Shown here: in pieces, positions 1-64,000 of the stretch
Layout: the number at the start of each line of letters is the position of its first letter
Numbering within the stretch: position 1 is the first letter of the stretch
Sequence record: MT944117.1
DNA length: 64,000 bases
DNA from: Escherichia phage PNJ1809-36
Strand: one strand, 5' to 3'
Notes under the pieces: model-generated
What the model was told of the DNA's origin: nothing
Databases searched by the model: none
The model's input: the letters and a program-made list of their open reading frames with translations, nothing else
Position numbers and translations under genes: made by a program

Positions 1-160
1 GGAAGTCGCCGTAGGCTGAATCAATCTTACCTGTAATTGGGTTCTCTCGTGAACGAGGATCGTATTCTAATGTGATATGCGTTACACCAGGTAAAGTAAC
101 AAACTGACAACGGATGTTGACACGTGGTGCAATTGACACGCTAAACAGGCTGTTTGACAT
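1..160 (-). CDS. hypothetical protein, N-terminal part (gene runs off window start)
   Basis: ATG at 158-160 preceded by GGAGG on minus strand; open frame to position 1 (MSNSLFSVSIAPRVNIRCQF...). Confidence 0.4.
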   Translation of the reverse strand, partial: MSNSLFSVSIAPRVNIRCQFVTLPGVTHITLEYDPRSRENPITGKIDSAYGDF

Positions 161-307
161 TTAAACCTCCTCGTAGTAAGGCAAAGCTTTAATCAATTGT
201 TCTGAAGTACCATTCTCTATCCACGTAGCCCCGTTGTCAAGAGAAACATACCCTTTCTTATCGATAAATTTACGGAGACAGCCAGTGAACTTGTTTTTGT
301 AGATCAT
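161..307 (-). CDS. small hypothetical protein (48 aa)
   Basis: ATG at 307 overlaps stop of upstream gene (ATGA); stop abuts SD+ATG of next gene; MIYKNKFTGCLRKFIDKKGY... Confidence 0.4.
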   Translation of the reverse strand: MIYKNKFTGCLRKFIDKKGYVSLDNGATWIENGTSEQLIKALPYYEEV

Positions 308-747
308 TTCTTCTTTCCTTTCTTTAATTTGTTGTGACCTTTACCCTTATAAAGCTTGTGATTACGAGCAGACGGGTTATTTTGGTTCTCCAGTCGGCTA
401 ACAGGTGTATTCCAAAGGTTTCCTGCTACAAAAGATGCTGCCACAAGTTCTTCCAGGTATACAAAATCCAAAGCAGGTATCTTTGTTTCCCTCATCTCGC
501 GTTCTACATTAGACAACACGCCTTCTTCCTTACTATCTTCTTTTTCAATTACAGACCAACCCTCTTCCTGCCAAGCTTCCCCTCTGAACCAAGTTTCCAT
601 GTTATAACCTTGTTCGTCGAGAATAACACCATCTCGCATCTCAAACCATTCGCCACCACAAAAATGGCGGTGCTCAACACGTCTACCTTCCTTCATTGCT
701 TCTTTAGCTTCGAGCCAAGTCAGTTTGATGTTTTGGATGTTTTGCAT
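304..747 (-). CDS. DUF2829-like small protein (Tad2-like candidate) with Lys-rich C-terminal tail
   Basis: ORF 147 aa; SD AAGGAG upstream; N-terminal region WLEAKEAMKEGRRVEHRHF..GEWFEM...ETWF..EAWQEEGWSVIE resembles DUF2829 pattern (recalled, not searched). Confidence 0.45.
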   Translation of the reverse strand: MQNIQNIKLTWLEAKEAMKEGRRVEHRHFCGGEWFEMRDGVILDEQGYNMETWFRGEAWQEEGWSVIEKEDSKEEGVLSNVEREMRETKIPALDFVYLEELVAASFVAGNLWNTPVSRLENQNNPSARNHKLYKGKGHNKLKKGKKK

Positions 748-861
748 TTGTTTTCTCCTTTTGTTTGGTAGGAGTTGATCTTAACAAGATTAAAAAGTAT
801 GTCAATACTTGATCTGAAATTATTTTCAGGTATCATGTATGAACATTAACAAGAGAGGTAG

Positions 862-1155
862 ATGATGAACATTACTTTAGCAACTAAGAATATTTCTGAA
901 ACAATTAACGGTTTTGGTGTTATTGTAGCCTTGCACGGTAACAACGAGAAATGGTTGGCTTCTTTTGAAGAGGATCGTCAACACAATATCATTTTAGACG
1001 CTCCTATAAAAGTTATGCATATCCTTGGTGAAAACAAAGTGCTCACTTCCTCCCGTTCAAAGGAACAAATTACAAACGAATTAGTAAAACTGCTTGACAA
1101 TGTTCTTAACATGTTCGATAATGCACCTATCGACACAAAACGTGTCTTAATGTGA
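862..1155 (+). CDS. hypothetical protein (97 aa)
   Basis: ORF with SD AGAGAGG just upstream. Confidence 0.6.
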   Translation: MMNITLATKNISETINGFGVIVALHGNNEKWLASFEEDRQHNIILDAPIKVMHILGENKVLTSSRSKEQITNELVKLLDNVLNMFDNAPIDTKRVLM

Positions 1156-1167
1156 AAGGAGAATATA

Positions 1168-1659
1168 ATGGCTTACCCTGATTACATTGACGAACGTGCT
1201 ATGGGTTTCTTCCGTAACTTCTTGGTTGGTCGTTCTCACGGAGACAACGGTTCCAGTTATAAAACAAGCTGGGATAGTCAATGTGGCGCTAAGGCTACCA
1301 AAACTTTGAAAATGCCAGGTCGTCCGTTGTGCGCGTATTGTGGTAATGAAGCCTTAGCTCTTCAACCTGGTATTGAACATGGTGATTATACTATTAAAGG
1401 TTACACTTGTGTCTGCAAAGGTGCAATGGACGAGGCGGATTGGGTAAAAGAAAAAGCAGAGATGGAGGAACGCCATAAACGAGAAGTTTATGAAATGGAA
1501 AAACGTATGCCTGTTCCAGATTTGCAAGTTAAGAAAAATATTGTTGCGAAAATGATGGAAAAAGTCCAGAAAGCAGAGACGGAAGAAGACCTAAACCGTG
1601 CACTGGAAAACTTGCGTAATTTTAAAGAAGAAAAAGAGTTGCGCGAGATTATGTGGTAA
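1168..1659 (+). CDS. hypothetical protein, Cys-rich N-terminal region and charged helical C-terminus
   Basis: ORF 163 aa; SD AAAGGAG; CAYCGN...CVCKG cysteine pairs. Confidence 0.65.
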   Translation: MAYPDYIDERAMGFFRNFLVGRSHGDNGSSYKTSWDSQCGAKATKTLKMPGRPLCAYCGNEALALQPGIEHGDYTIKGYTCVCKGAMDEADWVKEKAEMEERHKREVYEMEKRMPVPDLQVKKNIVAKMMEKVQKAETEEDLNRALENLRNFKEEKELREIMW

Positions 1660-1696
1660 GGTATACTATTTCCATCAATTAAGAGAGGAGAACCAA

Positions 1697-1984
1697 ATGT
1701 ATTATTCACAAGATGAAGTAGCAAACATTAAACTGGCAGTGGGCGATCTTATTGTGTCACCTAACTACTATTGGGATAACACAGATTTGGTTGAAGTAGT
1801 AACCTATGTTGGAGTTGAAGGTATTGTGCTCTACACACTAGGTGGAGGTGTTGTTGGGGAAATGGAACGTTATACGACAACGAAGAAACTGGTAAGCTCT
1901 TATCACATGTTTTTACACCAAGGTTCGGAAGAGTATACAGCTTTCTTGTTGAAATTAGATGCAGATCGGGAGAAGGCACGATGA
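1697..1984 (+). CDS. hypothetical protein (95 aa)
   Basis: ATG 1697 after SD AGAGAGGAG; listed ORF 1598 start is an upstream alternative. Confidence 0.6.
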   Translation: MYYSQDEVANIKLAVGDLIVSPNYYWDNTDLVEVVTYVGVEGIVLYTLGGGVVGEMERYTTTKKLVSSYHMFLHQGSEEYTAFLLKLDADREKAR

Positions 1985-2337
1985 AAATTGTACACGATGA
2001 AATTCAAATAGAAGAAAGTGACCTGATGGATTTGGATGCAGCTTTGGGGAAGGTAATCTATGCAGGAATTAAAGCCTTCCGTGAGAAGGCAAACAATAGC
2101 ACGTTTGTCATGATCCCCACTAAACTGATGCGTGTTTTGTATCCAAATAGAAGTGCGCCGTATACAGATGAAGAAGAGGAGACAGGTAGAAGAGAGTGGT
2201 TAAATATTTTAGAAAAGATGGAGAATGCTTTTATTGATAGTGGTAATCCAGAAATCGTGTATGCTGAAGATCAAAGGAAGGCACGGTTAGAGGGCCGTCT
2301 TTTATTCGCTAGTTATTTTGATAATCTTTGGAGCTAA
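1981..2337 (+). CDS. hypothetical protein (118 aa)
   Basis: ORF; ATGA overlap with upstream stop. Confidence 0.6.
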   Translation: MKIVHDEIQIEESDLMDLDAALGKVIYAGIKAFREKANNSTFVMIPTKLMRVLYPNRSAPYTDEEEETGRREWLNILEKMENAFIDSGNPEIVYAEDQRKARLEGRLLFASYFDNLWS

Positions 2338-2339
2338 AT

Positions 2340-2516
2340 ATGTCTGAATTCTTCACAATGGCTTTCTTAGGGATCTATCTGATTATTAGTGCTGTTGGCT
2401 TAATCATGTCTCTAATAGAGGAAATGGGGATTAAGTGGAATTGTGCATTCGGTATAGCTCTTATGCTCACTCCAGTTTGGATTTACATTTGCAAATCGGT
2501 TGAACTAATTGGTTAA
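2340..2516 (+). CDS. small membrane protein (58 aa)
   Basis: internal ATG of listed ORF 2328; hydrophobic helix FLGIYLIISAVGLIMSLI. Confidence 0.5.
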   Translation: MSEFFTMAFLGIYLIISAVGLIMSLIEEMGIKWNCAFGIALMLTPVWIYICKSVELIG

Positions 2517-2526
2517 TGGAGGTAAT

Positions 2527-2865
2527 ATGTTTAGTAAAGAAATGAGAGAGGTAATCGCTACTCTGGTAGTTGATCATGGTGTTGAAGTTGAGCGTCACGT
2601 TTGGAAAGACGAGCCTCCTTTCTTTGATTTGGCATCACGGGCTAAAAGTCACATGTATCTCCTTGAAGATGATAAGGATTTTATTCTGCGTATGCGTTAT
2701 GATCGAGAGTTTAGAATTCCTCTTGACACAGATCCTGATGATGTAGTATTGTGGTTGGCAGAGCATTTCGCATTTAACGCTCTACATGGAAGAAGTTTTG
2801 GTAATGAACGTTGGGATACCATTTGTCGTAAACATAATATTGAACCAGAATACGGGAGTATGTAA
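2527..2865 (+). CDS. hypothetical protein (112 aa)
   Basis: ATG 2527 after SD GGAGG. Confidence 0.6.
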   Translation: MFSKEMREVIATLVVDHGVEVERHVWKDEPPFFDLASRAKSHMYLLEDDKDFILRMRYDREFRIPLDTDPDDVVLWLAEHFAFNALHGRSFGNERWDTICRKHNIEPEYGSM

Positions 2866-3116
2866 TGTTAAGTATCAAACCTAAAATGATTACTGAAGAT
2901 CAAAAAGATTACATTTATAAATGTGGTCGGGTGTGGAAAGAATACACTAAAGGTAATGAAGTTATTGTAGTTACGGAACATGCTATTTCTTTATCAGATC
3001 TTTTTGGTGATTATTTGCAAGTCATTAAAATTGGTATTGACAGAGGTTTGGTGCAGGTGTTAACATTATCCCAAGTTGAAGCAGAACACTTAGACAAAAT
3101 CATTGTCGAGTTCTAA
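2865..3116 (+). CDS. hypothetical protein (83 aa)
   Basis: ORF, start overlaps upstream stop. Confidence 0.55.
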   Translation: MLSIKPKMITEDQKDYIYKCGRVWKEYTKGNEVIVVTEHAISLSDLFGDYLQVIKIGIDRGLVQVLTLSQVEAEHLDKIIVEF

Positions 3117-3129
3117 GAGGAGAAAGAAT

Positions 3130-3294
3130 ATGATCTCTTTAGAATCAATAGCTTTTAAGAAAGGGTATACCGCAGGGTTCAAGTTTGGTATGTTTAATAA
3201 AGTAAATCCATATTGTCCAATGACACACAAAAAGGAATTCGAAGAATGGGAAGATGGATTTTCTAAAGGCTATCAGGCAAAAGGTTGGTTGTAA
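3130..3294 (+). CDS. hypothetical protein (54 aa)
   Basis: ATG 3130 after SD AAGAGGAG. Confidence 0.5.
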   Translation: MISLESIAFKKGYTAGFKFGMFNKVNPYCPMTHKKEFEEWEDGFSKGYQAKGWL

Positions 3295-3303
3295 GGAGAG
3301 AAT

Positions 3304-3468
3304 ATGATTTTAAACTTCATCATCAACTTGTGTTTGACATTGGGATTACTCTGTGCAATAGTATCCCCTCTGGTTGGTGAATATTGTTCTGAACTGGCGA
3401 TGTTTATAGTTCTTGGTGCGGCTATTGCTAATATGTTTATCGCTGCGATTTGTATGTTGTGGGAATAG
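3304..3468 (+). CDS. small membrane peptide (54 aa)
   Basis: SD AAGGAG + ATG 3304; two hydrophobic segments; below 60 aa so absent from ORF track. Confidence 0.45.
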   Translation: MILNFIINLCLTLGLLCAIVSPLVGEYCSELAMFIVLGAAIANMFIAAICMLWE

Positions 3469-3479
3469 GAGGGAAGTTT

Positions 3480-3836
3480 ATGAAAAAACTAATCTTAGCC
3501 ACATTGCTGGCTACCGTAAGCTTCACCACTTACGCTCAAAAATTTGTAGCAGTTAAAACGGATATTGGTAAAGATGTTGTGATCACAGGCAACAAATTTT
3601 ACTATACACCTGGGAATGGTGTTCTAGAAGAGTGCCAAGATGTTGAGGCATATACAGGAAAAGAAGATAACACGGAACGTCCTTTTTATTCGATTATAGC
3701 TACTTGCAAAAATGAAATAGTAGCTATTAAACAATACAAAGATGCCCCTGGAGGAGAGTACTTGTTAGTCAAGAATATTAAGAGTGAAAAAACTGCAAAG
3801 TTTACAGTAATTATTTTAAAAGGAGAAACGTTCTAA
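3480..3836 (+). CDS. secreted small protein with N-terminal signal peptide
   Basis: SD AGGAGGG + ATG 3480; MKKLILATLLATVSFTTYAQ signal-like N-terminus. Confidence 0.65.
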   Translation: MKKLILATLLATVSFTTYAQKFVAVKTDIGKDVVITGNKFYYTPGNGVLEECQDVEAYTGKEDNTERPFYSIIATCKNEIVAIKQYKDAPGGEYLLVKNIKSEKTAKFTVIILKGETF

Positions 3837-4975
3837 TGAAATACACTATTTTTGGAGATGTAGCTGTTGTAAATAAGGAATATGGCGTTGAAGCTAATAA
3901 ACTTCCTGCTGGAGTTTGGGTTGTCAACTGCGATCCGCACGGTAACTACTCTTTAGTGCGTGGCGAAAGTTTCTCTCTTCCGAACACTCTTTATGGGGAA
4001 ACTAAAGATCGCGCCGCACATGTTATTAAAACATTTGCTCGTCGTAGTAAAGAAGGTAAAAATACTGGGGTGTTACTGACAGGGACAAAAGGCAGTGGTA
4101 AGACGATGTTAGCTAAACTGATTAGCATGTCTCTAATGTCCACAGAAGGTTTAGGTATTCCAACCATTTTGGTTACACAGCCTTACACAGATGCTGGATT
4201 CTTAGAATTTATGAGTAAAATTACAGATCGTGCTGTTGTTTTATTTGACGAATTTGATAAAGTGTATGCTAAGAAAGAAGATCAGGAAGCACTGTTGACC
4301 TTGTTGGATGGAACAGGAAGTGGGAATAAACTTTACATCCTCACTAAAAATAGTGGTTATATCTCGGAATATTTTGTAAACCGTCCTAGTCGTATCTACT
4401 ACAGTTTCAATTACGATAAACTGTCTAGTGAAACTATGTTAGATTACTTGGATAAGAACTTGGTAAATAAAAAACACGTAGATAACTTCCAACGTTTATG
4501 GGATGTTAGCACAGAGTTGTCTTTCGATGTTATTCAAGGCATTGTAGAAGAATTGAATTTCTATCCAAAAATGACTTTTAAAGAATGTCTTGAAATGATG
4601 GGTATTTCTTTAGGCAATGATGCTAAATGGAATGTGGTTTCTATTGTAGCTAATGGCAAAACCTTGAAGGTGAATTGGATCAATAACTGGCACGACTTTA
4701 CCCCTACTAAGTTTTTGTCGGGTGCTTGTTCCTTGAACATCTATCTACAAAGCTTGAAAGATGATGAAGTGGAAGCAATGGAAACCAATAGTTATGTTAT
4801 CCTAGACGAAGATGGCGACCCACATATTGATCTATGTGCAACTGCTGATGGTCTAACTTGTGATCTGATTGAAGGTGGTAAGATCCTGGTGATGAGCACT
4901 ACACCAGGAAACACTCTGCGAGTGGTGCTGGAGCCTGTAACGCAGCGATCTACCACACTGGGTAGCGTATTCTGA
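3836..4975 (+). CDS. AAA+ family ATPase
   Basis: Walker A GTKGSGKT, Walker B VVLFDEFD, sensor ILTKN; 379 aa. Confidence 0.75.
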   Translation: MKYTIFGDVAVVNKEYGVEANKLPAGVWVVNCDPHGNYSLVRGESFSLPNTLYGETKDRAAHVIKTFARRSKEGKNTGVLLTGTKGSGKTMLAKLISMSLMSTEGLGIPTILVTQPYTDAGFLEFMSKITDRAVVLFDEFDKVYAKKEDQEALLTLLDGTGSGNKLYILTKNSGYISEYFVNRPSRIYYSFNYDKLSSETMLDYLDKNLVNKKHVDNFQRLWDVSTELSFDVIQGIVEELNFYPKMTFKECLEMMGISLGNDAKWNVVSIVANGKTLKVNWINNWHDFTPTKFLSGACSLNIYLQSLKDDEVEAMETNSYVILDEDGDPHIDLCATADGLTCDLIEGGKILVMSTTPGNTLRVVLEPVTQRSTTLGSVF

Positions 4976-4992
4976 TACAGCACAAATAGCTA

Positions 4993-5016
4993 AACCCGCT
5001 TCGGCGGGTTTTGTTA
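4993..5016 (+). terminator. rho-independent terminator (UUCG tetraloop)
   Basis: AACCCGC-TTCG-GCGGGTT followed by TTTGTT. Confidence 0.7.
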
Positions 5017-5044
5017 TATTGATTTCAGTTTAATAGGAAGAGAA

Positions 5045-6052
5045 TTGTTAGATATGCCAGTAAAGAAGAGTATTGAAACATATATGGAAGAATGTAAGCC
5101 GATAGCTGAGGCTAAAGGGATTACCATTCTCGGCACGTATGGAGAAGATAAAGGTGTGCATACGAAGATGATCAATCGTTGTGAGCATGGTCATGAATGG
5201 AATACTACAACGTTTCACAGTTTTAAAGATGGTCGAGGTTGTCCTAAGTGCGCCTACAGGGAACGTTCGAAAAAGAGAAGCAAAGCTATCACTATTCCAG
5301 ACCAGCAACACATACAAGATTTTATGAAGGTAGGTAAATTTAAGGAAGGCACTATTTTCACCAATACAGGAGAACGTAAAGGGTGTGATATAGTATGGAT
5401 GGTTGAATGTCCTGTTTGCTCTCATGATGAATATGTGGAAGCTGGGGTGTGTGATGGTAAATTCTATGCTACCGGAAGTCATCTTAAACGTGGGTGTCTC
5501 CCTTGCCGCTGTTCTACAAGTTACAAATACACAGAGGATCAGACCACCTATAGAACAAGAAAGGAAGTAGAAAGGAGAGGATATATATGGGTAGGATGGA
5601 TCGGTAAACCTTCAACAATGGGTAAGTTTAAATATGGATGTAAGGAGCACGGGGAACAGATAGGGCGTGCAGATGGTTTGCTACATAAGGGGAGTGGGTG
5701 TCCGCAGTGCGGGGGCCAAAACCAACAACAATGTTACATTAATCATATTTATGATGAAGATGGTATTCTTTGTGCACTGAAGTTTGGTATTGCCAATAGT
5801 AGTGATCGCCGTATCAAAGAACAGAATAGCCGCAATGTGTTTACTATGAGACAAGTTCAAGTGTGGCAGTTCCCCACTGTGAAGCAGTGCAAAAATTCAG
5901 AAAAGTATTGCAAAAAGGTGTTAGACACAGAAGCAGTGAGCAAATATGCTATGCCAGACGGCTACACAGAAACAGTGGAGCTATCTTGTCTGGCATCAAT
6001 ACAAAACATTTATAAACTTTATGGTGGAATATTACAGGAGGAAACATGTTAG
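5045..6052 (+). CDS. T5orf172/GIY-YIG-like domain protein with Cys-rich N-terminal repeats (homing-endonuclease-like)
   Basis: three GCPxC-type repeats; C-terminal KFGIANSSDRRIKEQNS resembles T5orf172 core; start may be TTG 5045 or ATG 5054. Confidence 0.55.
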   Translation: MLDMPVKKSIETYMEECKPIAEAKGITILGTYGEDKGVHTKMINRCEHGHEWNTTTFHSFKDGRGCPKCAYRERSKKRSKAITIPDQQHIQDFMKVGKFKEGTIFTNTGERKGCDIVWMVECPVCSHDEYVEAGVCDGKFYATGSHLKRGCLPCRCSTSYKYTEDQTTYRTRKEVERRGYIWVGWIGKPSTMGKFKYGCKEHGEQIGRADGLLHKGSGCPQCGGQNQQQCYINHIYDEDGILCALKFGIANSSDRRIKEQNSRNVFTMRQVQVWQFPTVKQCKNSEKYCKKVLDTEAVSKYAMPDGYTETVELSCLASIQNIYKLYGGILQEETC

Positions 6053-6411
6053 TTGACGTTCAAATTATGCGCAACGAAAGAATGGACTTCTTTGAAGCAG
6101 TAGAGAAACATCTGATCAGATGGGACTATGAATTTGTTCCTGCTGGATGTGGACCAGTAGAGCATTTAGCGGAAGACGATGATGTATACATGATCATTCG
6201 TCAAGTGTACCAGACAGACCAGTGTGAAGAAACTCCCGAACTGATTTTGTTTGAGTGTAAAGATCTTGCAAAATATTTTGACTATGGCGGAAAAGAGGGT
6301 CATAATCTCTCCAGATACAATAAACGTCTACTTATCTTAGACTACATGCGGAACAACAAACACAAACTCATCGACGCAGACGCAGTTTATGGCTACTGGT
6401 GGATGGATTAA
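6046..6411 (+). CDS. hypothetical protein (121 aa)
   Basis: SD CAGGAGG + ATG 6046. Confidence 0.6.
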   Translation: MLVDVQIMRNERMDFFEAVEKHLIRWDYEFVPAGCGPVEHLAEDDDVYMIIRQVYQTDQCEETPELILFECKDLAKYFDYGGKEGHNLSRYNKRLLILDYMRNNKHKLIDADAVYGYWWMD

Positions 6412-6424
6412 CAAAGGAGAAACT

Positions 6425-6613
6425 ATGGCACGTTTAGCAGATAACCCTGTATTCTACCCCGTTCTTGATCTTTATGATGAATTGACATATGTTGTGGAGC
6501 GGTATAATTACAATGAAGACCTCTTGGAGACAAACCTTAAAGTAGTTCTGATGAAAGCCTATCAGCAAGGGCAACGTGAAATTTTGGAGAGTATGAAAAA
6601 TGCGAATAACTGA
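6425..6613 (+). CDS. hypothetical protein (62 aa)
   Basis: ATG 6425 after SD AAAGGAG. Confidence 0.5.
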   Translation: MARLADNPVFYPVLDLYDELTYVVERYNYNEDLLETNLKVVLMKAYQQGQREILESMKNANN

Positions 6614-7142
6614 TGATTATGTATTCTTCTTTTCACATAAAGATGTTTTTAGTAATTGGTATATTGCACCCTTTACAGAAACCGAACCAAGTTACAATCA
6701 GACATTTAATTGTGTCGAACAATACATGATGTGGCGTAAAGCTTTGCTTTTTAATGATCACAACACTGCACAGGCTATTCTGACTCATAGCTTAAAACGA
6801 GAAGATGAGAAGATACAAGCTTATTACAAACGTATGGGTAGGGCAGTAGCAGGTTTCGATAACAAAATATGGGAAGAGAATCGTGAGCGTATTGTTATGC
6901 GAGGTTTATGCTTGAAGTATGTACAGAATCCAGACTTGTATGCCGATTTACGTCTATATCAATACAAAACATTTGTTGAAGCAAGTCCTTACGATAAGGT
7001 ATACGGAATTGGAATGGGGATGTATGAACCAGGGGTGCTAAACCCTGCCACCTGGAAAGGGCAGAATCTTTTAGGCAAATATCATAACAAACTGATCGAA
7101 ATACTTTTCCCAGACAAAATACCGCAAAGACGATATTTGTGA
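6600..7142 (+). CDS. NADAR-domain (YbiA/DUF1768-like) protein
   Basis: FSNWYIAPF, EQYMMWRKALLF, RMGRAV...W..NRE..VMRG...KY, YGIGMG...G.NLLGK blocks match the YbiA-family pattern. Confidence 0.75.
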   Translation: MRITDDYVFFFSHKDVFSNWYIAPFTETEPSYNQTFNCVEQYMMWRKALLFNDHNTAQAILTHSLKREDEKIQAYYKRMGRAVAGFDNKIWEENRERIVMRGLCLKYVQNPDLYADLRLYQYKTFVEASPYDKVYGIGMGMYEPGVLNPATWKGQNLLGKYHNKLIEILFPDKIPQRRYL

Positions 7143-7383
7143 TATTTTAACTTTTTTCATTTTTAGAACAAAGGTGTCACTTTGTAGCACAGAAATAAGG
7201 CTCCTACAGCACCGTAGAGAGCCTGTTATTTTGTCCTATACAAACCCTTATCTTTTTCAGTTTGCATCACTAGGATTCGATCTAAGTGGGTTCCTGAAGG
7301 TTTACCAATAAGATTAAAGGTTATCTCAAATTCCCACTACCTATTATCTCAAAAATCCCTCAAATTATTTAAACTTTTTAAGA

Positions 7384-7570
7384 ATTTACAAAAGTGAAAG
7401 TTGAAAACCAAAATTTAAAGTTTAGGAAAATTATCTTAAAATGTTAGATACAAAACAAAACTCAAAAGTCAAGGAAAATTTTAAAAATTTTGCGCGCCCA
7501 CAGTATTTAAAGTTTTTTTGCTTTTACAAAAATGAAAGTACAAAAGCAAAATTTAAAGTTTACAAAAATT
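7384..7570. repeat. two copies of a ~48-bp direct repeat (iteron-like)
   Basis: tttacaaaagtgaaagttgaaaaccaaaatttaaagtttaggaaaatt at ~7384 and a near-copy at ~7521. Confidence 0.7.
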
Positions 7571-7583
7571 TATGCAGATGGGA

Positions 7584-7698
7584 ATGAGAAGAGTTCTCAT
7601 ATGGAAATGCAAATGATAATGATTCGCATTTAGGTTTATAAATGAGATTGATTCTTATTTGATAAGGTAAATGATAATCATTCTCATTTAGAGAATGA
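7584..7698. promoter_or_regulatory. cluster of dyad-symmetric operator-like sites, Fur-box-like
   Basis: ATGAGAAgagTTCTCAT (7584-7600), AATGATAATGATTCGCATT (~7612), AATGATAATCATTCTCATT (~7669, 13-nt core identical to Fur box core AATGATAATCATT), CATTCTC-N5-GAGAATG (7679-7697). Confidence 0.4.
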
Positions 7699-7946
7699 CG
7701 CGCAGGGGCGGTGTTTGTCTCGCGCTCCCGTGTCCCCTCGCCATGTAATAAGAATAACAGATCCAGCCAGGAAAGCAAGCGATTATTTTATCTTTACATT
7801 TCTTTACAAATATATAGCGCCCAGCCTACCGGCGATCAACCTTCCAACCAGCGCCCTGGTATGTTAGCCCCGCCTTTACGCCGTGGGGTGGCGCTTCCTC
7901 TTCTGTATGTAAAACAGTATAAGCCCGATCCCTGGGCTTGTCAAGA

Positions 7947-8213
7947 TTATTTTTTGTTTTCTTGCCAGGAAAGGACACCTAACCAAAAATGCATATCGCC
8001 CCGCGCCCCTGGTGGGATCTTGCTTTCCCCGCCGCCACTGCAAGCCCATAAATAACCATCAGCAAACGGATCAAAATGGTCTATCTCTTCCACCTTATGA
8101 TCGCCCAGGTTGAGAACGGTTTCAACCTTTAAGCCCGTTGCGCTTGCTACCTGGTGCACCGTGCCGCCTTGCCAGCCCAATGAGTGCATAAGGTGTAATG
8201 TAGTATTTGTCAT
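7947..8213 (-). CDS. hypothetical protein (88 aa) inside a GC-rich island
   Basis: only clean ORF in 7700-8300; weak SD. Confidence 0.35.
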   Translation of the reverse strand: MTNTTLHLMHSLGWQGGTVHQVASATGLKVETVLNLGDHKVEEIDHFDPFADGYLWACSGGGESKIPPGARGDMHFWLGVLSWQENKK

Positions 8214-8322
8214 GGTGTCGCCCTTTCTTTGTTGTGCGCCCTGGTTGGCGCGGTAGAAAGATGATAGCCCTTTCTTTTATATATAGCAAGCAAAAAGAAA
8301 ATAAAAAAGATTGAAAAAGTGA

Positions 8323-8381
8323 TTGACGTTCGCCAGGTGGCGGCATAATATTTACCACGTAGGGCGGCAATGGTGCCGCTC
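8323..8381 (+). promoter_or_regulatory. early cassette promoter E1 with 5'-proximal stem-loop
   Basis: -35 TTGACG 8323-8328, -10 CATAAT/TAATAT ~8344-8351, stem-loop GGCGGCA-ATGG-TGCCGCT 8362-8379. Confidence 0.65.
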
Positions 8382-8400
8382 ATTATTTGGAGTTAAGATC

Positions 8401-8598
8401 ATGGCAACATTGCACATTGTGGCGAAAGCTGGACAAATCAACGTAATAGTAAACGGTTTTACTGAGTTCAGTCATCCCCAGGATGATCATGAAACGGTTT
8501 TATCTTTCATTGATTCACTGTTAGAAATGGGAGTAATTACAGAAGATCAGCATACTGCAAAATGCAAGCGCGTTAAGCAGATTGCAGGAATAGAATAA
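8401..8598 (+). CDS. hypothetical early protein (65 aa)
   Basis: ATG 8401 after SD GGAG; listed ORF 8323 start lies in promoter. Confidence 0.6.
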   Translation: MATLHIVAKAGQINVIVNGFTEFSHPQDDHETVLSFIDSLLEMGVITEDQHTAKCKRVKQIAGIE

Positions 8599-8603
8599 AA
8601 GTC

Positions 8604-8666
8604 TTGACAACAAGCCACAACCTGATAAGATGTATCACATAGGGCGGCGGAATGGTCCAGCCGCTC
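8604..8666 (+). promoter_or_regulatory. early cassette promoter E2 with 5'-proximal stem-loop
   Basis: -35 TTGACA 8604-8609, TGaTAAGAT ext -10 8623-8631, stem-loop GGCGGCGGA-ATGG-TCCAGCCGC 8642-8666. Confidence 0.65.
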
Positions 8667-8689
8667 ACAACAGAAGAGAGATTATAATC

Positions 8690-8962
8690 ATGGCATCATA
8701 TAGCGCAACAATGATCGTAGCTGGCACAACTGGTAAACCTATGAGCGGTGGCGGATCTTTCGCTAATATCAATATTGACGGGCGTTTATCCCTGGACGCA
8801 GCGATTGCCATTGCACGGGAAACATTTAAGAAAGAATGTAATTTCAACAAGCAAGATTATCTCGGTTTCGCTATTGAAAAAACCGCGCGCTTTGTTGATT
8901 ATAAAAGCCCGAAAATGGTTGATACTACACTAAAAGCGCAAGATGTAGCGTTTTTGCTTTAA
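8690..8962 (+). CDS. hypothetical early protein (90 aa)
   Basis: ATG 8690 after AGAAGAGAG SD-like leader. Confidence 0.6.
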   Translation: MASYSATMIVAGTTGKPMSGGGSFANINIDGRLSLDAAIAIARETFKKECNFNKQDYLGFAIEKTARFVDYKSPKMVDTTLKAQDVAFLL

Positions 8963-8965
8963 GGC

Positions 8966-9020
8966 TTGACATTAACGAATAATTTGTTAATATGTTACAT
9001 AAAGCGGGAATAGTTCCCGC
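8966..9020 (+). promoter_or_regulatory. early cassette promoter E3 with 5'-proximal stem-loop
   Basis: -35 TTGACA 8966-8971, TGtTAATAT 8985-8993, stem-loop GCGGGAA-TAG-TTCCCGC 9004-9020. Confidence 0.65.
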
Positions 9021-9038
9021 TATTTGTAAGGTGGTAGA

Positions 9039-9296
9039 ATGTTTTACATCAAATTAAAAGGTCACGTGATCGCGTTCAAAGATAACGCTTTTTACAGATT
9101 AGCAAAATATGCGTTAATACATCCCCACTATGTTTATATAAGGGGGCGTGATGAAATAAATATCTTTGATCAAACAACATGCGAGAACATCGAGATCCGC
9201 AAGGTTGGCGTACGTGATTATCGTACATCTTTCTACCCTTGCAAGGATTCAGCAAGTCTTTTTAAAGTATGCCAATTGTTGAAAAAAGGTGGTTAA
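9039..9296 (+). CDS. hypothetical early protein (85 aa)
   Basis: ORF; SD GGTGG. Confidence 0.6.
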   Translation: MFYIKLKGHVIAFKDNAFYRLAKYALIHPHYVYIRGRDEINIFDQTTCENIEIRKVGVRDYRTSFYPCKDSASLFKVCQLLKKGG

Positions 9297-9297
9297 T

Positions 9298-9855
9298 ATG
9301 GGCCGCGAATATGTGATCCAGTCTTGGGTAAAACATGAAGCAGATGATCCGCGCATCATTCCCGATCATCTTATCGATGAATCCACGGGATATAGCGGTG
9401 AGCAAATAGGTAACAGATTAGCACGTAGTAACGGCAACGTAAAAGCGCGTTATGTGCGCCCTGGCTGGCTGGCAAATGGTAACGCTGATTTATCCAGTGC
9501 GGAAGATGCGAGCGACGGCGCGAAAGATAATCCTTTGTACAAAGTTGATCCGGCTTTTCGTGTCCTGGATGAATACCCCAGCAAGATAGCGGCGCTTGAT
9601 GAAGCATTAGAAAGTAAGCGCATAACCTGGACCGCTTACAACATGGCAAAAAACGTACTTGATGGTAAATTGATTCAAGCCGAAAGAAAATTAGCCAAAA
9701 TTGCAGCCATAGCCCAGGAGGAAGACGAGGAGACAACGGAAGAGGAAGAGTACGAAGAGATCCCGCCGTTGTTGTGTATTGATGCTTTTCCTGATTATCA
9801 GCCGACAGAGGAAGAAAAAAGGATCGCACTAGAAAACTTTGAAAATAGTCTTTGA
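9298..9855 (+). CDS. hypothetical early protein with acidic C-terminus
   Basis: ATG 9298 after SD AAAGGTGG; listed 9289 start is GTG in same frame. Confidence 0.6.
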   Translation: MGREYVIQSWVKHEADDPRIIPDHLIDESTGYSGEQIGNRLARSNGNVKARYVRPGWLANGNADLSSAEDASDGAKDNPLYKVDPAFRVLDEYPSKIAALDEALESKRITWTAYNMAKNVLDGKLIQAERKLAKIAAIAQEEDEETTEEEEYEEIPPLLCIDAFPDYQPTEEEKRIALENFENSL

Positions 9856-9910
9856 CATATCGCCGCCACTGGTATAATATTTACCACGTAGGGCGGCAAT
9901 GGTGCCGCTC
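9852..9910 (+). promoter_or_regulatory. early cassette promoter E4 with 5'-proximal stem-loop
   Basis: -35 TTGACA 9852-9857, TGgTATAAT 9870-9878, stem-loop GGCGGCA-ATGG-TGCCGCT 9892-9909. Confidence 0.65.
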
Positions 9911-9937
9911 ATAGTGAAATTATGCAAGAGGTTTACA

Positions 9938-10033
9938 ATGATTAATAAAGAAAATAGCTTGACGGTTGGAACGATTAACGCTATCATTTTCGCCGTTCCA
10001 TTTTGGGTTGTAGTAGCGGCTATTATTTTCTAA
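9938..10033 (+). CDS. small hydrophobic peptide (31 aa)
   Basis: first ATG after E4 with SD AAGAGG; single hydrophobic helix. Confidence 0.4.
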   Translation: MINKENSLTVGTINAIIFAVPFWVVVAAIIF

Positions 10034-10041
10034 AAATATTC

Positions 10042-10102
10042 TTGACAACGTTTTTTAATCTGATAAGATGTATCACATAGGGCGGCGGAATACTTCCCCG
10101 CC
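10042..10102 (+). promoter_or_regulatory. early cassette promoter E5 with 5'-proximal stem-loop
   Basis: -35 TTGACA 10042-10047, TGaTAAGAT 10061-10069, stem-loop GGCGGCGGAA-TAC-TTCCCCGCC ~10080-10102. Confidence 0.65.
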
Positions 10103-10123
10103 AAAACAAAAAAGGGTAACACA

Positions 10124-10486
10124 ATGAGCAAGCAAATCAATACTATCATGTTTAATCTGGTATCTTTCCGCGATGATATGAAAAATTTACCACGTGAAAC
10201 GGTTGATATTCATGTTTCAGCTTATCGCGCCCTTATTGATATGTTACCGCTAAAACGTGATCAACATGCCGCTAATATGATGCTTAATGCTATGCTTAAA
10301 AAGATGATTCAAACGGATCTTACTCTGGCGTATGAGTATCAAGGGCGCTTATATGCTACTTACAACAAGGCGGTACCTGGTCTGGGAAGTACCGAAGAGT
10401 TGCACGGCTTAAACTTGGATCAGAACACTTGGGATAGTATGCGCCGCGTTATGGTATGGGCCGAAAGCGGTAAAATTTACGAATAA
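10124..10486 (+). CDS. hypothetical early protein (120 aa)
   Basis: ORF; SD AAAGGG. Confidence 0.65.
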   Translation: MSKQINTIMFNLVSFRDDMKNLPRETVDIHVSAYRALIDMLPLKRDQHAANMMLNAMLKKMIQTDLTLAYEYQGRLYATYNKAVPGLGSTEELHGLNLDQNTWDSMRRVMVWAESGKIYE

Positions 10487-10492
10487 AAACGG

Positions 10493-10552
10493 TTGACACT
10501 GTTTAAAATTCCGGTATAGTTTACCACATAGGGCGGGAAGTGGTTTCCCGCC
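10493..10552 (+). promoter_or_regulatory. early cassette promoter E6 with 5'-proximal stem-loop
   Basis: -35 TTGACA 10493-10498, -10 TATAGT 10515-10520, stem-loop GGCGGGAA-GTGGT-TTCCCGCC 10532-10552. Confidence 0.65.
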
Positions 10553-10574
10553 AACAATGAAAAAGGTTATCATC

Positions 10575-10940
10575 ATGGCTATTAATATTAATGTTTCCTC
10601 TTATGCTACCCTGGCTAACACGGCTAAAATTGAATTATCCAGCATTGAGGCGGTGCATATTAGCGCCCGTCGCTGGTTTCAACAGTCCTACGGTAACACA
10701 TATTTTTCTTTAATGGTTGACGTTGAGATCGGCGGTAAACTGATCGAGGTGGTTAACGTTCCGTTTCAATATGGCTATGGTGATCATTTTGATACCGTCG
10801 CCCTGGAAGAATTTAGCAAGGTTATCAACCTTGAGGGCAAGGAATTTTCACGCGGCGCGTATCTTTCCCGTTTTTGCCGTGACAATGGGATCACTGTATA
10901 CAGTCATGCAAGCGATGTTAAACGTAAAAAAGATCTATAA
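10575..10940 (+). CDS. hypothetical early protein (121 aa)
   Basis: ATG 10575 with SD AAAAGG; listed 10557 start abuts the hairpin with no SD. Confidence 0.6.
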   Translation: MAININVSSYATLANTAKIELSSIEAVHISARRWFQQSYGNTYFSLMVDVEIGGKLIEVVNVPFQYGYGDHFDTVALEEFSKVINLEGKEFSRGAYLSRFCRDNGITVYSHASDVKRKKDL

Positions 10941-10946
10941 AAAGCA

Positions 10947-11005
10947 TTGACAGCACGAATAAAAAGAGTAAACTGTATTACATAGAGAGCGGGAACACTT
11001 CCCGC
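10947..11005 (+). promoter_or_regulatory. early cassette promoter E7 with 5'-proximal stem-loop
   Basis: -35 TTGACA 10947-10952, -10 TAAACT 10969-10974, stem-loop GCGGGAA-CAC-TTCCCGC 10989-11005. Confidence 0.65.
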
Positions 11006-11029
11006 CTCACTGAAAAAGAGAGAAAAATC

Positions 11030-11269
11030 ATGGCTAAATCTAAAATGTACAACGGTCACAAAAACAAAACTCATTGGAATGTAAGCCTGTGGATTAATAA
11101 CGATGAGGGATTGTATCGGTTTGCATTGGGATTGATCAATGAGTGCGGTAATAAAGATCAGGCGGCTGATTTAATGTGCTACCGTTTGAAACAGGATGGA
11201 ATCACTACAACGCCAGACGGCTTTAAGTATAGTAAAACTGCAATCCGCGCCGCTATGGTTGGAATGTAA
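11030..11269 (+). CDS. hypothetical early protein (79 aa)
   Basis: ORF; SD AAGAGAG. Confidence 0.6.
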   Translation: MAKSKMYNGHKNKTHWNVSLWINNDEGLYRFALGLINECGNKDQAADLMCYRLKQDGITTTPDGFKYSKTAIRAAMVGM

Positions 11270-11282
11270 AGGAGACATAAAA

Positions 11283-11363
11283 ATGAAACATCGTTCGACC
11301 TATCTCACAAAACGTTTTAGCTTAGATCATAAATTGGGCTATTACGGAAGAAATAGAAAATAA
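11283..11363 (+). CDS. small basic peptide (26 aa)
   Basis: SD AAAGGAG + ATG 11283. Confidence 0.3.
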   Translation: MKHRSTYLTKRFSLDHKLGYYGRNRK

Positions 11364-11364
11364 T

Positions 11365-11424
11365 TTGACAACGTTTAAAATTAGTGTAAGATGTATCACA
11401 TAGGGCGGGAAGTGGTTTCCCGCC
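11365..11424 (+). promoter_or_regulatory. early cassette promoter E8 with 5'-proximal stem-loop
   Basis: -35 TTGACA 11365-11370, -10 TAAGAT 11387-11392, stem-loop GGCGGGAA-GTGGT-TTCCCGCC 11404-11424. Confidence 0.65.
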
Positions 11425-11446
11425 AACAACAGAGAGATTAAAGATT

Positions 11447-11674
11447 ATGGCTATCAATATTGTTCGTGTATCCGGCACCGTTGGCAGTTCCCAGGTTGTA
11501 GCAGTTGTAACAAACAAAAAGATTAATGATGTATGTGAGATCTTGAATAAGTGGGCTATTGCTAATTTTGGAGAATATGCGAGCGTCGAGTACATCGAAT
11601 CCTACCAGGTGCCAACCATCAGCCTAACCGATCTCAACGTTGATCGCCTGTTATGCCTGGATGAATTAATCTGA
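11447..11674 (+). CDS. hypothetical early protein (75 aa)
   Basis: ORF; leader AACAGAGAGATTAAAG. Confidence 0.6.
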   Translation: MAINIVRVSGTVGSSQVVAVVTNKKINDVCEILNKWAIANFGEYASVEYIESYQVPTISLTDLNVDRLLCLDELI

Positions 11675-11683
11675 AAAAGATTG

Positions 11684-11740
11684 TTGACACGGGAAAGAAA
11701 AAGAGTAAACTGTATTACGTAGGGCGGCAATGGTGCCGCT
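11684..11740 (+). promoter_or_regulatory. early cassette promoter E9 with 5'-proximal stem-loop
   Basis: -35 TTGACA 11684-11689, -10 TAAACT 11706-11711, stem-loop GGCGGCA-ATGG-TGCCGCT 11723-11740. Confidence 0.65.
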
Positions 11741-11764
11741 CACAACAGAAGAGAGATTATCACG

Positions 11765-11980
11765 ATGGCTAATATCCGCACACTGTTAAAAAATGCAAGT
11801 CAAGTTTTATTTTCAGATGACGAGTATTTCAATAAAGACATTACGGGCGTAAAAAGTCTTAAAGATGTAAAGGATGTAATAGGTATTCGCGGATCTTTAC
11901 GTAAGGGCGATTACTACGGTAACAAGGTGCAATATAAACTGTCAAAAGATTATGATTTTACTTTGACAATTATCAACTAA
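11765..11980 (+). CDS. hypothetical early protein (71 aa)
   Basis: ORF; leader CACAACAGAAGAGAGATTAT. Confidence 0.6.
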   Translation: MANIRTLLKNASQVLFSDDEYFNKDITGVKSLKDVKDVIGIRGSLRKGDYYGNKVQYKLSKDYDFTLTIIN

Positions 11981-11991
11981 GGGATCACAAA

Positions 11992-12150
11992 ATGAAAACT
12001 TGCCAATGTGGTAAAAAGTCTATCTCTGGTTTAAAACGTGGCGTTGCTCTTTGTCAATACCACTATAACGCTCAAACGTGGGGTAAGCAGTGGGCGGATC
12101 AGGTGGAAGAGGCAAAGAAAGAAAATATAAAAGTAGTTGCAAAGAAATAA
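11992..12150 (+). CDS. small Cys-containing protein (52 aa), possible zinc ribbon
   Basis: SD AAGGGA + ATG 11992; CQCG...LCQYHY. Confidence 0.4.
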   Translation: MKTCQCGKKSISGLKRGVALCQYHYNAQTWGKQWADQVEEAKKENIKVVAKK

Positions 12151-12198
12151 AAATAGAGTAAACTGTATTACATCAAGGCGGCGGAATGGTCCACCGCC
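12137..12198 (+). promoter_or_regulatory. early cassette promoter E10 with 5'-proximal stem-loop
   Basis: -35 TTGCAA 12137-12142, -10 TAAACT 12159-12164, two-helix stem-loop GGCGG-c-GGA-ATGG-TCC-a-CCGCC 12177-12198. Confidence 0.55.
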
Positions 12199-12222
12199 TA
12201 ACAAAGAGAAGAGGAAAATATC

Positions 12223-12390
12223 ATGATCACTTTCGCTACCCGTGAAGCCGCTCGCAACGTTGCACGTAAAGTTAACGCCGCCAACTTGGGCGCTACGCTT
12301 AAAGCCCCTGTAAAAGATGAATCAGGAAAATGGATCTTACCTGGTCTGCGTCATGCTGACAAGTTAGGTACTTTAAGCCTTAAAAAATAA
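12223..12390 (+). CDS. hypothetical early protein (55 aa)
   Basis: ATG 12223 after AGAGAAGAGG leader; N-terminus MITFA shared with next gene. Confidence 0.5.
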   Translation: MITFATREAARNVARKVNAANLGATLKAPVKDESGKWILPGLRHADKLGTLSLKK

Positions 12391-12393
12391 TCG

Positions 12394-12430
12394 TTGACTT
12401 TTCGTTATAGCGCCTTATAATGGGCGCTAT
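12394..12430 (+). promoter_or_regulatory. promoter E11 with perfect 8-bp inverted repeat flanking the -10
   Basis: -35 TTGACT 12394-12399, -10 TATAAT 12416-12421, IR ATAGCGCC (12406-12413) / GGCGCTAT (12423-12430). Confidence 0.6.
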
Positions 12431-12464
12431 AGAGAAGAGAAACCACTATTAACAAGGAAACATC

Positions 12465-12686
12465 ATGATTACTTTTGCTATTGTCGCCGTTGTTGCTGGT
12501 CAGGTTTACGTAAACGAGACATTTACTACAGAAGACAAGGCCGCAGGAGATATAACCGCCGTTTACAATGAGTGCAAGGCAGTAGAAAGGATGTTATCGC
12601 CTTGTATGCTAATGAGTGAACGTCAGGATGGGATAACAGTATTTACTAACATTGAAACAGGGTACCAAATGGTAGTAACAAAATAA
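12465..12686 (+). CDS. hypothetical early protein (73 aa)
   Basis: ORF; SD AAGGAAAC. Confidence 0.6.
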   Translation: MITFAIVAVVAGQVYVNETFTTEDKAAGDITAVYNECKAVERMLSPCMLMSERQDGITVFTNIETGYQMVVTK

Positions 12687-12689
12687 AGC

Positions 12690-12746
12690 TTGACACGTAT
12701 TTAATTTTCAGTAAACTGTTACACGTAGGGCGGGAATAGTTCCCGC
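12690..12746 (+). promoter_or_regulatory. early cassette promoter E12 with 5'-proximal stem-loop
   Basis: -35 TTGACA 12690-12695, -10 TAAACT 12712-12717, stem-loop GCGGGAA-TAG-TTCCCGC 12730-12746. Confidence 0.65.
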
Positions 12747-12764
12747 TAAAAAGAGAGAAAGACC

Positions 12765-13118
12765 ATGAAAGCACAAAATGCAATTAAAGAGTACATCCTT
12801 GCCGCTATCGATTTTAATGATTATGGTATTACAACCGAAAAAGAGAAGATCGCGGAATTGATGCGCCGTTTTAATTCCGAGTACTGGTACCCTGATAACC
12901 AATCACGTTTTAATTATAGTATTGTTAAAGCACTTGCATCATGGTTACAAGGTTTGCCATCAGATATTAATATCGCTTTCGAATATTGGGAAATTGATCG
13001 CTTGTTAACATCCTGGGGATACATTAAAGAGAATAGCAGCGATGATAAAATCCAACGAGAAAGGGAAAATTATTGGCTTTATATTGCAGGCGTGATCCTT
13101 GCTTGCTCTTATGAATGA
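12765..13118 (+). CDS. hypothetical early protein (117 aa)
   Basis: ORF; leader AAAGAGAGAAAGACC. Confidence 0.65.
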   Translation: MKAQNAIKEYILAAIDFNDYGITTEKEKIAELMRRFNSEYWYPDNQSRFNYSIVKALASWLQGLPSDINIAFEYWEIDRLLTSWGYIKENSSDDKIQRERENYWLYIAGVILACSYE

Positions 13119-13124
13119 TAAACC

Positions 13125-13178
13125 TTGACAATTTTACAAAACAGTTTAAATTAATAATATAGCGGCAATGGTGCCGCT
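13125..13178 (+). promoter_or_regulatory. early cassette promoter E13 with 5'-proximal stem-loop
   Basis: -35 TTGACA 13125-13130, -10 TAAATT ~13148-13153, stem-loop AGCGGCA-ATGG-TGCCGCT 13161-13178. Confidence 0.55.
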
Positions 13179-13197
13179 CATATAAAGAGGAAACAAA

Positions 13198-13344
13198 ATG
13201 AATACATCTAATCGCGCAGAAAAAATTCAATCTTCCAAGATCCGCAAGGCCTGGAATGAGGAAGTGATCCGCAAAGGCGACAAGCGCAATAAAACAAAGC
13301 GCGGGAAGAGTGACAAATATAATTGGATGGATTTAGAGAATTAA
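13198..13344 (+). CDS. small basic protein (48 aa), Lys/Arg-rich
   Basis: SD AAAGAGG + ATG 13198; KIRKAWNEEVIRKGDKRNKTKRGK. Confidence 0.45.
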   Translation: MNTSNRAEKIQSSKIRKAWNEEVIRKGDKRNKTKRGKSDKYNWMDLEN

Positions 13345-13352
13345 CATAACAA

Positions 13353-13378
13353 GGGCGCACCAAGCGCCCTTTCTTTTT
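13353..13378 (+). terminator. rho-independent terminator
   Basis: GGGCGC-ACCAA-GCGCCC followed by TTTCTTTTT; identical copy at 18808. Confidence 0.75.
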
Positions 13379-13399
13379 ACATGTAGAGGATAAACAAAA

Positions 13400-13585
13400 A
13401 TGACTTTAAACGAGCTTAAAACAGCCTATAACGCAACATTAAAAATAGCCGTGCGTTACCGTGACGAATACGGTTTTATTGCGCAGGGCGTGATCCTGGG
13501 CTTTTCTGACGATGGTTTGATCTATGTTGATGCACATCACAACAAGGTTAAACTTGAAAACGTCATTAGCATAAAATATCTTTAA
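13400..13585 (+). CDS. hypothetical early protein (61 aa)
   Basis: ORF; SD GAGGA. Confidence 0.55.
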   Translation: MTLNELKTAYNATLKIAVRYRDEYGFIAQGVILGFSDDGLIYVDAHHNKVKLENVISIKYL

Positions 13586-13591
13586 AAGTGG

Positions 13592-13650
13592 TTGACACCA
13601 TAACCGGACCTGTTAAACTGTATTACATCAGGCGGGGAATAGTTCCCCAC
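13592..13650 (+). promoter_or_regulatory. early cassette promoter E14 with 5'-proximal stem-loop
   Basis: -35 TTGACA 13592-13597, TGtTAAACT 13611-13619, stem-loop GGGGAA-TAG-TTCCCC 13634-13648. Confidence 0.65.
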
Positions 13651-13670
13651 CATACAAAAAGGTAAATATT

Positions 13671-13877
13671 ATGATCACCGCAAAACAAGAAAAAATCATT
13701 ATCGACGTTGCAGCCGTTGCCGCTATTGCTATTATCGGTACCTACTATGACACCGCGCGTCCTTCCTCCTTGCATGAGATCGCCGCCGTTGCATCAGTTG
13801 GCGTGCTGTTTTACGTTGGTAAACGTTATTTATCACCAATGATTAACAAGCTGACACCGTGGAAAAATAAAGGTTGA
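13671..13877 (+). CDS. small membrane protein (68 aa)
   Basis: ORF; two hydrophobic segments (VAAVAAIAIIGTYY, IAAVASVGVLFYVG). Confidence 0.6.
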   Translation: MITAKQEKIIIDVAAVAAIAIIGTYYDTARPSSLHEIAAVASVGVLFYVGKRYLSPMINKLTPWKNKG

Positions 13878-13929
13878 TCCTGTTTTATATTGTGTTATAG
13901 TTATCGTGTAGGGCGGCAATGGTGCCGCG
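13874..13929 (+). promoter_or_regulatory. early cassette promoter E15 with 5'-proximal stem-loop
   Basis: -35 TTGATC 13874-13879, TGtTATAGT 13893-13901, stem-loop GGCGGCA-ATGG-TGCCGC 13912-13929. Confidence 0.6.
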
Positions 13930-13948
13930 CCCCTTTGAGGATGCAATC

Positions 13949-14233
13949 ATGAGTAAAGCTAACACCGTGCTAATGTTTTCCCTGATTAATGATCCCGCTT
14001 ACTTGTCCAACATGACGCAGGAGGGTAACACATTAACGGCAACATTCACCAATAAGCTTGACCGAGTGATCATCATCTCACTGAAAACAGTTAGTAAAGG
14101 CTTTTACTCGTTAGCTTATCATTGGATCACTGATACCGATGAGACAAGCCAGGACTATAGCGCCCCTTTCCCTGAATCAATGGCACGGGAGATCATCGCC
14201 GCCGTTGTAAATGATGGTTTGTTTACTGCATAA
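13949..14233 (+). CDS. hypothetical early protein (94 aa)
   Basis: ATG 13949 after SD GAGGA; listed 13919 start lies within the hairpin. Confidence 0.6.
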   Translation: MSKANTVLMFSLINDPAYLSNMTQEGNTLTATFTNKLDRVIIISLKTVSKGFYSLAYHWITDTDETSQDYSAPFPESMAREIIAAVVNDGLFTA

Positions 14234-14251
14234 AATAATTTAGAAAAAGGC

Positions 14252-14308
14252 TTGCAATCATTTTGAGATAGTGTATATTTAATTCATAGGGCGGCGGGAA
14301 TAGTTCCC
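14252..14308 (+). promoter_or_regulatory. early cassette promoter E16 with short 5'-proximal stem-loop
   Basis: -35 TTGCAA 14252-14257, -10 TATATT 14274-14279, stem-loop GGGAA-TAG-TTCCC 14296-14308. Confidence 0.5.
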
Positions 14309-14331
14309 AAAGCAAACGAGAGGATTACACG

Positions 14332-14451
14332 ATGAGCAAGTACACAGTAGAATACACGGTAGAGAATCCGGTAGTATCCGAAGGTAAAAAGATGACATTT
14401 GCCATCAGTATAATCGCTTTCGTTGTCACTATCTTATCAATCATCTTATAA
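14332..14451 (+). CDS. small membrane peptide (39 aa)
   Basis: SD GAGAGGA + ATG 14332; C-terminal hydrophobic helix. Confidence 0.4.
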   Translation: MSKYTVEYTVENPVVSEGKKMTFAISIIAFVVTILSIIL

Positions 14452-14461
14452 GGTGCACACC

Positions 14462-14623
14462 ATGAAAATAACAGACATTATCAAAGAGATCGCCCTTGCC
14501 GCTGGCGTTGAAGTCGAGGAAGTGATCGCGCTCAATCTTACAGAAAACGATCTGCGCAACTATGAAGCGGAAAGCGTGAAAGCAAGCGGCGCGGTCCTGG
14601 TATATGATCCGGCTAACAAGTAA
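14462..14623 (+). CDS. hypothetical early protein (53 aa)
   Basis: ATG 14462 after SD AAGGTG; listed ORF 14423 start is upstream alternative. Confidence 0.5.
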   Translation: MKITDIIKEIALAAGVEVEEVIALNLTENDLRNYEAESVKASGAVLVYDPANK

Positions 14624-14632
14624 GGGGATAAC

Positions 14633-14743
14633 ATGAATCCGAAAGATATGCAAGCATGGAAAGGGTACGACGATCTAAGCGCCTTGCGCAATAAGTCAAG
14701 CCGTAACCTTAGACGGTTGGAAGCAAAGAAAAAGAAAAAATAG
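14633..14743 (+). CDS. small basic peptide (36 aa)
   Basis: SD AAGGGGA + ATG 14633; Lys-rich C-terminus. Confidence 0.35.
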   Translation: MNPKDMQAWKGYDDLSALRNKSSRNLRRLEAKKKKK

Positions 14744-14744
14744 T

Positions 14745-14801
14745 TTGACAAGTCCGCGTAGTCTGATAATATGTATCTTGTAGCGCGGCAATGGTGCCGC
14801 T
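14745..14801 (+). promoter_or_regulatory. early cassette promoter E17 with 5'-proximal stem-loop
   Basis: -35 TTGACA 14745-14750, TGaTAATAT 14764-14772, stem-loop GCGGCA-ATGG-TGCCGC 14785-14800. Confidence 0.65.
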
Positions 14802-14821
14802 CACAAGAAGAGAGAAAAATC

Positions 14822-15106
14822 ATGAAAATTACAAAAAGCCTAACTAATTATGCAGCACGTCGCGGATTATGCTTAACCGTTGAAAACTTAGGGAAAGAAG
14901 ACTTTTTGTGTTTTTGGGAGCTTGAGAATGATTGCGAGTGGATGTTTTCTTATTCTATCTGCGAAGATCAAAACGGTTGTTTGTTAACCTGGCGCGGTAA
15001 TATCTATTTACCGGAAGAAATTAAAGAAGAGTTACCAGGTACGATCATGACAGAGAGACAGCTTAAGGAAGTGATCAATTTTGTAGGGCAAAACATTAAA
15101 AAATAA
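14822..15106 (+). CDS. hypothetical early protein (94 aa)
   Basis: ATG 14822 after leader CACAAGAAGAGAGAAAAATC. Confidence 0.6.
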   Translation: MKITKSLTNYAARRGLCLTVENLGKEDFLCFWELENDCEWMFSYSICEDQNGCLLTWRGNIYLPEEIKEELPGTIMTERQLKEVINFVGQNIKK

Positions 15107-15107
15107 T

Positions 15108-15169
15108 TTGACAGTAGGCAAACAACGTAGTAAAGTTTATTACATAGAGCGGCGGAATGGTCCACCGCT
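15108..15169 (+). promoter_or_regulatory. early cassette promoter E18 with 5'-proximal stem-loop
   Basis: -35 TTGACA 15108-15113, -10 TAAAGT 15131-15136, two-helix stem-loop GCGG-c-GGA-ATGG-TCC-a-CCGC 15148-15169. Confidence 0.6.
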
Positions 15170-15191
15170 CACAACAGAAGAGAAACAAATC

Positions 15192-15362
15192 ATGATCCCG
15201 ACTATGTTTTATGTATCGCGCAAAGGTCACAATATTTTTTGGTCTGAAGATTTAAATGAAGCTATGACGTTTGCCCGTGATCGTGTTGCTATCGGTGGCG
15301 TTAACATCACCGTAACCGATGAAAATGGCATTGAATACTATAACGGCGACGATGAAGAATAA
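15192..15362 (+). CDS. hypothetical early protein (56 aa)
   Basis: ATG 15192 after conserved leader CACAACAGAAGAGAAACAAATC. Confidence 0.5.
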   Translation: MIPTMFYVSRKGHNIFWSEDLNEAMTFARDRVAIGGVNITVTDENGIEYYNGDDEE

Positions 15363-15369
15363 TTAATGA

Positions 15370-15390
15370 GGCGGGGGAGTATTCCCCGCC
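15370..15390 (+). ncRNA. promoter-less intercistronic GC stem-loop (same family as cassette hairpins)
   Basis: GGCGGGGGA-GTA-TTCCCCGCC, no T-run, no upstream -35/-10. Confidence 0.45.
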
Positions 15391-15409
15391 GTCAATAAAG
15401 AGGTAAATC

Positions 15410-15679
15410 ATGAAAATATCATTAGACGTTGCAATCAAGGCCATCGAATCTGGTTACATCCTGGTAAAAGATGATAAGGCTAAAATAGTGCATCATGTTA
15501 ACAAGGAAACAGGTGAAAGCATGATCACATATAAAGCCGCCTACTTTCTCCAATCAGTAGCAGATCCGCGCGTACAACGCCAGGTTACGGCGGCTATTGC
15601 TAAAAAATTATGTGCTTTACAGGGTACAAGTTTTAACGAGATCGCCCCGTGTTTTGAGTGGTCAAGCTTGAAAAAATAA
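15410..15679 (+). CDS. hypothetical early protein (89 aa)
   Basis: ORF; SD AAAGAGG. Confidence 0.6.
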   Translation: MKISLDVAIKAIESGYILVKDDKAKIVHHVNKETGESMITYKAAYFLQSVADPRVQRQVTAAIAKKLCALQGTSFNEIAPCFEWSSLKK

Positions 15680-15680
15680 T

Positions 15681-15742
15681 TTGACAACAATTATAAATCG
15701 GGTAGAATGTATTTCGTAGGGCGGGGCAATAAGGCAACGCCC
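15681..15742 (+). promoter_or_regulatory. early cassette promoter E19 with degenerate 5'-proximal stem-loop
   Basis: -35 TTGACA 15681-15686, -10 TAGAAT 15703-15708, GGGCG...CGCCC 15719-15742. Confidence 0.55.
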
Positions 15743-15760
15743 ATTAATGAGGGTAGAATC

Positions 15761-15865
15761 ATGTTAGAGAAAATTTTCACGGTCGTAGTAGTGGGCCTGG
15801 CGTTATCGGTTGGAGTGGTTGCGACTATGGCTAACATGATCCTATCTTCCCACGGTATCGGCTAA
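15761..15865 (+). CDS. small membrane peptide (34 aa)
   Basis: SD GAGGG + ATG 15761; hydrophobic helix. Confidence 0.4.
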   Translation: MLEKIFTVVVVGLALSVGVVATMANMILSSHGIG

Positions 15866-15879
15866 AAGAGAGACACAAC

Positions 15880-16266
15880 ATGAAAACAGAAATCATTATT
15901 GAAATCATCAACGGCTATAAAGAAGCCTTTATTTTTGCTGAATCAGCAAGGGATCATGAAGGTAATTTTATTGATAACTTAGACGATTATGATTTTTCTC
16001 CTAGCGCGGACGAACGGATCGCCCAGGATGTAACAGCCTTTATTAATGCTAATCTTGCCGCTATCTCTGAGGCAATGAGCGACGGCGCAACAGCCAACCA
16101 GATCGGGAATGATTTACATTTTACCCGTAACAGTCACGGCGTAGGCTTTTGGGATCGCCCTGAAATATACACCACTAACACAGCCAACCGCCTAACCAAT
16201 GCAGCTAAGTTTATGCCGAACGTGTCGGCTTACATTGGTGAAGATAATTTGATTTATATTGAATAA
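15880..16266 (+). CDS. hypothetical early protein (128 aa)
   Basis: ORF; SD AAAAGAGAG. Confidence 0.65.
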   Translation: MKTEIIIEIINGYKEAFIFAESARDHEGNFIDNLDDYDFSPSADERIAQDVTAFINANLAAISEAMSDGATANQIGNDLHFTRNSHGVGFWDRPEIYTTNTANRLTNAAKFMPNVSAYIGEDNLIYIE

Positions 16267-16272
16267 AAAGTA

Positions 16273-16329
16273 TTGACACAGATCGCCAGTGTGCTAATAT
16301 TTACCACGTAGGGCGGCAATGGTGCCGCC
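16273..16329 (+). promoter_or_regulatory. early cassette promoter E20 with 5'-proximal stem-loop
   Basis: -35 TTGACA 16273-16278, TGcTAATAT 16292-16300, perfect stem-loop GGCGGCA-ATGG-TGCCGCC 16312-16329. Confidence 0.65.
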
Positions 16330-16347
16330 GATAATGAGGAAAGTAAA

Positions 16348-16647
16348 ATGGAAACTATCGCTATTGTTACCGTAGAAAAACTGGTTGTTGGTGATGTATT
16401 CGCGTTAATGGTGCCTAACAGCAGCAAGCTGGGCGCTTATGAAGTAATGGATCATAAAAATGAATCATTTGGCGACGGTTGCACAATGGCGGTAAAATCC
16501 TTAAAGGATGGAATCATCCGTCAAGCTAATTGGCACAAAGGGAATCAAGTCGGATTAATATCAGCTAATTTCTTGCCAGAAGAGCAAACGTTAGACCAAC
16601 TATCAGGCGGTAAGACGTTAGCCGAACTACTGGAAACAGCGATCTAA
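16348..16647 (+). CDS. hypothetical early protein (99 aa)
   Basis: ORF; SD GAGGAAAG. Confidence 0.65.
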   Translation: METIAIVTVEKLVVGDVFALMVPNSSKLGAYEVMDHKNESFGDGCTMAVKSLKDGIIRQANWHKGNQVGLISANFLPEEQTLDQLSGGKTLAELLETAI

Positions 16648-16655
16648 TCAACAAA

Positions 16656-16669
16656 GGGCGGCAACGCCC
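16656..16669 (+). ncRNA. promoter-less intercistronic GNRA-tetraloop hairpin
   Basis: GGGCG-GCAA-CGCCC, no T-run. Confidence 0.4.
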
Positions 16670-16690
16670 CACATCAGAAAGGAAAAGATT

Positions 16691-16927
16691 ATGAGTATTG
16701 CAACAGTATTAACCGCCGTTAAAACCGCTGAATCATCCGGCTTGCATGTTGAGCTTATAGATCAACCAGGTGGCGATCTCCTTGTCCAGGTTTACCCGCC
16801 GAAAGTAGGAGATGATTATTATTGGTGCTATTCTGATACGTTCGAACAAGTAGACACGAAAGCGATCACGGCTTTTATTTTAAAAGCTGTTGAAGAAAAT
16901 AACTTTCATTATAACATCAATCAATAA
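16691..16927 (+). CDS. hypothetical early protein (78 aa)
   Basis: ORF; SD AAAGGAAAAG. Confidence 0.6.
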   Translation: MSIATVLTAVKTAESSGLHVELIDQPGGDLLVQVYPPKVGDDYYWCYSDTFEQVDTKAITAFILKAVEENNFHYNINQ

Positions 16928-16936
16928 ACTTTAAGC

Positions 16937-16952
16937 AGGGCGGTAACGCCCT
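16937..16952 (+). ncRNA. promoter-less intercistronic GNRA-tetraloop hairpin
   Basis: AGGGCG-GTAA-CGCCCT, no T-run. Confidence 0.4.
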
Positions 16953-16982
16953 ATTAAACGCAATAGGAAGAGGATAGAAAGC

Positions 16983-17273
16983 ATGAAAAAGATGATCGCA
17001 GTAGTTGCCCTGGTTGTTGGTATTAACGCGCCTGCAATGGCTAATGATTTGCCTGAATCCATCACGTTAACCGATATCAACGCGGTAAACCGGATCGGTG
17101 TTAATTATCGCCTATGCCTTGCCGCTAAAACTTTCCAGGACGGCACGACAGAATACCACGGATTCGAGGGTATCCGCTGCGGTGAGCTTGCACGCGACCT
17201 TAAGGAAGATCCAGACCTTGAGGCCATACCGATGACCGTAAACGGTAAAGCTTACGTAAACCGCCAACAATGA
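16983..17273 (+). CDS. secreted/periplasmic small protein with signal peptide
   Basis: MKKMIAVVALVVGINAPAMA signal-like N-terminus; SD GGAAGAGG. Confidence 0.65.
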   Translation: MKKMIAVVALVVGINAPAMANDLPESITLTDINAVNRIGVNYRLCLAAKTFQDGTTEYHGFEGIRCGELARDLKEDPDLEAIPMTVNGKAYVNRQQ

Positions 17274-17284
17274 GAAAGGTAATC

Positions 17285-17404
17285 ATGACAATGGGGATCA
17301 TAGTAGCAACGCTGGCGCTGATCCCCTTCCTGGTTGAATATGTGCTGATTAGTGTTGTCCTGGTAGTCAGTGACTTATTGGAAACGGTTGGCACCTGGTT
17401 TTAA
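17285..17404 (+). CDS. small membrane peptide (39 aa)
   Basis: SD GAGAAAGG + ATG 17285; hydrophobic throughout. Confidence 0.4.
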   Translation: MTMGIIVATLALIPFLVEYVLISVVLVVSDLLETVGTWF

Positions 17405-17416
17405 GGAGTAATAAAA

Positions 17417-17608
17417 ATGAATGCAGAACAAGTTAGAAAGGTATTAGCAGCGTTGCGGTATCACAACCATAGCAAGGTAAAGAATGATCCTGATTATGTG
17501 GATTCAAGCCTGGAAGAAGACACATTGCAAGCTATAAGCCATATGCAAGAATTGTTTAAGCGTATGACAGAGAAAAACAGATCTGATTATATAGGTGACG
17601 AGATCTAA
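17417..17608 (+). CDS. hypothetical early protein (63 aa)
   Basis: ORF; SD AAGGAG. Confidence 0.6.
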   Translation: MNAEQVRKVLAALRYHNHSKVKNDPDYVDSSLEEDTLQAISHMQELFKRMTEKNRSDYIGDEI

Positions 17609-17620
17609 TCCTTACAAAAA

Positions 17621-17646
17621 CAGGGCTTGCTTTTGTCCTGTTTTTT
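17621..17646 (+). terminator. putative rho-independent terminator
   Basis: CAGGGC-loop-GTCCTG (one G-U) followed by TTTTTT. Confidence 0.45.
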
Positions 17647-17785
17647 GTTATACTTATTGAACGGGCGGCACCTGGTAGCAGGGGAAGATAATCACCGGAC
17701 GACCCCGCTATATATTGATAGCTAACATCTATCAAACAACAAAACATCAAAGAAATAAACTATCAAATCTTTACAATGCTACCTA

Positions 17786-17846
17786 TTGACACCGGATCAC
17801 GCTTACATTATTATTTATCACGTAGGGCGAGCAATACAGCAAGCCC
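17786..17846 (+). promoter_or_regulatory. early cassette promoter E21 with degenerate 5' stem-loop
   Basis: -35 TTGACA 17786-17791, -10 TATTAT 17809-17814, conserved TTATCACGTAGGGCG initial sequence. Confidence 0.55.
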
Positions 17847-17863
17847 ACAAAGAGGAAAATAAA

Positions 17864-18232
17864 ATGAGCAAATCAGCAATTAAAGCACTTGAAAAAGCAC
17901 AAGAAGTGATCGCAACGTCAACCACTGGCGCAAAGGTTAATCTCGTTGGTTATCTGACAGATGAAACTATCCGTAAAAATTGGCGTAATGCTGATTTACT
18001 GGCTTGCTTATTGATTAATAGTGTCGCTAATGCTTTCCAGTGTGAAACAGCCGAGAGCCTGGAGGCAAACTTGTTCGACAGTATGGATCAAGCCATTGAA
18101 ACCTATATTCAATCAAATTTAGATAGCTGGAACAATAAAACATGGCCCGACAACTTACGCGATACAACTGATCAACTGATCCGCCTTGCCGTGATGGTTG
18201 AACGCGATAACGTTCACAACCGCACAAAGTAA
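17864..18232 (+). CDS. hypothetical early protein (122 aa)
   Basis: ATG 17864 after SD AAAGAGGAAAA. Confidence 0.65.
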   Translation: MSKSAIKALEKAQEVIATSTTGAKVNLVGYLTDETIRKNWRNADLLACLLINSVANAFQCETAESLEANLFDSMDQAIETYIQSNLDSWNNKTWPDNLRDTTDQLIRLAVMVERDNVHNRTK

Positions 18233-18243
18233 GATTATACAAG

Positions 18244-18263
18244 GGGCGCACTAAGCGCCCTTT
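18244..18263 (+). terminator. putative terminator hairpin (short T-tract)
   Basis: GGGCGC-ACTAA-GCGCCC followed by TTT. Confidence 0.4.
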
Positions 18264-18290
18264 AACGTAAAGAAATGTAAATAATGCGCT

Positions 18291-18327
18291 ATCCCCTATT
18301 GACAGGGGATCGGCGTTATATTATATT
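18291..18327 (+). promoter_or_regulatory. promoter E22 with 7-bp inverted repeat straddling the -35
   Basis: IR ATCCCCT (18291-18297) / AGGGGAT (18305-18311) around TTGACA 18299-18304; -10 TATATT 18322-18327. Confidence 0.55.
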
Positions 18328-18372
18328 TAACTCACTGGCAGCAAACAACGAAACGAAACAAAGGACAACACC

Positions 18373-18792
18373 ATGAACATTAAATCAAATAATCCAGCTT
18401 ACTCCTTCGATAACGCTTTTTGTCACGGTAGCGCCGCCAAAGGCTTCGAAATCGATGGTAAATTGGTTATCGTGAACGTTGACGGGGAAGAGGTTGCAGT
18501 ATATCCGGTAAACGATGTTAAAAGCCGTTTACAATGCCGCATGGATGTTACCGCATATCAGCTTGATCCGGTCCGTGTAGTTGCCCTGGTATTAGAGGAA
18601 GAGATCAAAGCAATGCATCATAGTAATAAGTTTATTGGTGACGCGCAGGATAATATGAACGTTTGCCGCCATAAAGTTAATGAAGCCTTGAAAGAATGCG
18701 GTTTTAAGGATCTGATGATTAAACGTGATGAAAAATTCCGCTTTCGTAATGACCTGGCAAACCGGATCTACTCAATCTATGAAGCGTTATAA
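18373..18792 (+). CDS. hypothetical protein (139 aa)
   Basis: ORF; SD AAAGGA. Confidence 0.65.
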   Translation: MNIKSNNPAYSFDNAFCHGSAAKGFEIDGKLVIVNVDGEEVAVYPVNDVKSRLQCRMDVTAYQLDPVRVVALVLEEEIKAMHHSNKFIGDAQDNMNVCRHKVNEALKECGFKDLMIKRDEKFRFRNDLANRIYSIYEAL

Positions 18793-18807
18793 TTGACAAC
18801 AAAACAA

Positions 18808-18833
18808 GGGCGCACCAAGCGCCCTTTCTTTTT
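18808..18833 (+). terminator. rho-independent terminator closing the early array
   Basis: GGGCGC-ACCAA-GCGCCC followed by TTTCTTTTT. Confidence 0.75.
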
Positions 18834-20366
18834 GCCCGAATAATGTTGATAGATTCCGCCTATGAAAAACCGACACAGAACAAAACTGAATAGATCGCGG
18901 TATCGAGCTAATCAACCATTAAACGAATAACCATACCTCCCAGGGTAACAGGTTGTTAGAGAGCCATTTAGAGCGGTTAAAATCGATCAACAACCAACAA
19001 CAAACCATCAAAAACACCCTTTTACCTCCTTTCTAGTGCAATGATAACCATTATCATCTATCCATGTTTATCTATGCAATATAAGTGCATAACTATAATG
19101 TTGATAATAGTTCGCAACAACTAACTAACCAACAACCTAAAACAATAAGCAAACTAATCATAATCAAAGGAATAATAGCAAGATGATTGATAACGACAAA
19201 CAATCAAACCATGATGAATACTAAGCAAGATAACGATAACACGACAAAACAACCAACTAACGAACAATAACAAACGAAACCATTAAAATAACAACTATTA
19301 GCAAAATAGTGCCTGAATGAAATCATTACAAAACGAATCATTCACAGGATCATCATTAGCACGCTATGCCGGACACATAGCGAGCTAATAATAAGCCAAC
19401 TACACCCCAACAATCATAACCATCGGTGATGGTTATTTCTTGTTACTGCGTAGCTTGCAATAATTGCAAGCGTAATGACGCTTACACTTATTGCGCTGGC
19501 TTATTATTAGCATTATATGTAATTACCAAGATCATAACATTAGCGCAATAACAATAATCATTGTGGTAATTACAAGATGAAATAATCGCTATCGCTCAAA
19601 GATTATTAGCAAGATGAATAATTGCACGTAGCAACATGAGCGAATAGCGACAGGTTGCATAGTGTGCACATAGATGTACACGCAGTGTATAAACATACAG
19701 GAAAATAAAGGCTAATCTTTTGGGGGCGAATACTATCGCGTAGCGATATGTTGAGCATCTTCTCTTAAACGTAAATAAAATCAGAAAATTCTTGATTTAT
19801 TTTAATTTTTATGTTAATAAACGTTTAAATAATAATCATTCTCATATGAATAATAGTCTGCTTGTCATGAGCGGGATTAGTTGACAATGTTCCGTCATAT
19901 GATGAGGTTGCCAAACCATTGATAAATAAGTGTTTGTGTGATTTATAATCAAGCGGCCCACCTTGTCGCTATGTTGGCATGAGCCTTGCATAAGTCATTG
20001 AATACGAATGATAATTATTCTCATTCGCATGATATTTGGGAATTGTCGCTGCGTGGACCTGACGGCCCGAAAATTCGCGTTAAGCACTTCTTACGTATGT
20101 GCCATGATTTTTGCCATATGATATTGATTCTACTAGATATTCTTGCCATGATTGCCATGAAACAGGGTGTCCCGAAATAATCTCTCCCTGTAGATATTTT
20201 GGGTTACTTTTTATACAAGAGTGGGGTGTCAAAAATAATTGGTATATATGGGATAATTGATAGGAATCCCCTATGATAATTCGATTGTAATTCCCTAAGA
20301 TTGATCGTATGATGTTGGTGATTGATGATTGCCATGAAAGATGGCTAACGATGAGAGGAGATTATC
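18834..20366. other. gene-free 1.5-kb region, strand-skewed A+C-rich (CAA/AAC-rich, G/T-poor on plus strand)
   Basis: no credible ORF; long tracts such as aaccaacaacaaaccatcaaaaacaccc and acaaaacaaccaactaacgaacaataacaaacg. Confidence 0.7.
20100..20337. repeat. five copies of TTGCCATGA-type motif including a perfect tandem pair
   Basis: TGCCATGA at ~20100, TTGCCATATGA ~20111, TTGCCATGATTGCCATGA 20143-20160, TTGCCATGA 20329-20337. Confidence 0.6.
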
Positions 20367-20741
20367 ATGCAAGAGAGTAAAAATGTTCCGTTGAGTAGTG
20401 CAACATTGCTTCGCTTCTATAAAGCATGGATTGCCAACTATCCTGCAATGAATCGCACAACGAGTGGCTTATGTGGTTGTCTGGTAGATTATGTAGATGA
20501 TTTTGTTGGTGAGACAACTAGAGAAGAAGATAGAAGATGGCGTGATCATTTGTTGGACCGTTTGAAATATGAAATGAGGAAACAATTTACATGTGCAGGG
20601 CTGGACTACAATCTTCCGTTCAATGCAGATTGCATGGATTACCTTTCAGAGTGTATAAACTTGGCGTGTCATACCAACACGTTACGTCTTCAATGGGTGA
20701 AAGACAGAATCGAAGATGCAAATAATGCTTGCATTGAATAA
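20367..20741 (+). CDS. paralog family member 1 (GLC...PF...WVKDR family)
   Basis: SD GAGAGGAG; FYKAWIANYP..SGLCGCL...LPFN...LRLQWVKDRIED. Confidence 0.65.
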   Translation: MQESKNVPLSSATLLRFYKAWIANYPAMNRTTSGLCGCLVDYVDDFVGETTREEDRRWRDHLLDRLKYEMRKQFTCAGLDYNLPFNADCMDYLSECINLACHTNTLRLQWVKDRIEDANNACIE

Positions 20742-20812
20742 AAATGTCTGTATGATGGTTTGCATGAGAGGTGCGATATCGCGCATAACAAACAGCTAAT
20801 GAGGAGATTGGA

Positions 20813-21025
20813 ATGCATAGCATGAAACGCATGAAAATTCGTATTGAGAATGATGGTGGTTATAAAGGATTGGCACATGCAAAATTTCCACTTGTGCTGG
20901 AAGCTACGGTGGAATACAGTGGGCTTGCTCATGTGCGATTCTCGAAGATGATGGAAGTGCAGGAGTGGTTTTGGGACGAGATAGATGCACGAGAAGGGGG
21001 AAGATTATGTTTTCTTTCCTCATGA
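20813..21025 (+). CDS. hypothetical protein (70 aa)
   Basis: SD GAGGAG + ATG. Confidence 0.6.
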   Translation: MHSMKRMKIRIENDGGYKGLAHAKFPLVLEATVEYSGLAHVRFSKMMEVQEWFWDEIDAREGGRLCFLSS

Positions 21026-21056
21026 ATATGAAATCGTTTATTAAAGGTTGTGTGCA

Positions 21057-21296
21057 ATGATCACACCACAACAGAATGAAGCAGCAATGGATCTTCTTGA
21101 TAGTTTGTATTTCGATAATTGGTACTCTGAATGTGAATGGATGAATATGCAAACTCTGAAAGAGAAGACAGAAGCGTTGATTACCGTAGATCAATTTCTT
21201 GCAGAGACGGAAAGAATGAATTATGATATGGCATCTCGCGCACGACGCGTTTCCATTTTCAATAAAATGTTAGCATTATGGGGAGGTAGAAAATGA
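21057..21296 (+). CDS. hypothetical protein (79 aa)
   Basis: first ATG in listed ORF 21048 (TTG start). Confidence 0.55.
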   Translation: MITPQQNEAAMDLLDSLYFDNWYSECEWMNMQTLKEKTEALITVDQFLAETERMNYDMASRARRVSIFNKMLALWGGRK

Positions 21297-21754
21297 GACA
21301 ATTCACTATACTGGCAGCTTATGTGCAATGTGTTCACGATTATGTTAGTGCTCATACAGGTTTGCTGGAAGTTAATAGTAAAATTGAAGGCAATATGGGT
21401 ACTGTCTATGTGCAACATACTTTATCTAACGTGCCGTATAAAGTGTTCACTGTTGTAGCTGCCGATTACAATCGTGTAGATGTGCGTTTCTTGGATCATA
21501 ATTTTCGTAACGCACTAGATAATATCGAAGATTATCTTCCCGTGAAACCTTTGTCATTTCCACCGAGTCGTGCAAATAATGTAGTGACAAACCTTAATGA
21601 AAGGAATGTGGCTATGCACAAAAAAGTCCGTCAACTGAAAACGCTGATGGAAATGCAAGAAGAGATTGAAAAAGAACTGAAAGAAGATTTTGGTATGCTT
21701 CCAAAAGACGCTTTGAAATGGTATGATGAACTAGGAGGAGAAAGTTATGAATAA
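21293..21754 (+). CDS. hypothetical protein (153 aa)
   Basis: SD GGGGAGG; ATGA overlap. Confidence 0.65.
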   Translation: MRQFTILAAYVQCVHDYVSAHTGLLEVNSKIEGNMGTVYVQHTLSNVPYKVFTVVAADYNRVDVRFLDHNFRNALDNIEDYLPVKPLSFPPSRANNVVTNLNERNVAMHKKVRQLKTLMEMQEEIEKELKEDFGMLPKDALKWYDELGGESYE

Positions 21755-21777
21755 AGAGACTACTGTATATTTAGTGA

Positions 21778-21921
21778 CTAAGAACACCCCAGGTTGGAAT
21801 CAGTGCTCAACACCTCGAAAAAATTCTCTCCAATGATAGCAGCAATACTGTTATCAAAGGTAGAATATAGTCGCATATAATCTTCATCCTGGAAACGGTA
21901 GACATGACCTTCTTTAAACAT
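21778..21921 (-). CDS. small antisense-oriented hypothetical protein (47 aa)
   Basis: internal ATG of listed ORF with strong SD AAGGAG 6 nt upstream. Confidence 0.45.
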   Translation of the reverse strand: MFKEGHVYRFQDEDYMRLYSTFDNSIAAIIGENFFEVLSTDSNLGCS

Positions 21922-22035
21922 TGTATGCTCCTTCTTGTTCAAGAGTGAAAGGAATGATTTCACCATAGCTGTATCGCATAGCATCAACTTCTGCTTCTGC
22001 ACGTTGTGCTAGTTCTAGTGTTGCACAGATTTTAT

Positions 22036-22389
22036 ATGGGGTTGTTGAGCACTGATGCAAATGGTAATATCTTGTCAATTGTTGTGATAGGGAGAGACGG
22101 TATTATCACTGCTAGTGATGGGGATCGTTACATAATCAATTCTGCTCATATAGATTATTTTGTTGACGGTGGTATTCGTGGTGGTCGTGGAAAACCCCAA
22201 GAAGAACCTGTTGATACAACAAAAGAAGAGTGGTATGTTGTAATGACTGATGACACCTGTATTTCTGGATTTGAAAGTTATGAAGAAGCTTTGAAAGAAG
22301 CAGCAGAGCATAAAATGGCTAATCCTACAGAAGAGGTTGAAGTTTATAAACGTTTGGTTGTTGCTACCATCGGCGTATCTTTTGTTTAA
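22036..22389 (+). CDS. hypothetical protein (117 aa)
   Basis: first ATG in listed ORF 22006; no clear SD, start uncertain. Confidence 0.45.
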   Translation: MGLLSTDANGNILSIVVIGRDGIITASDGDRYIINSAHIDYFVDGGIRGGRGKPQEEPVDTTKEEWYVVMTDDTCISGFESYEEALKEAAEHKMANPTEEVEVYKRLVVATIGVSFV

Positions 22390-22401
22390 AAGGGGAATGT
22401 T

Positions 22402-22839
22402 ATGTTTAAAGTTAATGCTGTTTACTGTTTCAAAACTAAAGCTGCCCGTGAAGCTTTCTCTATGATCTCTGATGAAAATTTCAAAATGGCAGCTTTGATT
22501 GAAGGGTCTTGTTTCCGCGTCGAAGATGTTAGTGAATCAGGCTCTGTTTGCTCATTGACTTTATTGGACAGCGGGGATATTATTGAAGCTGGACAGTATC
22601 CGTTCAGAAGTTGGGGGATATTGTTAGCTCGCGGAGAGCGTAACTTTTTTATGTGCGTGTCTGCGGGGGAAGTTGTGAAAGAAACTAAGGATGTTTCTGT
22701 TTACAATTCTGAATTTATAAGTTATAGTGAGTATCAACATCTGGAAGGCATTGTTGGTCACTTGTTATCTCTGATTAATATTGAATGTGACTTGCCTGAA
22801 TCATTGAAAGAAGAGTTGAAAGCATTAGATCTGCTATAA
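22402..22839 (+). CDS. hypothetical protein (145 aa)
   Basis: SD AAAGGGGA. Confidence 0.65.
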   Translation: MFKVNAVYCFKTKAAREAFSMISDENFKMAALIEGSCFRVEDVSESGSVCSLTLLDSGDIIEAGQYPFRSWGILLARGERNFFMCVSAGEVVKETKDVSVYNSEFISYSEYQHLEGIVGHLLSLINIECDLPESLKEELKALDLL

Positions 22840-22866
22840 TGTTTCACACAACGAAAGGAGAATAAG

Positions 22867-23166
22867 ATGAATCTGACTGAACAGTTACGCCGTATTGCAA
22901 AAGAAGCTTCCTTCAACTTCCCTGTTGAAGAAGTGATCGAGACATGTTTTGCTGAAGCACGAGCGGGAAACTCTTCAAGAAATTTCACGCCATCTGATTT
23001 TGGTTTGGATAATTCTCCTACTCACCCAGGGGAAATCTACAATCAGGTGAAATGGATGGATGAAGCAGTAGCAATTCTTCGTGAGCGTGGGCTTATTGTT
23101 TATAAAGAAATGGATCTGAACGGGGCATACGAGTGGATCACTATTGATTGGTCGGAGGTGAAATAA
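22867..23166 (+). CDS. hypothetical protein (99 aa)
   Basis: SD AAAGGAGA. Confidence 0.65.
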   Translation: MNLTEQLRRIAKEASFNFPVEEVIETCFAEARAGNSSRNFTPSDFGLDNSPTHPGEIYNQVKWMDEAVAILRERGLIVYKEMDLNGAYEWITIDWSEVK

Positions 23167-23375
23167 TGGTTACTATCACGTTGACAGTTACACAAGAGCA
23201 AGCAGAAGAATTACGTGATGCACTGGCATATATGGGACGCGCTTATTATATGCCTCACAAATCTCAAGATGTTTTTGCTACAGCCGTTGAGAAAGCTTTA
23301 AACAAATACCGAGAAACTCATGCCGTTCCTAAAGTATCAGCGGAAGAGTTTGGCACTTGGCACGAAGTTCACTGA
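23166..23375 (+). CDS. hypothetical protein (69 aa)
   Basis: ATG 23166 after GGAGGTG. Confidence 0.55.
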   Translation: MVTITLTVTQEQAEELRDALAYMGRAYYMPHKSQDVFATAVEKALNKYRETHAVPKVSAEEFGTWHEVH

Positions 23376-23385
23376 GGAGGTTTCG

Positions 23386-23619
23386 ATGAAAGGTAACAAG
23401 ATGAAAGTTAATCAAGTGCCGAGCGCATACACTTTGTGGCTTGCGCGAGCGTTACACCAGACGATCAAAAACCCTAAGAAGCCAATGAAGAGCGGGAAGA
23501 AGTTTATGTCTAAGGGCAAAACAACCTTTGGCTTCACTCGTATGTCTGTTAAGATGAAAAGACTGGGGTACAAGCCAAACTACGCTCGTTACCCTTCTGA
23601 ATACAACTGGTTTGACTAA
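23386..23619 (+). CDS. small basic protein (77 aa)
   Basis: ATG 23386 after GAGGAGG; Lys-rich. Confidence 0.55.
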   Translation: MKGNKMKVNQVPSAYTLWLARALHQTIKNPKKPMKSGKKFMSKGKTTFGFTRMSVKMKRLGYKPNYARYPSEYNWFD

Positions 23620-23631
23620 AAGGAGAAAGCA

Positions 23632-24105
23632 ATGGCAGGTTTGAAACTGGAGATGTTGACAAAGCAAGAATTTGTTCCCGAACACGGTGAAACTTACATT
23701 GCTTTCTTGATTAGTGATTTTTATGGGGATTTAGAGTATGTTGAACTGGAGTGTGAGTTTCACTACCAAATGATTGACGCAGAAACTGGTTATTGTTTGG
23801 GTACGTCTGCGGTGTATAATGGTGATAATGGCATTCCTTTTCATACCCCAATGAGGTACGAAGCGAAAAGCCGATTCAAACTTCTCACAGAAGAAGAAAA
23901 AGAGACATATAAATATCACGAAGAGGAGGATCAACGCTTCTGGTGGGAGAAAACTTGGTTCCTGTCTGATCGCCGTAATCTTCAGATTCACCCAGAAGAA
24001 CTGGATGAAATGTCCATCGGGATTATGAAGAAGAAAGACTTCATGTACCAGGTGAGAGAAGCTAATAAGTTCCGTGTTGCAACTAAAGAGGAGAACAAAA
24101 CATGA
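23632..24105 (+). CDS. hypothetical protein (157 aa)
   Basis: SD AAAGGAGAAAG. Confidence 0.65.
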   Translation: MAGLKLEMLTKQEFVPEHGETYIAFLISDFYGDLEYVELECEFHYQMIDAETGYCLGTSAVYNGDNGIPFHTPMRYEAKSRFKLLTEEEKETYKYHEEEDQRFWWEKTWFLSDRRNLQIHPEELDEMSIGIMKKKDFMYQVREANKFRVATKEENKT

Positions 24106-24320
24106 AAACATTTATTCGCGTAAAACATGATCCAAACAGCAGTTACCCATACGCGTATGTTGAACGTCATGAAGGAGCCTATTACACCATAAAACGTAAA
24201 GTCCCAACTGATACAGGGTTTAACTTTGATGTTATTGCGCTGGATGATCAAGGTGTTGATAATCTGGTGAATGCATTACTCGCATTGAAGGAAGTACGAT
24301 ATGAAAATCAGACTAATTGA
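24102..24320 (+). CDS. hypothetical protein (72 aa)
   Basis: SD AGAGGAG; ATGA overlap. Confidence 0.6.
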   Translation: MKTFIRVKHDPNSSYPYAYVERHEGAYYTIKRKVPTDTGFNFDVIALDDQGVDNLVNALLALKEVRYENQTN

Positions 24321-24492
24321 AAAGGGTGATACCATCTTCGAAACCCGTAAAGGTGAAATCACAGAGATTCCAGAAGAAAGATCAACAATCCTTGTCGATG
24401 GTGTTTTGAAATATTGCTGTAGTGTCTATAAATCTTACGAGAAGGATCAGTATGGCGATCCAGAAATCTGGTTTGTAGGAGATGTGTATTAA
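24301..24492 (+). CDS. hypothetical protein (63 aa)
   Basis: ORF overlapping upstream gene end. Confidence 0.5.
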   Translation: MKIRLIEKGDTIFETRKGEITEIPEERSTILVDGVLKYCCSVYKSYEKDQYGDPEIWFVGDVY

Positions 24493-24501
24493 GGGGGTAA
24501 A

Positions 24502-24861
24502 ATGAGCGGAGAATTTCGTAAAGTAAAAGATATCTCCTTGTTTGAAGGAGATGTTGTTAGGATGAACGGAAGATTGTTAAAATTTCACCAGTTGATGCAT
24601 CCAAGCACAACACGTAACGTGATGGTCATCTTCCAGGATGCTTTTGCTGCCAGCGATTACACTCCATATTCAGCAGAAACTGAAGTATATTTTGAAGGAT
24701 ATGTTGATCGACCACTTGCAAAAGAGATGTGGGACAAGTATCATATAAACATTACAGATTCACGGGGTGTCTTCTGGAACTACCCTAGTGAAGGTAAAGT
24801 GGCTTTCGATTCTTGTGATCGTTTAGCCGAAGAGATTGCCGAATGGCGCGATACTCACTAA
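24502..24861 (+). CDS. hypothetical protein (119 aa)
   Basis: SD AAGGGGG. Confidence 0.65.
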   Translation: MSGEFRKVKDISLFEGDVVRMNGRLLKFHQLMHPSTTRNVMVIFQDAFAASDYTPYSAETEVYFEGYVDRPLAKEMWDKYHINITDSRGVFWNYPSEGKVAFDSCDRLAEEIAEWRDTH

Positions 24862-24876
24862 AACAGGAGAAAGATT

Positions 24877-25053
24877 ATGGCTACTTTTCAACAACTGAAA
24901 GATGTTTCACGTTTAGTAAGAAAAATCCGAGAAGCAGACGCTGCTGTGCGGAATGCATTAACGCCAGCAGAGCGTGAAGATCTTGAAGAGGAGGTGAAAA
25001 CAGCCGAGAATGCTTTTGCTGCGTATCTTTCAACACTGTACACAGGAGGTTAA
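24877..25053 (+). CDS. hypothetical protein (58 aa)
   Basis: SD ACAGGAGAAAG + ATG; stop abuts next ATG. Confidence 0.5.
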   Translation: MATFQQLKDVSRLVRKIREADAAVRNALTPAEREDLEEEVKTAENAFAAYLSTLYTGG

Positions 25054-25368
25054 ATGTCAGAAGAACTAAAAGAATTTTATCAGGCATATCATAACTGGCT
25101 GTTAGCTGGCGCTCCAGATAATAATCCTTTCTGGCACGATAAAGGATTATGTAGTTGCCTCTACCTTTGGACTGGTGGTTACGATGATCTAAATTATGAA
25201 ATGCAAATGCAATTTCGAGAAGCAGGGTTGTCTGAAGAATACCCGTTTGATGACGGAGACTGGTTTAAATATGATTTTGCACAAAGAAACGGGCTATTGC
25301 ATTTGAATGCTGCCCGTATAAAATGGGTAAAAGATCATGCTACACAGGAGGATGTGCAATGCCAATAG
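25054..25368 (+). CDS. paralog family member 2 (GLC...PF...WVKDR family)
   Basis: SD CAGGAGG; FYQAYHNWLLAGAP..KGLCSCL...YPFD...ARIKWVKDH. Confidence 0.7.
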   Translation: MSEELKEFYQAYHNWLLAGAPDNNPFWHDKGLCSCLYLWTGGYDDLNYEMQMQFREAGLSEEYPFDDGDWFKYDFAQRNGLLHLNAARIKWVKDHATQEDVQCQ

Positions 25369-25559
25369 TGTTTAGTTTCTTGGTAATTGTTATGGTTGTT
25401 CTTTTCGCGGCATGGCTTTGGGATTTTGACCCAGGAGCAGCGCAGCAAAGAGCTACAGACTGGAAAGAACAGTGTATTGTGCTCAAACATGAACGAAATG
25501 CGGAGAAATTTCTTGACCTGGAGTGTGATCGCCTTGTAAGATACAAGCAAGATAAATAA
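25359..25559 (+). CDS. small membrane protein (66 aa)
   Basis: ATG 25359 after CAGGAGG; N-terminal hydrophobic helix. Confidence 0.55.
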   Translation: MPIVFSFLVIVMVVLFAAWLWDFDPGAAQQRATDWKEQCIVLKHERNAEKFLDLECDRLVRYKQDK

Positions 25560-25573
25560 CCTTGAGGTGCAAA

Positions 25574-25762
25574 ATGGTAATTGAGATTAAACTTGAATAT
25601 GCTGGGGCTGTTGCCCTGATCGCACAAATGTTGGGAGCAAAGATTGAAGAAGTGTATATCAATGCCTGGAGTGTAGAGATTGATGTTCCTATGGATAACA
25701 TTGCTAATCGCTTGCTGGTGGCAGAGTGTGAACGCACCAACATAATCTACAAAGGAGCATAA
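25574..25762 (+). CDS. hypothetical protein (62 aa)
   Basis: ATG 25574 after GAGGTG. Confidence 0.5.
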   Translation: MVIEIKLEYAGAVALIAQMLGAKIEEVYINAWSVEIDVPMDNIANRLLVAECERTNIIYKGA

Positions 25763-25763
25763 T

Positions 25764-25985
25764 ATGAAAATCAGAGTTTGTGATGTATTGGGTTATGTTG
25801 GTTTTAAGAATGTTCAGATTCCTTTTGTTGTTGAAGCACATCTTGTTAGCGATGATATGACAACATTCTTTGTTACGATAGAAGAAATGTCCAAAGTTGA
25901 GGGATGGGAGTGGTTTGAAGAAGATGTTTGGGAAGGTTGTGATTACGTATTTTTCTCTGATGAAGTGAATGTTCTTTCGGAGTAG
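25764..25985 (+). CDS. hypothetical protein (73 aa)
   Basis: SD AAAGGAG. Confidence 0.6.
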   Translation: MKIRVCDVLGYVGFKNVQIPFVVEAHLVSDDMTTFFVTIEEMSKVEGWEWFEEDVWEGCDYVFFSDEVNVLSE

Positions 25986-25987
25986 GT

Positions 25988-26194
25988 ATGTCTTGTTTTA
26001 CAAAAGCAGTATCCATATGTAAGAAACAGTATGAAAGTGATTACGGGATATTTAATATTCCAGCGGATCATACGGAGTATTGTTCATGTGGTGGCAGAAT
26101 GAAGAAAACAGTGATTTATGCGGATAATGAAGATGAACTTGTTCCGGTTATGGTTTGCAAAGCTTGTCATTCTGTTAAAACATTAAAAGCGTAA
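25988..26194 (+). CDS. small zinc-ribbon-like protein (68 aa)
   Basis: CSCGG...CKAC cysteine pairs; SD GGAG. Confidence 0.55.
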   Translation: MSCFTKAVSICKKQYESDYGIFNIPADHTEYCSCGGRMKKTVIYADNEDELVPVMVCKACHSVKTLKA

Positions 26195-26289
26195 GGAGTC
26201 GGGACACCCGACGATTGGAGCTAAAAATTTTGCGTACAACCCTTTCCGCCCAACAGGGGCGCGTCGGGTAAATAAAGAGGAGAGTTTAT
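26195..26289 (+). ncRNA. GC-rich structured intergenic element with alternative helices
   Basis: GTCGGG-ACA-CCCGAC (26198-26212); CCCGACG (26207-26213) can instead pair CGTCGGG (26262-26268); CCGCCC/GGGCG hairpin ~26246-26261. Confidence 0.35.
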
Positions 26290-26688
26290 ATGAAAAAGAT
26301 CATCGTAGGTTTATTGTTACTCATTGCATCACTCGGAACAGCAAATGCGTCTCAAGTTTATGAGTGTGTGTCAGATGTGGTTGTTAAAAATCTGAAAGGT
26401 GAAGTGATTTCTGGTCCTAAGAAAATGGCTTCTGTTGTCATTAATAAAGATAACTCCTTTATCCTTAAAAATTCAGGTGGTGCTTTGATGAGTGGCATTC
26501 TGCAATACACAGGAGAAAAAAGTAAAGATGGTAGTGCTATGTATGGTTCACAACAGTTTATTGGCACTACTGAAGTTGTGATGATGCGCACAGAGTATCG
26601 AGACACTTTAGCTTGGTTTGCATTTCTAAAAAATGATAAAACAATAACGAATGTTCTTACTCTAGAAGCTGATTGTACGCAACGATAA
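26290..26688 (+). CDS. secreted protein with signal peptide (132 aa)
   Basis: MKKIIVGLLLLIASLGTANA signal-like N-terminus; SD AAGAGGAG. Confidence 0.7.
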   Translation: MKKIIVGLLLLIASLGTANASQVYECVSDVVVKNLKGEVISGPKKMASVVINKDNSFILKNSGGALMSGILQYTGEKSKDGSAMYGSQQFIGTTEVVMMRTEYRDTLAWFAFLKNDKTITNVLTLEADCTQR

Positions 26689-26697
26689 GGGGGATTT

Positions 26698-27153
26698 ATG
26701 ACTAAAATGAGACATTACGCTGTAAACTGCAACGATGCTTGGCGTTTGTGTCCTGATGATCCGACAGAAGGTACATTTGTAAGATATGAGGATTATAAAG
26801 AGTTATCGGATGCTGTAATCGCATTGTTAACTGATATCCGTTCACGTTATCCAGGACAAGATTTCACTTGCCCTCACATCAAACTTCTTGCTTGCCTGGT
26901 AGAAGGTGAGAAAGAAGTGGAAGATGGCTTCAAGCGTGTAGAGTATCAAGGTGAAACTTTAGATGTTCCTGAATTTGTTAATTATATTGCAACAGATTCA
27001 AGTGGCGAGCGTTATGGTTACACTCATAAACCGGAGATTCCAGATTTCGCTTATGCGTGGCGTATTCCTTATGAAGTTTTTAATGTTGCAGATTGCTGGT
27101 ATTTAGGAGAAGGAAACAACCTTAATTGGCGTGATTCCTTGGTTCAGGTTTAA
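26698..27153 (+). CDS. hypothetical protein (151 aa)
   Basis: SD AAGGGGG. Confidence 0.65.
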   Translation: MTKMRHYAVNCNDAWRLCPDDPTEGTFVRYEDYKELSDAVIALLTDIRSRYPGQDFTCPHIKLLACLVEGEKEVEDGFKRVEYQGETLDVPEFVNYIATDSSGERYGYTHKPEIPDFAYAWRIPYEVFNVADCWYLGEGNNLNWRDSLVQV

Positions 27154-27157
27154 CAAT

Positions 27158-27421
27158 ATGAAAGAGACATTGCCAGCAGCATACCGTTTGAATGATGAAC
27201 GTATTTGGGAGTGGACCGACGTTTCTTGTTTTTACCCTGAAATAGTTCAATATTGGCGAGCAAAAGGGTGTGTTGTAGTTATCAACCCATGTGGACCAGT
27301 GGATGAAGATTGCTTGTATCTCGATGGAAAGTGGCACAGTTATTGTCGCTGGCCTTTTGAGTGGATGTGTAAAGAAGATCTCCCAGAGGGTTGGGAGTAT
27401 CCAAAAGCAAATAGGAGATAA
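27158..27421 (+). CDS. hypothetical protein (87 aa)
   Basis: first ATG within listed ORF 27131. Confidence 0.5.
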   Translation: MKETLPAAYRLNDERIWEWTDVSCFYPEIVQYWRAKGCVVVINPCGPVDEDCLYLDGKWHSYCRWPFEWMCKEDLPEGWEYPKANRR

Positions 27422-27422
27422 T

Positions 27423-27785
27423 ATGTCTGAAGATTTTGTTGAAGTGTTTGTCAAAGACGAAGAAACTGGTTTAGGCACAGGTTTCATTTGTGAAGAAACC
27501 TTTAAACGTGAACAAGAAAAAGCTATTCTTATGCGAAACTATGATCACGCATTAGAACAATGGAAAAATGCAGAACAAAAATGCAAAAACCTTTATGCAG
27601 AAAATAGAAAACTACAAGATCAAATGGAGTTGTTAGCTATCAGTTTACGATCTCTCATTTTGGCTGTAGAAGATGGTTTTAAAAATCCAGATGGTTTTCC
27701 TGTGAGCGATATTGAACATGATTTGTATCTTGCTCGTGGTGCTTACTTCTATGTTAAACAGAAGTCTGTAGAAGGAGAGAAGTGA
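27423..27785 (+). CDS. hypothetical protein (120 aa), coiled-coil-like
   Basis: ATG 27423 after SD AATAGGAGA; listed 27291 start overlaps upstream gene. Confidence 0.6.
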   Translation: MSEDFVEVFVKDEETGLGTGFICEETFKREQEKAILMRNYDHALEQWKNAEQKCKNLYAENRKLQDQMELLAISLRSLILAVEDGFKNPDGFPVSDIEHDLYLARGAYFYVKQKSVEGEK

Positions 27786-27982
27786 TGGAAGAAAAACTGG
27801 AACGTATTATCGAGTTAGCCATGTCTATTGGCTACGACGATTGTTTTCTCCAAACTATTGGAGAAACAGAGAACGATTACGACTCTTGGGTGAAAGAGTT
27901 GGAAGAACTTAAAACTTCCTTGATTGCTGACTTTGCTGAAGCAGAGGATAAAGCAGATCGTTACAACTATCTGTGTCGATAA
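27782..27982 (+). CDS. hypothetical acidic protein (66 aa)
   Basis: SD GAAGGAGAG; ATGA overlap. Confidence 0.6.
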   Translation: MMEEKLERIIELAMSIGYDDCFLQTIGETENDYDSWVKELEELKTSLIADFAEAEDKADRYNYLCR

Positions 27983-27985
27983 GCC

Positions 27986-28013
27986 TTGACATTTATTTTA
28001 TGTATGGTATACA
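27986..28013 (+). promoter_or_regulatory. sigma70-type promoter
   Basis: TTGACA 27986-27991, 16-nt spacer, TGgTATACA 28005-28013. Confidence 0.6.
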
Positions 28014-28044
28014 TACATTATCAACGTGAGCAAGGTGGTGTAAT

Positions 28045-28317
28045 ATGAATAAAGATCGGTTTCTTTCTTTAGTCGCGGAAGCTCCTTTTGATGTTCTTGG
28101 GGTGAGATTATGGAAAGACAGAAACTATGGGTTAGATGTTCAAACATACTCTCTTTGGTTGGTTGGGGAGCACAGTTTAGATGAAAGCTTGTGCATGGGT
28201 AGGGATTCTCGTTCCCTCTGTTTAAAGTTCAGAAGCTTAGAACGCGCAAACAAAGAGCAAGAAAAACTAACGAGGTGGCTAAATGAAAACAAGCGCAAGG
28301 TTGATGGAGTTTTATAA
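28045..28317 (+). CDS. hypothetical protein (90 aa)
   Basis: SD AAGGTGG. Confidence 0.6.
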   Translation: MNKDRFLSLVAEAPFDVLGVRLWKDRNYGLDVQTYSLWLVGEHSLDESLCMGRDSRSLCLKFRSLERANKEQEKLTRWLNENKRKVDGVL

Positions 28318-28609
28318 AATTTATTTAGCATGGATTGATGTTGGTGCTCCTGATGGTAAACCTTTTCGGCGGGATTGCGGTTTGTGTGCCAACTTATTCG
28401 ACTATGTGCACGCGGATGGCTACAATCCCCTTATAACAACCTTGTCAGATGAAATGCACGCACAGTTTTACCACAAAGGGTTGAGTCAAGAATTACCCTT
28501 CAATGAGAACTACGATGCATATGTCTTAGAATCAGATGCAGAGGTATGTCACCTGAATGTGGACAGGATTAATTGGGTAAGAGATCGTATTGCAGAGGAG
28601 GATGAATAA
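28283..28609 (+). CDS. paralog family member 3 (GLC...PF...WVKDR family)
   Basis: FYKIYLAWIDVGAP..CGLCANL...LPFN...DRINWVRDR; start 28283 or 28304. Confidence 0.65.
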   Translation: MKTSARLMEFYKIYLAWIDVGAPDGKPFRRDCGLCANLFDYVHADGYNPLITTLSDEMHAQFYHKGLSQELPFNENYDAYVLESDAEVCHLNVDRINWVRDRIAEEDE

Positions 28610-28836
28610 TGTCGGATTATAACTGGTATGAACTTGAGGCTGTTTGTCAGTTTTATGACTCAATAGTTCTGCGTGATCCAATCTGTCAAGAATTGAGTCG
28701 CCGTGCAAGTGCATTGGCAATCCGTGTTAAAATAAACGGTTGGAACGCAGATTTGGAAAAAGAGTTGGAATTTCTCTTAGAAAACACGCGGGTCTTCCGC
28801 AAAGTGTTCCCTGAATGGTTTGAGATGGAAGAATGA
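28609..28836 (+). CDS. hypothetical protein (75 aa)
   Basis: SD GAGGAGG; ATGA overlap. Confidence 0.6.
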   Translation: MSDYNWYELEAVCQFYDSIVLRDPICQELSRRASALAIRVKINGWNADLEKELEFLLENTRVFRKVFPEWFEMEE

Positions 28837-29051
28837 TCATGTGGATTGTGCGTCTTAAGTATGATGGCAAGTTTCCGTGGGAGAAAGATGTTTGTGCTTG
28901 TGATTCGGCAGCACATGCCAAAGCAGCGGGTCAGGCAGTAGTTGACATGTATAACAACACTTCCGTTGATCCAGAAATGGCAGGTGTTACAATGAGCATG
29001 TTCACTTACTATTCTTTTGAGGTTTACTATCATGAAGGAGAGTGGAAATGA
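28833..29051 (+). CDS. hypothetical protein (72 aa)
   Basis: ORF; ATGA overlap both ends. Confidence 0.55.
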   Translation: MIMWIVRLKYDGKFPWEKDVCACDSAAHAKAAGQAVVDMYNNTSVDPEMAGVTMSMFTYYSFEVYYHEGEWK

Positions 29052-29368
29052 GCGAAGAACTATTAACATTTTACCGCACGTATTTGGCATGGTTGGAAGC
29101 TGGTGCTCCTGAAGGCGAACCGTTCACCCGTTGCACAGGTTTGTGCTCGAACCTCTATCATTTTTACGATATGGGTGAAAGCGAACGATACGAACCCGTA
29201 CTGGATGAAATGCATGAGCAGTTCTACCGCAAAGGTTTGGTTATGGTGTTGCCTTTCAACAGTAATTTTGGAAAGTACACCTTAGAAGCGGAAAAAAGCC
29301 GCTGTCACTTGAATGTGGATCGTGTGAACTGGGTAAAAGAACGTGTAGCAGAAGAAATAATTGGTTGA
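29048..29368 (+). CDS. paralog family member 4 (GLC...PF...WVKDR family)
   Basis: ATG 29048 after AAGGAGAG; FYRTYLAWLEAGAP..TGLCSNL...LPFN...DRVNWVKER. Confidence 0.7.
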   Translation: MSEELLTFYRTYLAWLEAGAPEGEPFTRCTGLCSNLYHFYDMGESERYEPVLDEMHEQFYRKGLVMVLPFNSNFGKYTLEAEKSRCHLNVDRVNWVKERVAEEIIG

Positions 29369-29422
29369 CAGAGGGATCTGTCTTTGTCATAATCATCTCA
29401 TCGAAACAGAGAGGAGAGAATC

Positions 29423-29836
29423 ATGAAAAAGTTTATTTGCACCCGTTCCACTAACAGTGATATCCTTGTAGGTAAGGTTATCAAAGGAGAACTCTTCCAT
29501 GCAAACGGTAAGAAATATATTCTGCTGAAAGATTCTTTCAACGGGGAATATCCGCGCTGCACTTTCTTCAATTACAACACTCCATTTGCTTTAGAAGGAG
29601 ATGCTTGGGACTGGGCTGAACTCAATCCTTGTTGTGAGGAAGAAGAATCTATGTTCTTAGGTTTAAACGTTTACCGTGTAGATTACACCATGTGCGGAGC
29701 GGAACATTCTGTTCGCGTAGAAGCCGAATCCAAGCTACAAGCACCTTTCAAGGCGGGATTGCCTTTGGGTCATTGTTTGGCAAACATTGAAGATGTTGTG
29801 ATCCAAAGAGTTGTTTTAGAGAAAGGGGCTATTTGA
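29423..29836 (+). CDS. hypothetical protein (137 aa)
   Basis: SD AGAGGAGAG. Confidence 0.65.
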   Translation: MKKFICTRSTNSDILVGKVIKGELFHANGKKYILLKDSFNGEYPRCTFFNYNTPFALEGDAWDWAELNPCCEEEESMFLGLNVYRVDYTMCGAEHSVRVEAESKLQAPFKAGLPLGHCLANIEDVVIQRVVLEKGAI

Positions 29837-29889
29837 CAGAAAACGGTACAATATTTAAAATATAAAGATTAACCACAAAAGGAGAGAAA

Positions 29890-30189
29890 ATGCAAGTTGA
29901 AGACCTGATCCAGATTCTGAATAGAGCCAAAGAGAAGGGTGCTATCAAAGACTGGAAACGTGAAACGAGTGAAGACCTATCTCACTGTTGCCGAGAATTT
30001 TACATCGAAGGTATTGCTGACGATCATTATACTATCGAATGGTATATCAACTTAATGACCCTTAAGCACGGTTCATTTGAGATTTGGTTTGATGACATTG
30101 ATGTAAATGGTTTTCATCCTGGCTATAAAATCGCTATGCAGTTATCTTATCGTAGAGAAGTTGTAGCACATTTGGGTTTACATAACTAA
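29890..30189 (+). CDS. hypothetical protein (99 aa)
   Basis: SD AAAAGGAGAG. Confidence 0.65.
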   Translation: MQVEDLIQILNRAKEKGAIKDWKRETSEDLSHCCREFYIEGIADDHYTIEWYINLMTLKHGSFEIWFDDIDVNGFHPGYKIAMQLSYRREVVAHLGLHN

Positions 30190-30199
30190 GGAGAAAAGA

Positions 30200-30523
30200 A
30201 TGCAAGCAGTTGTTAACGAAGCTATTATGAACTTATCCTTCTTGTTAGCTGGTTTAGGAGGTGTTCTCATAGGTTTGGGTCTTATCTGGTGTATTCGTCG
30301 ATTAATCGGGTACCGACAAAAAGGTGTTTCATGTTTTGTATCTTACAATTTTACAACTGCTTACAGCAATGAAGTTGGATCTGGTAATGCTCAAGCATTT
30401 TTACCAACATATCCTCCTACGGTGGAAGATATTCGAAACTTGGAAGTACAACTTATGGGACTAGGTGATAACTATACATCTCTAGTTATTCAAAATATTT
30501 TTCGACTAAAACAGGGGGCGTGA
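30200..30523 (+). CDS. membrane protein (107 aa)
   Basis: SD AAGGAG; N-terminal hydrophobic helix LAGLGGVLIGLGLIWCI. Confidence 0.6.
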   Translation: MQAVVNEAIMNLSFLLAGLGGVLIGLGLIWCIRRLIGYRQKGVSCFVSYNFTTAYSNEVGSGNAQAFLPTYPPTVEDIRNLEVQLMGLGDNYTSLVIQNIFRLKQGA

Positions 30524-30736
30524 ATGAAGGTACATTACCCTCATCCCTTTGATCCTAAAAACAAAGCCGTAATTCTTCGTCAGTGGCAACGGGTTTGTCG
30601 TACTAAATGTCCAATCAATAGCCCACACAATGTAGACAAGGACTATCTTGGTACATTTGTTGAATACACTTACATAGACAAAAACAAGCGTAAACAACAT
30701 GTCGAGGAATACTGCTTAAGAGTAGAATGGCTGTAA
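30524..30736 (+). CDS. hypothetical protein (70 aa)
   Basis: SD AGGGGG; ATGA overlap. Confidence 0.55.
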   Translation: MKVHYPHPFDPKNKAVILRQWQRVCRTKCPINSPHNVDKDYLGTFVEYTYIDKNKRKQHVEEYCLRVEWL

Positions 30737-30748
30737 ATAATAAATACC

Positions 30749-30777
30749 TTGACAAGTGTTTATTCGTTTTGTAAAGT
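30749..30777 (+). promoter_or_regulatory. sigma70-type promoter upstream of recombinase gene
   Basis: TTGACA 30749-30754, 17-nt spacer, TAAAGT 30772-30777. Confidence 0.55.
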
Positions 30778-30806
30778 GGGAATACAGCAATGGTTTAGGA
30801 GTGGTT

Positions 30807-31478
30807 ATGAAAAAGTTTGTTGTTTACAGTCGTCTTTCTAAACAGAAAAAAGGTGAGGCACAATATGGTATGGAGAGCCAAGAGAATGATATCCGTTACT
30901 TCTTAGACTCTGTGCCTGATGCGGAAGTTATTGGTCAATTTTCTGAATACTATTCGGGTAAGGGCGATTGGAAGCAACGTAAGGAACTGGTTAAAGCGGT
31001 TGAAATGTGTAAAGCTACCGGAGCAACTTTATTGGTAGCTAAAGTTGACCGCTTGGGTCGTAACAACGCCTCTGTAGCAACTCTTCTAGAGATGATCGAT
31101 GTTAAGATAGCCATCATGCCAGACGCAGATAAAATGGTTATACAGCTTCTGTCTGTTCTGGCTGAACAAGAAGTTAGAGGTATTGCTGATCGTATTAAAA
31201 AGGGTCTTGCTGTAGCAAAAAGCAAAGGTGTTTTATTAGGCAGTGCTAATCCTAAAACTGCCGCTGCACGTAGAAAAGGGAAAATGGAATACAACTCTGT
31301 TAAAGCAGACGCTTTTGCAGAGACATTCCGTGAACGCTTGGAGATCCTTAGAGATTTAAATACACCTTACAAAACTATTGCTGAAAAATTCAATAGTAAG
31401 AAAATAGCAACAGCACGTGGTGGTAAATGGGATGCTAAAACTGTTTCTCGTTTGTGTGCCAGACTGAACATTAAATAG
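30807..31478 (+). CDS. serine recombinase (resolvase/invertase family)
   Basis: VVYSRLSKQ (catalytic Ser region), LLVAKVDRLGRN, QLLSVLAEQEVRGIADRIKKGL match resolvase catalytic domain; C-terminal HTH-like tail; ATG 30807 after GGAGTGG. Confidence 0.8.
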   Translation: MKKFVVYSRLSKQKKGEAQYGMESQENDIRYFLDSVPDAEVIGQFSEYYSGKGDWKQRKELVKAVEMCKATGATLLVAKVDRLGRNNASVATLLEMIDVKIAIMPDADKMVIQLLSVLAEQEVRGIADRIKKGLAVAKSKGVLLGSANPKTAAARRKGKMEYNSVKADAFAETFRERLEILRDLNTPYKTIAEKFNSKKIATARGGKWDAKTVSRLCARLNIK

Positions 31479-31486
31479 GAGAGGAT

Positions 31487-31909
31487 ATGAAACAAGAAAA
31501 TGAATCTGTAGATCACTTAATCATGCTGTCAGCCCTTTTTGCCGGATGGGACGTATTTTTTGAAAATTTGTTCAATTCTTCTACAGATGGTTCCGATTTT
31601 ATGCGCCAGTTTAAACGACGAACTGTTGAGGACTATGCTTTCTATTCAGGTCGGATTGAAAAAGGTTACGAAGATACAAATACAACACTCACCATTAAAG
31701 TTTTAGATGTGATGTTTAGTGTTATAGATGCTATCGACGAAAGTCTTCCGATCCTAGACAATTGTAATACGAAAGCCTATGTTTACAAAATAGCTCGTGC
31801 TTATGTGTCTGCAAACAGTTGTCTTCTTTCCACCCAGATTGCCGTGAACAATCTTGCCAACTTGTTTGATGAAGGAGAAACTTTTTATGACAATCGATTT
31901 GAAGTGTAA
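31487..31909 (+). CDS. hypothetical protein (140 aa)
   Basis: SD AATAGGAGAGG. Confidence 0.65.
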   Translation: MKQENESVDHLIMLSALFAGWDVFFENLFNSSTDGSDFMRQFKRRTVEDYAFYSGRIEKGYEDTNTTLTIKVLDVMFSVIDAIDESLPILDNCNTKAYVYKIARAYVSANSCLLSTQIAVNNLANLFDEGETFYDNRFEV

Positions 31910-32252
31910 GAGGATTCTTTTAGATTTCTATAATAATTGGTTAGAACACCTCCGTCTCTTTCCAAGAGAAAGTGGTTACGCTGATGTTGGCTTATGCCGA
32001 GGTCTGCGTATGTATATAAGTGATGAATTTCGGGCAGAGCATTCTTTAGCATATTCTGTTTATGGTATGCAATTAGCCAGTTTTGAAAACGCTGGCTTAG
32101 ATACAACTTTCCCATTTAACACAGCAAAATCTTTTGATCAAGAGTGTAAGGAAAAACGTTGCATGTTTAATGAAAAACGTGTACAGTGGGTTAAGGATCG
32201 AGTTAAACAACTGGAACAAGAGTTGGATTTCTTCTATGATGAGGCAGAATAA
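31887..32252 (+). CDS. paralog family member 5 (GLC...PF...WVKDR family)
   Basis: ATG 31887 after GAAGGAGAAA; FYNNWLEHL..VGLCRGL...FPFN...KRVQWVKDR. Confidence 0.6.
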   Translation: MTIDLKCKRILLDFYNNWLEHLRLFPRESGYADVGLCRGLRMYISDEFRAEHSLAYSVYGMQLASFENAGLDTTFPFNTAKSFDQECKEKRCMFNEKRVQWVKDRVKQLEQELDFFYDEAE

Positions 32253-32524
32253 TGGATAGACAAACCTTAAAAACAATGGCAGATGCCACTAATTCCCCGT
32301 ACTTTGAAAAAGTAAGTAAATTGGTAGCTCAAGCCGCAGAGGAAGGATATTATAACATAAACATCCATAACCCAAGTCTTATACTAGAAATGCCAAGTGA
32401 TAAGAAGATACAAGAGAGTATCTGTGAAGGTATTGTTAGTTACTGGCGCGAGCGTGGGTGTGGTGCAAACATGGCTTTAGACAGTGCAAACATTGTAAGA
32501 TATATAAATATTTCTTGGGGGTGA
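32252..32524 (+). CDS. hypothetical protein (90 aa)
   Basis: SD GAGGCAG. Confidence 0.6.
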   Translation: MDRQTLKTMADATNSPYFEKVSKLVAQAAEEGYYNINIHNPSLILEMPSDKKIQESICEGIVSYWRERGCGANMALDSANIVRYINISWG

Positions 32525-32528
32525 TTTT

Positions 32529-33140
32529 ATGATTCAATGCACTCATATCCAAATTACTTGGAGAGATGAACTTTACCATTTGGGACAATTTACTGTAGGG
32601 GAAACATACCCTGTCATTAAACATAATCCTAACATCGCAAACTTTGATAGGATGGTTCTTGTTGAGGACGATCTGGGTCAAACTTATTCTTTAGATCTAA
32701 AATATCCGTTTTCTTACGGCTACGATTGGATCGTTACTTTTGAAGACGTGGAGGAAAATAAAACAATGAACGAAAAAAATTCTTGGTATTATCGTTGTGA
32801 ACTGCCGCCAGTAGGTGAAAAGGTTATCTTTGTTCCTGATTTGGAAAGATATTCTTGGGACAGTTCTTATTCTATTCCTAAAGAAGGCACCGAAGTTGAA
32901 GTTATTGCACATCGCACAACTTCGCATGGTAACGATGTAGCAGTTGTTTTCTGGGATGATGAAGGCGCTGCTTGTGCAGGTGGCTTTGTTGCAGGTAATT
33001 TTGAACCCCTGCCAGATCCTTTGAAGGAGGCAATTTTAGGCGTAGCTTCTTTTGGACTCTCTTACACATCTGCACAAGAGATCGTAGAAGGTATTTTAAA
33101 CGGTACCGTTCCAAACGAAATTTTTAAACAGATTAAATAA
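32529..33140 (+). CDS. hypothetical protein (203 aa)
   Basis: SD GGGGGTG. Confidence 0.65.
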   Translation: MIQCTHIQITWRDELYHLGQFTVGETYPVIKHNPNIANFDRMVLVEDDLGQTYSLDLKYPFSYGYDWIVTFEDVEENKTMNEKNSWYYRCELPPVGEKVIFVPDLERYSWDSSYSIPKEGTEVEVIAHRTTSHGNDVAVVFWDDEGAACAGGFVAGNFEPLPDPLKEAILGVASFGLSYTSAQEIVEGILNGTVPNEIFKQIK

Positions 33141-33147
33141 TAGTTGC

Positions 33148-33175
33148 ACCCCGTTCTGCGGGGTGTTATTGTATA
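33148..33175 (+). terminator. putative rho-independent terminator
   Basis: CACCCCG-TTCTG-CGGGGTG followed by TTATTGTAT. Confidence 0.55.
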
Positions 33176-33191
33176 TGTAAAGGAGGCGCTA

Positions 33192-33530
33192 ATGTATTAC
33201 ACTGAAGACTACATATTGTATAACTTTTTTAAAGGTTGGTTGAAATGGGCGGAACAAGCTCCTGTCGGAGATTGTGTTTTTCCTTGGGATTCTCGTCAAG
33301 GCTTGTGTCGTTGTTTGGAAGATTGGCTTATAACCACAAACTACAATTCAGAAACTAAGAAATCTACATCAAACAGATTAAAAATGTTGTTTGAAGAAGA
33401 TGGTTTAGATCCAATTTATCCTTTCGGTGAGGAAAGTTTCCACAATGGTCTTTTCCTTGGCACTCAACATTATGATAAAGATCGTGTAGATTGGGTAAAA
33501 GAAAAGGTAGCACAGTATGAATGGGGTTAA
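33192..33530 (+). CDS. paralog family member 6 (GLC...PF...WVKDR family)
   Basis: ATG 33192 after AGGAGG; FFKGWLKWAEQAP..QGLCRCL...YPFG...DRVDWVKEK. Confidence 0.65.
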   Translation: MYYTEDYILYNFFKGWLKWAEQAPVGDCVFPWDSRQGLCRCLEDWLITTNYNSETKKSTSNRLKMLFEEDGLDPIYPFGEESFHNGLFLGTQHYDKDRVDWVKEKVAQYEWG

Positions 33531-33720
33531 GAATTATCACCGCTGGTTAGAAAGCTATCTTAAGAAATGTGAACTTGGTGTTCCAGGTTATACTTACGAC
33601 ACGGACGAGATCCTTGATGAAATGGAAGTTTGGTTTAAAGAGCCTCGTGAACTATTGGAAAACATTCTAATGGCTTGGGATGGTACGGCACAAAGCATTG
33701 AAGGAGGTAGAAATGAGTAA
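33517..33720 (+). CDS. hypothetical protein (67 aa)
   Basis: ORF overlapping upstream gene end. Confidence 0.5.
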   Translation: MNGVKNYHRWLESYLKKCELGVPGYTYDTDEILDEMEVWFKEPRELLENILMAWDGTAQSIEGGRNE

Positions 33721-33847
33721 GAAATTGTTTAATATTCGTGAGAATCGTGATGGATCGTTCTCTGTAGTCAATGAGTTTAATGTTTCGGTTGGGACTTTTA
33801 TTACTAAACGTCAAGCAGAACAAGTAAGAGATACTTTAAACAAGTAA
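33713..33847 (+). CDS. small hypothetical protein (44 aa)
   Basis: strong SD GAAGGAGG + ATG 33713. Confidence 0.45.
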   Translation: MSKKLFNIRENRDGSFSVVNEFNVSVGTFITKRQAEQVRDTLNK

Positions 33848-33864
33848 ATTTTTAAGGGGGACTT

Positions 33865-34284
33865 ATGTTAGGTAAGATCAAAGCTTTTTTCAAACGTATT
33901 GTTGAAGGAAGTCCAACAGAAGGTGCATTAGGAAGATCTCTAACAGGAGAACCGCTTGCCATAATTTCTATCAGTCGGTATGGTGGATATTCAATTAAAC
34001 AAACACCTTTAGGTATAGAAGGTAGTATGCTTTCTTGGACAATATCTCAAGTTGGTGATAACAGGCTTGCAGCTATAGCATTGCTTCGTGGGGAGTATGA
34101 CTATTGTTTATCAGCGCCTTGTAAAAAGCATCTCATAGAGCACATTAGAGACAGAGTAGAAAGAGAAGGCGGATACTTCTTCGAAACTAAGAGAAACGAA
34201 CAAGGAACTCTTGACTTCACTAAGGTTTACTGGGACAATCATACTCGTCAAACTGTTGAACAACTTCTGGAGGAAAGATGTTAA
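33865..34284 (+). CDS. hypothetical protein (139 aa)
   Basis: SD AAGGGGG. Confidence 0.65.
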   Translation: MLGKIKAFFKRIVEGSPTEGALGRSLTGEPLAIISISRYGGYSIKQTPLGIEGSMLSWTISQVGDNRLAAIALLRGEYDYCLSAPCKKHLIEHIRDRVEREGGYFFETKRNEQGTLDFTKVYWDNHTRQTVEQLLEERC

Positions 34285-34487
34285 AAGCTTTTGCTGTATA
34301 CTCTACTGTAGGATTCTTTTATTGGATTATAGTTGTTGTTGGATGTTGGTTGGGTTCTTCTGTTGTGATGGGAGAATGGTTAACATACAATGTATTTGAA
34401 TGGGATGTAGTTTGTAGATCATTACTTGTTATATGGACTGCTATTGTTTGTTGGATAACTGTTAGTCTAACATTAGATCTATATTGA
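34278..34487 (+). CDS. small membrane protein (69 aa)
   Basis: two hydrophobic helices; start overlaps upstream stop. Confidence 0.5.
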   Translation: MLKAFAVYSTVGFFYWIIVVVGCWLGSSVVMGEWLTYNVFEWDVVCRSLLVIWTAIVCWITVSLTLDLY

Positions 34488-34496
34488 TTAATAGAT

Positions 34497-34573
34497 GGTA
34501 GATAGATGATCATAGTTTATCTACCTTCACTTACGTTTCATACCTCACTATCGTGAGTAACATGAAACATTAT
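34497..34573. repeat. nested inverted repeats in 360-bp intergenic gap
   Basis: GGTAGATA-N13-TATCTACC (34497-34525) and GTTTCAT-N15-ATGAAAC (~34545-34573). Confidence 0.5.
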
Positions 34574-34847
34574 TATATAGAAATCTACTACTCGCTATCG
34601 CTCGTAAACATATGTTTAGGGTACCATATTTTTTTGAAAAAGTCAATGCTGATTCACCTATCAATTATCTGTTTAAGATAAATCTTACCTATCAATCTAA
34701 CTCTTAACTAGTATTGCACCTATAGTAAGACTATTCCTATAGTTATTAACCCTCTTCTTCTGTAGAATGTAATTAGATCCTTGACAAACTCACAAAGCTT
34801 GTGTTACATTGTGTCTCACAAGTGAATAATACTGAACAGGAGGAAGA

Positions 34848-35063
34848 ATGAGTTCCAATTTTCTATACAAAGCAAAAGATTCACGAGATGGAGAGAACCA
34901 TTGGTGGTTGATCACAGAAGATGGTGTTATCATCCTACCGTGGGACGGAGAGACGAAAGTTCAAATACTAGAGAAAGTAAAAGGTGTTAGTTTTAATATT
35001 AGTCATGATATAACAACTTTCAAAGCTTTTGCTATGAATCCTAGTCTTGTTGCTGAATGGTAA
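34848..35063 (+). CDS. hypothetical protein (71 aa)
   Basis: SD ACAGGAGGAAG; possible TTGACA promoter ~34781. Confidence 0.6.
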   Translation: MSSNFLYKAKDSRDGENHWWLITEDGVIILPWDGETKVQILEKVKGVSFNISHDITTFKAFAMNPSLVAEW

Positions 35064-35076
35064 TCCAGGAGAAGAT

Positions 35077-35295
35077 ATGACTAAAATGTATGCAGCCGTT
35101 GATAAGCTGGATGGGTCTGATTCTGTTTTTATTTTGAATAAAATGGGTGTCTTAGTTTATGCCCGAACTTCTCAAAACATAGAGCACCAAGTGGAAGCAG
35201 CGCAAATTTTAGAGCAAATAACCCCTCCATACCTATATTCAAATGTTGAGCGTTTTAACGATGCACTTGGTCTGACATTAATAGCGGAGTGGTAA
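35077..35295 (+). CDS. hypothetical protein (72 aa)
   Basis: ATG 35077 after CAGGAGAAG. Confidence 0.55.
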   Translation: MTKMYAAVDKLDGSDSVFILNKMGVLVYARTSQNIEHQVEAAQILEQITPPYLYSNVERFNDALGLTLIAEW

Positions 35296-35297
35296 TA

Positions 35298-35495
35298 ATG
35301 GCGAAAATGTTAGCAATTGATGATGTTGTAACAATTACTACGTCCATACCTTGTCCTCCTATGCCTTGCCCCTATTGTGGTGGTTCAGGGTATGTTATGG
35401 CGGATGTAGGTCAAATCTACGAGTGTAATCCGTGCAAAACCACGGGTTATATCCAAATAGAATCAGAGGAGAAACACTATGAGCCAAAACGCTAA
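35298..35495 (+). CDS. small Cys-rich protein (65 aa)
   Basis: CPPMPCPYCGG...CNPC; ATG 35298. Confidence 0.55.
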   Translation: MAKMLAIDDVVTITTSIPCPPMPCPYCGGSGYVMADVGQIYECNPCKTTGYIQIESEEKHYEPKR

Positions 35496-35928
35496 AGAAA
35501 AAGAAGTAATCACGGTAATCCGTCAGATGGAAGGTGCCGAAAACAATGCTTTTGTTACTAAGATTCTTCTTAATATCTTTGAAGATGTTATTTTAAACAA
35601 TCCTGGTCATAAAGATTATCAGTATGATGTTATGATGGGTGCTTTGCTTGAGATTAACAAAAACACTTTTGCTGAATATGAGCAACACATGCTTTTACCA
35701 GAGGAAGATCAGGATTATTTGTTATCTGGTGCTTTAAGTGCACAAGAAAATTTCTACCACGTTCTTAATATGGCTTATGCAGATGAACTTGCTGTCTCCC
35801 TTGAAGAGCGGATTCAAATGGTTCGTGACGTAATGAATGAACAAATCCAAGAAGTTGAAGATCTGGTAGCAGAGCCTTTAGCAGAAATTCGTGCAGCTAT
35901 TGAAAAACAAAAAGGAACTCAATCATGA
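35479..35928 (+). CDS. hypothetical protein (149 aa)
   Basis: SD CAGAGGAGAAA. Confidence 0.65.
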   Translation: MSQNAKEKEVITVIRQMEGAENNAFVTKILLNIFEDVILNNPGHKDYQYDVMMGALLEINKNTFAEYEQHMLLPEEDQDYLLSGALSAQENFYHVLNMAYADELAVSLEERIQMVRDVMNEQIQEVEDLVAEPLAEIRAAIEKQKGTQS

Positions 35929-36092
35929 TGCAAGTAGGTGATGTGGTTTGTCTTAAAGGTGCAAACAAACAAATGACAGTAATAGAAAGTTATGGTGAAT
36001 CTTGTAAAGTAACTTGGTTTGATGAAAACGGCGAGTTGCAACACGCTATATTCGATCAAAAAGCTTTGAGGAAGGTTGAAGAAAAAGAATGA
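35925..36092 (+). CDS. small protein (55 aa), DUF2158-like
   Basis: VGDVVCLKGANKQMTV motif; ATGA overlaps on both sides. Confidence 0.45.
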   Translation: MMQVGDVVCLKGANKQMTVIESYGESCKVTWFDENGELQHAIFDQKALRKVEEKE

Positions 36093-36352
36093 GCCATCCG
36101 TCAATATTTTTCTGTTTTGTAGATCTTGAAAACGAGTCTTTAATCGTTGATAGTGAGGGTTACTTCACTTATTGGGAATCCGAGCACGAAACTATAAGTG
36201 TAGTGAAAGAAATTATGCAAACCAATCCAAACCTACCAGCACATAAGTACGGTATTGCAAAAGTGTTTGTTACTAAAACAGAGTACACAAAAGAGCGAAG
36301 CACTTTGTACCATAATATTGAAGTGATTCACTATTTCAAAGATGTTATTTAG
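36089..36352 (+). CDS. hypothetical protein (87 aa)
   Basis: ORF; ATGA overlap. Confidence 0.6.
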   Translation: MSHPSIFFCFVDLENESLIVDSEGYFTYWESEHETISVVKEIMQTNPNLPAHKYGIAKVFVTKTEYTKERSTLYHNIEVIHYFKDVI

Positions 36353-36360
36353 GAGGTTAT

Positions 36361-36969
36361 ATGGAAGAGAAGATTTGGGATGGTAAAGATCCTTTAGAAG
36401 TTGGACACGTAGCACGTGTCAAAAAATCTACTACAGGTCCTGGTTTTTCTGGTTTGTATCATATACCAGAAGAAGGTCAGCACGTTACAATTTTGGCTCG
36501 TGACAAACAAAACGGAGCAACGCCTGTGTGGATTGTTCGCTGGTATGACAAAGATCTTAACATTTGCTTGTCACCTATTATGGCTCATTTGCTGGAAGCC
36601 CCTTGCTCTGAAGAAGCTCTAATTTTTGTTTCGGCTTTTCAGAAAGCCACAGGTTTAACATTAGATGCAAAAGATGTGCAAAAAGCATTTGACATTATTC
36701 AGGAAGACAACGATACTACATCTAACGACGAACTGGTTGAAGTTACAATCTTATCTTCAGCAGATATCCGAGAGATTGATAATTGTGATTTTCCAATCAC
36801 ATTTAAAATGTCGCAGAAAGACATGCAGTCATCTGGAAGTTGTTTTGGTATACCTCGTTGGTTTTTTGATTCTATCAAAAATTCTACTACAGAGGGATCA
36901 GACTATGATCAAGATGACATGCTTTGGTTCTTAAAAAACCGAGAGATTGTTCTCTCACCACTTAAATAA
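36361..36969 (+). CDS. hypothetical protein (202 aa)
   Basis: SD AGGAGG. Confidence 0.7.
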   Translation: MEEKIWDGKDPLEVGHVARVKKSTTGPGFSGLYHIPEEGQHVTILARDKQNGATPVWIVRWYDKDLNICLSPIMAHLLEAPCSEEALIFVSAFQKATGLTLDAKDVQKAFDIIQEDNDTTSNDELVEVTILSSADIREIDNCDFPITFKMSQKDMQSSGSCFGIPRWFFDSIKNSTTEGSDYDQDDMLWFLKNREIVLSPLK

Positions 36970-36978
36970 GGAGAAATA

Positions 36979-37080
36979 ATGGTTTCATTTATCGTAGGTG
37001 TAGTTGTAGGCTATCTGATTAACAAATATCAAGACGTTATCACGGCAAAAGTAAAAGACATTTTAGACTCATCTAAATAA
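36979..37080 (+). CDS. small membrane peptide (33 aa)
   Basis: SD AAGGAGAAA + ATG 36979. Confidence 0.4.
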   Translation: MVSFIVGVVVGYLINKYQDVITAKVKDILDSSK

Positions 37081-37132
37081 TCTATCAAAGCTGCATCTTC
37101 AATAGGTGCAGCCTTTTAAAAGGAGATATGGC

Positions 37133-37306
37133 ATGACTAAACGCACTGATTTTAAATGTATGCATTGTGGGAAATCTTTTGGGGATCATCAAGCTCGCAC
37201 ATTCAACTGTCCACGTAAAGGTCGCGGAAATTTTAAAGGTTTTAATCCCGCACATGTTTATTCTCCAGATTACGATAAGCCAGAAGAAGAAAAATTTGTT
37301 ATTTAA
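37133..37306 (+). CDS. small zinc-ribbon-like protein (57 aa)
   Basis: CMHCG...CPRKG; SD AAAGGAG. Confidence 0.5.
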   Translation: MTKRTDFKCMHCGKSFGDHQARTFNCPRKGRGNFKGFNPAHVYSPDYDKPEEEKFVI

Positions 37307-37318
37307 TAAGGAGGTCAT

Positions 37319-37600
37319 ATGGAACTCGTTCAAGAATTGTATAATGCTTTAGGAGCAAAAGGAAAAGATTGGCCCGAACATGCGCTTATTGCTATAAGAG
37401 ACTCCGATGGTGAGATTAAGTTTTCAAGCGTAAGTAAAGAGCACATCGTAGAAACAAAACTGGGTATTTACATGCGTGGAACTTATTGCTTATTCAACAC
37501 CAGAATGGTAGAAGCTCCTGTTATTGAAAATGGGACAAAAGATTGCCCCACAATCGTAACAAAAGCTGAATATGAGAAGTTTTTCTACGCTAAGGCTTGA
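37319..37600 (+). CDS. hypothetical protein (93 aa)
   Basis: SD AAGGAGG. Confidence 0.65.
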   Translation: MELVQELYNALGAKGKDWPEHALIAIRDSDGEIKFSSVSKEHIVETKLGIYMRGTYCLFNTRMVEAPVIENGTKDCPTIVTKAEYEKFFYAKA

Positions 37601-37644
37601 CACAGGAACAATACTATAGGATAGTGATCCTATCGTAGCAATAG

Positions 37645-37667
37645 AACCCGCTTCGGCGGGTTTTTTC
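37645..37667 (+). terminator. rho-independent terminator (UUCG tetraloop)
   Basis: AACCCGC-TTCG-GCGGGTT followed by TTTTTT; same stem as 4993. Confidence 0.75.
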
Positions 37668-37691
37668 ATATCTGTAGCAATAGGAGGTCGT

Positions 37692-37922
37692 GTGTTAAAT
37701 AAAATCGAAGAAGGTTGTATGGCATTTTTGGTAGATAACCCGTTTCCCTTTATGGTTAAGGTCCATGTAGGAGAGTATTTAGGTTATGACGAATGGGATT
37801 GTAGTATCAATAGTGAAATGCACCACTACCAACCAACAATACTTAAGACGGATCAAATGGCGCGTATTACAGTAGAGGATGAATTGATCATCGAGTTATA
37901 CGAGAGAGCACTGCACAAGTAA
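37692..37922 (+). CDS. hypothetical protein (76 aa), GTG start
   Basis: AGGAGG 4 nt upstream of GTG 37692. Confidence 0.55.
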   Translation: MLNKIEEGCMAFLVDNPFPFMVKVHVGEYLGYDEWDCSINSEMHHYQPTILKTDQMARITVEDELIIELYERALHK

Positions 37923-37965
37923 GCTAGAACCCACCTAAATCGAACAGAGACGCTCTAAAATAGAA

Positions 37966-37995
37966 AAGGCACCCACTTGGGTGCCTTTGTTTTAT
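37966..37995. terminator. bidirectional terminator at convergence of plus and minus blocks
   Basis: GGCACCCA-CTT-TGGGTGCC flanked by A-run upstream and T-run downstream. Confidence 0.7.
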
Positions 37996-38264
37996 TCTTC
38001 GTTAGATTGCGTCTCAGACGCGTTAAATTCGGTTTCAGTACAACTTGCTAGGTAACTTATATTTTGCATCACTACAACTACAGGTGTTTGAAGTTTATCT
38101 TCTAGCCCCGCAGCCACTTGAGCCAAGGCATTATCAATATTTGATTTCCTAACGCCTGTTCCATGTCCTGTTGCCAAGTAAAGATTACCTTCCCCTTTTT
38201 GTGTAGCATTAGCAAAGTAGTAAACGTAATGTGCAAGGTAGTAATCACGGATTTCTTCAGTCAT
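37992..38264 (-). CDS. hypothetical protein (90 aa)
   Basis: ORF; last gene of minus-strand block. Confidence 0.6.
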   Translation of the reverse strand: MTEEIRDYYLAHYVYYFANATQKGEGNLYLATGHGTGVRKSNIDNALAQVAAGLEDKLQTPVVVVMQNISYLASCTETEFNASETQSNEE

Positions 38265-38281
38265 TTTATTCTCCTAATAAG

Positions 38282-38300
38282 AAAGGGGCCGAAGCCCCTT
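38282..38300 (-). terminator. UUCG-tetraloop hairpin (partial terminator or mRNA stabiliser)
   Basis: minus strand GGGGC-TTCG-GCCCC followed by TTTCTTATT. Confidence 0.5.
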
Positions 38301-38307
38301 GAGTGGT

Positions 38308-39108
38308 TTATTTGTTTAAGTGGTCTTCGACCATTTTAATGAAACCTTCATTGCTGAAGGCTGTTGCAGCTTTTTCTCGGTAAACAAAAACTCCACGATC
38401 TTCATAGAGAAGTGTTTCTTCGTAATTAACTCCAGGGTTAACTACAACCATTTTTGTCCCGATATTAAGAGCAGGAAAAAGCTCCCAGTTAAAATTGATA
38501 ACTTGATTAGAGCAACCCACTACAATCACCATATCTTGAGCCGTCAAGCCGTCTAAGATGTGGTACATATCGTTATACAATGGGGCAGTCTCCCCAAAGA
38601 ACACTACATTGGGCTTCACATACTTGTAATCATCCACATCGATAGCAGCATAGCCAACATCTTTGATGATTCTATTGTCTACGATCACTTCAGGCAGGAA
38701 GCCGTGAACATGTAGAACATCTTCATGAACAACACCCGCTTGTTCCAGAAGATCATCTACGTTTGTCGTGATGTTGATAACACGATCACAGCCGTACTCT
38801 TGAAACCATTCCGCGATCTGGTAATGCGCAGCGTTAGGAGACACACTATCCATCTCTACGCGACGTTTATTGTAGAAGTCATGAGTTTTACGGTAGAGGT
38901 TGTATCCCTCTGCATCTAATCCACCAACAGCGCCAGGAACACACTGTTCTTGCTGGTAGCCAGCACGGAAATTGAAAATGTCACACACTTCAGAAAGGTC
39001 GTATTCATCCCACAAAGCTTTACCACTTTCTGTGTCAGTGCGGAAAGTACGAATACCGCTATCGGCGCTTAAGCCAGCGCCGCTAATCACTATTAATCGT
39101 CTTGGCAT
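38308..39108 (-). CDS. Sir2-family (sirtuin-like) NAD-dependent protein
   Basis: GAGLSADSGIRTFR, TTNVDDL, HVHG, VVFFGE, GCS motifs; no CxxC zinc-ribbon pairs; SD GAGGAGG. Confidence 0.8.
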   Translation of the reverse strand: MPRRLIVISGAGLSADSGIRTFRTDTESGKALWDEYDLSEVCDIFNFRAGYQQEQCVPGAVGGLDAEGYNLYRKTHDFYNKRRVEMDSVSPNAAHYQIAEWFQEYGCDRVINITTNVDDLLEQAGVVHEDVLHVHGFLPEVIVDNRIIKDVGYAAIDVDDYKYVKPNVVFFGETAPLYNDMYHILDGLTAQDMVIVVGCSNQVINFNWELFPALNIGTKMVVVNPGVNYEETLLYEDRGVFVYREKAATAFSNEGFIKMVEDHLNK

Positions 39109-39578
39109 TCTTCCTCCTCAAATGGATCATAAGAATCGTACTCGTAAGTATCATCTTCTGAAAATTCTACTTCGAAATAAATATCAAACTCTGCAAACAG
39201 ACGTAGGATGTTAGACATGCTGTAATAATTATCGCAGGCAGATTCAGCTTCATAGTAAACATAAAGCAAATGGTTAGCCTTATCATCTTCCAAATATTTC
39301 CCGTCTGCATACGCATAGTCTGCATATGCTTTACCTGCATCTTCCACAAGAGAACGATCAAGCAGAGTAGGAAATGGTTTCTCTTTTTCTTTTAGTTTGC
39401 TCACCAACCAATGTGCAATATCATTCCATTCTGCATCCATACCACTAAAGCAACTTGCTTCTTCTCCAAAAGAAGCTTCTCCTAAATCGCCACTAATACG
39501 AACAACATTAGATGAACTATAGCCACACGTTTCACAATCAGAGTAACTATTATGCACATTGACATTTACTTGAAACAT
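39093..39578 (-). CDS. hypothetical acidic protein (161 aa)
   Basis: SD AGGAGGG; Asp/Glu/Tyr-rich; overlaps Sir2-like start by 16 nt. Confidence 0.65.
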   Translation of the reverse strand: MFQVNVNVHNSYSDCETCGYSSSNVVRISGDLGEASFGEEASCFSGMDAEWNDIAHWLVSKLKEKEKPFPTLLDRSLVEDAGKAYADYAYADGKYLEDDKANHLLYVYYEAESACDNYYSMSNILRLFAEFDIYFEVEFSEDDTYEYDSYDPFEEEECQDD

Positions 39579-39596
39579 ATTCCCTCCTATAAAAGA

Positions 39597-39627
39597 AAAG
39601 CCCCCTGAAACAGGAGGCTTTGTTCAG
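39597..39627 (-). terminator. putative terminator hairpin
   Basis: minus strand GCCTCCTG-TTTC-CAGGGGGC followed by TTTTCTTTT. Confidence 0.45.
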
Positions 39628-39636
39628 ATATCTGCA

Positions 39637-40290
39637 CTATACCAGACTTTGAAGGTATTTGTCAAGTGCTTCTTGATCACCTTGACAAACATAGCAACGG
39701 AAGTCTTGAGCAGAAGGTTCTTTGTCCTCGTCCCAATCCCAATAGACAGTACCTTTATAGCGTGAGCCTGGGAACTCGAAGTATGCCACATGAGTAATAT
39801 GGTGTGGGCCACCCCAAAACTCTGTAAAAGTAAATTGAGGATACGCTGCTTTAACTGTATTTTCAAACCAAGTTTTACGATCTAATGCTTCGTTTATAAA
39901 ATAAGCATGGCGTTCCATTTCATCCCACGTTTTCCAGACACTTCTCTCATCAGGAGAAAAGACAAGCCATTCTGGAAGGTAGAGAGTGTCATAGTAATCA
40001 TCATATTCGATCTCGGAGACGCACGAAGCTGACTCCTCCAGTTTTGAGTAATCAAAAGCAGAATATACCCACCAACCATCTTCCAGTAACGCTTTGATAG
40101 GGACGAAGCCTTTATCAGCATATTGATCGAATTGTTTGACACGGTGGCTTGTGCAGTCTTCAAACTCACATTCTAAACGATATGCACCTTTTCGACGAGC
40201 CTCAAGACCGTGTGCACTGAAAATAACAACACTTCCTTCACCATCATTACGATCTACTTGATAAGCAACTACTTGTTTTGAATTTGACAT
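39637..40290 (-). CDS. hypothetical protein (217 aa)
   Basis: SD AAGGAG; TAATG overlap with upstream gene. Confidence 0.7.
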   Translation of the reverse strand: MSNSKQVVAYQVDRNDGEGSVVIFSAHGLEARRKGAYRLECEFEDCTSHRVKQFDQYADKGFVPIKALLEDGWWVYSAFDYSKLEESASCVSEIEYDDYYDTLYLPEWLVFSPDERSVWKTWDEMERHAYFINEALDRKTWFENTVKAAYPQFTFTEFWGGPHHITHVAYFEFPGSRYKGTVYWDWDEDKEPSAQDFRCYVCQGDQEALDKYLQSLV

Positions 40291-40973
40291 TATTTCTCCT
40301 TATCTAGAAGATTGTTAGACAAAAACACTGCACGAGCAAAACCACGTGCGGTTAAGGATCTAAGTTGTTTTGTTTTTGCACTAGCTCCACCTAAGCTTTT
40401 CCAACCCCAGAAGCAGCCTATATGATCTACTGGTTTCTTCACTGGTTGAACAAAACCATTGCCGTGCCAAATACAAGTTTTCTTTGTATACCCATCACGG
40501 GTAGGCATTTTAGGATGAAAGCTTCCTTCCTCTTCAAACAAATACCCACCATACTCATAAGGATCAAAGTAAAAATCGGGTTTACGCCATAAGGTTGAAA
40601 GTTTACCTACTGGGTTCTCAATCATCCAAGGAACATTATATTTGTTACCCAAAGATTCCACTACACGAATATTAGCTAAAGCTTCATCTAGTTCCTCTGT
40701 GCTACGTTCGTGTTTGCTACCACTACCTGCTAACATAGTGCAAGGTGGAAATCCAAAAATAATATCGGGTTTAGGTATCCCATGATCTTCAGGGTTGAAT
40801 GTAGAATCTATCCAGGCATTCACATAGGTTATGTTTGGGTGCTCCATCCTAACCTCGTATTTACCGTGATCCCCTTCATCAGCGTTTACACAAAAACACT
40901 TGTGACCTGCTTCGGCATAACGTAACACCATAATCCCAGATCCGTCAAACATAGACAAAACTGTTTTACTCAT
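40290..40973 (-). CDS. minimal C5-cytosine methyltransferase-like protein
   Basis: motif I SMFDGSG, motif IV GFPPC, motif VI ENPVG in canonical order and spacing; only 227 aa; ATG 40973 after GGAGGGG. Confidence 0.55.
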   Translation of the reverse strand: MSKTVLSMFDGSGIMVLRYAEAGHKCFCVNADEGDHGKYEVRMEHPNITYVNAWIDSTFNPEDHGIPKPDIIFGFPPCTMLAGSGSKHERSTEELDEALANIRVVESLGNKYNVPWMIENPVGKLSTLWRKPDFYFDPYEYGGYLFEEEGSFHPKMPTRDGYTKKTCIWHGNGFVQPVKKPVDHIGCFWGWKSLGGASAKTKQLRSLTARGFARAVFLSNNLLDKEK

Positions 40974-41361
40974 TACCCCTCCATTCAAGACAAGCCATAA
41001 CTTTACGCCAATCACTTTCTGTAAGAAAAATCTCGTTTGCTTTCTTCCACAAATCTAAATCGTGAAGGGTTGGAATACGATATGTTAGTTCACAGAATCT
41101 ATGCTCTTCTTCTGTAATATAACCAAAATGCAGAGCCACATCGTGAAACCAACACCAACCATGCATCTCTCGAACAACATGGTCATGCTGAGACATTGTT
41201 TTATGCCGTAAACCTAACCAACAAGGAACAGATACTTTAGTAGTCTTTAATCTGTGATCAACAGTATTAGAGTATTCAATAATAGCTGTCAGTTTCAATC
41301 GTGCTTTTTCTAAATCCTCATGGGTCACTTTGAAATAACTTTCTGAAAGATATCCACACAT
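40966..41361 (-). CDS. hypothetical protein (131 aa)
   Basis: ATG 41361 after AAGGAGG; listed 41379 start is TTG. Confidence 0.6.
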   Translation of the reverse strand: MCGYLSESYFKVTHEDLEKARLKLTAIIEYSNTVDHRLKTTKVSVPCWLGLRHKTMSQHDHVVREMHGWCWFHDVALHFGYITEEEHRFCELTYRIPTLHDLDLWKKANEIFLTESDWRKVMACLEWRGNE

Positions 41362-41362
41362 A

Positions 41363-42304
41363 TTAATAACCTCCTTCAAAACGCTTAACTACATGTTGAT
41401 TAGCTTTAAAACGTTCAACATAGTCGTTTTCGCCCATGTTTTCATATAGCTTAGTAACAACATAAAAGTTTTCCCAAGCATATTCCCTAAACCAACCACT
41501 AGTGATGGATGTGCAGACTTTAGATAAAGCCATTATAAAACTTTGCTTAGGGGTTGGACCTCCGATCTCTTCACCGAAAGGAATTTGTGAACGTTCCAAA
41601 GCCAAAACACACGCTTCTTCATAAACACCTAACAGGCGCACATGTTTTGGTTGAGCAAAAAACTTTTCTTTGCTGGTCATAACTTCACTTCCATCTTTCA
41701 TATAAGATTTATATGCTGGAGCATCCATTAACGCGATTGCTTCATGGATAGAATCATGATCATAAACATACGGAACCTCGTCACCTTTAAAGAAGTCTTT
41801 ACTTTTTACGTTTAAGTTCGGATGAGAGTAAGTGTATGTTTCTTTCTCACGTAACTCATAAATACTCTTAAGATTTTCTGGGATCTTTGCGCCCAGTGAC
41901 CGCATGAAATGAATATCTTTCATAGTTTTAAAGAAGTGAGGACTATCCTTTTTAAAACGATGACTCATTTTAAGAAGGTAGAGCACATCTAAAGGAGCAA
42001 CAACATGTCCAGCGTAAGTTCGACGAACATCATCAGAATCTTCACAATAACTAATCAAAGCTTCTGTGCTATCTCCTTGAGAAGCAATATCATATTCCAA
42101 ATGTGCACCAGCTATCATTTTGACGTGGCCTTTGTTCCCTTTACGTTCTACAAGTTCAACAAACTCGTCTTGAGAGAACATTTTTGATAATTCTTCCCAC
42201 TCTTGTTCTGTACACAGGTAATCTAAATCTACACAAGGGCGATACAAGTCTTTTCCCATGTCCATAGCATGAATTTGTAATGCACGGCTACCAATTAACA
42301 CCAT
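41363..42304 (-). CDS. hypothetical protein (313 aa), possible nucleotidyltransferase-like N-terminus
   Basis: SD AGAGGAG; IGSRAL...VDLDY resembles a GS...DxD NTase motif with atypical spacing. Confidence 0.7.
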   Translation of the reverse strand: MVLIGSRALQIHAMDMGKDLYRPCVDLDYLCTEQEWEELSKMFSQDEFVELVERKGNKGHVKMIAGAHLEYDIASQGDSTEALISYCEDSDDVRRTYAGHVVAPLDVLYLLKMSHRFKKDSPHFFKTMKDIHFMRSLGAKIPENLKSIYELREKETYTYSHPNLNVKSKDFFKGDEVPYVYDHDSIHEAIALMDAPAYKSYMKDGSEVMTSKEKFFAQPKHVRLLGVYEEACVLALERSQIPFGEEIGGPTPKQSFIMALSKVCTSITSGWFREYAWENFYVVTKLYENMGENDYVERFKANQHVVKRFEGGY

Positions 42305-42334
42305 AATATTTCTCCTCTATTGGTTGATAGGTTA

Positions 42335-42363
42335 AGTTTATCAAGCTTCCAGATTCCTGTCAA
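42335..42363 (-). promoter_or_regulatory. sigma70-type promoter on minus strand
   Basis: minus strand TTGACA (42358-42363), 17-nt spacer, TAAACT (42335-42340). Confidence 0.6.
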
Positions 42364-42388
42364 TAAAAAACCCGCCGAAGCGGGTTAT
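42364..42388 (-). terminator. rho-independent terminator (UUCG tetraloop)
   Basis: minus strand AACCCGC-TTCG-GCGGGTT followed by TTTTTTATT. Confidence 0.7.
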
Positions 42389-42394
42389 TATTTA

Positions 42395-42667
42395 CTAACA
42401 CATTGAGGAAGAAGAGATCCAAACACCTCTTGTGGTTAAACCATTTTCATCCAACTCTACACCATAATCTTCACAAATGAAATCAATATAGTGATCTGCG
42501 GCTGGCGTTCCTGTAGGGTAATAAGTTTCTCCGTTACCGTAGTCACCTATCCAAGCTTGTTCCTGAAACTGTTCACAGAGTTCTTCAATTTCCTTACGAA
42601 ACTTTCTTTGTGCTTGTTCCATCTCTTTAACTTTCTTTTTTATCAGCAGTTCGCCTTCAGACTCCAC
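42395..42667 (-). CDS. hypothetical protein (90 aa), GTG start
   Basis: AAGGAG 5 nt upstream of GTG. Confidence 0.6.
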   Translation of the reverse strand: MESEGELLIKKKVKEMEQAQRKFRKEIEELCEQFQEQAWIGDYGNGETYYPTGTPAADHYIDFICEDYGVELDENGLTTRGVWISSSSMC

Positions 42668-42676
42668 AATCTCTCC

Positions 42677-42895
42677 TTAACAGCTACTACTGTGCCAAAC
42701 GCCTTGAGAATTAACGACGAAACCATCATCACCTTCACCATAACAAGAAGAGGATTGCCAATCTTCAAAACAGATTGCGTCATCTTCTAAGCTAAGACCA
42801 AAACCAGCATCTTCGGCTTCTTTTGTAAGTTCGTCCACTAAAGCCATAATAGCTTGGGCTTTTTCAGTTAATTCTTCAATGTTACGATAACTCAT
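42677..42895 (-). CDS. hypothetical acidic protein (72 aa)
   Basis: ATG 42895 after GAGGAG; TAATG overlap. Confidence 0.55.
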   Translation of the reverse strand: MSYRNIEELTEKAQAIMALVDELTKEAEDAGFGLSLEDDAICFEDWQSSSCYGEGDDGFVVNSQGVWHSSSC

Positions 42896-43164
42896 TAGTA
42901 TTTCTCCTCTGGTTGGAAAACGGAACGACAGGCCCACATAGAAGCTTCTTTCAACTTAGTCTTTGCTATTGAAATTTGGTCAAGGCGGGTGGATATATTG
43001 GTAGACTCTTCCAAATCTTCACAATCATCCAGTTCAGCCCACAATTCAGACATTAGAGCATCAAAGATTAATCCTAATCGAACTTCAGCATCTTTAATAG
43101 CATTCACTTTACCAATTTTGTCATCGGTATGCGGTTTATAACCTTTGATATCTTCGATTCCCAC
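42895..43164 (-). CDS. hypothetical protein (89 aa), GTG start
   Basis: AGGAGG 4 nt upstream of GTG 43164; listed 43203 TTG start lacks SD. Confidence 0.5.
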   Translation of the reverse strand: MGIEDIKGYKPHTDDKIGKVNAIKDAEVRLGLIFDALMSELWAELDDCEDLEESTNISTRLDQISIAKTKLKEASMWACRSVFQPEEKY

Positions 43165-43175
43165 TTTACCTCCTA

Positions 43176-43373
43176 TTAACAACTTAAAGAAGATGGATGC
43201 CAATTTGTTCCAGTATTCTCATTTTCATCTTCTGGATCATAATAACCACCCATCCCATATTCAGGAGAGAAACTGAAACCTTCACCAGTCTCGTCTGCTA
43301 ACTGTTCTGCTTCCGCTAAAGCCTCATAAGCTGCTTTTACGGCTTCTTCTACTGTTTTAAACTTGGTCGTCAT
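43176..43373 (-). CDS. hypothetical acidic protein (65 aa)
   Basis: SD GGAGAGGAG. Confidence 0.6.
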   Translation of the reverse strand: MTTKFKTVEEAVKAAYEALAEAEQLADETGEGFSFSPEYGMGGYYDPEDENENTGTNWHPSSLSC

Positions 43374-43647
43374 AAAATTTCTCCTCTCCTAAAGACATGT
43401 TGACATGAAATGCGCGGTATGTAAATTCGTTGTCCGTTGTGTTAGAATAAAACTCAAATTGAACAACACCGTCTTGAGAAGACAAATACATGCCAATTTG
43501 AACTGTTCCTTCTGGTACCAGGTAAGCATACTCTGGACGTAGTGTTACATTGTAAAAATAAAGTTCCCCAACACCCATTTCATCCCAAGCTTCCCAAGCG
43601 GTAACGAAGTTACTTTCAAAACTTGTTACTGATCCGAACTCTGCCAT
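43357..43647 (-). CDS. hypothetical protein (96 aa)
   Basis: SD GAGGAGG. Confidence 0.65.
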   Translation of the reverse strand: MAEFGSVTSFESNFVTAWEAWDEMGVGELYFYNVTLRPEYAYLVPEGTVQIGMYLSSQDGVVQFEFYSNTTDNEFTYRAFHVNMSLGEEKFYDDQV

Positions 43648-44138
43648 AAAACCTCCTCAATCTTGTAGTTTGACTCCATCTCCAACACATTTCCACGAAC
43701 ATCTCTCCGAAGAAAGGCATAAGCTTTATTAGGTATTGTAGACTCATATTTAACCATATCTGGCACAGCAAAAGATACTACTACTCCTGCTGGGCTTCTG
43801 TCAAGAGCCTTATTAATATTTCTAAGGATATCGTTAGCCAAGATTTCTGCCAATTCTCCAAGAACAGTTTCGGTTATATCTTTATATCCCATTAAATATT
43901 TGTTGATATCTTTCATCTCTGTATTGTTCAGAGTATAGTCTAAAGGATAAAAATTCAAAGAGGAGTCACTTTTATGTGTCCACATGAAATGCACCCGATC
44001 CGAGCAGAATCGTAACCCTCTACGAAGAATATCTTCTACAACAGGGAGAATTTCTTTTGTCACATCATTAACCATGTTGTAATCTAAGATTTCTGCCAAG
44101 TTTGTTCTTTGTTCACCACGTTTACGTCTAGGAATCAC
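43626..44138 (-). CDS. hypothetical protein (170 aa)
   Basis: ORF; start codon uncertain (GTG 44138 or ATG 44075). Confidence 0.55.
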   Translation of the reverse strand: MIPRRKRGEQRTNLAEILDYNMVNDVTKEILPVVEDILRRGLRFCSDRVHFMWTHKSDSSLNFYPLDYTLNNTEMKDINKYLMGYKDITETVLGELAEILANDILRNINKALDRSPAGVVVSFAVPDMVKYESTIPNKAYAFLRRDVRGNVLEMESNYKIEEVLWQSSDQ

Positions 44139-44709
44139 TTGTTATTGCCCTCATTACCAAAGGTCGTAGAAAATCGTAAATCTCTTGTTTTGTTTTCCCA
44201 CGAATGTTTAAACAAGGAACATTATTGGCTTTAGCTATCTTCCAAGCCGTAGCTGTTCCACCTTTTGCATCTCCATGTTTATCAGTATTAGCACAAGCCA
44301 ACAAGAAACATGATGGAGCAGGATTCTCCAAATCTCTGCCTAACACTTGATGCACATTACGTTGGTGCAATTTTCTAGCACCCTGCTTAAGCTTTTCATA
44401 AGCTGGGTGAACATCTTTGATCCATTGCACAGAGATAGCATAGTTCATTGTATCTGGTTTTGCAAGAACAATAACATCACCTGGAATCTGATTACCTTTG
44501 AAATTTTCCCAAGGAACATAAATTTCCTTGTTAGTAGGATTTTCAGACTCTTGGACACCTGTTTCAAAAGCAGAATCACTACCCTCTGCCTTACCAGACC
44601 GTAATTTAAACCCAAGGTTTGAAAGCCATTTCCCTATGCCTACCATCAAAGCCCACTCTTCTTCAGATATGTCCCTACTTCCAACTCCCGTATAGAACAG
44701 TTCTGCCAT
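44128..44709 (-). CDS. Rossmann-fold protein, SLOG/DprA-like (tentative)
   Basis: YTGVGSR and SGKAEGSDSAFETG motifs; ATG 44709 after GAGGTGA. Confidence 0.4.
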   Translation of the reverse strand: MAELFYTGVGSRDISEEEWALMVGIGKWLSNLGFKLRSGKAEGSDSAFETGVQESENPTNKEIYVPWENFKGNQIPGDVIVLAKPDTMNYAISVQWIKDVHPAYEKLKQGARKLHQRNVHQVLGRDLENPAPSCFLLACANTDKHGDAKGGTATAWKIAKANNVPCLNIRGKTKQEIYDFLRPLVMRAITSDS

Positions 44710-44716
44710 AATCACC

Positions 44717-45025
44717 TCAACAAGTAATTTCAAAAGGTGTATAGGGTTCCGTATTTCTCATAATCCAAGGACTGCTAGGATTGCTCGGATCATAAGGACC
44801 AAAAGGTTTTATGGTAGGTTGTGTTTCTTTCTTCTGAATCTCTTCAAAAATACGACGAAGTTCAGAATATTCTTGATCCACCATAAGATTCGGTGCATCT
44901 GATTCTACAGTTTGCAGGTTATCTTCCTTAAGAACAATCTCACGAACAAGATTAACATCTTCTGTTTCTAAGATAACTTCTTTACGGATATTACCTACAC
45001 TTTGAATAATTGTAATTTTATACAT
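44717..45025 (-). CDS. hypothetical protein (102 aa)
   Basis: SD GAGGAGG. Confidence 0.65.
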   Translation of the reverse strand: MYKITIIQSVGNIRKEVILETEDVNLVREIVLKEDNLQTVESDAPNLMVDQEYSELRRIFEEIQKKETQPTIKPFGPYDPSNPSSPWIMRNTEPYTPFEITC

Positions 45026-45768
45026 TAATCCTCCTCAAGAGTTGAATAAAATTGAAGACCACCATCCATATCGAAATAAGCAAATGTTAAGTTATTATTG
45101 AACACAGATCCAGTATCCATATAAACACGATTCGCATTGATAATAGGTGTTTTTACATAAGAGTGTCCATGAAACACATAATCCACACCCATCACAACAG
45201 GAAGTTTCATTCCCTCTTTAGCACAGTCTACCATATCTCTGTCCCACATAAGTGCTTCAGCAAAACGGTTTTCCTGTGTTTTTGTCATCTTCGAAATGTA
45301 TTCTGGAAGATCTGTTACAGGGAGATATTCCAAAGAAGATGGATACCCACCATGAATAAACGCAAGTTTCATGCCTCTGTAGTTAACAATGAGAACAACA
45401 GGTAAATCTTCTGTCATCATTGCTAAGGCTGTAGCTCCTTCTTCACCACATTCTTCAAATACCGTATATCCTCCATTTTGATACCAACACTCGTAGTAGC
45501 TACGATCTCCTTCCAGCATACCTTTAATCATCATGTCTTCATGATTGCCACGAATAGCGTAGCGATTGTGTTTACGAGTAAATTCTAAAACACAACGAAA
45601 GTTTTGCTTTCCACGATCAGTAAGATCTCCTAAAGATACAACCACATCTGTATCTCGGATACCTAACTTTGCCTTTCCTTTTTCATACAGATTATAACAA
45701 CCATGTAGATCTCCAATTATAAAAAGATCTTGATCGCTTTTAACAGTAATTTCTCTATGTATGATCAC
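45025..45768 (-). CDS. PPP-family metallophosphatase (Ser/Thr protein phosphatase-like)
   Basis: GDLHGCY, GDLTDRG, RGNHE motifs; GTG start after GAGGAGG. Confidence 0.8.
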   Translation of the reverse strand: MIIHREITVKSDQDLFIIGDLHGCYNLYEKGKAKLGIRDTDVVVSLGDLTDRGKQNFRCVLEFTRKHNRYAIRGNHEDMMIKGMLEGDRSYYECWYQNGGYTVFEECGEEGATALAMMTEDLPVVLIVNYRGMKLAFIHGGYPSSLEYLPVTDLPEYISKMTKTQENRFAEALMWDRDMVDCAKEGMKLPVVMGVDYVFHGHSYVKTPIINANRVYMDTGSVFNNNLTFAYFDMDGGLQFYSTLEED

Positions 45769-46094
45769 TTATCCTCCTCAAAATCTAAGAAAATAAAAAT
45801 ATTCACCTTTCCTTCAATCTCTTGTTCTAAAACAAGATCGGCAAATTCTGCATAAGCTTTCTCTTCAACTTTTTCAATATGCTCTGCGGCATCTTTAAAA
45901 GGCGTATCCCCATCCACCTTTACTAATAAGAAAAGAGATCGCATTTCTACGCTTTTACTGTTACGAGGAAGGAAATCTACAGCTTCAACAATTCTCCAAC
46001 CCAAATAGCCAGGGGTTTTATGAATCTCTCCTAAATACTTTTCTAATATTTTACGACCCTCGTCGATAAGGGCTTGTTCTGTAGTAATTTCCAT
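45765..46094 (-). CDS. hypothetical protein (109 aa)
   Basis: SD GAGGAGGAAGG. Confidence 0.65.
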   Translation of the reverse strand: MEITTEQALIDEGRKILEKYLGEIHKTPGYLGWRIVEAVDFLPRNSKSVEMRSLFLLVKVDGDTPFKDAAEHIEKVEEKAYAEFADLVLEQEIEGKVNIFIFLDFEEDK

Positions 46095-46104
46095 TCCTTC
46101 CTCC

Positions 46105-46677
46105 TCAAATTATTAACGAAACCGCATGACTAAATCTTGGTTCAGATATAACCTCTGCTACAGTAACATATGTATCGTGCAGCCAAAAAGATTCTACTCT
46201 ACAAACACAAATACCGTTGATAATGAAATCTACACAGGCTTTATTATTTTCGCACACTTGTTGACTATAAACAACCCCTAAAGAGTCATAAAGTGATCTC
46301 ACTGTTGCTACCATTTCATCTGTTTCGTCTTCCTGTGAAACAAAGAAAACGAATACAGACAAGTTATTAGCGAAAGTATTGCTATTCTCTACCTCAACCG
46401 ACTTACAAGGTAAAAAGGAGTAATATTTACCATTAGGTATCAATTTCGCCTCAACCTGGTTAAGTATGCTTTGAGATGGTTTTGTTACATAAAAAAGATT
46501 TTCTGTTGGGTTTTCAACATTACTCCTTACTATGCAACGAGTGGGGTTCGAAGAATCAAAAACATGATCGAAATCGACACACACAGGTAAGTTAACAACT
46601 TTAAACTTTTTGCTAAGAATGCTTACTGCTGTAAAAATCAAACCAGCATTTATTTTGCCAGTGAAAGTTGAACGCAT
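46105..46677 (-). CDS. hypothetical protein (190 aa)
   Basis: ATG 46677 after GAGGAG; listed 46695 start has no SD. Confidence 0.6.
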   Translation of the reverse strand: MRSTFTGKINAGLIFTAVSILSKKFKVVNLPVCVDFDHVFDSSNPTRCIVRSNVENPTENLFYVTKPSQSILNQVEAKLIPNGKYYSFLPCKSVEVENSNTFANNLSVFVFFVSQEDETDEMVATVRSLYDSLGVVYSQQVCENNKACVDFIINGICVCRVESFWLHDTYVTVAEVISEPRFSHAVSLII

Positions 46678-46691
46678 AACTACTCCTCGGA

Positions 46692-46886
46692 TCATTCTAC
46701 CAAAGAGAATTCCGCCTCTTCCAGGTAGATTACAGACCTTGTTGCATGATATTTAACGCTCCAGAAATTACCTTCGCGCCGTAAAAGTATCTCATTCACA
46801 TCAAGATTGCTTAGAAAAACCATATAACTTAAAGCTTGTTGACGCGTTGAGAATTGTTTCTCTAAAAGTTCTTCTCCGCTCTGCAT
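46692..46886 (-). CDS. hypothetical protein (64 aa)
   Basis: SD AAGGAGGG. Confidence 0.6.
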   Translation of the reverse strand: MQSGEELLEKQFSTRQQALSYMVFLSNLDVNEILLRREGNFWSVKYHATRSVIYLEEAEFSLVE

Positions 46887-46931
46887 AATCCCTCCTTAAA
46901 ATACTCCCTCCGAAAAGGGAGTATAAGTATA

Positions 46932-47135
46932 TCACGTAGTTGTTATGTTGTCTTCTTGGATTCTAGAATCCACTTCTGCAAACATATCTTCTGCACTGTA
47001 ATTATTTCCAGTCCAGCGTGATAAAAGGATAGCACCAATCTCTTTTGCATGAGATTCGGACTCCGCATAAACGTTAGTCCCAGTGTCACCTTTTTTCTTT
47101 TCATGTGCATAAATGCAGTAATAATTGTAAGCCAT
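46932..47135 (-). CDS. hypothetical protein (67 aa)
   Basis: TAATG overlap with upstream gene. Confidence 0.55.
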   Translation of the reverse strand: MAYNYYCIYAHEKKKGDTGTNVYAESESHAKEIGAILLSRWTGNNYSAEDMFAEVDSRIQEDNITTT

Positions 47136-47371
47136 TAGTCTTCCCAGTCATTGCCCTCGGTAGAGTGAACCAAAGCTCGCACGATACCGCCGTAATCTAC
47201 TGCCTGATTTGCAGCATGTTCGGCATAAACTTCAATGGCTTTTTTGAAGAAAAGAGCAGTAGCTGCTTCAATATTATCCATTTCGCCATCTACGTCAGTA
47301 GAAAGTGAAAGGTTGAGGCTTTCATCTACTTCATCAAAATCAATAGCCACTGTCATAATTAGTTTACCCAT
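47135..47371 (-). CDS. hypothetical acidic protein (78 aa)
   Basis: SD AAGGAG. Confidence 0.65.
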   Translation of the reverse strand: MGKLIMTVAIDFDEVDESLNLSLSTDVDGEMDNIEAATALFFKKAIEVYAEHAANQAVDYGGIVRALVHSTEGNDWED

Positions 47372-47383
47372 AGTTCACACTCC

Positions 47384-47893
47384 TTAAACAAAATAAAATG
47401 GTTGAGAGAGGCCCAAACGATTCTTTGGGTCGTATACATACCAAGCGTATGCTGTCTTATCTGTTCCACCTGCAACAAACGAAGGCCGTTCTGAAAGGAC
47501 TATAAGGTTTGTTGGTGGATTCTTTTGATGGAACTCTCGTCGTTTCTTTGACTCCAAGAAGCCCAACCGAAGAAGATAAATACAAACATCCGCCTCTTTT
47601 AAGCTCTTTTCCAAGAACTCCATTGCTAACTTAAATGGAGGATTTGTGATTATAATATCGGGACGATTTTCCCATTTATGACTAAAATAATCTTTACCTT
47701 CTTCAAGTTCGCAATATTCTGAACCTTCAGGAAAATGGCGATAAATCGCTTCAGCTTCACCTCTACAAGGTTCTGCAAAAACCCAACCTTCTTCCTTTAG
47801 ATTTTTGAAATCTATAACACTAAACAAACTATTGATTGCTTTTTGCGGTGTCGGATAATAATCGCTCGTTGGGCGATCATAATCTAATGCCAT
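47384..47893 (-). CDS. small amino-methyltransferase-like protein (NPPF motif), candidate phage Dam-type N6-adenine MTase
   Basis: DYYPTP near N-terminus and IIITNPPF catalytic-like motif; SD AGAGGAG. Confidence 0.5.
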   Translation of the reverse strand: MALDYDRPTSDYYPTPQKAINSLFSVIDFKNLKEEGWVFAEPCRGEAEAIYRHFPEGSEYCELEEGKDYFSHKWENRPDIIITNPPFKLAMEFLEKSLKEADVCIYLLRLGFLESKKRREFHQKNPPTNLIVLSERPSFVAGGTDKTAYAWYVYDPKNRLGLSQPFYFV

Positions 47894-48311
47894 CTAAAAT
47901 CTCCTCTTTTGTAATATTATCCAACTCTTTAAAGGATGAAATCTCGTTTAATAATCCTATTTGATCAGCCTCTAGAGGATAAGTGTTTTTATCTGTTTTT
48001 CTAGACAGAATATCTTCAACAAACTTATCAATAGCCAAAGAAGAATCATAAAATTTTAAAAGTTGGTAATCCATAGGAGATATTTTGTCATCTCTTAGAA
48101 ATATTTCTAACATGTTTTCAGTAGTATCGTGGTTTAGTGTATGTTCACCAAAAATATTAACTTCGTAAACATCTTTGCCAAACCAACGTTTCTTCTTTTC
48201 AACAGTATAGGTTTTTGCCACCAGACCATCTAAACAGTTTCTTGCCCTCTTACATGTTTGACGGTAAGAGTGGATAGCGCCTTCAACAAACTTAGCAGGA
48301 ACTTGTAACAT
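47877..48311 (-). CDS. hypothetical protein (144 aa)
   Basis: SD ATAGGAG. Confidence 0.65.
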   Translation of the reverse strand: MLQVPAKFVEGAIHSYRQTCKRARNCLDGLVAKTYTVEKKKRWFGKDVYEVNIFGEHTLNHDTTENMLEIFLRDDKISPMDYQLLKFYDSSLAIDKFVEDILSRKTDKNTYPLEADQIGLLNEISSFKELDNITKEEILDGIRL

Positions 48312-48329
48312 TATTAATCTCCTATGTTT

Positions 48330-48352
48330 AAGAAATGCCCCCGAAGGGGCAG
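48330..48352 (-). terminator. UUCG-tetraloop hairpin (partial terminator)
   Basis: minus strand GCCCC-TTCG-GGGGC followed by ATTTCTT. Confidence 0.5.
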
Positions 48353-48356
48353 TTTG

Positions 48357-49049
48357 TTAAATAGCGGTTCCTTCGAAATCCGCCACATTTACGAGATTAA
48401 TATTTTCAGATTTAGAAGTCAAGTTGTTTTCTGCAACAGATTTTTCTTCAGTATCCGCCTCGTTACCTGCCACGTTACGAGGTTCTTCTTCACCGTAGGG
48501 ATTACCGAATTTCAAAAGATTGATCAATTCTTCTTTGGAGAAGTTTTCTAAATCATCGTCTGTTAATTCAATAATCTCGTCTTGTTCTTCAATAAATGTT
48601 TCACCACCAGAAAAAGCATCTCGCTTTTTAGCTACTTCCATAGCTTGTTCTGGTGTTGCCCCTGCGTCAAGAGCAGCTAAAGCAAAGTCTGACCCACTTC
48701 CTACTGCATAATATTCTTCATCAATCGGATATGCACGTGTTGGGTTGTTACCTTCGTGCAAGAAAATACGTCCGTCTGGATGAACAACAAGTGCAATAAA
48801 CTCTTCATCTTCTTTATCTGGATCAGAGTGAATCATCAAACCAGGGACAGCATCACGTGCTGCTTCGCACTGTAGATTTTGTTCAAACCATTGAAAGAAA
48901 GAAAGCACGGAGGTCAGACGACCAGCACCACCTACAAGGTAATCTCCAATTTTTCGGACCTTTTTGAAATTAATAGAATCTACACGTCCACCAAAAGTTA
49001 CCTTACCGTCACTCAAAATCTTATTTTTGGTTGCAATAATTGTCGTCAC
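48357..49049 (-). CDS. HslV-like Ntn-hydrolase peptidase with acidic C-terminal extension
   Basis: MTTII N-terminus (Thr after Met), GGRVDS...KKVRKIGDYLVGGAG, AVGSGS; C-terminal 90 aa Glu/Asp-rich; GTG start after GAGGAGG. Confidence 0.7.
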   Translation of the reverse strand: MTTIIATKNKILSDGKVTFGGRVDSINFKKVRKIGDYLVGGAGRLTSVLSFFQWFEQNLQCEAARDAVPGLMIHSDPDKEDEEFIALVVHPDGRIFLHEGNNPTRAYPIDEEYYAVGSGSDFALAALDAGATPEQAMEVAKKRDAFSGGETFIEEQDEIIELTDDDLENFSKEELINLLKFGNPYGEEEPRNVAGNEADTEEKSVAENNLTSKSENINLVNVADFEGTAI

Positions 49050-49549
49050 TATTCTTCCTCCTCTGTTAATGTTTTAAGAACCGCTTTCCCGCCATTCACA
49101 TATTTGCAGATGTATTCTATCGCACGTAGTGTCTCTTTGTCAACAAAAATTTGATCAGACGTTGCGAGCGGGTTATTAAGAAGATCACTGCAATCACGAA
49201 CAAGCAGTGCTTTCTTATTAAACAAATTACTTAAGAACAGTAACTTCGCCTCTTCTTCTGTTATGTGCAGAAGGCTAGGATCGGAGCCAGCTATTCCTAT
49301 TATACAATCAAACAAGCTTTCTTTACTATCAGAAAGTTCTTGAAAATGGTTTAAAAGCCAATCTTCTCCTAGACACCAACATTTAAACATTTCCAGTTTA
49401 TCTCGGAGGGTCATATTCTCTAAAGTAAGAGCAATCTCTTTTTCAATATGGTTTACACAAATTTGACGAAATTCGTTAGGTTTTACGAGTCCCGTTTGAT
49501 AGCACTCATCTATACCGCTTCTTCCGATAGCTATTGTTGCTACACCCAT
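49049..49549 (-). CDS. hypothetical protein (166 aa)
   Basis: ATG 49549 after AAGGAGG. Confidence 0.65.
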   Translation of the reverse strand: MGVATIAIGRSGIDECYQTGLVKPNEFRQICVNHIEKEIALTLENMTLRDKLEMFKCWCLGEDWLLNHFQELSDSKESLFDCIIGIAGSDPSLLHITEEEAKLLFLSNLFNKKALLVRDCSDLLNNPLATSDQIFVDKETLRAIEYICKYVNGGKAVLKTLTEEEE

Positions 49550-49584
49550 CAATCCTCCTTATAAATGGCTTCCCTGCCATGTCA

Positions 49585-50343
49585 TTAAATAAACACTTCA
49601 GTAATCAGTTTAGACAAACGTCCACGTTTATTATCGTCCGTTGTCAGTTCAACGTATCCAATAAAATCTACAATTGGCTCACGAACACCTTCTTCATTTT
49701 CTGGATATAAAAGTTCCAAAATTTGATGCAGACCATTGCTACGTTTTTTAATTGCATATGTCTGGCGAACATCGCCTAATACAATAACATGCGTATTAAT
49801 ACCTGCACGTTCAATAAGAAGTTTAAGTGTTTCTGTTGACATAAGTTGTGCTTCGTCAATAATGACGATTGTATTATCCAGGGTGGCCCCCAACAAATAG
49901 TTAGGAATATTCAATTCGATCTTACCTGATCCAATATCGTTTTCCAATTTGTTGGCTGTCATGAATTGCTGGAAAATACGTTTTGTAGATTCATAGTGTG
50001 CTGCTAGTTTATCTGTTTTATCTCCAGACAAGAAACCAATCTGGTCATCTCCGACTTCAGTAGGGTTCTTGATAAAAAGTAGTTTACGGAAGTCTCCTGA
50101 ACGAAGCATCTGCAAAGCTTTCCATAAAGCAACAGAGGTTTTACCAGTCCCTGCCGGAGCATTTACAACAGTCAGATCATTCCAAATCATGCTTTGAACA
50201 ATCTTATTTTGGTCCCCTTCAGGCATAAATTCATCTAAACGGTAATCGTCATTACCTACCGCTTTTGCTGCATAACGGCTTTCAATCTTTGCTGAATTAG
50301 CCAGTTTCTGCCGTTGTGTTTTAGCTGCGGTTTTATTTCCCAT
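49585..50343 (-). CDS. phoH: PhoH-like ATPase
   Basis: Walker A APAGTGKT; PhoH-like body; ATG 50343 after AAGGAG. Confidence 0.85.
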   Translation of the reverse strand: MGNKTAAKTQRQKLANSAKIESRYAAKAVGNDDYRLDEFMPEGDQNKIVQSMIWNDLTVVNAPAGTGKTSVALWKALQMLRSGDFRKLLFIKNPTEVGDDQIGFLSGDKTDKLAAHYESTKRIFQQFMTANKLENDIGSGKIELNIPNYLLGATLDNTIVIIDEAQLMSTETLKLLIERAGINTHVIVLGDVRQTYAIKKRSNGLHQILELLYPENEEGVREPIVDFIGYVELTTDDNKRGRLSKLITEVFI

Positions 50344-50360
50344 AGTAGCACTCCTTTTAG

Positions 50361-50378
50361 AAGGGGCCGAAGCCCCTT
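50361..50378 (-). other. intercistronic UUCG-tetraloop hairpin without T-run
   Basis: minus strand GGGGC-TTCG-GCCCC between lysozyme stop and phoH SD. Confidence 0.5.
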
Positions 50379-50380
50379 TA

Positions 50381-50881
50381 TTAGTTGTAAGCATCTAAAG
50401 TTCCAGAAGTCAGAACTTTAATTACTCGTTCAGCACGGTTTGGCGTCTGGCTATACCATCGGCTTTTACGCATGTTTTTACCTGCTTGAGTATAATATGC
50501 ATTGCTGATTAAAGTCAAGCTATTTTGAAACCCTTCAGCACCTTTTAACCCCAACTGGAAAACCATGTTGATTATTCCCAATTTACGAGTATCACTAACC
50601 TTATCATAGATTGGTGATAAGATAGCACTGTTTTTTATGTCTCTCTTCACTTTTGCAACATCGTCAGCAAAGATTTGACGGGCTTCTTTTTCTGTGATAA
50701 CTCCATTAGTCTTACGACCAAGAAGATTATCTAAGATTTGAATAGCCTTTGCTTTATCTTTTATTTTAGTCAGAAGGTGTCCTATGCCGACTGTCCAATA
50801 ACCAAGATGGTCTTGATAAACAGTAAGCTTCAGTCCTTCATCGACTCGTAGCATATCAAACTCATCTACTACTTTAGCCAT
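50381..50881 (-). CDS. T4-type lysozyme (endolysin, muramidase)
   Basis: MLRVDEGLKLTVYQDHLGYWTVGIGHLL closely parallels T4 lysozyme N-terminus incl. catalytic Glu/Asp/Thr region. Confidence 0.9.
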   Translation of the reverse strand: MAKVVDEFDMLRVDEGLKLTVYQDHLGYWTVGIGHLLTKIKDKAKAIQILDNLLGRKTNGVITEKEARQIFADDVAKVKRDIKNSAILSPIYDKVSDTRKLGIINMVFQLGLKGAEGFQNSLTLISNAYYTQAGKNMRKSRWYSQTPNRAERVIKVLTSGTLDAYN

Positions 50882-50888
50882 TTACTTC

Positions 50889-51038
50889 CTATTCGTCGTC
50901 TCCTACTCCGTGATCCAACTCGTTAAACAACAGATGTTCTGGAGAAGTTTCACGTTTTGGTTTCGTTTTCTTTATGTTGGACTTCAGCTCATTTGCCAAA
51001 GCACGAGAAAAGATCTTACGTTTCTGTTTACTTTTCAT
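50889..51038 (-). CDS. small hypothetical protein (49 aa), basic N-term and acidic C-term
   Basis: ORF between glutaredoxin and lysozyme genes, stop 4 nt before lysozyme SD. Confidence 0.4.
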   Translation of the reverse strand: MKSKQKRKIFSRALANELKSNIKKTKPKRETSPEHLLFNELDHGVGDDE

Positions 51039-51043
51039 AATTG

Positions 51044-51304
51044 TTACTCCGCAATTTGAGCCATGAGATCACGCAGTTCGGTAAAACCGCCTACGTATGT
51101 TACCTCCCCGTTCACTTCGGACAGAATTTGTGGAAATGTGCGTGGAGGAACTCCGGTAAGATCAACAACTGTTTTAGTCATTGATTCTAAATCATAGTCT
51201 TGATCAAGACTTAAATATTCAAACTGTTTATTGCGCATGGTTAATAGTTGTTTTGACATTTCACAAAATTGACAGTTAGGTTTACCAAAAATTACAAATT
51301 CCAT
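51044..51304 (-). CDS. glutaredoxin/NrdH-like redoxin
   Basis: 86 aa with CQFC (CxxC) active site near N-terminus; adjacent to nrd genes. Confidence 0.7.
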   Translation of the reverse strand: MEFVIFGKPNCQFCEMSKQLLTMRNKQFEYLSLDQDYDLESMTKTVVDLTGVPPRTFPQILSEVNGEVTYVGGFTELRDLMAQIAE

Positions 51305-52146
51305 TACCTCTCCTTATTAAGTAATACTGCTAAAGACTGTTCAATACCTTTATTTAAATCTGATTTTGTAAGATAGTGACTGGTTACTAGTTGTGACTTC
51401 ACCGGACGTGCTGCTGGAGCATTATAGGTTGAAGCTGATACCGCCGATATCTTAACAGGTTCTGGCATCTGTGTCAAGATCTTTTCCGCAAACTCCGCCC
51501 AAGAAATAAGATGGCTTCCTGCAAAATGGTAAGTCTTAACAGACCTTGACCAACCTGTTTTTAATACTTCAAAAATAGCTTCTGCTAAATCTGGAGCATA
51601 TGTTGGACAAGAGAACTGATCAGCAACAATAATAAAATCACGTTGTCCATCATTATAGCGAGACAACATGGTTTTTAGAAAGTTATTTCCAAATTCGCTA
51701 TATACCGAGGCTGTTCGAATAATATATGCATTTGGGTTAACTCCTCGCACCATTTTTTCACCAAGTTCTTTCGTATACCCATAATTGTTTATTGGGTTAG
51801 GTGTAGTATCTTCAAAAATAGGATGAGAATAATTAAAAATATAGTCTGTAGAAATATGCACAAAATCAATTTTAAGTTTGCTGCACACTGCCGCAATATT
51901 TGCAGGTCCATACGCATTAACAGCCAAAGCAGTAGCAAAATCATGTTCTGCTTTATCTACAGCCGTATAAGCGGCGCAATTAATAACACCATCTACATAA
52001 TCTTCAATAATAGCGTTTCGCACAGCTTCAAAATTTGTAATATCTACACGTTCTTTAGGATAAATTAAAGATACATTTGAAGGAGCCACTTTACGTAAAG
52101 CTTGTCCCAGTTGTCCATTACCGCCCAATACCAGATATGTTAGCAT
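51304..52146 (-). CDS. rmlD: dTDP-4-dehydrorhamnose reductase
   Basis: N-terminal GGNGQLG Rossmann motif; 280 aa; operon with rmlC/A/B. Confidence 0.85.
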   Translation of the reverse strand: MLTYLVLGGNGQLGQALRKVAPSNVSLIYPKERVDITNFEAVRNAIIEDYVDGVINCAAYTAVDKAEHDFATALAVNAYGPANIAAVCSKLKIDFVHISTDYIFNYSHPIFEDTTPNPINNYGYTKELGEKMVRGVNPNAYIIRTASVYSEFGNNFLKTMLSRYNDGQRDFIIVADQFSCPTYAPDLAEAIFEVLKTGWSRSVKTYHFAGSHLISWAEFAEKILTQMPEPVKISAVSASTYNAPAARPVKSQLVTSHYLTKSDLNKGIEQSLAVLLNKER

Positions 52147-52706
52147 ACACCCTCGCTACGTAACTGTTGAAAAGATTTAGCCATTGCATCTTTTGTTGAT
52201 AGAATAGGTTTAAAACCTTCGTCAAAAATCATATCGAAGCCCCAATCGATCCCTATATCAGGATCATCCCAACGTAAACTTTGTTCACTAGAAGGGTCGT
52301 ATGGAGTTGTGCATTTGTATTCAAAGATAGCATCCATACTCAAAACTATAAAACCATGAGCCAAACCAGGCGGAAGCCAAAACTGCGTATGGTGTCGTGC
52401 ACGAAGAACAACACCGTCCCAAGCACCGTAAGTTGGACTATCTTTACGTAAATCTACAGCGAAATCCAATACTTCCCCACTTACACAACGAACTAGCTTA
52501 CCTTGCGGGTTATTTGTTTGAAAGTGCATTCCTCGCAAAACACCGAAGTTTGATTTAGACATGTTATCTTGAACGAAAGTTTGTCTACCAATAATATCTT
52601 CGTATTTTTGTTCATTATATGTTTCTAGAAAGAAACCACGATCATCTTTATAAACGTCTGGTTTGATAATTACCGCACCTTCAATTTTTGTTTTTTCTAC
52701 TTTCAT
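52140..52706 (-). CDS. rmlC: dTDP-4-dehydrorhamnose 3,5-epimerase
   Basis: RGMHFQ motif region; ATG 52706 forms ATGA overlap with rmlA stop. Confidence 0.85.
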
Positions 52707-53581
52707 TTTCTCTCCGCTAATTTGAGTAGGTATTGCCCGTACTCTGTTTTCTTCAGTGAGTTTCCATGATACACCAAAGTCTCTAAAGAAATCCACCCTT
52801 TTTTGAAAGCAATTTCTTCCAGGCACGCAATCTTCAATCCTTGACAGTTCTCAATAGTCTGCACGAATTGACCGGCTTCCATCAGACTGGCGTGTGTTCC
52901 TGTGTCAAGCCAAGTAAATCCTCGTCCGAGAACTTCCACTTGTAACTTCCTGTCTTCTAGGTAGCTGCGATTGATATCAGTGATCTCCAGTTCTCCACGC
53001 GCGGAAGGGGTTACTTCTAATGCACGTTGAATAACAGAGTTATCATAGAAATACAAACCTGTGACAGCATAATCTGATTTAGGATTTTCAGGTTTCTCTT
53101 CAATAGAAATAGCTTGACGATTACTCCCAAATTCAACCACACCGAATCGTTCAGGATCTTTCACCAAATACCCGAAAATACAAGCTCCGCCCCAAACATC
53201 TACCATCTCACTGGCGTTAATCAGTAGTTTACCAAAGCTTTGTCCGAAGAATAGGTTGTCACCTAAAATAAGAGCAACAGAGTCTTCTCCGATAAAATCT
53301 TTACCTATGATGAAAGCTTCCGCAAGACCTCGTGGCTCGGATTGGATTGCGTAAGTGAGTTTTATCCCAAACATAGACCCATCTCCGAGAAGATACTCAA
53401 AGTCTTCCTGATCACCTGGTGTGGTGATGATTAAAATATCCTTAATGTCAGCCAACATCAATACCGATAAAGGGTAGTAGATCATGGGTTTGTCATACAC
53501 AGGGAGCAATTGCTTGCTCACACTGCGTGTTACCGGATGAAGGCGGGTTCCACTTCCTCCCGCCAAAATAATACCTTTCAT
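52703..53581 (-). CDS. rmlA: glucose-1-phosphate thymidylyltransferase
   Basis: [19 protein letters not shown]-terminus; SD AAGGAGGG. Confidence 0.9.
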
Positions 53582-53589
53582 AACCCTCC

Positions 53590-54582
53590 TTAAATTTTCT
53601 CACTCCACCATTGAGGGTTGTTTAAGTACCATTCAATCGTTGAGTAGAGATCTTGTTCAAATGTAGAGTTTGCACTCCAGCCCAGTTCAGACTCTATCTT
53701 AGAAGGATTGATTTCATAACGCAAGTCATGTCCTTTACGATCTTCAACAAAAGTTATCAAGTTGGAAGAAGGGTAGGTTACTGCTTCTGGATGTACAGTA
53801 TCCATATAGTCACAAACCATATAGATGATCTCCATATTGGTTTTGGGATTACGTGTTCCAACATTATACGTTTGACCTGGTTCTCCACCTGTTGCCACTT
53901 GAAGAATAGCTCGCGCATGATCCTCAACAAAAAGCCAGTCTCGCACCTGGTCGCCTTTACCATACACCGGAATCTCTTTATTCGTCAAGATACTTGTGAT
54001 GATTTTTGGGATCAGCTTTTCTGGATGTTGATAAGGCCCAAAGTTATTGGAGCAGTTGGTTATCACAACAGGCAAATCGTAGGTGCGGTGCCAAGCTTTC
54101 ACAAGATGGTCAGATGCCGCCTTAGACGCACTGTATGGGCTTGAAGGGGCATAAGCTGTCTCTTCGGTAAAAGGAACGCCAGAGTCTGCCATATCGCCGT
54201 ACACTTCGTCTGTGGAGACGTGTACGAACATCTTCAGTTTATTTTTTGGGAGGAGCCTTGCAGCTTCCAATAAATTGTATGTACCAATAATATTGGAGTC
54301 AATGAAAACTCGTGGATTCTTGATAGAATTATCCACATGACTCTCTGCCGCTAAGTGAATGATGAAATCGGGATTGCACTCTACTACTAAACTTTTGACC
54401 TGGGTTTCGTTTGCCAAATCTGTCATGCTTAGTTTAATGTGAGTGATATCGCCTACATTCTCAATATCTGCTGCATAGCCCATCTTATCAACGACAAAAA
54501 CTTCGTTATTAGGATCTTGACAAAGAGAGCGCACCACGGCACTCCCAATAAAACCAAGACCACCTGTTACCAGATAGCGCAT
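53590..54582 (-). CDS. rmlB: dTDP-glucose 4,6-dehydratase
   Basis: [17 protein letters not shown] Rossmann N-terminus; SDR dehydratase length; SD AAGGAG. Confidence 0.9.
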
Positions 54583-54591
54583 CAGTTCTCC

Positions 54592-54918
54592 TTACCAGAC
54601 ATGTTGAGAAATAATAGTTTCCGTTTTAATGTTATATTTTTCAAGTAGTTTTGCATAGGCTTCTTTTGCATTCTCATTCAATTGCTCAAGATCTACAGCT
54701 ATGCTTCCTTCTCCGCCTTCTAAATCAAGGCCATATATGCAATAAGACTCATCCGCATCGTAGAAAGGAGAGATGCGGCTTAAGTCAAGACCTTCTTGTA
54801 AGAACCAGTTAAAATCTCCGTCAAATTCTTCTTCAATTCTAGGGTCTTCTCCTACAGCCTCTTCCCACTTATTAAAAGGTGCACCCTGTAACATACGCCA
54901 TTCGATATCAATACCCAT
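54592..54918 (-). CDS. hypothetical acidic protein (108 aa)
   Basis: ORF; overlaps upstream small gene. Confidence 0.6.
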   Translation of the reverse strand: MGIDIEWRMLQGAPFNKWEEAVGEDPRIEEEFDGDFNWFLQEGLDLSRISPFYDADESYCIYGLDLEGGEGSIAVDLEQLNENAKEAYAKLLEKYNIKTETIISQHVW

Positions 54919-55072
54919 TTTTCATCTCCTCCTCTTCTTGAGCAGCTTTAATAATTGCTTCATAAATATCGTAAGCAATGCCTCCACAACATCTAGCTTC
55001 GAAAGCTATTGCTTCTGCAATGTGATCTGTTAATTCTCGTGGAATGCGGACATATTCTTTTTCACTCTCCAT
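54908..55072 (-). CDS. small hypothetical protein (54 aa)
   Basis: SD GGAGG + ATG 55072. Confidence 0.4.
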   Translation of the reverse strand: MESEKEYVRIPRELTDHIAEAIAFEARCCGGIAYDIYEAIIKAAQEEEEMKNGY

Positions 55073-55214
55073 CTTCTACCTCCAACCCTTCTTTTTCAAA
55101 GATTACTACTCGTCCCTCACCATGACAATTCAGGCAAGGAAATGTTACCATAATTTCCACTTCCATCTGTCCAGTCCCACCGCACACAGGACAAAAAATA
55201 AGTTTTTCAGCCAT
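55062..55214 (-). CDS. small zinc-ribbon protein (50 aa)
   Basis: CPVCGG...CLNCHG; TAATG overlap with upstream stop. Confidence 0.45.
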   Translation of the reverse strand: MAEKLIFCPVCGGTGQMEVEIMVTFPCLNCHGEGRVVIFEKEGLEVEDGE

Positions 55215-55423
55215 TATTCCTCCTTAATTATTTCAAACTTGGCAACACCATTTACAATAATATGACCACAAGACATAACTCCTAGCCAAGGATCGCCGTT
55301 TTTCTTCAGGCGTTTACCGAATACATCACAAAAACCATTCTTCATTTCGGAGGCTTCATAAGAAGCCCCTTTGTCAAAAACGTCTTTGAATGTGTCGATT
55401 ATACCAACACATCTCAAAATCAT
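55214..55423 (-). CDS. hypothetical protein (69 aa)
   Basis: TAATG overlap with nrdB stop. Confidence 0.55.
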   Translation of the reverse strand: MILRCVGIIDTFKDVFDKGASYEASEMKNGFCDVFGKRLKKNGDPWLGVMSCGHIIVNGVAKFEIIKEE

Positions 55424-56508
55424 TAGAAGTCAAGCTCCTCATCATCAGAGAGATCTTTGTTAGCTGAATTCAATTTGTAATTAGTTAACTGAATCTCTTG
55501 GGCTGCTGACTGAATCAAATCAGGATTCAACCATTTTTCCATCCAAGCTAAAGGACTATGTTTAGGTGCTTTAAACTTGGCTTTCATTTTCAATCGACGA
55601 TAAATAGGAGCAGCATTGAAATAAACCCACTGTTTAGACAATTCAGCGTTAAGACCTACAATAAAACGACCTTCACTAAACAGGTAGTCACACCACTGTT
55701 CCTCTTGTTCAACAACAGTGTCGAGGATCAAAGTCAACTCTTCAATATTGTCTTCGTAAATTTTACGCCAAATTGGGTCATGCATCAATGCATCAATTAC
55801 AGCATAATCCATCTTAACATGCAAGATTTCATCTAGCATAATTTTCTGGATCAGTTTACAAGCCCCAACAAACAGTTGTTGTTCTGCCATAGCAAAAGTA
55901 GCAGAGAAGGAAGATATAAACTGAATACCTTCTAATCCAATCAGGGCTACCATCCCTTTAAGAATCAGCAGTCGAAGTTCATCGTTAGCTTCAATCAATC
56001 CTAGAGCATACTTATGACCAGCTTCTTCCAACTGACCCATGATATCAGCAATGATACCCATACGATTGAAAATTTTATCATTAATCATAATCTGATTGAT
56101 GACTTCAATTGGATCTGGAGTACATTGACGGATTATTTCAGAATACGTTAACGCATGGAGAACTTCCATTTCACTCTGCTTCATCATCATAGCACAGGCT
56201 TCATTGTTACTCAAGAATGGAGAGAACAAAGTGATGATTGATTTTGCAAGAGAATCATTTTCCCATTGGAACGATAAGTTTTTAATCATAACATCATAGT
56301 TGTTTTTAGAACAAGCTACGAAATCTTTACGTGTCTGATCCAGATTAACTTCGTTTTCATCCCAATCTTGTGCTTTTTGAAGTTTGTAGAGTTTGTGCAT
56401 TTCAGGGTAAGTCACGTTGATAGAATCAAAAATCCCCAACTGTTCCCCCATGAAAACTGGATATTTACCTGTTTTGTAAGTCTCGTTATGTAAATTAATT
56501 GCTGCCAT
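55423..56508 (-). CDS. nrdB: ribonucleotide reductase class Ia beta subunit
   Basis: 361 aa; NrdB-like ferritin-fold protein next to nrdA; SD GGAGG. Confidence 0.9.
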   Translation of the reverse strand: MAAINLHNETYKTGKYPVFMGEQLGIFDSINVTYPEMHKLYKLQKAQDWDENEVNLDQTRKDFVACSKNNYDVMIKNLSFQWENDSLAKSIITLFSPFLSNNEACAMMMKQSEMEVLHALTYSEIIRQCTPDPIEVINQIMINDKIFNRMGIIADIMGQLEEAGHKYALGLIEANDELRLLILKGMVALIGLEGIQFISSFSATFAMAEQQLFVGACKLIQKIMLDEILHVKMDYAVIDALMHDPIWRKIYEDNIEELTLILDTVVEQEEQWCDYLFSEGRFIVGLNAELSKQWVYFNAAPIYRRLKMKAKFKAPKHSPLAWMEKWLNPDLIQSAAQEIQLTNYKLNSANKDLSDDEELDF

Positions 56509-56833
56509 TTAAATCCTCCACTATTTCACAAAAACCTCTTAAGCTTAAAATATCTTCTTCCTCAAAATCATTGCTCCGGTAGAAAGCTTCCAGTGCTTCC
56601 CATACGCTTCTACCAAGTATAACAGTCACTGTTTCTTCACTTCTTGCCCTTGTTATTGCGTAAGCCGTGGCTTCTGGATAAAAAGATTCCCAAATCTGCA
56701 TGTTAGCTATTTCAAGACCGCCAAGATAATGGTGACACCAAGTAGGGGTAAAATCTTCAGGGCGAATCAACAGAGGCTTAAACCCAGGTCGGTAGATTGG
56801 GGTTACTCCAGGTAAAACTATAAGTGTGCTCAT
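56495..56833 (-). CDS. hypothetical protein (112 aa) between nrdA and nrdB
   Basis: internal ATG of listed ORF (avoids overlap with nrdA and terminator hairpin). Confidence 0.5.
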   Translation of the reverse strand: MSTLIVLPGVTPIYRPGFKPLLIRPEDFTPTWCHHYLGGLEIANMQIWESFYPEATAYAITRARSEETVTVILGRSVWEALEAFYRSNDFEEEDILSLRGFCEIVEDLNGSN

Positions 56834-56846
56834 AATCCTCCTCAAT

Positions 56847-56872
56847 AAAAAGGGGCTGAAGCCCCTAGTTTC
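56847..56872 (-). terminator. hairpin terminator/attenuator after nrdA
   Basis: minus strand GGGGC-TTCA-GCCCC followed by TTTTTATT. Confidence 0.55.
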
Positions 56873-56873
56873 A

Positions 56874-59114
56874 TCACATTTTGCAAGCTTCACAACCACC
56901 ATCAGAATCTTCTTGTGCTAAAGAGTCTGCTGATTTTGTTCTACTGTTAAGGTAATACAATGACTTGCCACCCAGTCTAGCAAAATTCAGAATAAACTGC
57001 ATCTCAGCTTTCACTGATAAACGTCCACCTACCAATTTAGAATAATCTAGCCAAGAATCACAAGAAATTCCTTGGTCCGTAAACTTGGTAAAGATACCAT
57101 ACATTTCTGCAAGATCTTTAGCCGGAGTGTCCCAGGCAGACTGGTAGAACATTTTCAGTTTTTCATAGTCTGGAACAATAAATAATACACTACCTTTCTG
57201 ACTTTGTTTATACATAATAGTATCACGAACAGGATACAGAGAGTTAGTAGTATTGCTTACCAAACTGCTGGACTCATTAGGTGCAATAGCAGCCAAGACA
57301 CTGTTACGGATACCACCTTGTTCAATGATTTCAGCACGTAAGCCTTCCCAGTCCATTTTAAGATCAAAATTACCGATACTATCTACTGTTTTAGCATAAG
57401 TGTCAATTGGTAGCCAACCTTGAGGCCATTTGGTCTTATCGATCCATTCTGCATTACCTTTTTCCTTAGCCAGACGCAGAGAGGCTTTTGCCAACCAAAA
57501 GTAATGACGTTCTGCAAGTTCATGCATTAATTTTTTAGCATAAGCGTCTGAATAATTTACAAAATTACTTGCCAAATAATGCGCTAAGTTTGTAATGCCT
57601 ACACCAATAGATCTACGTGCTTTAGCAGTTATTTCGTTATGTTTAAATGGATAATCCATTGTTTCAATAACGTTGTCAATTGTCAATACAGTGTAGTATG
57701 CAACATCCTCATATTCTTCAGGTAAGACACGACCAGCAACAATAGAAGATAAGAAGCATAAAGCCAATTCTTGATTTTCTGTATTCTCACCAGTAAAGAG
57801 ATCCGGCATACTGTGGAAAGCTTTAGTTGGTAAGAAGATCTCTTGACACAGGTTTGATTGATACACCGTATCCAGGAAAGGTGTATGGTTGTTAACGTTG
57901 TCAGCAAAGAACATGTAAATACGTCCTGTTTCTGCACGTTGAACAATAATCTCTGTCAGAAGATCACGAGCCTTAACAAATTTTTTCTTAATGCGACGAC
58001 GGCTTACTTTGTCATAAACTGCATCAAACTCTTCTTCACTTTTATACAAAGCTTCATAAAGTTCAGGAGCATCATCACAACTAACTAACATCCAATCTTC
58101 GTTTTTTGCTGCTCGACGCAAGAACGAACGGTTAACAACAATAGAATAATCCAGTTTGTCTACTCGTTTATCTATAGGTGTTGTTGGATTCTTCAGTCGA
58201 ATCAGATCGTCGAAGTCTGGTTCAAGTATGGTAAAGGTAACTGTAGCACTACCTCCACGGCTTGCTTGCTTCGAAGCTCCAACACTATCTTCCATCCATT
58301 TCAGATACGGAAGAAGACCACCATGAATAATACGATTATTCTTAACACCTTGACCTGTGGCACGAGTTTGAAGATTAACACCAATACCTGCGTTATTCAA
58401 CGTATACTCATGAGCTAAGTAATTAGCAATGGCTAAAGACTCTGCCGTATCGTCTGCACGGAACAAACAACAAGACGCACTTCCTTTGATTGGAGTTCGT
58501 AGAGTTGTCAGATACGGCGATGGCAGATTAATCTTAAGATCGCTAACATAAGTATAAAGTTTTTTAATATCTTCTATACGGCGTTCTTTTGGTTGGATCT
58601 CCATAACCTTCATTGCGATACCAATGAAAAGAAACTGTGGAGACTCATGCACCACATCGTTTACTGCATCTCGAATAAGATATTTATCTACCATCTGACG
58701 TAAAACAGAATAACCATAAGTTAGATTTTTATTATGCTTTACAATCTTACCGATTTCTTTGATCTCTTCATCAGTATAATCCATTTTAGCCCAATGTCCA
58801 CGTTCTACCATATCATGATAAAAGGTATTCAGTGAAGGGATACTGTGGTATCCCCCATGAGCCTGTTTGTAAATCATACCCAGAAGAAGTCTTCCTGCCA
58901 TATCACTGTAAGCTTGTGTTTTCTTGTCAATACACGCTGCAATCATTGCTTTATGCAGATCACGTGTAGACACACCGTCATAACACCGCTTCACAGCTTC
59001 TAATTCAATTTCAGACCAGTTTAGTTTACCTGCTGCAAATTCAGACCACTTGCGAAGTTTTTCTGGATTAAACTCCTCTGTCTTACCGTTAGATTTAGTT
59101 ACAAAACGAATCAA
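56874..59114 (-). CDS. nrdA: ribonucleotide reductase class Ia alpha subunit
   Basis: 746 aa; ATP-cone N-terminus similar to T4 NrdA; C-terminal Cys pair CEACKM; TTG start after GGAGGAG. Confidence 0.95.
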   Translation of the reverse strand: MIRFVTKSNGKTEEFNPEKLRKWSEFAAGKLNWSEIELEAVKRCYDGVSTRDLHKAMIAACIDKKTQAYSDMAGRLLLGMIYKQAHGGYHSIPSLNTFYHDMVERGHWAKMDYTDEEIKEIGKIVKHNKNLTYGYSVLRQMVDKYLIRDAVNDVVHESPQFLFIGIAMKVMEIQPKERRIEDIKKLYTYVSDLKINLPSPYLTTLRTPIKGSASCCLFRADDTAESLAIANYLAHEYTLNNAGIGVNLQTRATGQGVKNNRIIHGGLLPYLKWMEDSVGASKQASRGGSATVTFTILEPDFDDLIRLKNPTTPIDKRVDKLDYSIVVNRSFLRRAAKNEDWMLVSCDDAPELYEALYKSEEEFDAVYDKVSRRRIKKKFVKARDLLTEIIVQRAETGRIYMFFADNVNNHTPFLDTVYQSNLCQEIFLPTKAFHSMPDLFTGENTENQELALCFLSSIVAGRVLPEEYEDVAYYTVLTIDNVIETMDYPFKHNEITAKARRSIGVGITNLAHYLASNFVNYSDAYAKKLMHELAERHYFWLAKASLRLAKEKGNAEWIDKTKWPQGWLPIDTYAKTVDSIGNFDLKMDWEGLRAEIIEQGGIRNSVLAAIAPNESSSLVSNTTNSLYPVRDTIMYKQSQKGSVLFIVPDYEKLKMFYQSAWDTPAKDLAEMYGIFTKFTDQGISCDSWLDYSKLVGGRLSVKAEMQFILNFARLGGKSLYYLNSRTKSADSLAQEDSDGGCEACKM

Positions 59115-59130
59115 CTTCTCCTCCCTATTA

Positions 59131-59373
59131 TTAATGCATATTCAAAACATCTACATCATAACCGAACTTCATTTCATTAAAAAGTCCATTAGCATATAGA
59201 AAACCTTCAAAATGAGTTATGTCATCAAACCCTTTTGCTTTTGCTCGACGGTCTGCTTCTTGTCTTTTAGGAGATAAACGTTTTGAAGTGTCTAGAATTA
59301 CAGTTACATTACAACCAACAGTTTCATCAAAATAGACTTCGATTTCACAGCCTTCATATTTATTATCAGTCAT
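59131..59373 (-). CDS. hypothetical protein (80 aa)
   Basis: ORF; ATG 59373 preferred over 59385. Confidence 0.55.
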   Translation of the reverse strand: MTDNKYEGCEIEVYFDETVGCNVTVILDTSKRLSPKRQEADRRAKAKGFDDITHFEGFLYANGLFNEMKFGYDVDVLNMH

Positions 59374-59381
59374 TGTCCCTC

Positions 59382-59792
59382 TCATTGATTAGTATCATCT
59401 GCTTTCGCAGGATCATAAGAGTTACCGAAATCATCCATCTTAATATGTGACGCACCCCAACCTGTAAATTCTTCATCACCAAAATGAAAAATATCATTTT
59501 CTTGATAGATTCGTTTAAAACCACAATTAGGTGAAACAGGGAAAGTGAAAAGCGTTGTATTTGAAAACACTACTCGCTTATCGTTATTGCTTCGGATATT
59601 CACATTACGCTCAACAGAATAGTGTGAATCTTCAGCCATACCCAGCATTACAAGCGACGCTCTAATAACAGCATTTTGTTTCTCGTGTGGGATATTGCCA
59701 TTGTGTTTATTTGATTCTAGTTTCCAGATAGGGGTAGACATTACAGTAGACATGCTTACGGTAGCCCAAGTTGTAGTATTTACTAATGACAT
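59382..59792 (-). CDS. hypothetical protein (136 aa)
   Basis: ATG 59792 after AAGGAG; listed 59825 start falls in upstream hairpin. Confidence 0.6.
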   Translation of the reverse strand: MSLVNTTTWATVSMSTVMSTPIWKLESNKHNGNIPHEKQNAVIRASLVMLGMAEDSHYSVERNVNIRSNNDKRVVFSNTTLFTFPVSPNCGFKRIYQENDIFHFGDEEFTGWGASHIKMDDFGNSYDPAKADDTNQ

Positions 59793-59813
59793 ATTTTCTC
59801 CTTCATTTTGAAT

Positions 59814-59874
59814 GGGAGGACTCACCTCCTCCCAGTATTGTGCTATATTATACTAAAACTAATACTAAAGTCAA
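59814..59874 (-). promoter_or_regulatory. sigma70-type promoter with 5'-UTR hairpin (minus strand)
   Basis: minus strand TTGACT (59869-59874), 16-nt spacer, TATAAT (59847-59852), then GGGAGGA-loop-TCCTCCC hairpin 59814-59833. Confidence 0.6.
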
Positions 59875-59890
59875 TAACTATTTAAACAGA

Positions 59891-60889
59891 TCACCATTTA
59901 GTATGATTTGTTAAAAGTTGACGATGTTGAATCCAGCCTTTGAAATTGCCAGACCAAAACTTACCATTACGATCTACATGGGTAATACCTGGTTCCCAAG
60001 AGTTAAAATCCCAAGGAGCATTGATAAACAAATCTTCAAAACAGTTCTCTCCATATTGTTCGCATGTTTCTTGAATTGGAGTGGCTTGATGTTCAAACGG
60101 AGAAGCATGAACCTTGCGCCCAGTCAGCAAACGACCATAGATATCTAAAGCTTTATCTTTAGTTGCATTTAAACGACGATAGCTAACCTGTGCACAACAT
60201 GAAGCTGAAATAGCTTTAGCTTCTTCCAAAGTAAGCACAACAACTTCTCCAGATTCATCTTGAACGTAGTATCCACCAAAAACAAAATGATCGTCACCTT
60301 CTGTGCCAATATTATCGTAGAAATGGTCTACATAAGGTGTGTGCCATTGCCCTGGTTTCAGCACTTCTGGTGTAGATCCTTCATACTCTTTGTGCATCTC
60401 TTTAGCCAAAGCTTCGATAGTAGGATCGGCTTCTTTGTCATCACGTAGCCACCAGAAATTTTCATATTCTGTTGCTGTCAGAACTGTTTTAATTCGTTGG
60501 AAAGGTTCCAGAAGACGGTTTGCAACTTGTTTGTGGTACCCTGCCAAAGAGAATTCTTCTGCAAAACGTGCTGCACTAAGCGCGGCAAGATCCCACCACT
60601 CTTGAGCAGTATAACCTGCATCAATAAGAGCGTCATGATCAACACCTTTATCCTGCATACCAGGTTGGTTAGCCCCAAAACGATAAGGACGAGCAGGTTG
60701 ATTTCGCACCATTTCAATCAGTGTTTTAACAGGTATAGCACGGCTAGAAGCAGCATTACGACTGAACAGGCGGTGAGTCATCAATTCTGAATGAATAATA
60801 CGTGGATATTCTAGTTCAAAAGTTACAATCTCTTTTCCGTCTTCAGTGATGGAATGCGCAATAATACTAGCCGAAATCTGTTTTGTCAT
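59891..60889 (-). CDS. thyX: flavin-dependent thymidylate synthase-like protein (ThyX family, divergent)
   Basis: THRLFSRNAASSRAIP resembles the ThyX RHR-x7-S signature with Thr for first Arg; 332 aa, longer than typical ThyX. Confidence 0.7.
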   Translation of the reverse strand: MTKQISASIIAHSITEDGKEIVTFELEYPRIIHSELMTHRLFSRNAASSRAIPVKTLIEMVRNQPARPYRFGANQPGMQDKGVDHDALIDAGYTAQEWWDLAALSAARFAEEFSLAGYHKQVANRLLEPFQRIKTVLTATEYENFWWLRDDKEADPTIEALAKEMHKEYEGSTPEVLKPGQWHTPYVDHFYDNIGTEGDDHFVFGGYYVQDESGEVVVLTLEEAKAISASCCAQVSYRRLNATKDKALDIYGRLLTGRKVHASPFEHQATPIQETCEQYGENCFEDLFINAPWDFNSWEPGITHVDRNGKFWSGNFKGWIQHRQLLTNHTKW

Positions 60890-60898
60890 TTTTTCTCC

Positions 60899-61507
60899 TT
60901 AGTTTTTAAAATTGTTCAAAGTGTTAAAAACATCCAAACATGTTAGCCACTGATCTTCTAAACCTGTGATCACAACATTTGGTTTTTTCTTTAGTTCTTC
61001 TAGATGGTTATCTTTATAAGGCGTATTAAAATATATTTTAACCACTTCATCTGGAAAATATAGTAGGTTATCAGCCCTGTCATCTATTGCTATATCACAA
61101 GGCAATAAGTATTTTTCTTTCGTAGCAAAAAAGCCGTTACCAGATCCTTTGCTAAAATCAATCGTATCTAACGTTCTTAAAACATGCTTATGTTTAGAAC
61201 TTAAGTGACCACCTTTTGTCACACTTGCGATCAAAAGATTGCTACCTTTCCTTGAAACATACTTTAAGAAATCTGGCATACCTGGAACAAAACCCATTGT
61301 ATCATAGAGATGAGGATTATCCAGAAATCCGTAAGGATCTATATTGAACTCCTCCCTGAAACCAGGAAAGTAGTTGGTAAGATCATAGTCTGCATTTTTT
61401 GTGAATGTGTCTATCTTAACACCAAGTCCACTAATCTTATTCAACCATTCTAACCAAGCAACATCTAATGGAGCCACAACTAAATCCCAATCACATACTA
61501 TCTGCAT
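60899..61507 (-). CDS. HAD-family 5'-deoxyribonucleotidase (T5 Dmp-like)
   Basis: N-terminal IVCDWDLV (DxD), later SVTKGG and AIDDRADN. Confidence 0.65.
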   Translation of the reverse strand: MQIVCDWDLVVAPLDVAWLEWLNKISGLGVKIDTFTKNADYDLTNYFPGFREEFNIDPYGFLDNPHLYDTMGFVPGMPDFLKYVSRKGSNLLIASVTKGGHLSSKHKHVLRTLDTIDFSKGSGNGFFATKEKYLLPCDIAIDDRADNLLYFPDEVVKIYFNTPYKDNHLEELKKKPNVVITGLEDQWLTCLDVFNTLNNFKN

Positions 61508-61526
61508 AAAACCTCCTCTCTCTTTT

Positions 61527-61554
61527 AGTATAGTTATCTTATACTAACTTTCAA
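61527..61554 (-). promoter_or_regulatory. putative sigma70-type promoter for nucleotidase-thyX unit
   Basis: minus strand TTGAAA-N16-TATACT; overlaps 3' end of HNH ORF. Confidence 0.45.
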
Positions 61555-62119
61555 TTTCCTGCAATAGGATTTTGACTATTTGTTTGCGGCGTTTCGCTAC
61601 TGTGCTTTCAGGTTCTATTTTACGCTTCTTCAACCAAGCTTTATCTTTCTTAGCTCTACACAAAGCTATTGCTTCTTTTTCAGCTTTCGCTTCTTCAAAA
61701 GATATACCTTGTTTATCTGCATAAGCAAGAATAGAGTTGCACAATTTACAAACCATTCGCAAATCTTCTTCTTTCACATAGATCAAACGGAAAACAAAAA
61801 GGGGAATATCCTCAAAACATTGAAGTTGTTTTGCTGCGTGAATATGATCCACTTGGAAGTCTTTCATTCCTCCTCTGTGTCCACATATTTCGCACTCACA
61901 ATTCCAAACTTGTTTTGGTTTTCCAGTTTTCTTGTCTATCATCACATTGCCGTCTTTATCTACACGATCAACTTTAAAACGCCTTGCATTGATAACCTTA
62001 ATTTTATTAGGGTGTCTCATCCATGCTTTTCTAAAACATCCCCTAAGATAAGTATAAAATTCAGCTTGTGTTTTCCAGGGTGTTCCTTCACCCCACATTA
62101 TTTTTGGTTCACCTGCCAA
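61544..62119 (-). CDS. HNH homing endonuclease
   Basis: CECEICGH...FQVDHIHA...CKLCN (HNH-type His/Cys/Asn motif); basic C-terminus. Confidence 0.7.
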   Translation of the reverse strand: MAGEPKIMWGEGTPWKTQAEFYTYLRGCFRKAWMRHPNKIKVINARRFKVDRVDKDGNVMIDKKTGKPKQVWNCECEICGHRGGMKDFQVDHIHAAKQLQCFEDIPLFVFRLIYVKEEDLRMVCKLCNSILAYADKQGISFEEAKAEKEAIALCRAKKDKAWLKKRKIEPESTVAKRRKQIVKILLQEIES

Positions 62120-62164
62120 TATTGCTCACCTTTTTAGCTGTATATTCCCCTGGTGGGATATTGT

Positions 62165-62198
62165 GTTTAAAAAACAAAAGGCGGTCTAACCCCGCCTT
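62165..62198 (-). terminator. rho-independent terminator upstream of HNH gene
   Basis: minus strand AAGGCGG-loop-CCGCCTT followed by TTTTGTTTTTT. Confidence 0.6.
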
Positions 62199-62286
62199 GC
62201 ACATTGTTTCTGGAATAGTCAAAGTTAGTAAAAGTTTATCACCTTTTCGGTTGAATATTTTATAAACTTCTCCTGCTCCATATTGT

Positions 62287-62688
62287 TTAGTATTGCTCGC
62301 CACTAATACGTTCCTTAAGTTGTTTAATAGCTTCGATTGCATCTACATAAGAAGAGTTATACATGTGTTTCAGTGCTACTCGTACTAAAGGATCTTTTGT
62401 GAAGAAATCAATAAGAAGCATAGCTTGATCATGTTTAGCTGCATTTGTCATAGATGGATAATTTTCACGAACCATATACGTGCTATTTTGCATAAGGGTT
62501 CTTTCTAGTTCAATACAATGAATAGCTTTATCTAGGTTAATCTGACGTTCACCTTTAATACGTGTTGCGTATTTTGCCAATTTGCAAAAACAAGGTGTGC
62601 CACCAACCAAATAAGCTAGTTCAATAGGTTGCATTGCCATTTTTGTGTAGTGATCACCGTCAACCTGATTATCAAAAGCATTAGACAT
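62287..62688 (-). CDS. hypothetical protein, DUF3310-like (tentative)
   Basis: 133 aa; N-terminal VDGDHY motif; next to nucleotide-metabolism genes. Confidence 0.35.
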   Translation of the reverse strand: MSNAFDNQVDGDHYTKMAMQPIELAYLVGGTPCFCKLAKYATRIKGERQINLDKAIHCIELERTLMQNSTYMVRENYPSMTNAAKHDQAMLLIDFFTKDPLVRVALKHMYNSSYVDAIEAIKQLKERISGEQY

Positions 62689-62908
62689 AATTTTCCTCCT
62701 GAATTCCTACTGCACCTTCTTCTGGGTAGTCTGCATAATAAGCTACCCTACCTTGATAGATAACATCACCATCATTATTGTAGATTGCTGTATCTTCTTG
62801 AATTGTTATTTCAACATCAAGTAAATCTGGGTCTTTCTCGATGGTATAGTTCAAACCTAACATTTCAAACAGTTCGAAAATTTCGTTACCTGTTAATGTA
62901 ATGCTCAT
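62681..62908 (-). CDS. hypothetical protein (75 aa)
   Basis: ATG 62908 after AAAAGGAGG; listed 62944 GTG start lies in promoter. Confidence 0.6.
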   Translation of the reverse strand: MSITLTGNEIFELFEMLGLNYTIEKDPDLLDVEITIQEDTAIYNNDGDVIYQGRVAYYADYPEEGAVGIQEENYV

Positions 62909-62935
62909 ATTTCCTCCTTTTATTGTGGTTAGCAG

Positions 62936-62964
62936 AGTATACACTAATATAAAATTTTTGTCAA
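62936..62964 (-). promoter_or_regulatory. sigma70-type promoter (minus strand)
   Basis: minus strand TTGACA (62959-62964), 17-nt spacer, TATACT (62936-62941). Confidence 0.7.
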
Positions 62965-62990
62965 TAAAAAAGGGAGCAATAAGCTCCCTG
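62963..62990 (-). terminator. rho-independent terminator after exonuclease gene
   Basis: minus strand AGGGAGC-TTATT-GCTCCCT followed by TTTTTTATT. Confidence 0.7.
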
Positions 62991-62994
62991 ATTA

Positions 62995-63954
62995 TTAGAT
63001 TCCAATAATAGTTGCTGCTCGTTTATCCTTGGATCTGGTGTTTGCTCTACTACGTGACAAACCGCCGCAAGATTCACAACGAATGATATCGAAAGAACTT
63101 ACCGCAGTGTGGTATTGTTTACCAGTAACAACGTGAACGTGATCACTGCCACAACGAGAACAACGGACCTTCTCATCTGGGTAATAAGCGGATAAGTTAG
63201 GATGCTGTGGAATCCACGGAAGGATTTTCATATACAAATCACGGAGTGAAACAACATCACCATCATTGTAAATCTGCATACGTTCAAAAGCATCACGATC
63301 ACCTTCACAACATGCTTTCCATAAAGGGAATCCCTCGTTATCCAGTTTTTCACTTTCTGTTTCGAAATATGCTCCCATTTCTTTAAGGGAGTTGGAAGGA
63401 AGTGCAAATTGTTTCTTAGCTGCCTTCAATGTATCAACAACTACATAATTAGAAGGAGGAGCCATATCGTGATATGCAAATCGTTGGTTAATGTATGCAC
63501 GGTCAAACTTATACCCGTTGTGTGCCACAACTACATCTGCCTCATTCAGAAGGTTCCAAAGATCTTGGCAAAGCTCCCAATCATCTGTATGATCAATATC
63601 AAAAAGAGGATAAGAAGACAAGTTCTTACCTTCCACTTCACCAGTATACAGGTCAGCAGAAGAGTAAGATAACAAATAACCCCTACGAATTACTTGATCT
63701 GGAGAAATGAAGGCTTTGAATCGACGGAAAGTATATGCAATCTCTGGTGCAGTTTCAACATCAATAATTTTAATAACGGGTTGTTTCTTTTTAACTGGCT
63801 CTTGTTTACTTGCTCCAAATCGTGCAAGGAAATCGTTCACTGTGCTTTTTCTTGTTGGACTACCTAAAACAATTGCTGCAATATTACGAGAAGACATACC
63901 CTCTGCACTCATACTAAGGATATCTGCTTTCTGCTCTTCTGTTAATCTGCTCAC
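62995..63954 (-). CDS. DnaQ-like 3'-5' exonuclease (DEDD family) with N-terminal HTH and C-terminal Cys pairs
   Basis: IDVETAPE (Exo I), VVAHNGYKFD (Exo II), YNDGD (Exo III-like); N-terminal HTH-like segment; CSRCG...CESCGG. Confidence 0.65.
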   Translation of the reverse strand: MSRLTEEQKADILSMSAEGMSSRNIAAIVLGSPTRKSTVNDFLARFGASKQEPVKKKQPVIKIIDVETAPEIAYTFRRFKAFISPDQVIRRGYLLSYSSADLYTGEVEGKNLSSYPLFDIDHTDDWELCQDLWNLLNEADVVVAHNGYKFDRAYINQRFAYHDMAPPSNYVVVDTLKAAKKQFALPSNSLKEMGAYFETESEKLDNEGFPLWKACCEGDRDAFERMQIYNDGDVVSLRDLYMKILPWIPQHPNLSAYYPDEKVRCSRCGSDHVHVVTGKQYHTAVSSFDIIRCESCGGLSRSRANTRSKDKRAATIIGI

Positions 63955-64000
63955 TCTGCCTCCTGTTGTGAGATGTATGACTGAAGCATACTCTCAAATG

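What the first reader, a model, noticed from the sequence alone, without database searches (positions are those of the whole stretch)
7580..7700. Fur-box-like dyad operators in the large intergenic regions
AAATGATAATCATTCTCATTT (~7669) contains the 13-nt core AATGATAATCATT of the E. coli Fur box consensus GATAATGATAATCATTATC. Related half-site arrangements (ATGAGAA/TTCTCAT) recur at 7584-7600, ~7612, 7679-7697 and again at ~19831-19845 and ~20007-20030. The sites are either host Fur targets, linking phage early transcription to iron status, or operators for a phage regulator with similar specificity.
Basis: partly seen in the sequence, partly recalled or inferred. Interest (0 to 1): 0.6.

Follow-up and report, generated by a model that had tools for sequence, protein, structure and literature searches.

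The report
Host Fur-box arrays at phage genome hubs
A virulent E. coli phage carries seven near-perfect binding sites for the host iron regulator Fur, placed in its terminal repeat and in a conserved non-coding hub rather than over promoters, and the same arrays occur at phage T5's injection-stop region and beside terminase genes of unrelated phages, which suggests that phages use Fur as a host factor at their DNA ends.

Summary
The window is a phAPEC8-like virulent myovirus (Phapecoctavirus). It holds seven 21-bp dyads (AAATGAnAATnATTCTCATTT): four at 7582-7689 spaced exactly 29 bp, and three at 19039, 19827 and 20006. The other ~88 kb of the genome holds none.

A matrix built only from phage sites picks out ryhB, fhuA, cirA, entC, fepA-fes, fepD-entS, fepB and feoA in 183 kb of E. 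coli K-12. A matrix built only from those E. coli sites ranks the same seven phage sites first. These phages encode no Fur homologue, so host Fur is the inferred ligand.

The placement does not look like a promoter operator. Cluster 1 lies downstream of two conserved leftward promoters, between a conserved GC-rich element and AT-rich iteron-like repeats. Two cluster-2 boxes lie inside the 329-bp direct terminal repeat.

The same boxes make up T5's 'direct repeat C / palindromes E-I' at the 7.9% injection-stop point. In uncultivated viral contigs they form arrays beside terminase genes and are enriched at contig ends.

Best reading: Fur docking arrays acting as cis elements at or near genome ends, with iron as a possible input. 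Binding and function are untested. I found no prior report.

The parts
7582..7602 (.). Fur-type box 1 (weakest, GAATGAGAAGAGTTCTCATAT)
   Evidence: 19.0 bits with the phage matrix and 16.7 with the E. coli-only matrix. It is in 29-bp register with boxes 2-4.
7611..7631 (.). Fur-type box 2 (AAATGATAATGATTCGCATTT)
   Evidence: 32.0 and 25.9 bits.
7640..7660 (.). Fur-type box 3 (AAATGAGATTGATTCTTATTT)
Evidence: 28.0 and 23.2 bits.
7669..7689 (.). Fur-type box 4 (AAATGATAATCATTCTCATTT), adjoining the GC-rich element. A box is present at this position in all 14 relatives examined.
   Evidence: 35.0 and 27.9 bits. 16 of 19 matches to GATAATGATAATCATTATC. Present at the same place in relatives infecting Escherichia, Klebsiella, Salmonella, Cronobacter, Pectobacterium and Erwinia.
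19039..19059 (.). Fur-type box 5 (CAATGATAACCATTATCATCT) in the terminal non-coding region
   Evidence: 20.4 and 22.2 bits. A 31.5-bit box sits at the homologous place in Justusliebigvirus alia.
19827..19847 (.). Fur-type box 6 (AAATAATAATCATTCTCATAT), inside the terminal repeat
   Evidence: 26.8 and 24.0 bits. The core 19829-19846 is identical (18 of 18) to the Fur box of the E. coli ryhB promoter.
20006..20026 (.). Fur-type box 7 (GAATGATAATTATTCTCATTC), inside the terminal repeat
   Evidence: 30.4 and 23.8 bits. Conserved in alia despite about 70% identity of the surrounding DNA.
19754..20082 (.). Equivalent of the 329-bp direct terminal repeat (the physical genome ends)
   Evidence: In the Schickermooser record, bases 1-329 equal 150866-151194 at 100% identity, and they map here. 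Independent records end at both boundaries: window ~19753 and ~20082. The boundary motif CGCGTTAAGCAC is conserved in alia.
7916..7944 (-). Promoter-like site P1 (TTGACA-17-TATACT), reading leftward toward the boxes
   Evidence: 11 of 12 matches. A 9-11 of 12 promoter sits at the same distance (213-231 bp before the proximal box) in all 11 relatives, with variable spacer sequence.
7751..7809 (-). Second leftward promoter-like region (P2). TTGTAA-16-AATAAT lies at 7809->7782. A weaker TTGCTT-16-TATTCT lies at 7778->7751, at the place where relatives have TTGATC-16-TATTAT or TTGCAA-17-TATATT.
   Evidence: In 8 relatives a 9 of 12 promoter ends 59-62 bp before the proximal box.
7690..7915 (-). 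Conserved GC-rich element of unknown nature, possibly a leftward non-coding transcript
   Evidence: 70-90% nucleotide identity across two subfamilies while the flanks do not align. Covariation is weak, and the G.U pairs favour the - strand. There is no Rfam match and no significant folding z-score.
7361..7570 (.). AT-rich iteron-like direct repeats (72 nt at 7361-7432 and 7499-7570), to the left of the box array
   Evidence: Relatives have 2-3 repeats of about 70-80 nt at the same place.

Best explanation
The dyads are binding sites for the host ferric uptake regulator Fur. Selection keeps them as arrays in two non-coding, cis-acting hubs of a virulent phAPEC8-like phage.

- Hub 1 holds four boxes phased at 29 bp. 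They sit between a conserved GC-rich element with two leftward promoters and AT-rich iteron-like repeats. This is 12.4 kb (8.2%) from the right genome end.
- Hub 2 is the terminal non-coding region. It holds three boxes, two of them inside the 329-bp direct terminal repeat, so each virion DNA end carries two boxes.

Proposed mechanism: Fe2+-Fur dimers of the host occupy the arrays and build a stable nucleoprotein block on phage DNA. That block acts as an accessory host factor for events at or near the genome ends. These could be recognition or processing of the terminus during packaging, or holding or arresting the DNA during entry. In hub 1 the block could also stop leftward transcription from P1/P2 from entering the iteron region. 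Iron status would set the occupancy.

Shown here: the sites, their Fur specificity, their conservation and phasing, their placement, and the absence of a phage Fur. Inferred: Fur binding itself and every downstream function. The confidence of 0.5 is for the whole statement; that the sites are host-Fur sites I put at about 0.8.
For: (1) Specificity. A matrix built from 34 phage sites alone was scanned over 183 kb of E. coli K-12. It ranked ryhB first and fhuA second, followed by cirA, entC, fepA-fes, fepD-entS, a second ryhB site, fepB and feoA. That is 9 of the top 14 hits, inside about 1% of the sequence, and all seven Fur-regulated intergenic regions sampled were hit. A matrix built only from those E. 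coli sites ranks the same seven window sites as the top seven. Six of them score 22-28 bits, against at most 16 anywhere else in the 151-kb genome.

(2) Box 6 is identical (18 of 18) to the ryhB box core.

(3) Protein site rather than RNA hairpin. Half-site positions 7 and 15 vary independently (complementary in 14 of 34 sites, with no T-A pair).

(4) Selection. A box occupies the proximal position in every relative examined, across six host genera. The 29-bp spacing is kept while the 8-bp spacers differ in sequence. The cluster-2 boxes are kept in alia at about 70% surrounding identity.

(5) No phage-encoded reader. tblastn with E. coli Fur finds no homologue in these phage groups. The adjacent 88-aa ORF is absent from T5-like phages and from most Vequintavirinae.

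(6) Placement. Two boxes lie in the terminal repeat. No box overlaps a conserved promoter.

(7) The same arrays occur in unrelated phages at end-related places. In T5 they occupy 9472-9631, which is annotated as 'direct repeat C / palindromes E-I'. That is 30-190 bp from the 7.9% nick, at the calculated first-step-transfer shear point, and about 500 bp inside the boundary of the long terminal repeat. In IMG/VR, arrays lie within about 2 kb of the large terminase gene in 9 of 13 testable contigs unrelated to T5 or rV5, and next to a T5 A1-like 'DNA transfer protein' in 2 more. Perfect boxes are three times enriched within 300 bp of contig ends (20 observed against 6.5 expected).
Against: - No binding or expression data exist for these sites.
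- Hub 1, which holds the boxes of the finding, is 12 kb from the terminus. The 'ends' reading fits it only by analogy with T5's 7.9% position.
- Contig-end enrichment could reflect assembly breaks at repeats.
- The IMG/VR contigs were selected by the motif itself, and their hosts are unknown.
- The terminal repeat is inferred from one record plus coinciding record ends, not from read data.
- From my own knowledge, unverified here: E. coli fur mutants remain T5-sensitive, so Fur cannot be essential for T5.
- The genome-wide screen of Mutalik et al. mentions Fur only through fhuA repression (PMC7553319).
- The phage-derived matrix and the E. coli-derived matrix are not fully independent, because the E. 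coli sites were located with the phage matrix.
Confidence: 0.5

Rival explanations
1. Classical Fur operators. Fe2+-Fur occludes sigma-70 promoters that overlap the boxes, so particular phage transcripts are made only when iron is scarce.
For: The sequences equal Fur operators. Box 6 equals the ryhB operator, which overlaps that promoter's -10. Weak promoter-like matches overlap some boxes: - strand 7642->7613, - strand 20042->20014, and in Vequintavirinae TTGAAT-18-CAGAAT over the proximal box.
Against: None of those promoter-like matches is conserved. The -35 TTG of the proximal-box candidate is absent in Stephanstirmvirinae. The count of promoter-like sites in hub 2 equals the shuffled expectation (10 against 8.4). 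The conserved promoters P1 and P2 lie 59-231 bp upstream of the boxes. There is no ORF downstream of the arrays. Two boxes are inside a terminal repeat. T5's array also lies beyond the last pre-early gene and its terminators, away from the annotated pre-early promoters.
Confidence: 0.2
2. Fur sponge. Many replicating phage genomes, each with 7-9 strong boxes, titrate host Fur (a natural Fur titration assay) and so derepress the host iron regulon for the phage's benefit.
For: The sites are many and score very high. Six of the seven score at or above genuine E. coli operators with an E. coli-only matrix. The principle of titration by multicopy Fur boxes is established (FURTA, from my own knowledge).
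Against: A sponge does not need fixed positions, 29-bp phasing, or placement in terminal repeats and beside terminase genes. T5 degrades host DNA within minutes of infection (abstract of 10.64898/2026.04.02.716235), so derepressing host genes would be pointless for that phage.
Confidence: 0.1
3. Operators for a phage-encoded DNA-binding protein that happens to share, or mimics, Fur specificity.
For: Arrays of phased dyads are typical of phage repressor or replication-initiator sites. An 88-aa ORF with a helix-turn-helix-like N-terminus lies beside hub 1 on the - strand.
Against: There is no Fur homologue in these phages. The 88-aa ORF occurs in only 151 records and is absent from T5-like phages and most Vequintavirinae that carry the boxes. 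It has no Pfam match and its PHROG has unknown function. The same motif occurs in phage families that share few genes, and in contigs with at least six different terminase families. A common host protein explains that more simply.
Confidence: 0.08
4. Not protein-Fur sites at all. Either they are small-terminase recognition repeats, or they are RNA hairpins or terminators formed by AT-rich palindromes.
For: They lie next to termini and terminase genes. The scan flags GTCATTCTC-TAAAT-GAGAATGAT as terminator-like on the - strand.
Against: Terminase recognition sites are lineage-specific. Here one motif, equal to the host Fur box, is shared by unrelated terminase families. The half-sites show no compensatory change. 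The stems are AU-rich and lack a proper U-tract. Hub 1 is not at a terminus.
Confidence: 0.07

Closest known systems
E. coli Fur boxes (operators of ryhB, fhuA, cirA, ent/fep, iucA; consensus GATAATGATAATCATTATC, read as GATAAT hexamers or as 7-1-7)
   Same: The sequence specificity cannot be told apart in reciprocal matrix tests. Box 6 equals the ryhB box core. Contiguous hexamer runs are present, as in extended Fur sites (last line of output).
   Different: The boxes belong to a strictly virulent phage. They form arrays of up to four at fixed 29-bp phasing. They do not overlap a conserved promoter. They sit in a terminal repeat and in an ORF-free hub.
Phage T5 injection-stop (iss) region: 'direct repeat C', palindromes E-I, DnaA boxes (Wang et al. 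annotation of AY587007; Davison, bioRxiv 10.1101/866236)
   Same: The same 21-bp motif, in arrays (T5 9472, 9507, 9530, 9576, 9611; up to 35 bits). blastn links window 7605-7660 to this region in T5-like phages. Both are ORF-free and repeat-rich. Both lie about 8% of the genome length from an end (7.9% against 8.2%).
   Different: The T5 array lies inside a 10.1-kb terminal repeat, beside DnaA boxes and a perfect LexA box. The window has no DnaA or LexA boxes in its hubs. In T5 the repeats were described as repeats and palindromes with no assigned ligand. Davison's text never mentions Fur or LexA.
IHF site I1 in cosB of phage lambda (a host DNA-binding protein as accessory factor for terminase; from my own knowledge)
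   Same: A site for an abundant host DNA-binding protein placed next to the packaging site or genome end.
   Different: A different protein. Fur binding depends on metal. The role is proven for IHF and only inferred here.
Transcription-activated phage origins (T7 primary origin: tandem promoters followed by an AT-rich region; T4 oriF/oriG: promoter plus unwinding element; from my own knowledge)
   Same: Hub 1 has two tandem promoters reading into an AT-rich, repeat-containing, ORF-free stretch.
   Different: Host-type sigma-70 promoters. A Fur-box array is interposed. There is no evidence here that replication starts in this region.

Membership tests
Fur box (binding site of Fur) | Match to the 19-bp consensus, or at least three contiguous GATAAT-type hexamers | tested here: met
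   The 7667-7685 site matches 16 of 19 positions; the others match 13-15 of 19. GATAAG-GTAAAT-GATAAT-CATTCT-CATTTA-GAGAAT runs across box 4.
Fur box (binding site of Fur) | Same specificity as experimentally known Fur operators | tested here: met
   The phage-only matrix finds ryhB, fhuA, cirA, entC, fepA-fes, fepD-entS, fepB and feoA among the top 14 hits of 183 kb. The E. coli-only matrix ranks the seven phage sites first.
Fur box (binding site of Fur) | Fur binds it in vitro or in vivo in a metal-dependent way | not testable with these tools
   Needs EMSA, footprinting or ChIP.
Fur-repressed promoter (operator of the Fur regulon) | The box overlaps the -35/-10 or the start site of the regulated promoter | tested here: not met
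   No conserved promoter overlaps any box. The conserved P1 and P2 end 213-231 and 59-62 bp upstream of the proximal box.
Fur-repressed promoter (operator of the Fur regulon) | Iron- or Fur-dependent expression of a downstream gene | not testable with these tools
   No ORF follows the arrays. Expression data would be needed.
Phage repressor or initiator operators | A cognate phage-encoded DNA-binding protein that co-occurs with the sites | tested here: not met
   No Fur homologue. The neighbouring 88-aa ORF is absent from most box-bearing phages. Not every phage protein was tested.
Terminase recognition repeats (pac/cos) | Location at or next to the physical terminus or the packaging genes | tested here: inconclusive
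   Met for cluster 2 (inside the terminal repeat) and for IMG/VR arrays beside the large terminase gene. Not met for cluster 1, which is 12.4 kb from the end.
Terminase recognition repeats (pac/cos) | A motif specific to the lineage of the terminase | tested here: not met
   The same motif accompanies at least six different terminase PHROG families and appears in T5-like and rV5-like phages.
Intrinsic terminator or structured RNA hairpin | Pairing kept by compensatory changes; a G+C-rich stem followed by a U-tract | tested here: not met
   Positions 7/15 are complementary in only 14 of 34 sites, with independent G/T choice in each half-site. The stems have only two G-C pairs.

The most novel reading that the evidence does not exclude
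Fur is a widespread host accessory factor that phages recruit at their genome ends. On this reading the Fur-box array is part of T5's long-sought injection stop signal. phAPEC8-like phages would then have a comparable ~8% terminal segment of small early genes (window ~8300-18800), bounded by the cluster-1 array. Arrays beside cos/pac sites of many unrelated phages would couple DNA entry, end-holding or packaging to Fe2+-Fur occupancy.
Probability: 0.2. Interest if true: 0.9.

Novelty: new variant of a known kind. Interest (0 to 1): 0.72.

Why it matters
Fur boxes are known as promoter operators of bacterial iron genes and of a few prophage cargo genes. Here they appear as conserved, phased arrays in strictly virulent phages. 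They sit in a terminal repeat, at the exact place of T5's injection stop, and next to terminase genes in unrelated viral contigs.

If Fur binds these sites, three things follow:
- It would be a new kind of host factor for phage DNA-end biology, beside IHF at lambda cos.
- The 60-year-old question of what stops T5 first-step transfer would gain a concrete, testable candidate.
- Phage infection would be linked to the iron state of the cell, which matters in the gut and for phage therapy, where iron is limiting.

The practical tests are simple: fur hosts, chelators and box mutants.

Tried and rejected
- Rfam, at gathering and at E-value thresholds, gave nothing relevant for the hub. There are no tRNA or tmRNA genes.
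- Folding energy of the GC-rich element is not significant on either strand (z = 0.26 and 0.47). RNAalifold gives only a weak covariation term. I therefore do not claim a structured RNA.
- Promoter scans found no conserved promoter over any box.
- A phage Fur does not exist in these groups.
- DnaA and LexA boxes, as in T5, are absent from both window hubs.
- Literature searches for Fur boxes in phAPEC8, rV5 or T5 phages, or in phage genomes in general, found only a fur box upstream of sitABCD in lambda-type prophages (PMC6969025) and nothing on these arrays.
- Searches for published termini of phAPEC8-like phages and for non-coding RNAs of Vequintavirinae were unproductive.
- I tried to name the IMG/VR phages through their terminases. 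The relatives are only distant (at most 45% identity, apart from two unnamed 'Caudovirales sp.' records at 77%), so their hosts remain unknown.

Full report
**Identity of the window.** Megablast places the window in the genus Phapecoctavirus. These are phAPEC8-like, strictly virulent E. coli myoviruses of about 150 kb, in the subfamily Stephanstirmvirinae. The window is 98-100% identical to vB_EcoM_ASO2A. The finding lies in an 800-bp unannotated gap (7142-7947), between a NADAR-domain gene (6600-7142, +) and an 88-aa ORF on the - strand (7947-8213). The second set of sites lies in a 1.5-kb ORF-free gap (about 18830-20367).

- The quoted 21-mer is at 7669-7689.
- The core pattern with up to 3 mismatches gives 9 matches against 0.10 expected.
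- I built a palindromised 21-nt matrix from 34 distinct phage sites. With it the window has seven sites of 19-35 bits: 7582, 7611, 7640, 7669, 19039, 19827 and 20006. Nothing else scores above 9 bits.
- Markov shuffles give 0.23 sites of at least 15 bits per 64 kb.
- The remaining ~88 kb of a 96%-identical genome (record MG065650) has nothing above 13.2 bits.
- The whole genome therefore has seven sites, all within 2.3 kb of non-coding DNA.
- The four cluster-1 boxes are spaced exactly 29 bp.

**Are they Fur boxes?** I scanned the phage-only matrix over 183 kb of E. coli K-12, taken as four chunks around ent/fep, fhuA, cirA and feoA-ryhB.
- The best hit is the ryhB promoter (25.3 bits). The second is the fhuA upstream region.
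- cirA, entC, fepA-fes, fepD-entS, a second ryhB site, fepB and feoA follow.
- That makes 9 of the top 14 hits, all inside the seven Fur-regulated intergenic regions. Together those regions are about 1% of the sequence.

The reverse test agrees. A matrix made only of those nine E. coli 21-mers ranks the same seven window sites as the top seven. Six of them score 22-28 bits, against at most 16 bits anywhere else in the 151-kb genome, and they score at or above the E. coli sites' own self-scores. The two tests are not fully independent, because the E. coli sites were located with the phage matrix. The nucleotides in each matrix do come from one source only.

Two further points support this. Window 19829-19846 is identical (18 of 18) to the core of the ryhB box. 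The half-sites also vary independently: positions 7 and 15 are complementary in 14 of 34 sites, with G or T chosen separately in each half. That is the behaviour of a protein site built of GATAAT/GAGAAT hexamers, not of an RNA hairpin.

**Who reads them?** tblastn with E. coli Fur against 50,697 phage records finds 34 hits. None is in Stephanstirmvirinae, Vequintavirinae or T5-like phages. The neighbouring 88-aa ORF is the only - strand gene nearby, and its N-terminus looks like a helix-turn-helix. It has no Pfam match, and its PHROG has unknown function. Its homologues occur in only 151 records. They are absent from T5-like phages and from most Vequintavirinae that carry the boxes. Host Fur is therefore the economical ligand. 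I could not exclude every phage protein.

**Conservation.**
- A sensitive blastn of the gap shows that window 7669-7950 is conserved at 70-90% in Justusliebigvirus and in Vequintavirinae, in phages of Escherichia, Klebsiella, Salmonella, Cronobacter, Pectobacterium and Erwinia. This stretch starts exactly at the best box. The flanks do not align.
- In all 14 relatives I fetched, a high-scoring box sits at that boundary. One to three further boxes usually precede it at -29 and -58 bp.
- The 8-bp spacers between boxes differ in sequence, but their length is kept.
- In Justusliebigvirus alia, the region homologous to cluster 2 is only about 70% identical. It still keeps boxes at the three corresponding places.

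**Geometry of hub 1.** On the - strand, two sigma-70-like promoters are conserved in position in all 11 aligned relatives, with variable spacer sequences.
- P1 is TTGACA-17-TATACT at 7944->7916 in the window. Its -10 ends 213-231 bp before the proximal box.
- P2 ends 59-62 bp before the proximal box in eight relatives. It is weaker in the window, which has an alternative TTGTAA-16-AATAAT at 7809->7782.

Leftward transcripts would therefore cross the GC-rich element, then the box array, then the 72-nt AT-rich direct repeats (7361-7432 and 7499-7570). They would end near the convergent terminator at about 7197-7230. No ORF lies on that path.

The GC-rich element shows a little covariation. 96.8% of cells are paired, against 32-51% in slid controls. 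Three pairs have double changes. The G.U pairs would be mismatches on the + strand. However, the folding z-scores are not significant, and Rfam has nothing. I call it a conserved element of unknown nature, possibly a leftward non-coding transcript.

No conserved promoter overlaps any box. The candidate TTGAAT-18-CAGAAT seen in Vequintavirinae loses its -35 in Stephanstirmvirinae.

**Geometry of hub 2.** In the record of phage Schickermooser, bases 1-329 are identical to bases 150866-151194. This 329-bp direct terminal repeat maps to window 19754-20082. Independent records end at window ~20082 (Mt1B1_P17, WPEC6) and at ~19753 (118_SA_NWU). The boundary motif CGCGTTAAGCAC is conserved in alia. 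Boxes 6 and 7 lie inside this repeat, so each end of the virion DNA would carry two boxes within about 60-275 bp of the tip. Cluster 1 lies 12.4-12.5 kb, or 8.2% of the genome, from the right end. The DNA in between consists of small + strand genes, many with their own promoter and terminator in the ASO2A annotation.

**Beyond this phage family.** blastn linked window 7605-7660 to T5-like phages. In HASG4 and HildyBeyeler the matching region is the ORF-free end of the long terminal repeat. It holds the same dyads, including the perfect palindrome AAATGAGAATCATTCTCATTT, together with DnaA boxes and a perfect LexA box.

In T5 itself (AY587007) the boxes are at 9472 (27.3 bits), 9507, 9530, 9576 (35.0) and 9611 (27.8). 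These coincide with the annotated 'direct repeat C copies 1-4' and 'palindromes E-I'. They lie 30-190 bp left of 'major nick 1, 7.9%'. They also lie at the first-step-transfer shear point that Davison calculated (9618), and about 500 bp inside the repeat boundary at 10139. Davison's comparative paper on this region discusses DnaA boxes and never mentions Fur or LexA.

An exact-pattern scan of IMG/VR returned its maximum of 120 contigs.
- 66 have at least two sites of 18 bits or more. Only 9 resemble T5-like or rV5-like references.
- 16 contigs unrelated to those references have arrays of at least three boxes within 600 bp. 13 of these have a large ORF nearby that could be tested.
- In 9 of those 13, that ORF is the large terminase, and the array lies within about 2 kb of it. 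In 8 of the 9 the array lies in the non-coding DNA upstream of the packaging genes. In 2 more contigs the neighbour is the T5 A1-like 'DNA transfer protein'.
- At least six terminase PHROG families are involved.
- Perfect boxes are three times enriched within 300 bp of contig ends: 20 observed against 6.5 expected under uniform placement, reached in none of 20,000 simulations.

Caveats apply. The contigs were chosen by the motif itself. Their hosts are unknown, since the closest cultured terminases are at most 45% identical, apart from two unnamed records at 77%. Repeats can also break assemblies.

**Interpretation.** I consider it well supported (about 0.8) that these are sites for host Fur. 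What Fur would do there is inference.

The classical operator reading fits the sequence but not the placement. The sponge reading does not explain fixed positions and phasing, and it makes little sense for T5, which destroys host DNA early (abstract). The one feature common to the terminal repeat here, the end of T5's long repeat, the terminase-proximal arrays and the contig ends is nearness to genome termini or packaging sites. This suggests Fur as an accessory host factor, as IHF is at lambda cos (my own knowledge).

Hub 1 does not fit that directly. Its layout of tandem promoters, then the box array, then AT-rich iterons suggests a Fur roadblock on leftward transcription, possibly at an origin-like element. 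Its 8.2% distance from the end parallels T5's 7.9% stop.

In the screen of Mutalik et al., overexpressing feoB or ydiE protected cells against T5 and the T5-like phage CEV2. The authors ascribed this to Fur-mediated repression of fhuA (PMC7553319). That result is compatible with a direct effect on the phage's own boxes, but it is confounded. From my own knowledge, fur mutants remain T5-sensitive, so any role of Fur is accessory rather than essential.

**Novelty.** Within the searchable library I found no report of Fur boxes in phAPEC8-like, rV5-like or T5-like phages. The only 'fur box in a phage genome' concerns sitABCD cargo in lambda-type prophages. The motif is known. The carriers, the array form and the end-related placement are new, so I rate this a new variant of a known kind. 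All functional statements await the experiments listed under next steps.

Noticed in passing
window 7690-7915 (- strand): A GC-rich element of about 230 bp, conserved at 70-90% nucleotide identity across Stephanstirmvirinae and Vequintavirinae while the flanks do not align. Two positionally conserved leftward promoter-like sites (P1, P2) are present. Covariation is weak, there is no Rfam family, and folding z-scores are not significant. Its nature is unknown (non-coding RNA or DNA cis element).
   Followed up: partly
window 7793-7807 (- strand) and 18267-18281 (+ strand): The identical 15-mer GTAAAGAAATGTAAA matches the CpxR consensus GTAAA-N5-GTAAA (recalled from memory). The first copy lies in nearly invariant columns of the GC-rich element in 10 of 11 relatives. 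The second lies 19 nt upstream of a strong TTGACA-17-TATATT promoter.
   Followed up: partly
window 7361-7432 and 7499-7570; L010-L013, L143, L144 around 900-1150 / 100-330: AT-rich direct repeats of 72 nt lie left of the box array. Vequintavirinae have 2-3 iteron-like repeats of about 70-80 nt at the same place, containing CTCGATCG (GATC). The layout looks like an origin.
   Followed up: partly
window ~18830-19750: An ORF-free tract of about 900 nt that is G-poor and CA-rich on the + strand (runs such as AACAACCAACAACAAACC), just left of the terminal repeat. Function unknown.
   Followed up: no
window 20098-20340: The motif TTGCCATGA (or TGCCATAT) is repeated 4-5 times immediately right of the terminal-repeat boundary at 20082. 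It is a candidate site for terminase or another protein.
   Followed up: no
L148 (T5 AY587007) 9330-9349 and 6135-6154; L004 1256-1275; L005 1811-1830: T5 'palindrome D' and inverted repeat D contain a perfect LexA SOS box (TACTGTATAAATATACAGTA), next to the DnaA boxes and the Fur-type boxes. The T5 injection-stop region is thus a cluster of sites for three host DNA-binding proteins.
   Followed up: partly
L004 1078 and 1124; L005 1950 and 1996; L014 1148: The 12-bp palindrome TTAGCNNGCTAA occurs beside the Fur-type boxes in T5-like phages and also in the rV5-like phage nomo. No ligand is known to me.
   Followed up: no
L142 (Pectobacterium phage P7_Pc) ~615-800: An insertion of about 200 nt interrupts the conserved GC-rich element after CTACCGGCGAT. 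It carries a second, diverged copy of the 3' part (CCAAGTTTACCGCCGTTGGTAGGC).
   Followed up: no
L014 (rV5-like phage nomo) 1200-1290 and 1339-1440: Vequintavirus has two tandem copies of the unit 'Fur-type box + GGTGnTTGTCTC hairpin' instead of the full GC-rich element.
   Followed up: no
IMG/VR loci L022-L141: Arrays of 3-9 Fur-type boxes occur in many uncultivated viral contigs unrelated to T5 or rV5 (G+C 0.37-0.53). They often lie upstream of the terminase operon or within 300 bp of a contig end (20 observed against 6.5 expected).
   Followed up: partly
window 7947-8213 (- strand): An 88-aa ORF (phrog_19316, unknown function) is the only - strand gene in a long run of + strand genes. Its N-terminus (GGTVHQVASATGLKVETV) looks like a helix-turn-helix. 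Its stop abuts promoter P1.
   Followed up: partly
records MG0656xx ('Campylobacter phage B15, C3, A145 ...'): Several records labelled as Campylobacter jejuni phages are 90-96% identical to E. coli Phapecoctavirus or Justusliebigvirus genomes. They are probably mislabelled hosts or contaminants.
   Followed up: no

What the first reader, a model, noticed from the sequence alone, without database searches (positions are those of the whole stretch)
7700..8300. GC-rich island with one minus-strand ORF adjacent to the regulatory region
About 600 bp with clearly higher GC than surrounding phage DNA, containing an 88-aa minus-strand ORF (7947..8213), GCCCTTTCTTT terminator-like tails and GC hairpins (e.g. 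GCGCC-CTGGTT-GGCGC). Composition suggests horizontally acquired material (a moron) or a structured RNA locus.
Basis: seen in the sequence. Interest (0 to 1): 0.4.

Follow-up and report, generated by a model that had tools for sequence, protein, structure and literature searches.

The report
Conserved phage RNA gene plus accessory ORF
The GC-rich island in this E. coli phage is real: its left half looks like an unannotated, structured non-coding RNA gene conserved across two phage subfamilies, and its right half is a small accessory protein gene of unknown function.

Summary
The window is a Phapecoctavirus, 100% identical to Escherichia phage vB_EcoM_ASO2A over the 1301 bases compared. The island is real: 7691-8290 is 50% GC and is the richest 600-bp stretch in the window (mean 39.1%, sd 2.6). 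It has two parts, and I read both as transcribed leftward.

1. ORF 7947..8213 (minus strand, 88 aa) is a genuine gene. Homologues keep its length down to about 45% identity and sit in the same synteny. AlphaFold gives five helices at pLDDT 93, with a helix-turn-helix-like N-terminus. It matches no Pfam family and no solved fold. It is the most GC-rich ORF in the window and is missing from several related genera. It has no E. coli or plasmid match.

2. 7697-7946 is non-coding yet more widely conserved than the ORF. The core at 7812-7907 occurs once per genome in Stephanstirmvirinae and Vequintavirinae. It has an invariant 18-mer, a hairpin with compensatory changes in 6 of 7 pairs, and a second covarying helix that can form an H-type pseudoknot only on the minus strand. 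A conserved sigma70 promoter (TTGACA-17-TATACT) sits just upstream. It matches no Rfam family.

The "terminator tails" are the ORF's ribosome-binding site and 5'UTR. The RNA's function is unknown.

The parts
7697..7742 (-). GC-rich conserved block 2 (about 71% GC over 7697-7745; invariant GGTGWTTGTCT flanked by complementary GC runs). Its structure is not resolved.
   Evidence: Conserved in 12 genera-level relatives. Composition. Coordinates.
7751..7778 (-). Second leftward sigma70-like promoter (TTGCTT-16-TATTCT in the window; TTGCAA-17-TATATT in Mydo and CR9).
   Evidence: It scores at least 9/12 on the minus strand in 21 of 33 homologues, against 11 of 33 on the plus strand, so it is weaker evidence than P1.
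7791..7810 (.). Direct repeat TCTTTACAtt / TCTTTACAaa, conserved in most relatives.
   Evidence: The motif is not over-represented in the window.
7812..7907 (-). Core of the conserved structured non-coding element. It comprises the invariant 18-mer CTACCGGCGATCAACCTT (7826-7843, plus-strand reading), hairpin P2 (7845-7863), the pseudoknot region (S2 7868-7871 with 7885-7888; S1 7879-7882 with 7890-7893), and a purine-rich 5' leader on the minus strand (7894-7906).
   Evidence: Covariance model R1 scores 94.7 bits here and finds one copy per genome. Covariation is shown. No Rfam family matches.
7916..7944 (-). Promoter P1: TTGACA (7944-7939), 17-nt spacer, TATACT (7921-7916). An A-tract lies upstream. 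The predicted start is about 7909.
   Evidence: It matches 11 of 12 positions. The hexamers and spacing are conserved while the spacer varies. The blind scan finds it again in CR9 and GEC_vB_MG.
7921..7939 (-). Hairpin AAGCCCAGGGAUCGGGCUU followed by AUACUGUUUU. This is the likely terminator of the 88-aa gene, and it lies inside the P1 spacer.
   Evidence: The hairpin is kept by compensatory changes in relatives.
7947..8213 (-). The 88-aa gene (ASO2A_262, phrog_19316): a small all-helical protein with a helix-turn-helix-like N-terminus. It is accessory, being present in only some lineages.
8214..8262 (-). 5'UTR of the 88-aa gene. The hairpin GCGCC..GGCGC (8236-8251) sits inside a longer stem that pairs UCUUUCU with the Shine-Dalgarno sequence AGAAAGG.
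8261..8289 (-). Predicted promoter of the 88-aa gene (TTGCTA-17-TATCAT). It diverges from the first early promoter at 8323.
   Evidence: 9 of 12 positions.

Best explanation
The island is a compact leftward (minus-strand) transcription module made of two genes.

(a) A small accessory protein gene sits at 7947..8213. It has its own sigma70 promoter, a 5'UTR that can hide its ribosome-binding site, and a terminator hairpin. The product is a five-helix protein with a helix-turn-helix-like N-terminus. I infer a DNA-binding early regulator.

(b) Directly behind it lies a deeply conserved, unannotated gene for a structured non-coding RNA. A strong host-type promoter (P1) is built around the first gene's terminator hairpin and starts transcription at about 7909. 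The RNA has four parts in order: a purine-rich leader, an H-type pseudoknot (CGCC/GGCG interlocked with CCCC/GGGG), a bulged hairpin, and an invariant single-stranded 18-mer (AAGGUUGAUCGCCGGUAG in the RNA). The island is GC-rich because of these helices and because of the atypical composition of the ORF.

Shown by the evidence: the conservation, the covarying helices, the conserved promoter and the single copy per genome. Inferred: that the minus strand is the functional RNA, that the pseudoknot forms, and the RNA's 3' end (roughly 7750 or about 7670).

Most likely mode of action, which is inference: the RNA is made early and works as an RNA. Its folded scaffold would present the invariant 18-mer to a conserved partner, either a protein or another RNA.
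For: **Conservation**
- The non-coding part aligns at 70-84% identity in Mydovirus, Certrevirus, Seunavirus, Henunavirus and in Serratia and Klebsiella phages.
- Flanking DNA does not align in these phages, and many of these records annotate nothing over the match.

**Copy number**
- Model R1 finds exactly one copy per genome: 32 phage loci at 53-115 bits, then 8 metagenome loci and 3 more.
- Chance matches to the 18-mer pattern score at most 22.5 bits.

**Structure**
- In hairpin P2, 6 of 7 pairs change on both sides and 90.5% of cells are paired.
- For the whole structure, 0 of 500 shuffles reach the observed score, and slid controls give about 41% paired.
- The second helix occurs as CCCC/GGGG, CCAA/UUGG, CCAG/CUGG and CCAU/AUGG.
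- On the minus strand the two short helices give canonical pseudoknot loop lengths: L1 of 1-2 nt, L2 of 1-2 nt and L3 of 6-7 nt. The 57-nt insertion of L014/L039 falls in L3.

**Strand**
- The best sigma70 match next to the core averages 9.2 of 12 on the minus strand (23 of 33 loci reach 9) against 6.7 on the plus strand (1 of 33).
- P1 is recovered blind in CR9 and GEC_vB_MG.
- P2 forms more pairs and more G.U pairs on the minus strand: 230 against 201 pairs, and 11 against 4 G.U.
- The core has C>G and T>A on the plus strand. This is the opposite sign to the skew across the plus-strand gene blocks.

**Non-coding status**
- Loop lengths differ by non-multiples of 3, and there is no start codon.

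**The ORF**
- It has 21 homologues of the same length down to 45% identity and 221 cluster representatives at E<=0.001.
- The AlphaFold model has pLDDT 93.
- Residues 15-38 align to the repeated helix-turn-helix unit of a designed protein.
- Remote homologues sit in the same synteny with the RNA core about 40 nt behind them.
Against: - There are no expression data.
- Minimum-free-energy z-scores are unremarkable: -1.15 on the minus strand and -0.39 on the plus strand.
- Wobble evidence is split. The CCCC/GGGG helix favours the plus strand, with a conserved G.U that becomes G-C in L171. CCAG/UUGG in L015, L218 and L222 is A.C on the minus strand. L028 points the other way.
- S1 (CGCC/GGCG) has only one clearly compensatory lineage, L025.
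- No canonical intrinsic terminator follows the core on the minus strand, so the RNA's length is unknown.
- No partner for the 18-mer was found. There is no complementarity beyond 9-10 nt to the E. coli rrnH rRNAs or its three tRNAs. There is no second near-copy in the 64-kb window.
Confidence: 0.55

Rival explanations
1. The element is an origin-of-replication module. The leftward promoters (P1, the second promoter, and a third in Seunavirus) drive G-rich transcripts into the adjacent AT-rich region, which carries repeats and palindromic boxes (7300-7690). That transcription would open the DNA, or the RNA itself would prime DNA synthesis. This is how the T7 primary origin works (tandem promoters followed by an AT-rich stretch), as do T4 oriF/oriG and ColE1 RNA II. 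Under this reading the conserved fold is a pre-primer structure, and the invariant 18-mer is a site for the phage replication machinery.
For: - Two or three leftward sigma70 promoters have no ORF downstream of them.
- The minus-strand RNA is G-rich, because the core has C>G on the plus strand.
- Immediately downstream lies a 25%-GC stretch. It carries 72-nt direct repeats and four phased palindromes at 29-bp spacing.
- The whole architecture is conserved across two subfamilies.
- The origin of these phages is unknown. Skew analysis of rV5 only tracked transcription direction (PMC3606486).
- That T7, T4 and ColE1 origins use this promoter-plus-unwinding layout is established knowledge.
Against: - No replication data exist for any of these phages.
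- The palindromic boxes are not unique to this locus. Three more lie at 19.0-20.0 kb, which fits operators better than iterons of a single origin.
- Cumulative GC skew shows no turning point here.
- The neighbouring genes are not replication genes.
Confidence: 0.22
2. The functional RNA is on the plus strand, or on both strands. In the first case, a transcript starts at the weak promoter overlapped by the last Fur-like box (about 7660-7697) and reads rightward through the core. It would end at the hairpin and T-run at 7921-7960. This would make it a repressor-controlled RNA. In the second case, that transcript is one partner of a sense/antisense pair with the P1 transcript, formed by convergent transcription.
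For: - The P3 helix has G.U pairs only on the plus strand.
- The P3/P4 region is more stable on the plus strand in 31 of 32 sequences.
- L030/L040 carry a C(UUCG)G tetraloop in P2 on the plus strand.
- The hairpin at 7921-7939 is followed about 10 nt later by a T-run on the plus strand.
- A conserved palindromic operator lies between -35-like and -10-like hexamers, TTGAAT-18-CAGAAT, in many relatives.
Against: - No plus-strand promoter of at least 9 of 12 is conserved next to the core. The box region averages 7.5 of 12 on both strands.
- On the plus strand the two short helices cannot coexist, because L3 would be 1 nt.
- The T-run is far from the hairpin in Mydo, CR9 and GEC. It is also explained by the A-tract upstream of P1 and by the ORF's C-terminal lysine codons.
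Confidence: 0.15
3. There is nothing beyond a horizontally acquired moron. On this reading the GC island simply reflects foreign DNA brought in with the 88-aa ORF, and the flanking non-coding DNA has no function of its own.
For: The ORF has the highest GC of the 95 ORFs in the window and a high GC3. It is present in some related genera and absent in others.
Against: - The non-coding part is conserved in more genera than the ORF, including genera that lack the ORF: CR9, KaOmega, GEC_vB_MG and pEa_SNUABM_56.
- It shows compensatory base changes.
- There is no match to E. coli genomes or plasmids.
- The 94 bacterial-genome pattern matches are scattered across unrelated taxa, as chance would give.
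Confidence: 0.03

Closest known systems
Phage-encoded small structured RNAs with their own host-type promoter, such as P1/P7 c4 and P4 CI antisense RNAs, lambda OOP, and T4 species 1 / RNA C and D (from my own knowledge)
   Same: It is a short, non-coding, single-copy locus. It sits behind a sigma70 promoter in a regulatory or early region. It has stem-loops that present single-stranded recognition sequences.
   Different: There is no sequence or structure match to any Rfam family, C4 included. No complementary target was identified. A pseudoknot plus bulged hairpin is not the c4/CI fold. These phages are strictly lytic.
Transcription-activated or RNA-primed origins: T7 primary origin, T4 oriF/oriG, ColE1 RNA II (from my own knowledge)
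   Same: One or more promoters read into an AT-rich, repeat-bearing stretch with no ORF. The transcript is G-rich and folded.
   Different: There is no evidence of replication initiation here. There is no homology to RNA II. The palindromic boxes also occur at a second locus.
Morons (autonomous accessory genes of phage genomes with their own promoter and terminator)
   Same: The 88-aa ORF has a predicted promoter and terminator, atypical GC, and patchy presence among relatives.
   Different: It has no detectable host or plasmid source. It is an old resident, kept in the same slot down to 45% identity. These are lytic phages, so there is no lysogen-fitness role.
Small helix-turn-helix regulators of phages (Cro/XRE-like)
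   Same: The size, the all-helical model and the G-T-x3-V-A-x2-T-G-L-x3-T-I-L-x-L pattern fit. It is placed divergently next to early promoters.
   Different: There is no Pfam or NCBIfam match. The best solved-structure matches are not significant and cover only about 30-50 residues. No operator has been assigned.

Membership tests
Any Rfam 15 RNA family | Covariance-model match at or near the family's gathering score | tested here: not met
   There were no hits at E<=1 in window 6500-9500. In six homologous loci the only hit at E<=0.1 was an unrelated 21.6-bit hit elsewhere in L025.
Structured non-coding RNA (generic) | Helices maintained by compensatory substitutions across homologues | tested here: met
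   In P2, 6 of 7 pairs change on both sides and 90.5% of cells are paired. For the whole structure 0 of 500 shuffles reach the observed score, and slid controls give about 41% paired. S2 occurs in four Watson-Crick variants.
Structured non-coding RNA (generic) | The locus is transcribed | not testable with these tools
   Only a conserved sigma70 promoter supports transcription. No RNA-seq is available.
H-type pseudoknot | Two interlocked helices with sterically allowed loops (short L1, long L3), both supported by covariation | tested here: inconclusive
   The loop geometry fits the minus strand only: L1 of 1-2 nt and L3 of 6-7 nt. S2 covaries well. S1 has one compensatory lineage, L025, and several single mismatches.
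   Neither strand has a T-run after the hairpin at 8236-8251, and the scan did not flag it. It folds as a 5'UTR element.
Moron | An own promoter and terminator, presence/absence among relatives, and deviant composition | tested here: met
   The promoter at 8289..8261 and the terminator-like hairpin at 7939..7921 are predicted. The ORF is absent in CR9, KaOmega, GEC_vB_MG and pEa56. It has the top GC of 95 ORFs. The promoter and terminator are predictions only.
Host-derived horizontally acquired DNA | Detectable similarity to host chromosome or plasmid DNA | tested here: not met
   There was no blastn match at E<=0.01 in 5,426 complete E. coli genomes or in 72,556 plasmids.
Helix-turn-helix DNA-binding proteins | A recognisable HTH domain by profile or fold | tested here: inconclusive
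Fur box (for the adjacent palindromes, outside the finding) | A match to GATAATGATAATCATTATC / TGATAATNATTATCA, and binding by Fur | tested here: inconclusive
   The best copy, at 7667-7685, matches 16 of 19 positions. The family consensus TGAGAATCATTCTCA differs at one symmetric position. Binding cannot be tested with these tools.
Transcription-activated replication origin | One or more promoters reading into an AT-rich unwinding element, and initiation of DNA synthesis there | not testable with these tools
   The layout is present. Initiation cannot be assessed.

The most novel reading that the evidence does not exclude
The conserved RNA, the tandem leftward promoters, the phased Fur-box-like palindromes and the AT-rich repeats together form the long-sought replication origin or developmental switch of rV5-like and phi92-like phages. 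In this reading a folded pre-primer or regulatory RNA is made leftward from P1. It is opposed or gated by a rightward promoter controlled through Fur-family operators. Replication or early development of a strictly lytic phage would then be tied to host iron status.
Probability: 0.12. Interest if true: 0.8.

Novelty: new member of a known kind. Interest (0 to 1): 0.5.

Why it matters
Phapecoctavirus, Justusliebigvirus (phi92), Vequintavirus (rV5), Seunavirus (PVP-SE1), Mydovirus and Certrevirus phages are widely isolated and are proposed for therapy and biocontrol.

Every genome examined carries this element once, at the boundary in front of the early genes. Most records annotate nothing over it, or only hypothetical ORFs, including a spurious one in phAPEC8. 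The rV5 paper only marks a "non-coding" box (PMC3606486).

A conserved fold with an invariant 18-mer, which I infer to be promoter-driven, is a concrete and testable handle on early regulation or replication in this group. It can be tested by deletion, compensatory mutants, pull-down of the 18-mer's partner and 5'/3' end mapping. It would also be a candidate new RNA family for Rfam.

The result also corrects annotation. The phAPEC8_00257 call is probably wrong, and the 88-aa minus-strand gene is real.

Tried and rejected
- **tRNA or tmRNA.** ARAGORN found none in the window.
- **Known RNA families.** No Rfam family matched.
- **Pseudo-ToxI of phiTE.** There is no ToxI-like repeat in the phiTE locus.
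- **Mimicry of or complementarity to host RNAs.** Against the E. coli rrnH 16S, 23S and 5S rRNAs and three tRNAs I found only 9-10-mers, which is chance level. An earlier duplex-energy script timed out.
- **Host or plasmid origin.** There was no match.
- **Bacterial copies of the 18-mer.** The 94 hits are scattered across unrelated taxa at about the chance rate, and none is enterobacterial.
- **A closing stem around the whole core.** AGCGCC/GGCGCT exists only in the window's closest relatives and not in tuntematon or other genera.
- **A small ORF in the RNA.** There is no start codon, and the indels shift the frame.
- **CsrA-sponge idea.** The GGA motifs are not invariant; for example, L025 lacks them in the 18-mer region.
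- **DnaA box in GATCCACC.** The window itself has GATCAACC.
- **Deciding the strand from folding energy.** The result is split: P2 favours the minus strand and P3/P4 favour the plus strand.
- **A consistent structure for block 2 (7697-7742).** I could not resolve one across genera.
- **Function of the ORF.** The solved-structure fold searches gave nothing significant, and the viral library returned only the ORF's own family. AFDB50 was unavailable. The large-protein hits in the exhaustive HMM search are leucine-rich-repeat false positives.
- **Literature.** Searches found no description of this element.

Full report
**Identity of the window.** The region 7400-8700 is 100% identical to Escherichia phage vB_EcoM_ASO2A (MZ726793; Phapecoctavirus, Stephanstirmvirinae) and 94-98% identical to many other members of the genus. 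In that record the island holds one annotated gene, ASO2A_262, a "hypothetical protein" on the minus strand. The phAPEC8 annotators instead called a plus-strand ORF across the same DNA.

**The observation.** The composition claim is correct. Window GC is 0.391, and 600-bp windows have mean 0.391 and sd 0.026. The maximum, 0.502, lies at 7691-8290, and 7697-8260 is 0.514. The preceding 7300-7696 is only 0.252. The 88-aa ORF at 7947..8213 on the minus strand is there.

On the minus strand AAAGAAAGGGC is the Shine-Dalgarno region of the ORF. The GCGCC..GGCGC hairpin (8236-8251) sits in its 5'UTR, inside a longer stem that pairs UCUUUCU with AGAAAGG. No U-run follows the hairpin on either strand, and the scan did not flag it.

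**The ORF is a real gene.**
- It matches phrog_19316 end to end, a family of unknown function.
- A search of 5.8 billion proteins returns 21 clusters with the same length (86-93 aa for full-length members) down to about 45% identity. They share a strongly conserved N-terminus, TLHLMHSLGWQGGTVHQVASATGLKVxTILNL, and a C-terminal FWLGV motif.
- An exhaustive profile search gives 221 cluster representatives at E<=0.001, mostly of 80-110 aa. The few very large hits are leucine-rich-repeat proteins and are false positives.
- AlphaFold2 gives a confident five-helix model with pLDDT 93.2.
- Residues 15-38 align to the repeated helix-turn-helix unit of a designed protein (8vd6). Weak local matches are to Cro/XRE-type proteins.

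I therefore call it a putative small DNA-binding protein, at low to moderate confidence.

**The ORF behaves like an accessory gene.**
- It has a predicted promoter (TTGCTA-17-TATCAT, 8289..8261) that diverges from the first early promoter. A terminator-like hairpin lies right after its stop codon at 7939..7921.
- Its composition is atypical. It has the highest GC of the 95 ORFs of at least 80 aa in the window: 49.4% against 39.2 +/- 3.1, with GC3 of 0.51 against 0.34 +/- 0.07.
- It is present in Phapecoctavirus, phi92-like, rV5-like, one Klebsiella phage, Serratia phage Kashira and, as a longer relative, phiTE. It is absent from CR9, KaOmega, GEC_vB_MG and pEa_SNUABM_56.
- The island has no DNA match in E. 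coli genomes or plasmids.
- Two remote homologues sit in the same slot, between the early genes and the ~0.8-0.9-kb gene-free gap that precedes the upstream gene block (the NADAR gene in one of them).

**The non-coding half is the more interesting part.** A sensitive DNA search shows that window 7692-7913, and above all 7791-7913, is conserved at 70-84% identity in distant genera. Flanking DNA no longer aligns there, and many of these records annotate nothing over the match. The genera include Mydovirus, Certrevirus, Seunavirus and Henunavirus, plus Proteus, Serratia, Enterobacter and Cronobacter phages.

The alignment has these features:
- an invariant CTACCGGCGATyhACCTT;
- a hairpin of variable length and sequence;
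- the block GTTAGCCCCGCCTTTTCGCCGTGGGGTGGCG;
- a pyrimidine-rich tail.

**Copy number and distribution.** Pattern scans gave further homologues from IMG/VR and from metagenomes. A covariance model built on 25 sequences (R1) finds exactly one copy in the window (7812-7907, 94.7 bits) and one in each related genome. Chance matches to the 18-mer score at most 22.5 bits. The 94 matches in bacterial genomes fall in unrelated taxa at roughly the chance rate. No Rfam family matches the window or six homologues, and ARAGORN finds no tRNA.

**Structure.** Hairpin P2 (7845-7863, with a one-base bulge) changes on both sides in 6 of its 7 pairs, and 90.5% of its cells are paired. For the whole structure none of 500 shuffles reaches the observed covariation, and sliding the partner drops pairing to about 41%.

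The second helix, C7868-C7871 with G7885-G7888, occurs as CCCC/GGGG, CCAA/UUGG, CCAG/CUGG and CCAU/AUGG.

A third short helix, CGCC 7879-7882 with GGCG 7890-7893, lies partly inside the loop of the second. On the plus strand the two could not coexist, because the connecting loop would be 1 nt. On the minus strand they form a canonical H-type pseudoknot with L1 of 1-2 nt, L2 of 1-2 nt and L3 of 6-7 nt. The 57-nt insertion of L014/L039 falls in the long loop. S1 has only one clearly compensatory lineage, L025 (GGAC/GUCU), so I rate the pseudoknot as plausible and not proven.

**Which strand.**

For the minus strand:
- The sigma70 promoter TTGACA-17-TATACT (7944..7916) matches 11 of 12 positions.
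- Its hexamers and spacing are conserved while the GC-rich spacer hairpin varies.
- Next to the core, the best promoter score averages 9.2 on the minus strand (23 of 33 loci reach 9) against 6.7 on the plus strand (1 of 33).
- The same promoter is found blind in CR9 and GEC_vB_MG.
- An A-tract lies upstream of its -35 hexamer.
- P2 forms more pairs and more G.U pairs on the minus strand: 230 against 201 pairs, and 11 against 4 G.U.
- The pseudoknot geometry fits only this strand.
- The core has C>G and T>A on the plus strand, opposite in sign to the skew across the plus-strand gene blocks.

For the plus strand:
- A G.U closes the CCCC/GGGG helix and becomes G-C in L171.
- CCAG/UUGG appears in three sequences.
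- The P3/P4 region has lower folding energy on the plus strand.

I conclude that the minus strand is the more likely functional strand, at about 0.6-0.65. Transcription of both strands is not excluded.

**Context.** Reading leftward on the minus strand, the order is:
1. the ORF promoter;
2. the 5'UTR;
3. the ORF;
4. its terminator hairpin, embedded in P1;
5. the RNA core;
6. the TCTTTACA direct repeat (7791-7810);
7. a second promoter (7778..7751);
8. GC block 2 (7697-7742);
9. four Fur-box-like palindromes phased at 29 bp (7583-7688);
10. AT-rich 72-nt repeats.

No ORF lies downstream of these leftward promoters. This layout recalls transcription-activated or RNA-primed origins such as the T7 primary origin, T4 oriF/G and ColE1. 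I keep that as the main rival.

Against it, the palindromes also occur three times in a second ORF-free region at 19.0-20.0 kb, which suits operators of a regulator better than iterons of a single origin. The rV5 paper shows an unlabelled "non-coding" box and could not locate an origin by skew (PMC3606486). Six further literature searches found no description of the element. The ASO2A paper, read separately, also does not mention it (PMC10612097).

**Mechanism.**

Shown by the evidence:
- a conserved, single-copy, non-coding element;
- covarying helices;
- a conserved promoter.

Inferred:
- It is made as an early leftward RNA of roughly 150-240 nt. Candidate ends are the weak hairpin in the second promoter's spacer, or the box hairpin at 7699..7677.
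- The pseudoknot and hairpin form a scaffold that presents the invariant 18-mer to a conserved partner.

I found no partner. There is nothing beyond chance in the rrnH rRNAs and tRNAs, and no second near-copy in the window.

**Verdict.** The RNA is a new family of a known kind, a phage-encoded structured small RNA. Interest is moderate.

Noticed in passing
window 7583-7688; also 19040-19058, 19828-19846, 20007-20025: Fur-box-like palindromes (AATGAKAATNATTMTCATT) occur seven times in the window, against 0.38 expected by chance. Four of them are phased at 29 bp just left of the island. The best copy matches 16 of 19 positions of the E. coli Fur consensus. One to five copies are conserved at this locus in all related genera examined. 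Whether host Fur or a phage protein binds them is unknown.
   Followed up: partly
window ~18800-20360: This is a second long stretch of about 1.5 kb without credible ORFs. Part of it is strikingly A/C-rich, and it carries the other three palindromic boxes.
   Followed up: no
window 7300-7696: This region is very AT-rich (25% GC). It has two 72-nt direct repeats (7361-7432 and 7499-7570, 82% identical) and recurring TTTACAAA motifs.
   Followed up: partly
window 8362-8381, ~8641-8668 and after later early promoters: Several early sigma70 promoters right of the island (at least 8323 and 8604) are followed by a conserved GC hairpin (TAGGGCGGC...GCCGCTCA) in the 5'UTR. It is annotated as a "terminator" in MZ726793 and as a PHIRE "promoter" in phAPEC8.
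   Followed up: no
window 7711-8055 (+), equivalent to phAPEC8_00257: The plus-strand ORF annotated in phAPEC8 is probably a mis-call. It has no PHROG family. It overlaps the conserved RNA, whose loop lengths vary by non-multiples of three, and it also overlaps the antisense of the real 88-aa gene.
   Followed up: partly
window 6600-7142 (+): The last gene before the non-coding region encodes a NADAR-domain protein (Pfam E = 4e-36). It keeps this position in remote relatives.
   Followed up: no
GenBank records MG065650, MG065689 and MH533020 (L010): Records named Campylobacter phage B15/A110a and Acinetobacter phage ABPH49 are near-identical here to E. coli Phapecoctavirus/Justusliebigvirus-like phages and to Serratia phage Kashira, respectively. 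Their host labels look doubtful.
   Followed up: no
L014 and L039 (IMG/VR contigs), element core: These divergent homologues carry a 57-58-nt insertion with three extra small hairpins inside the long pseudoknot loop.
   Followed up: partly
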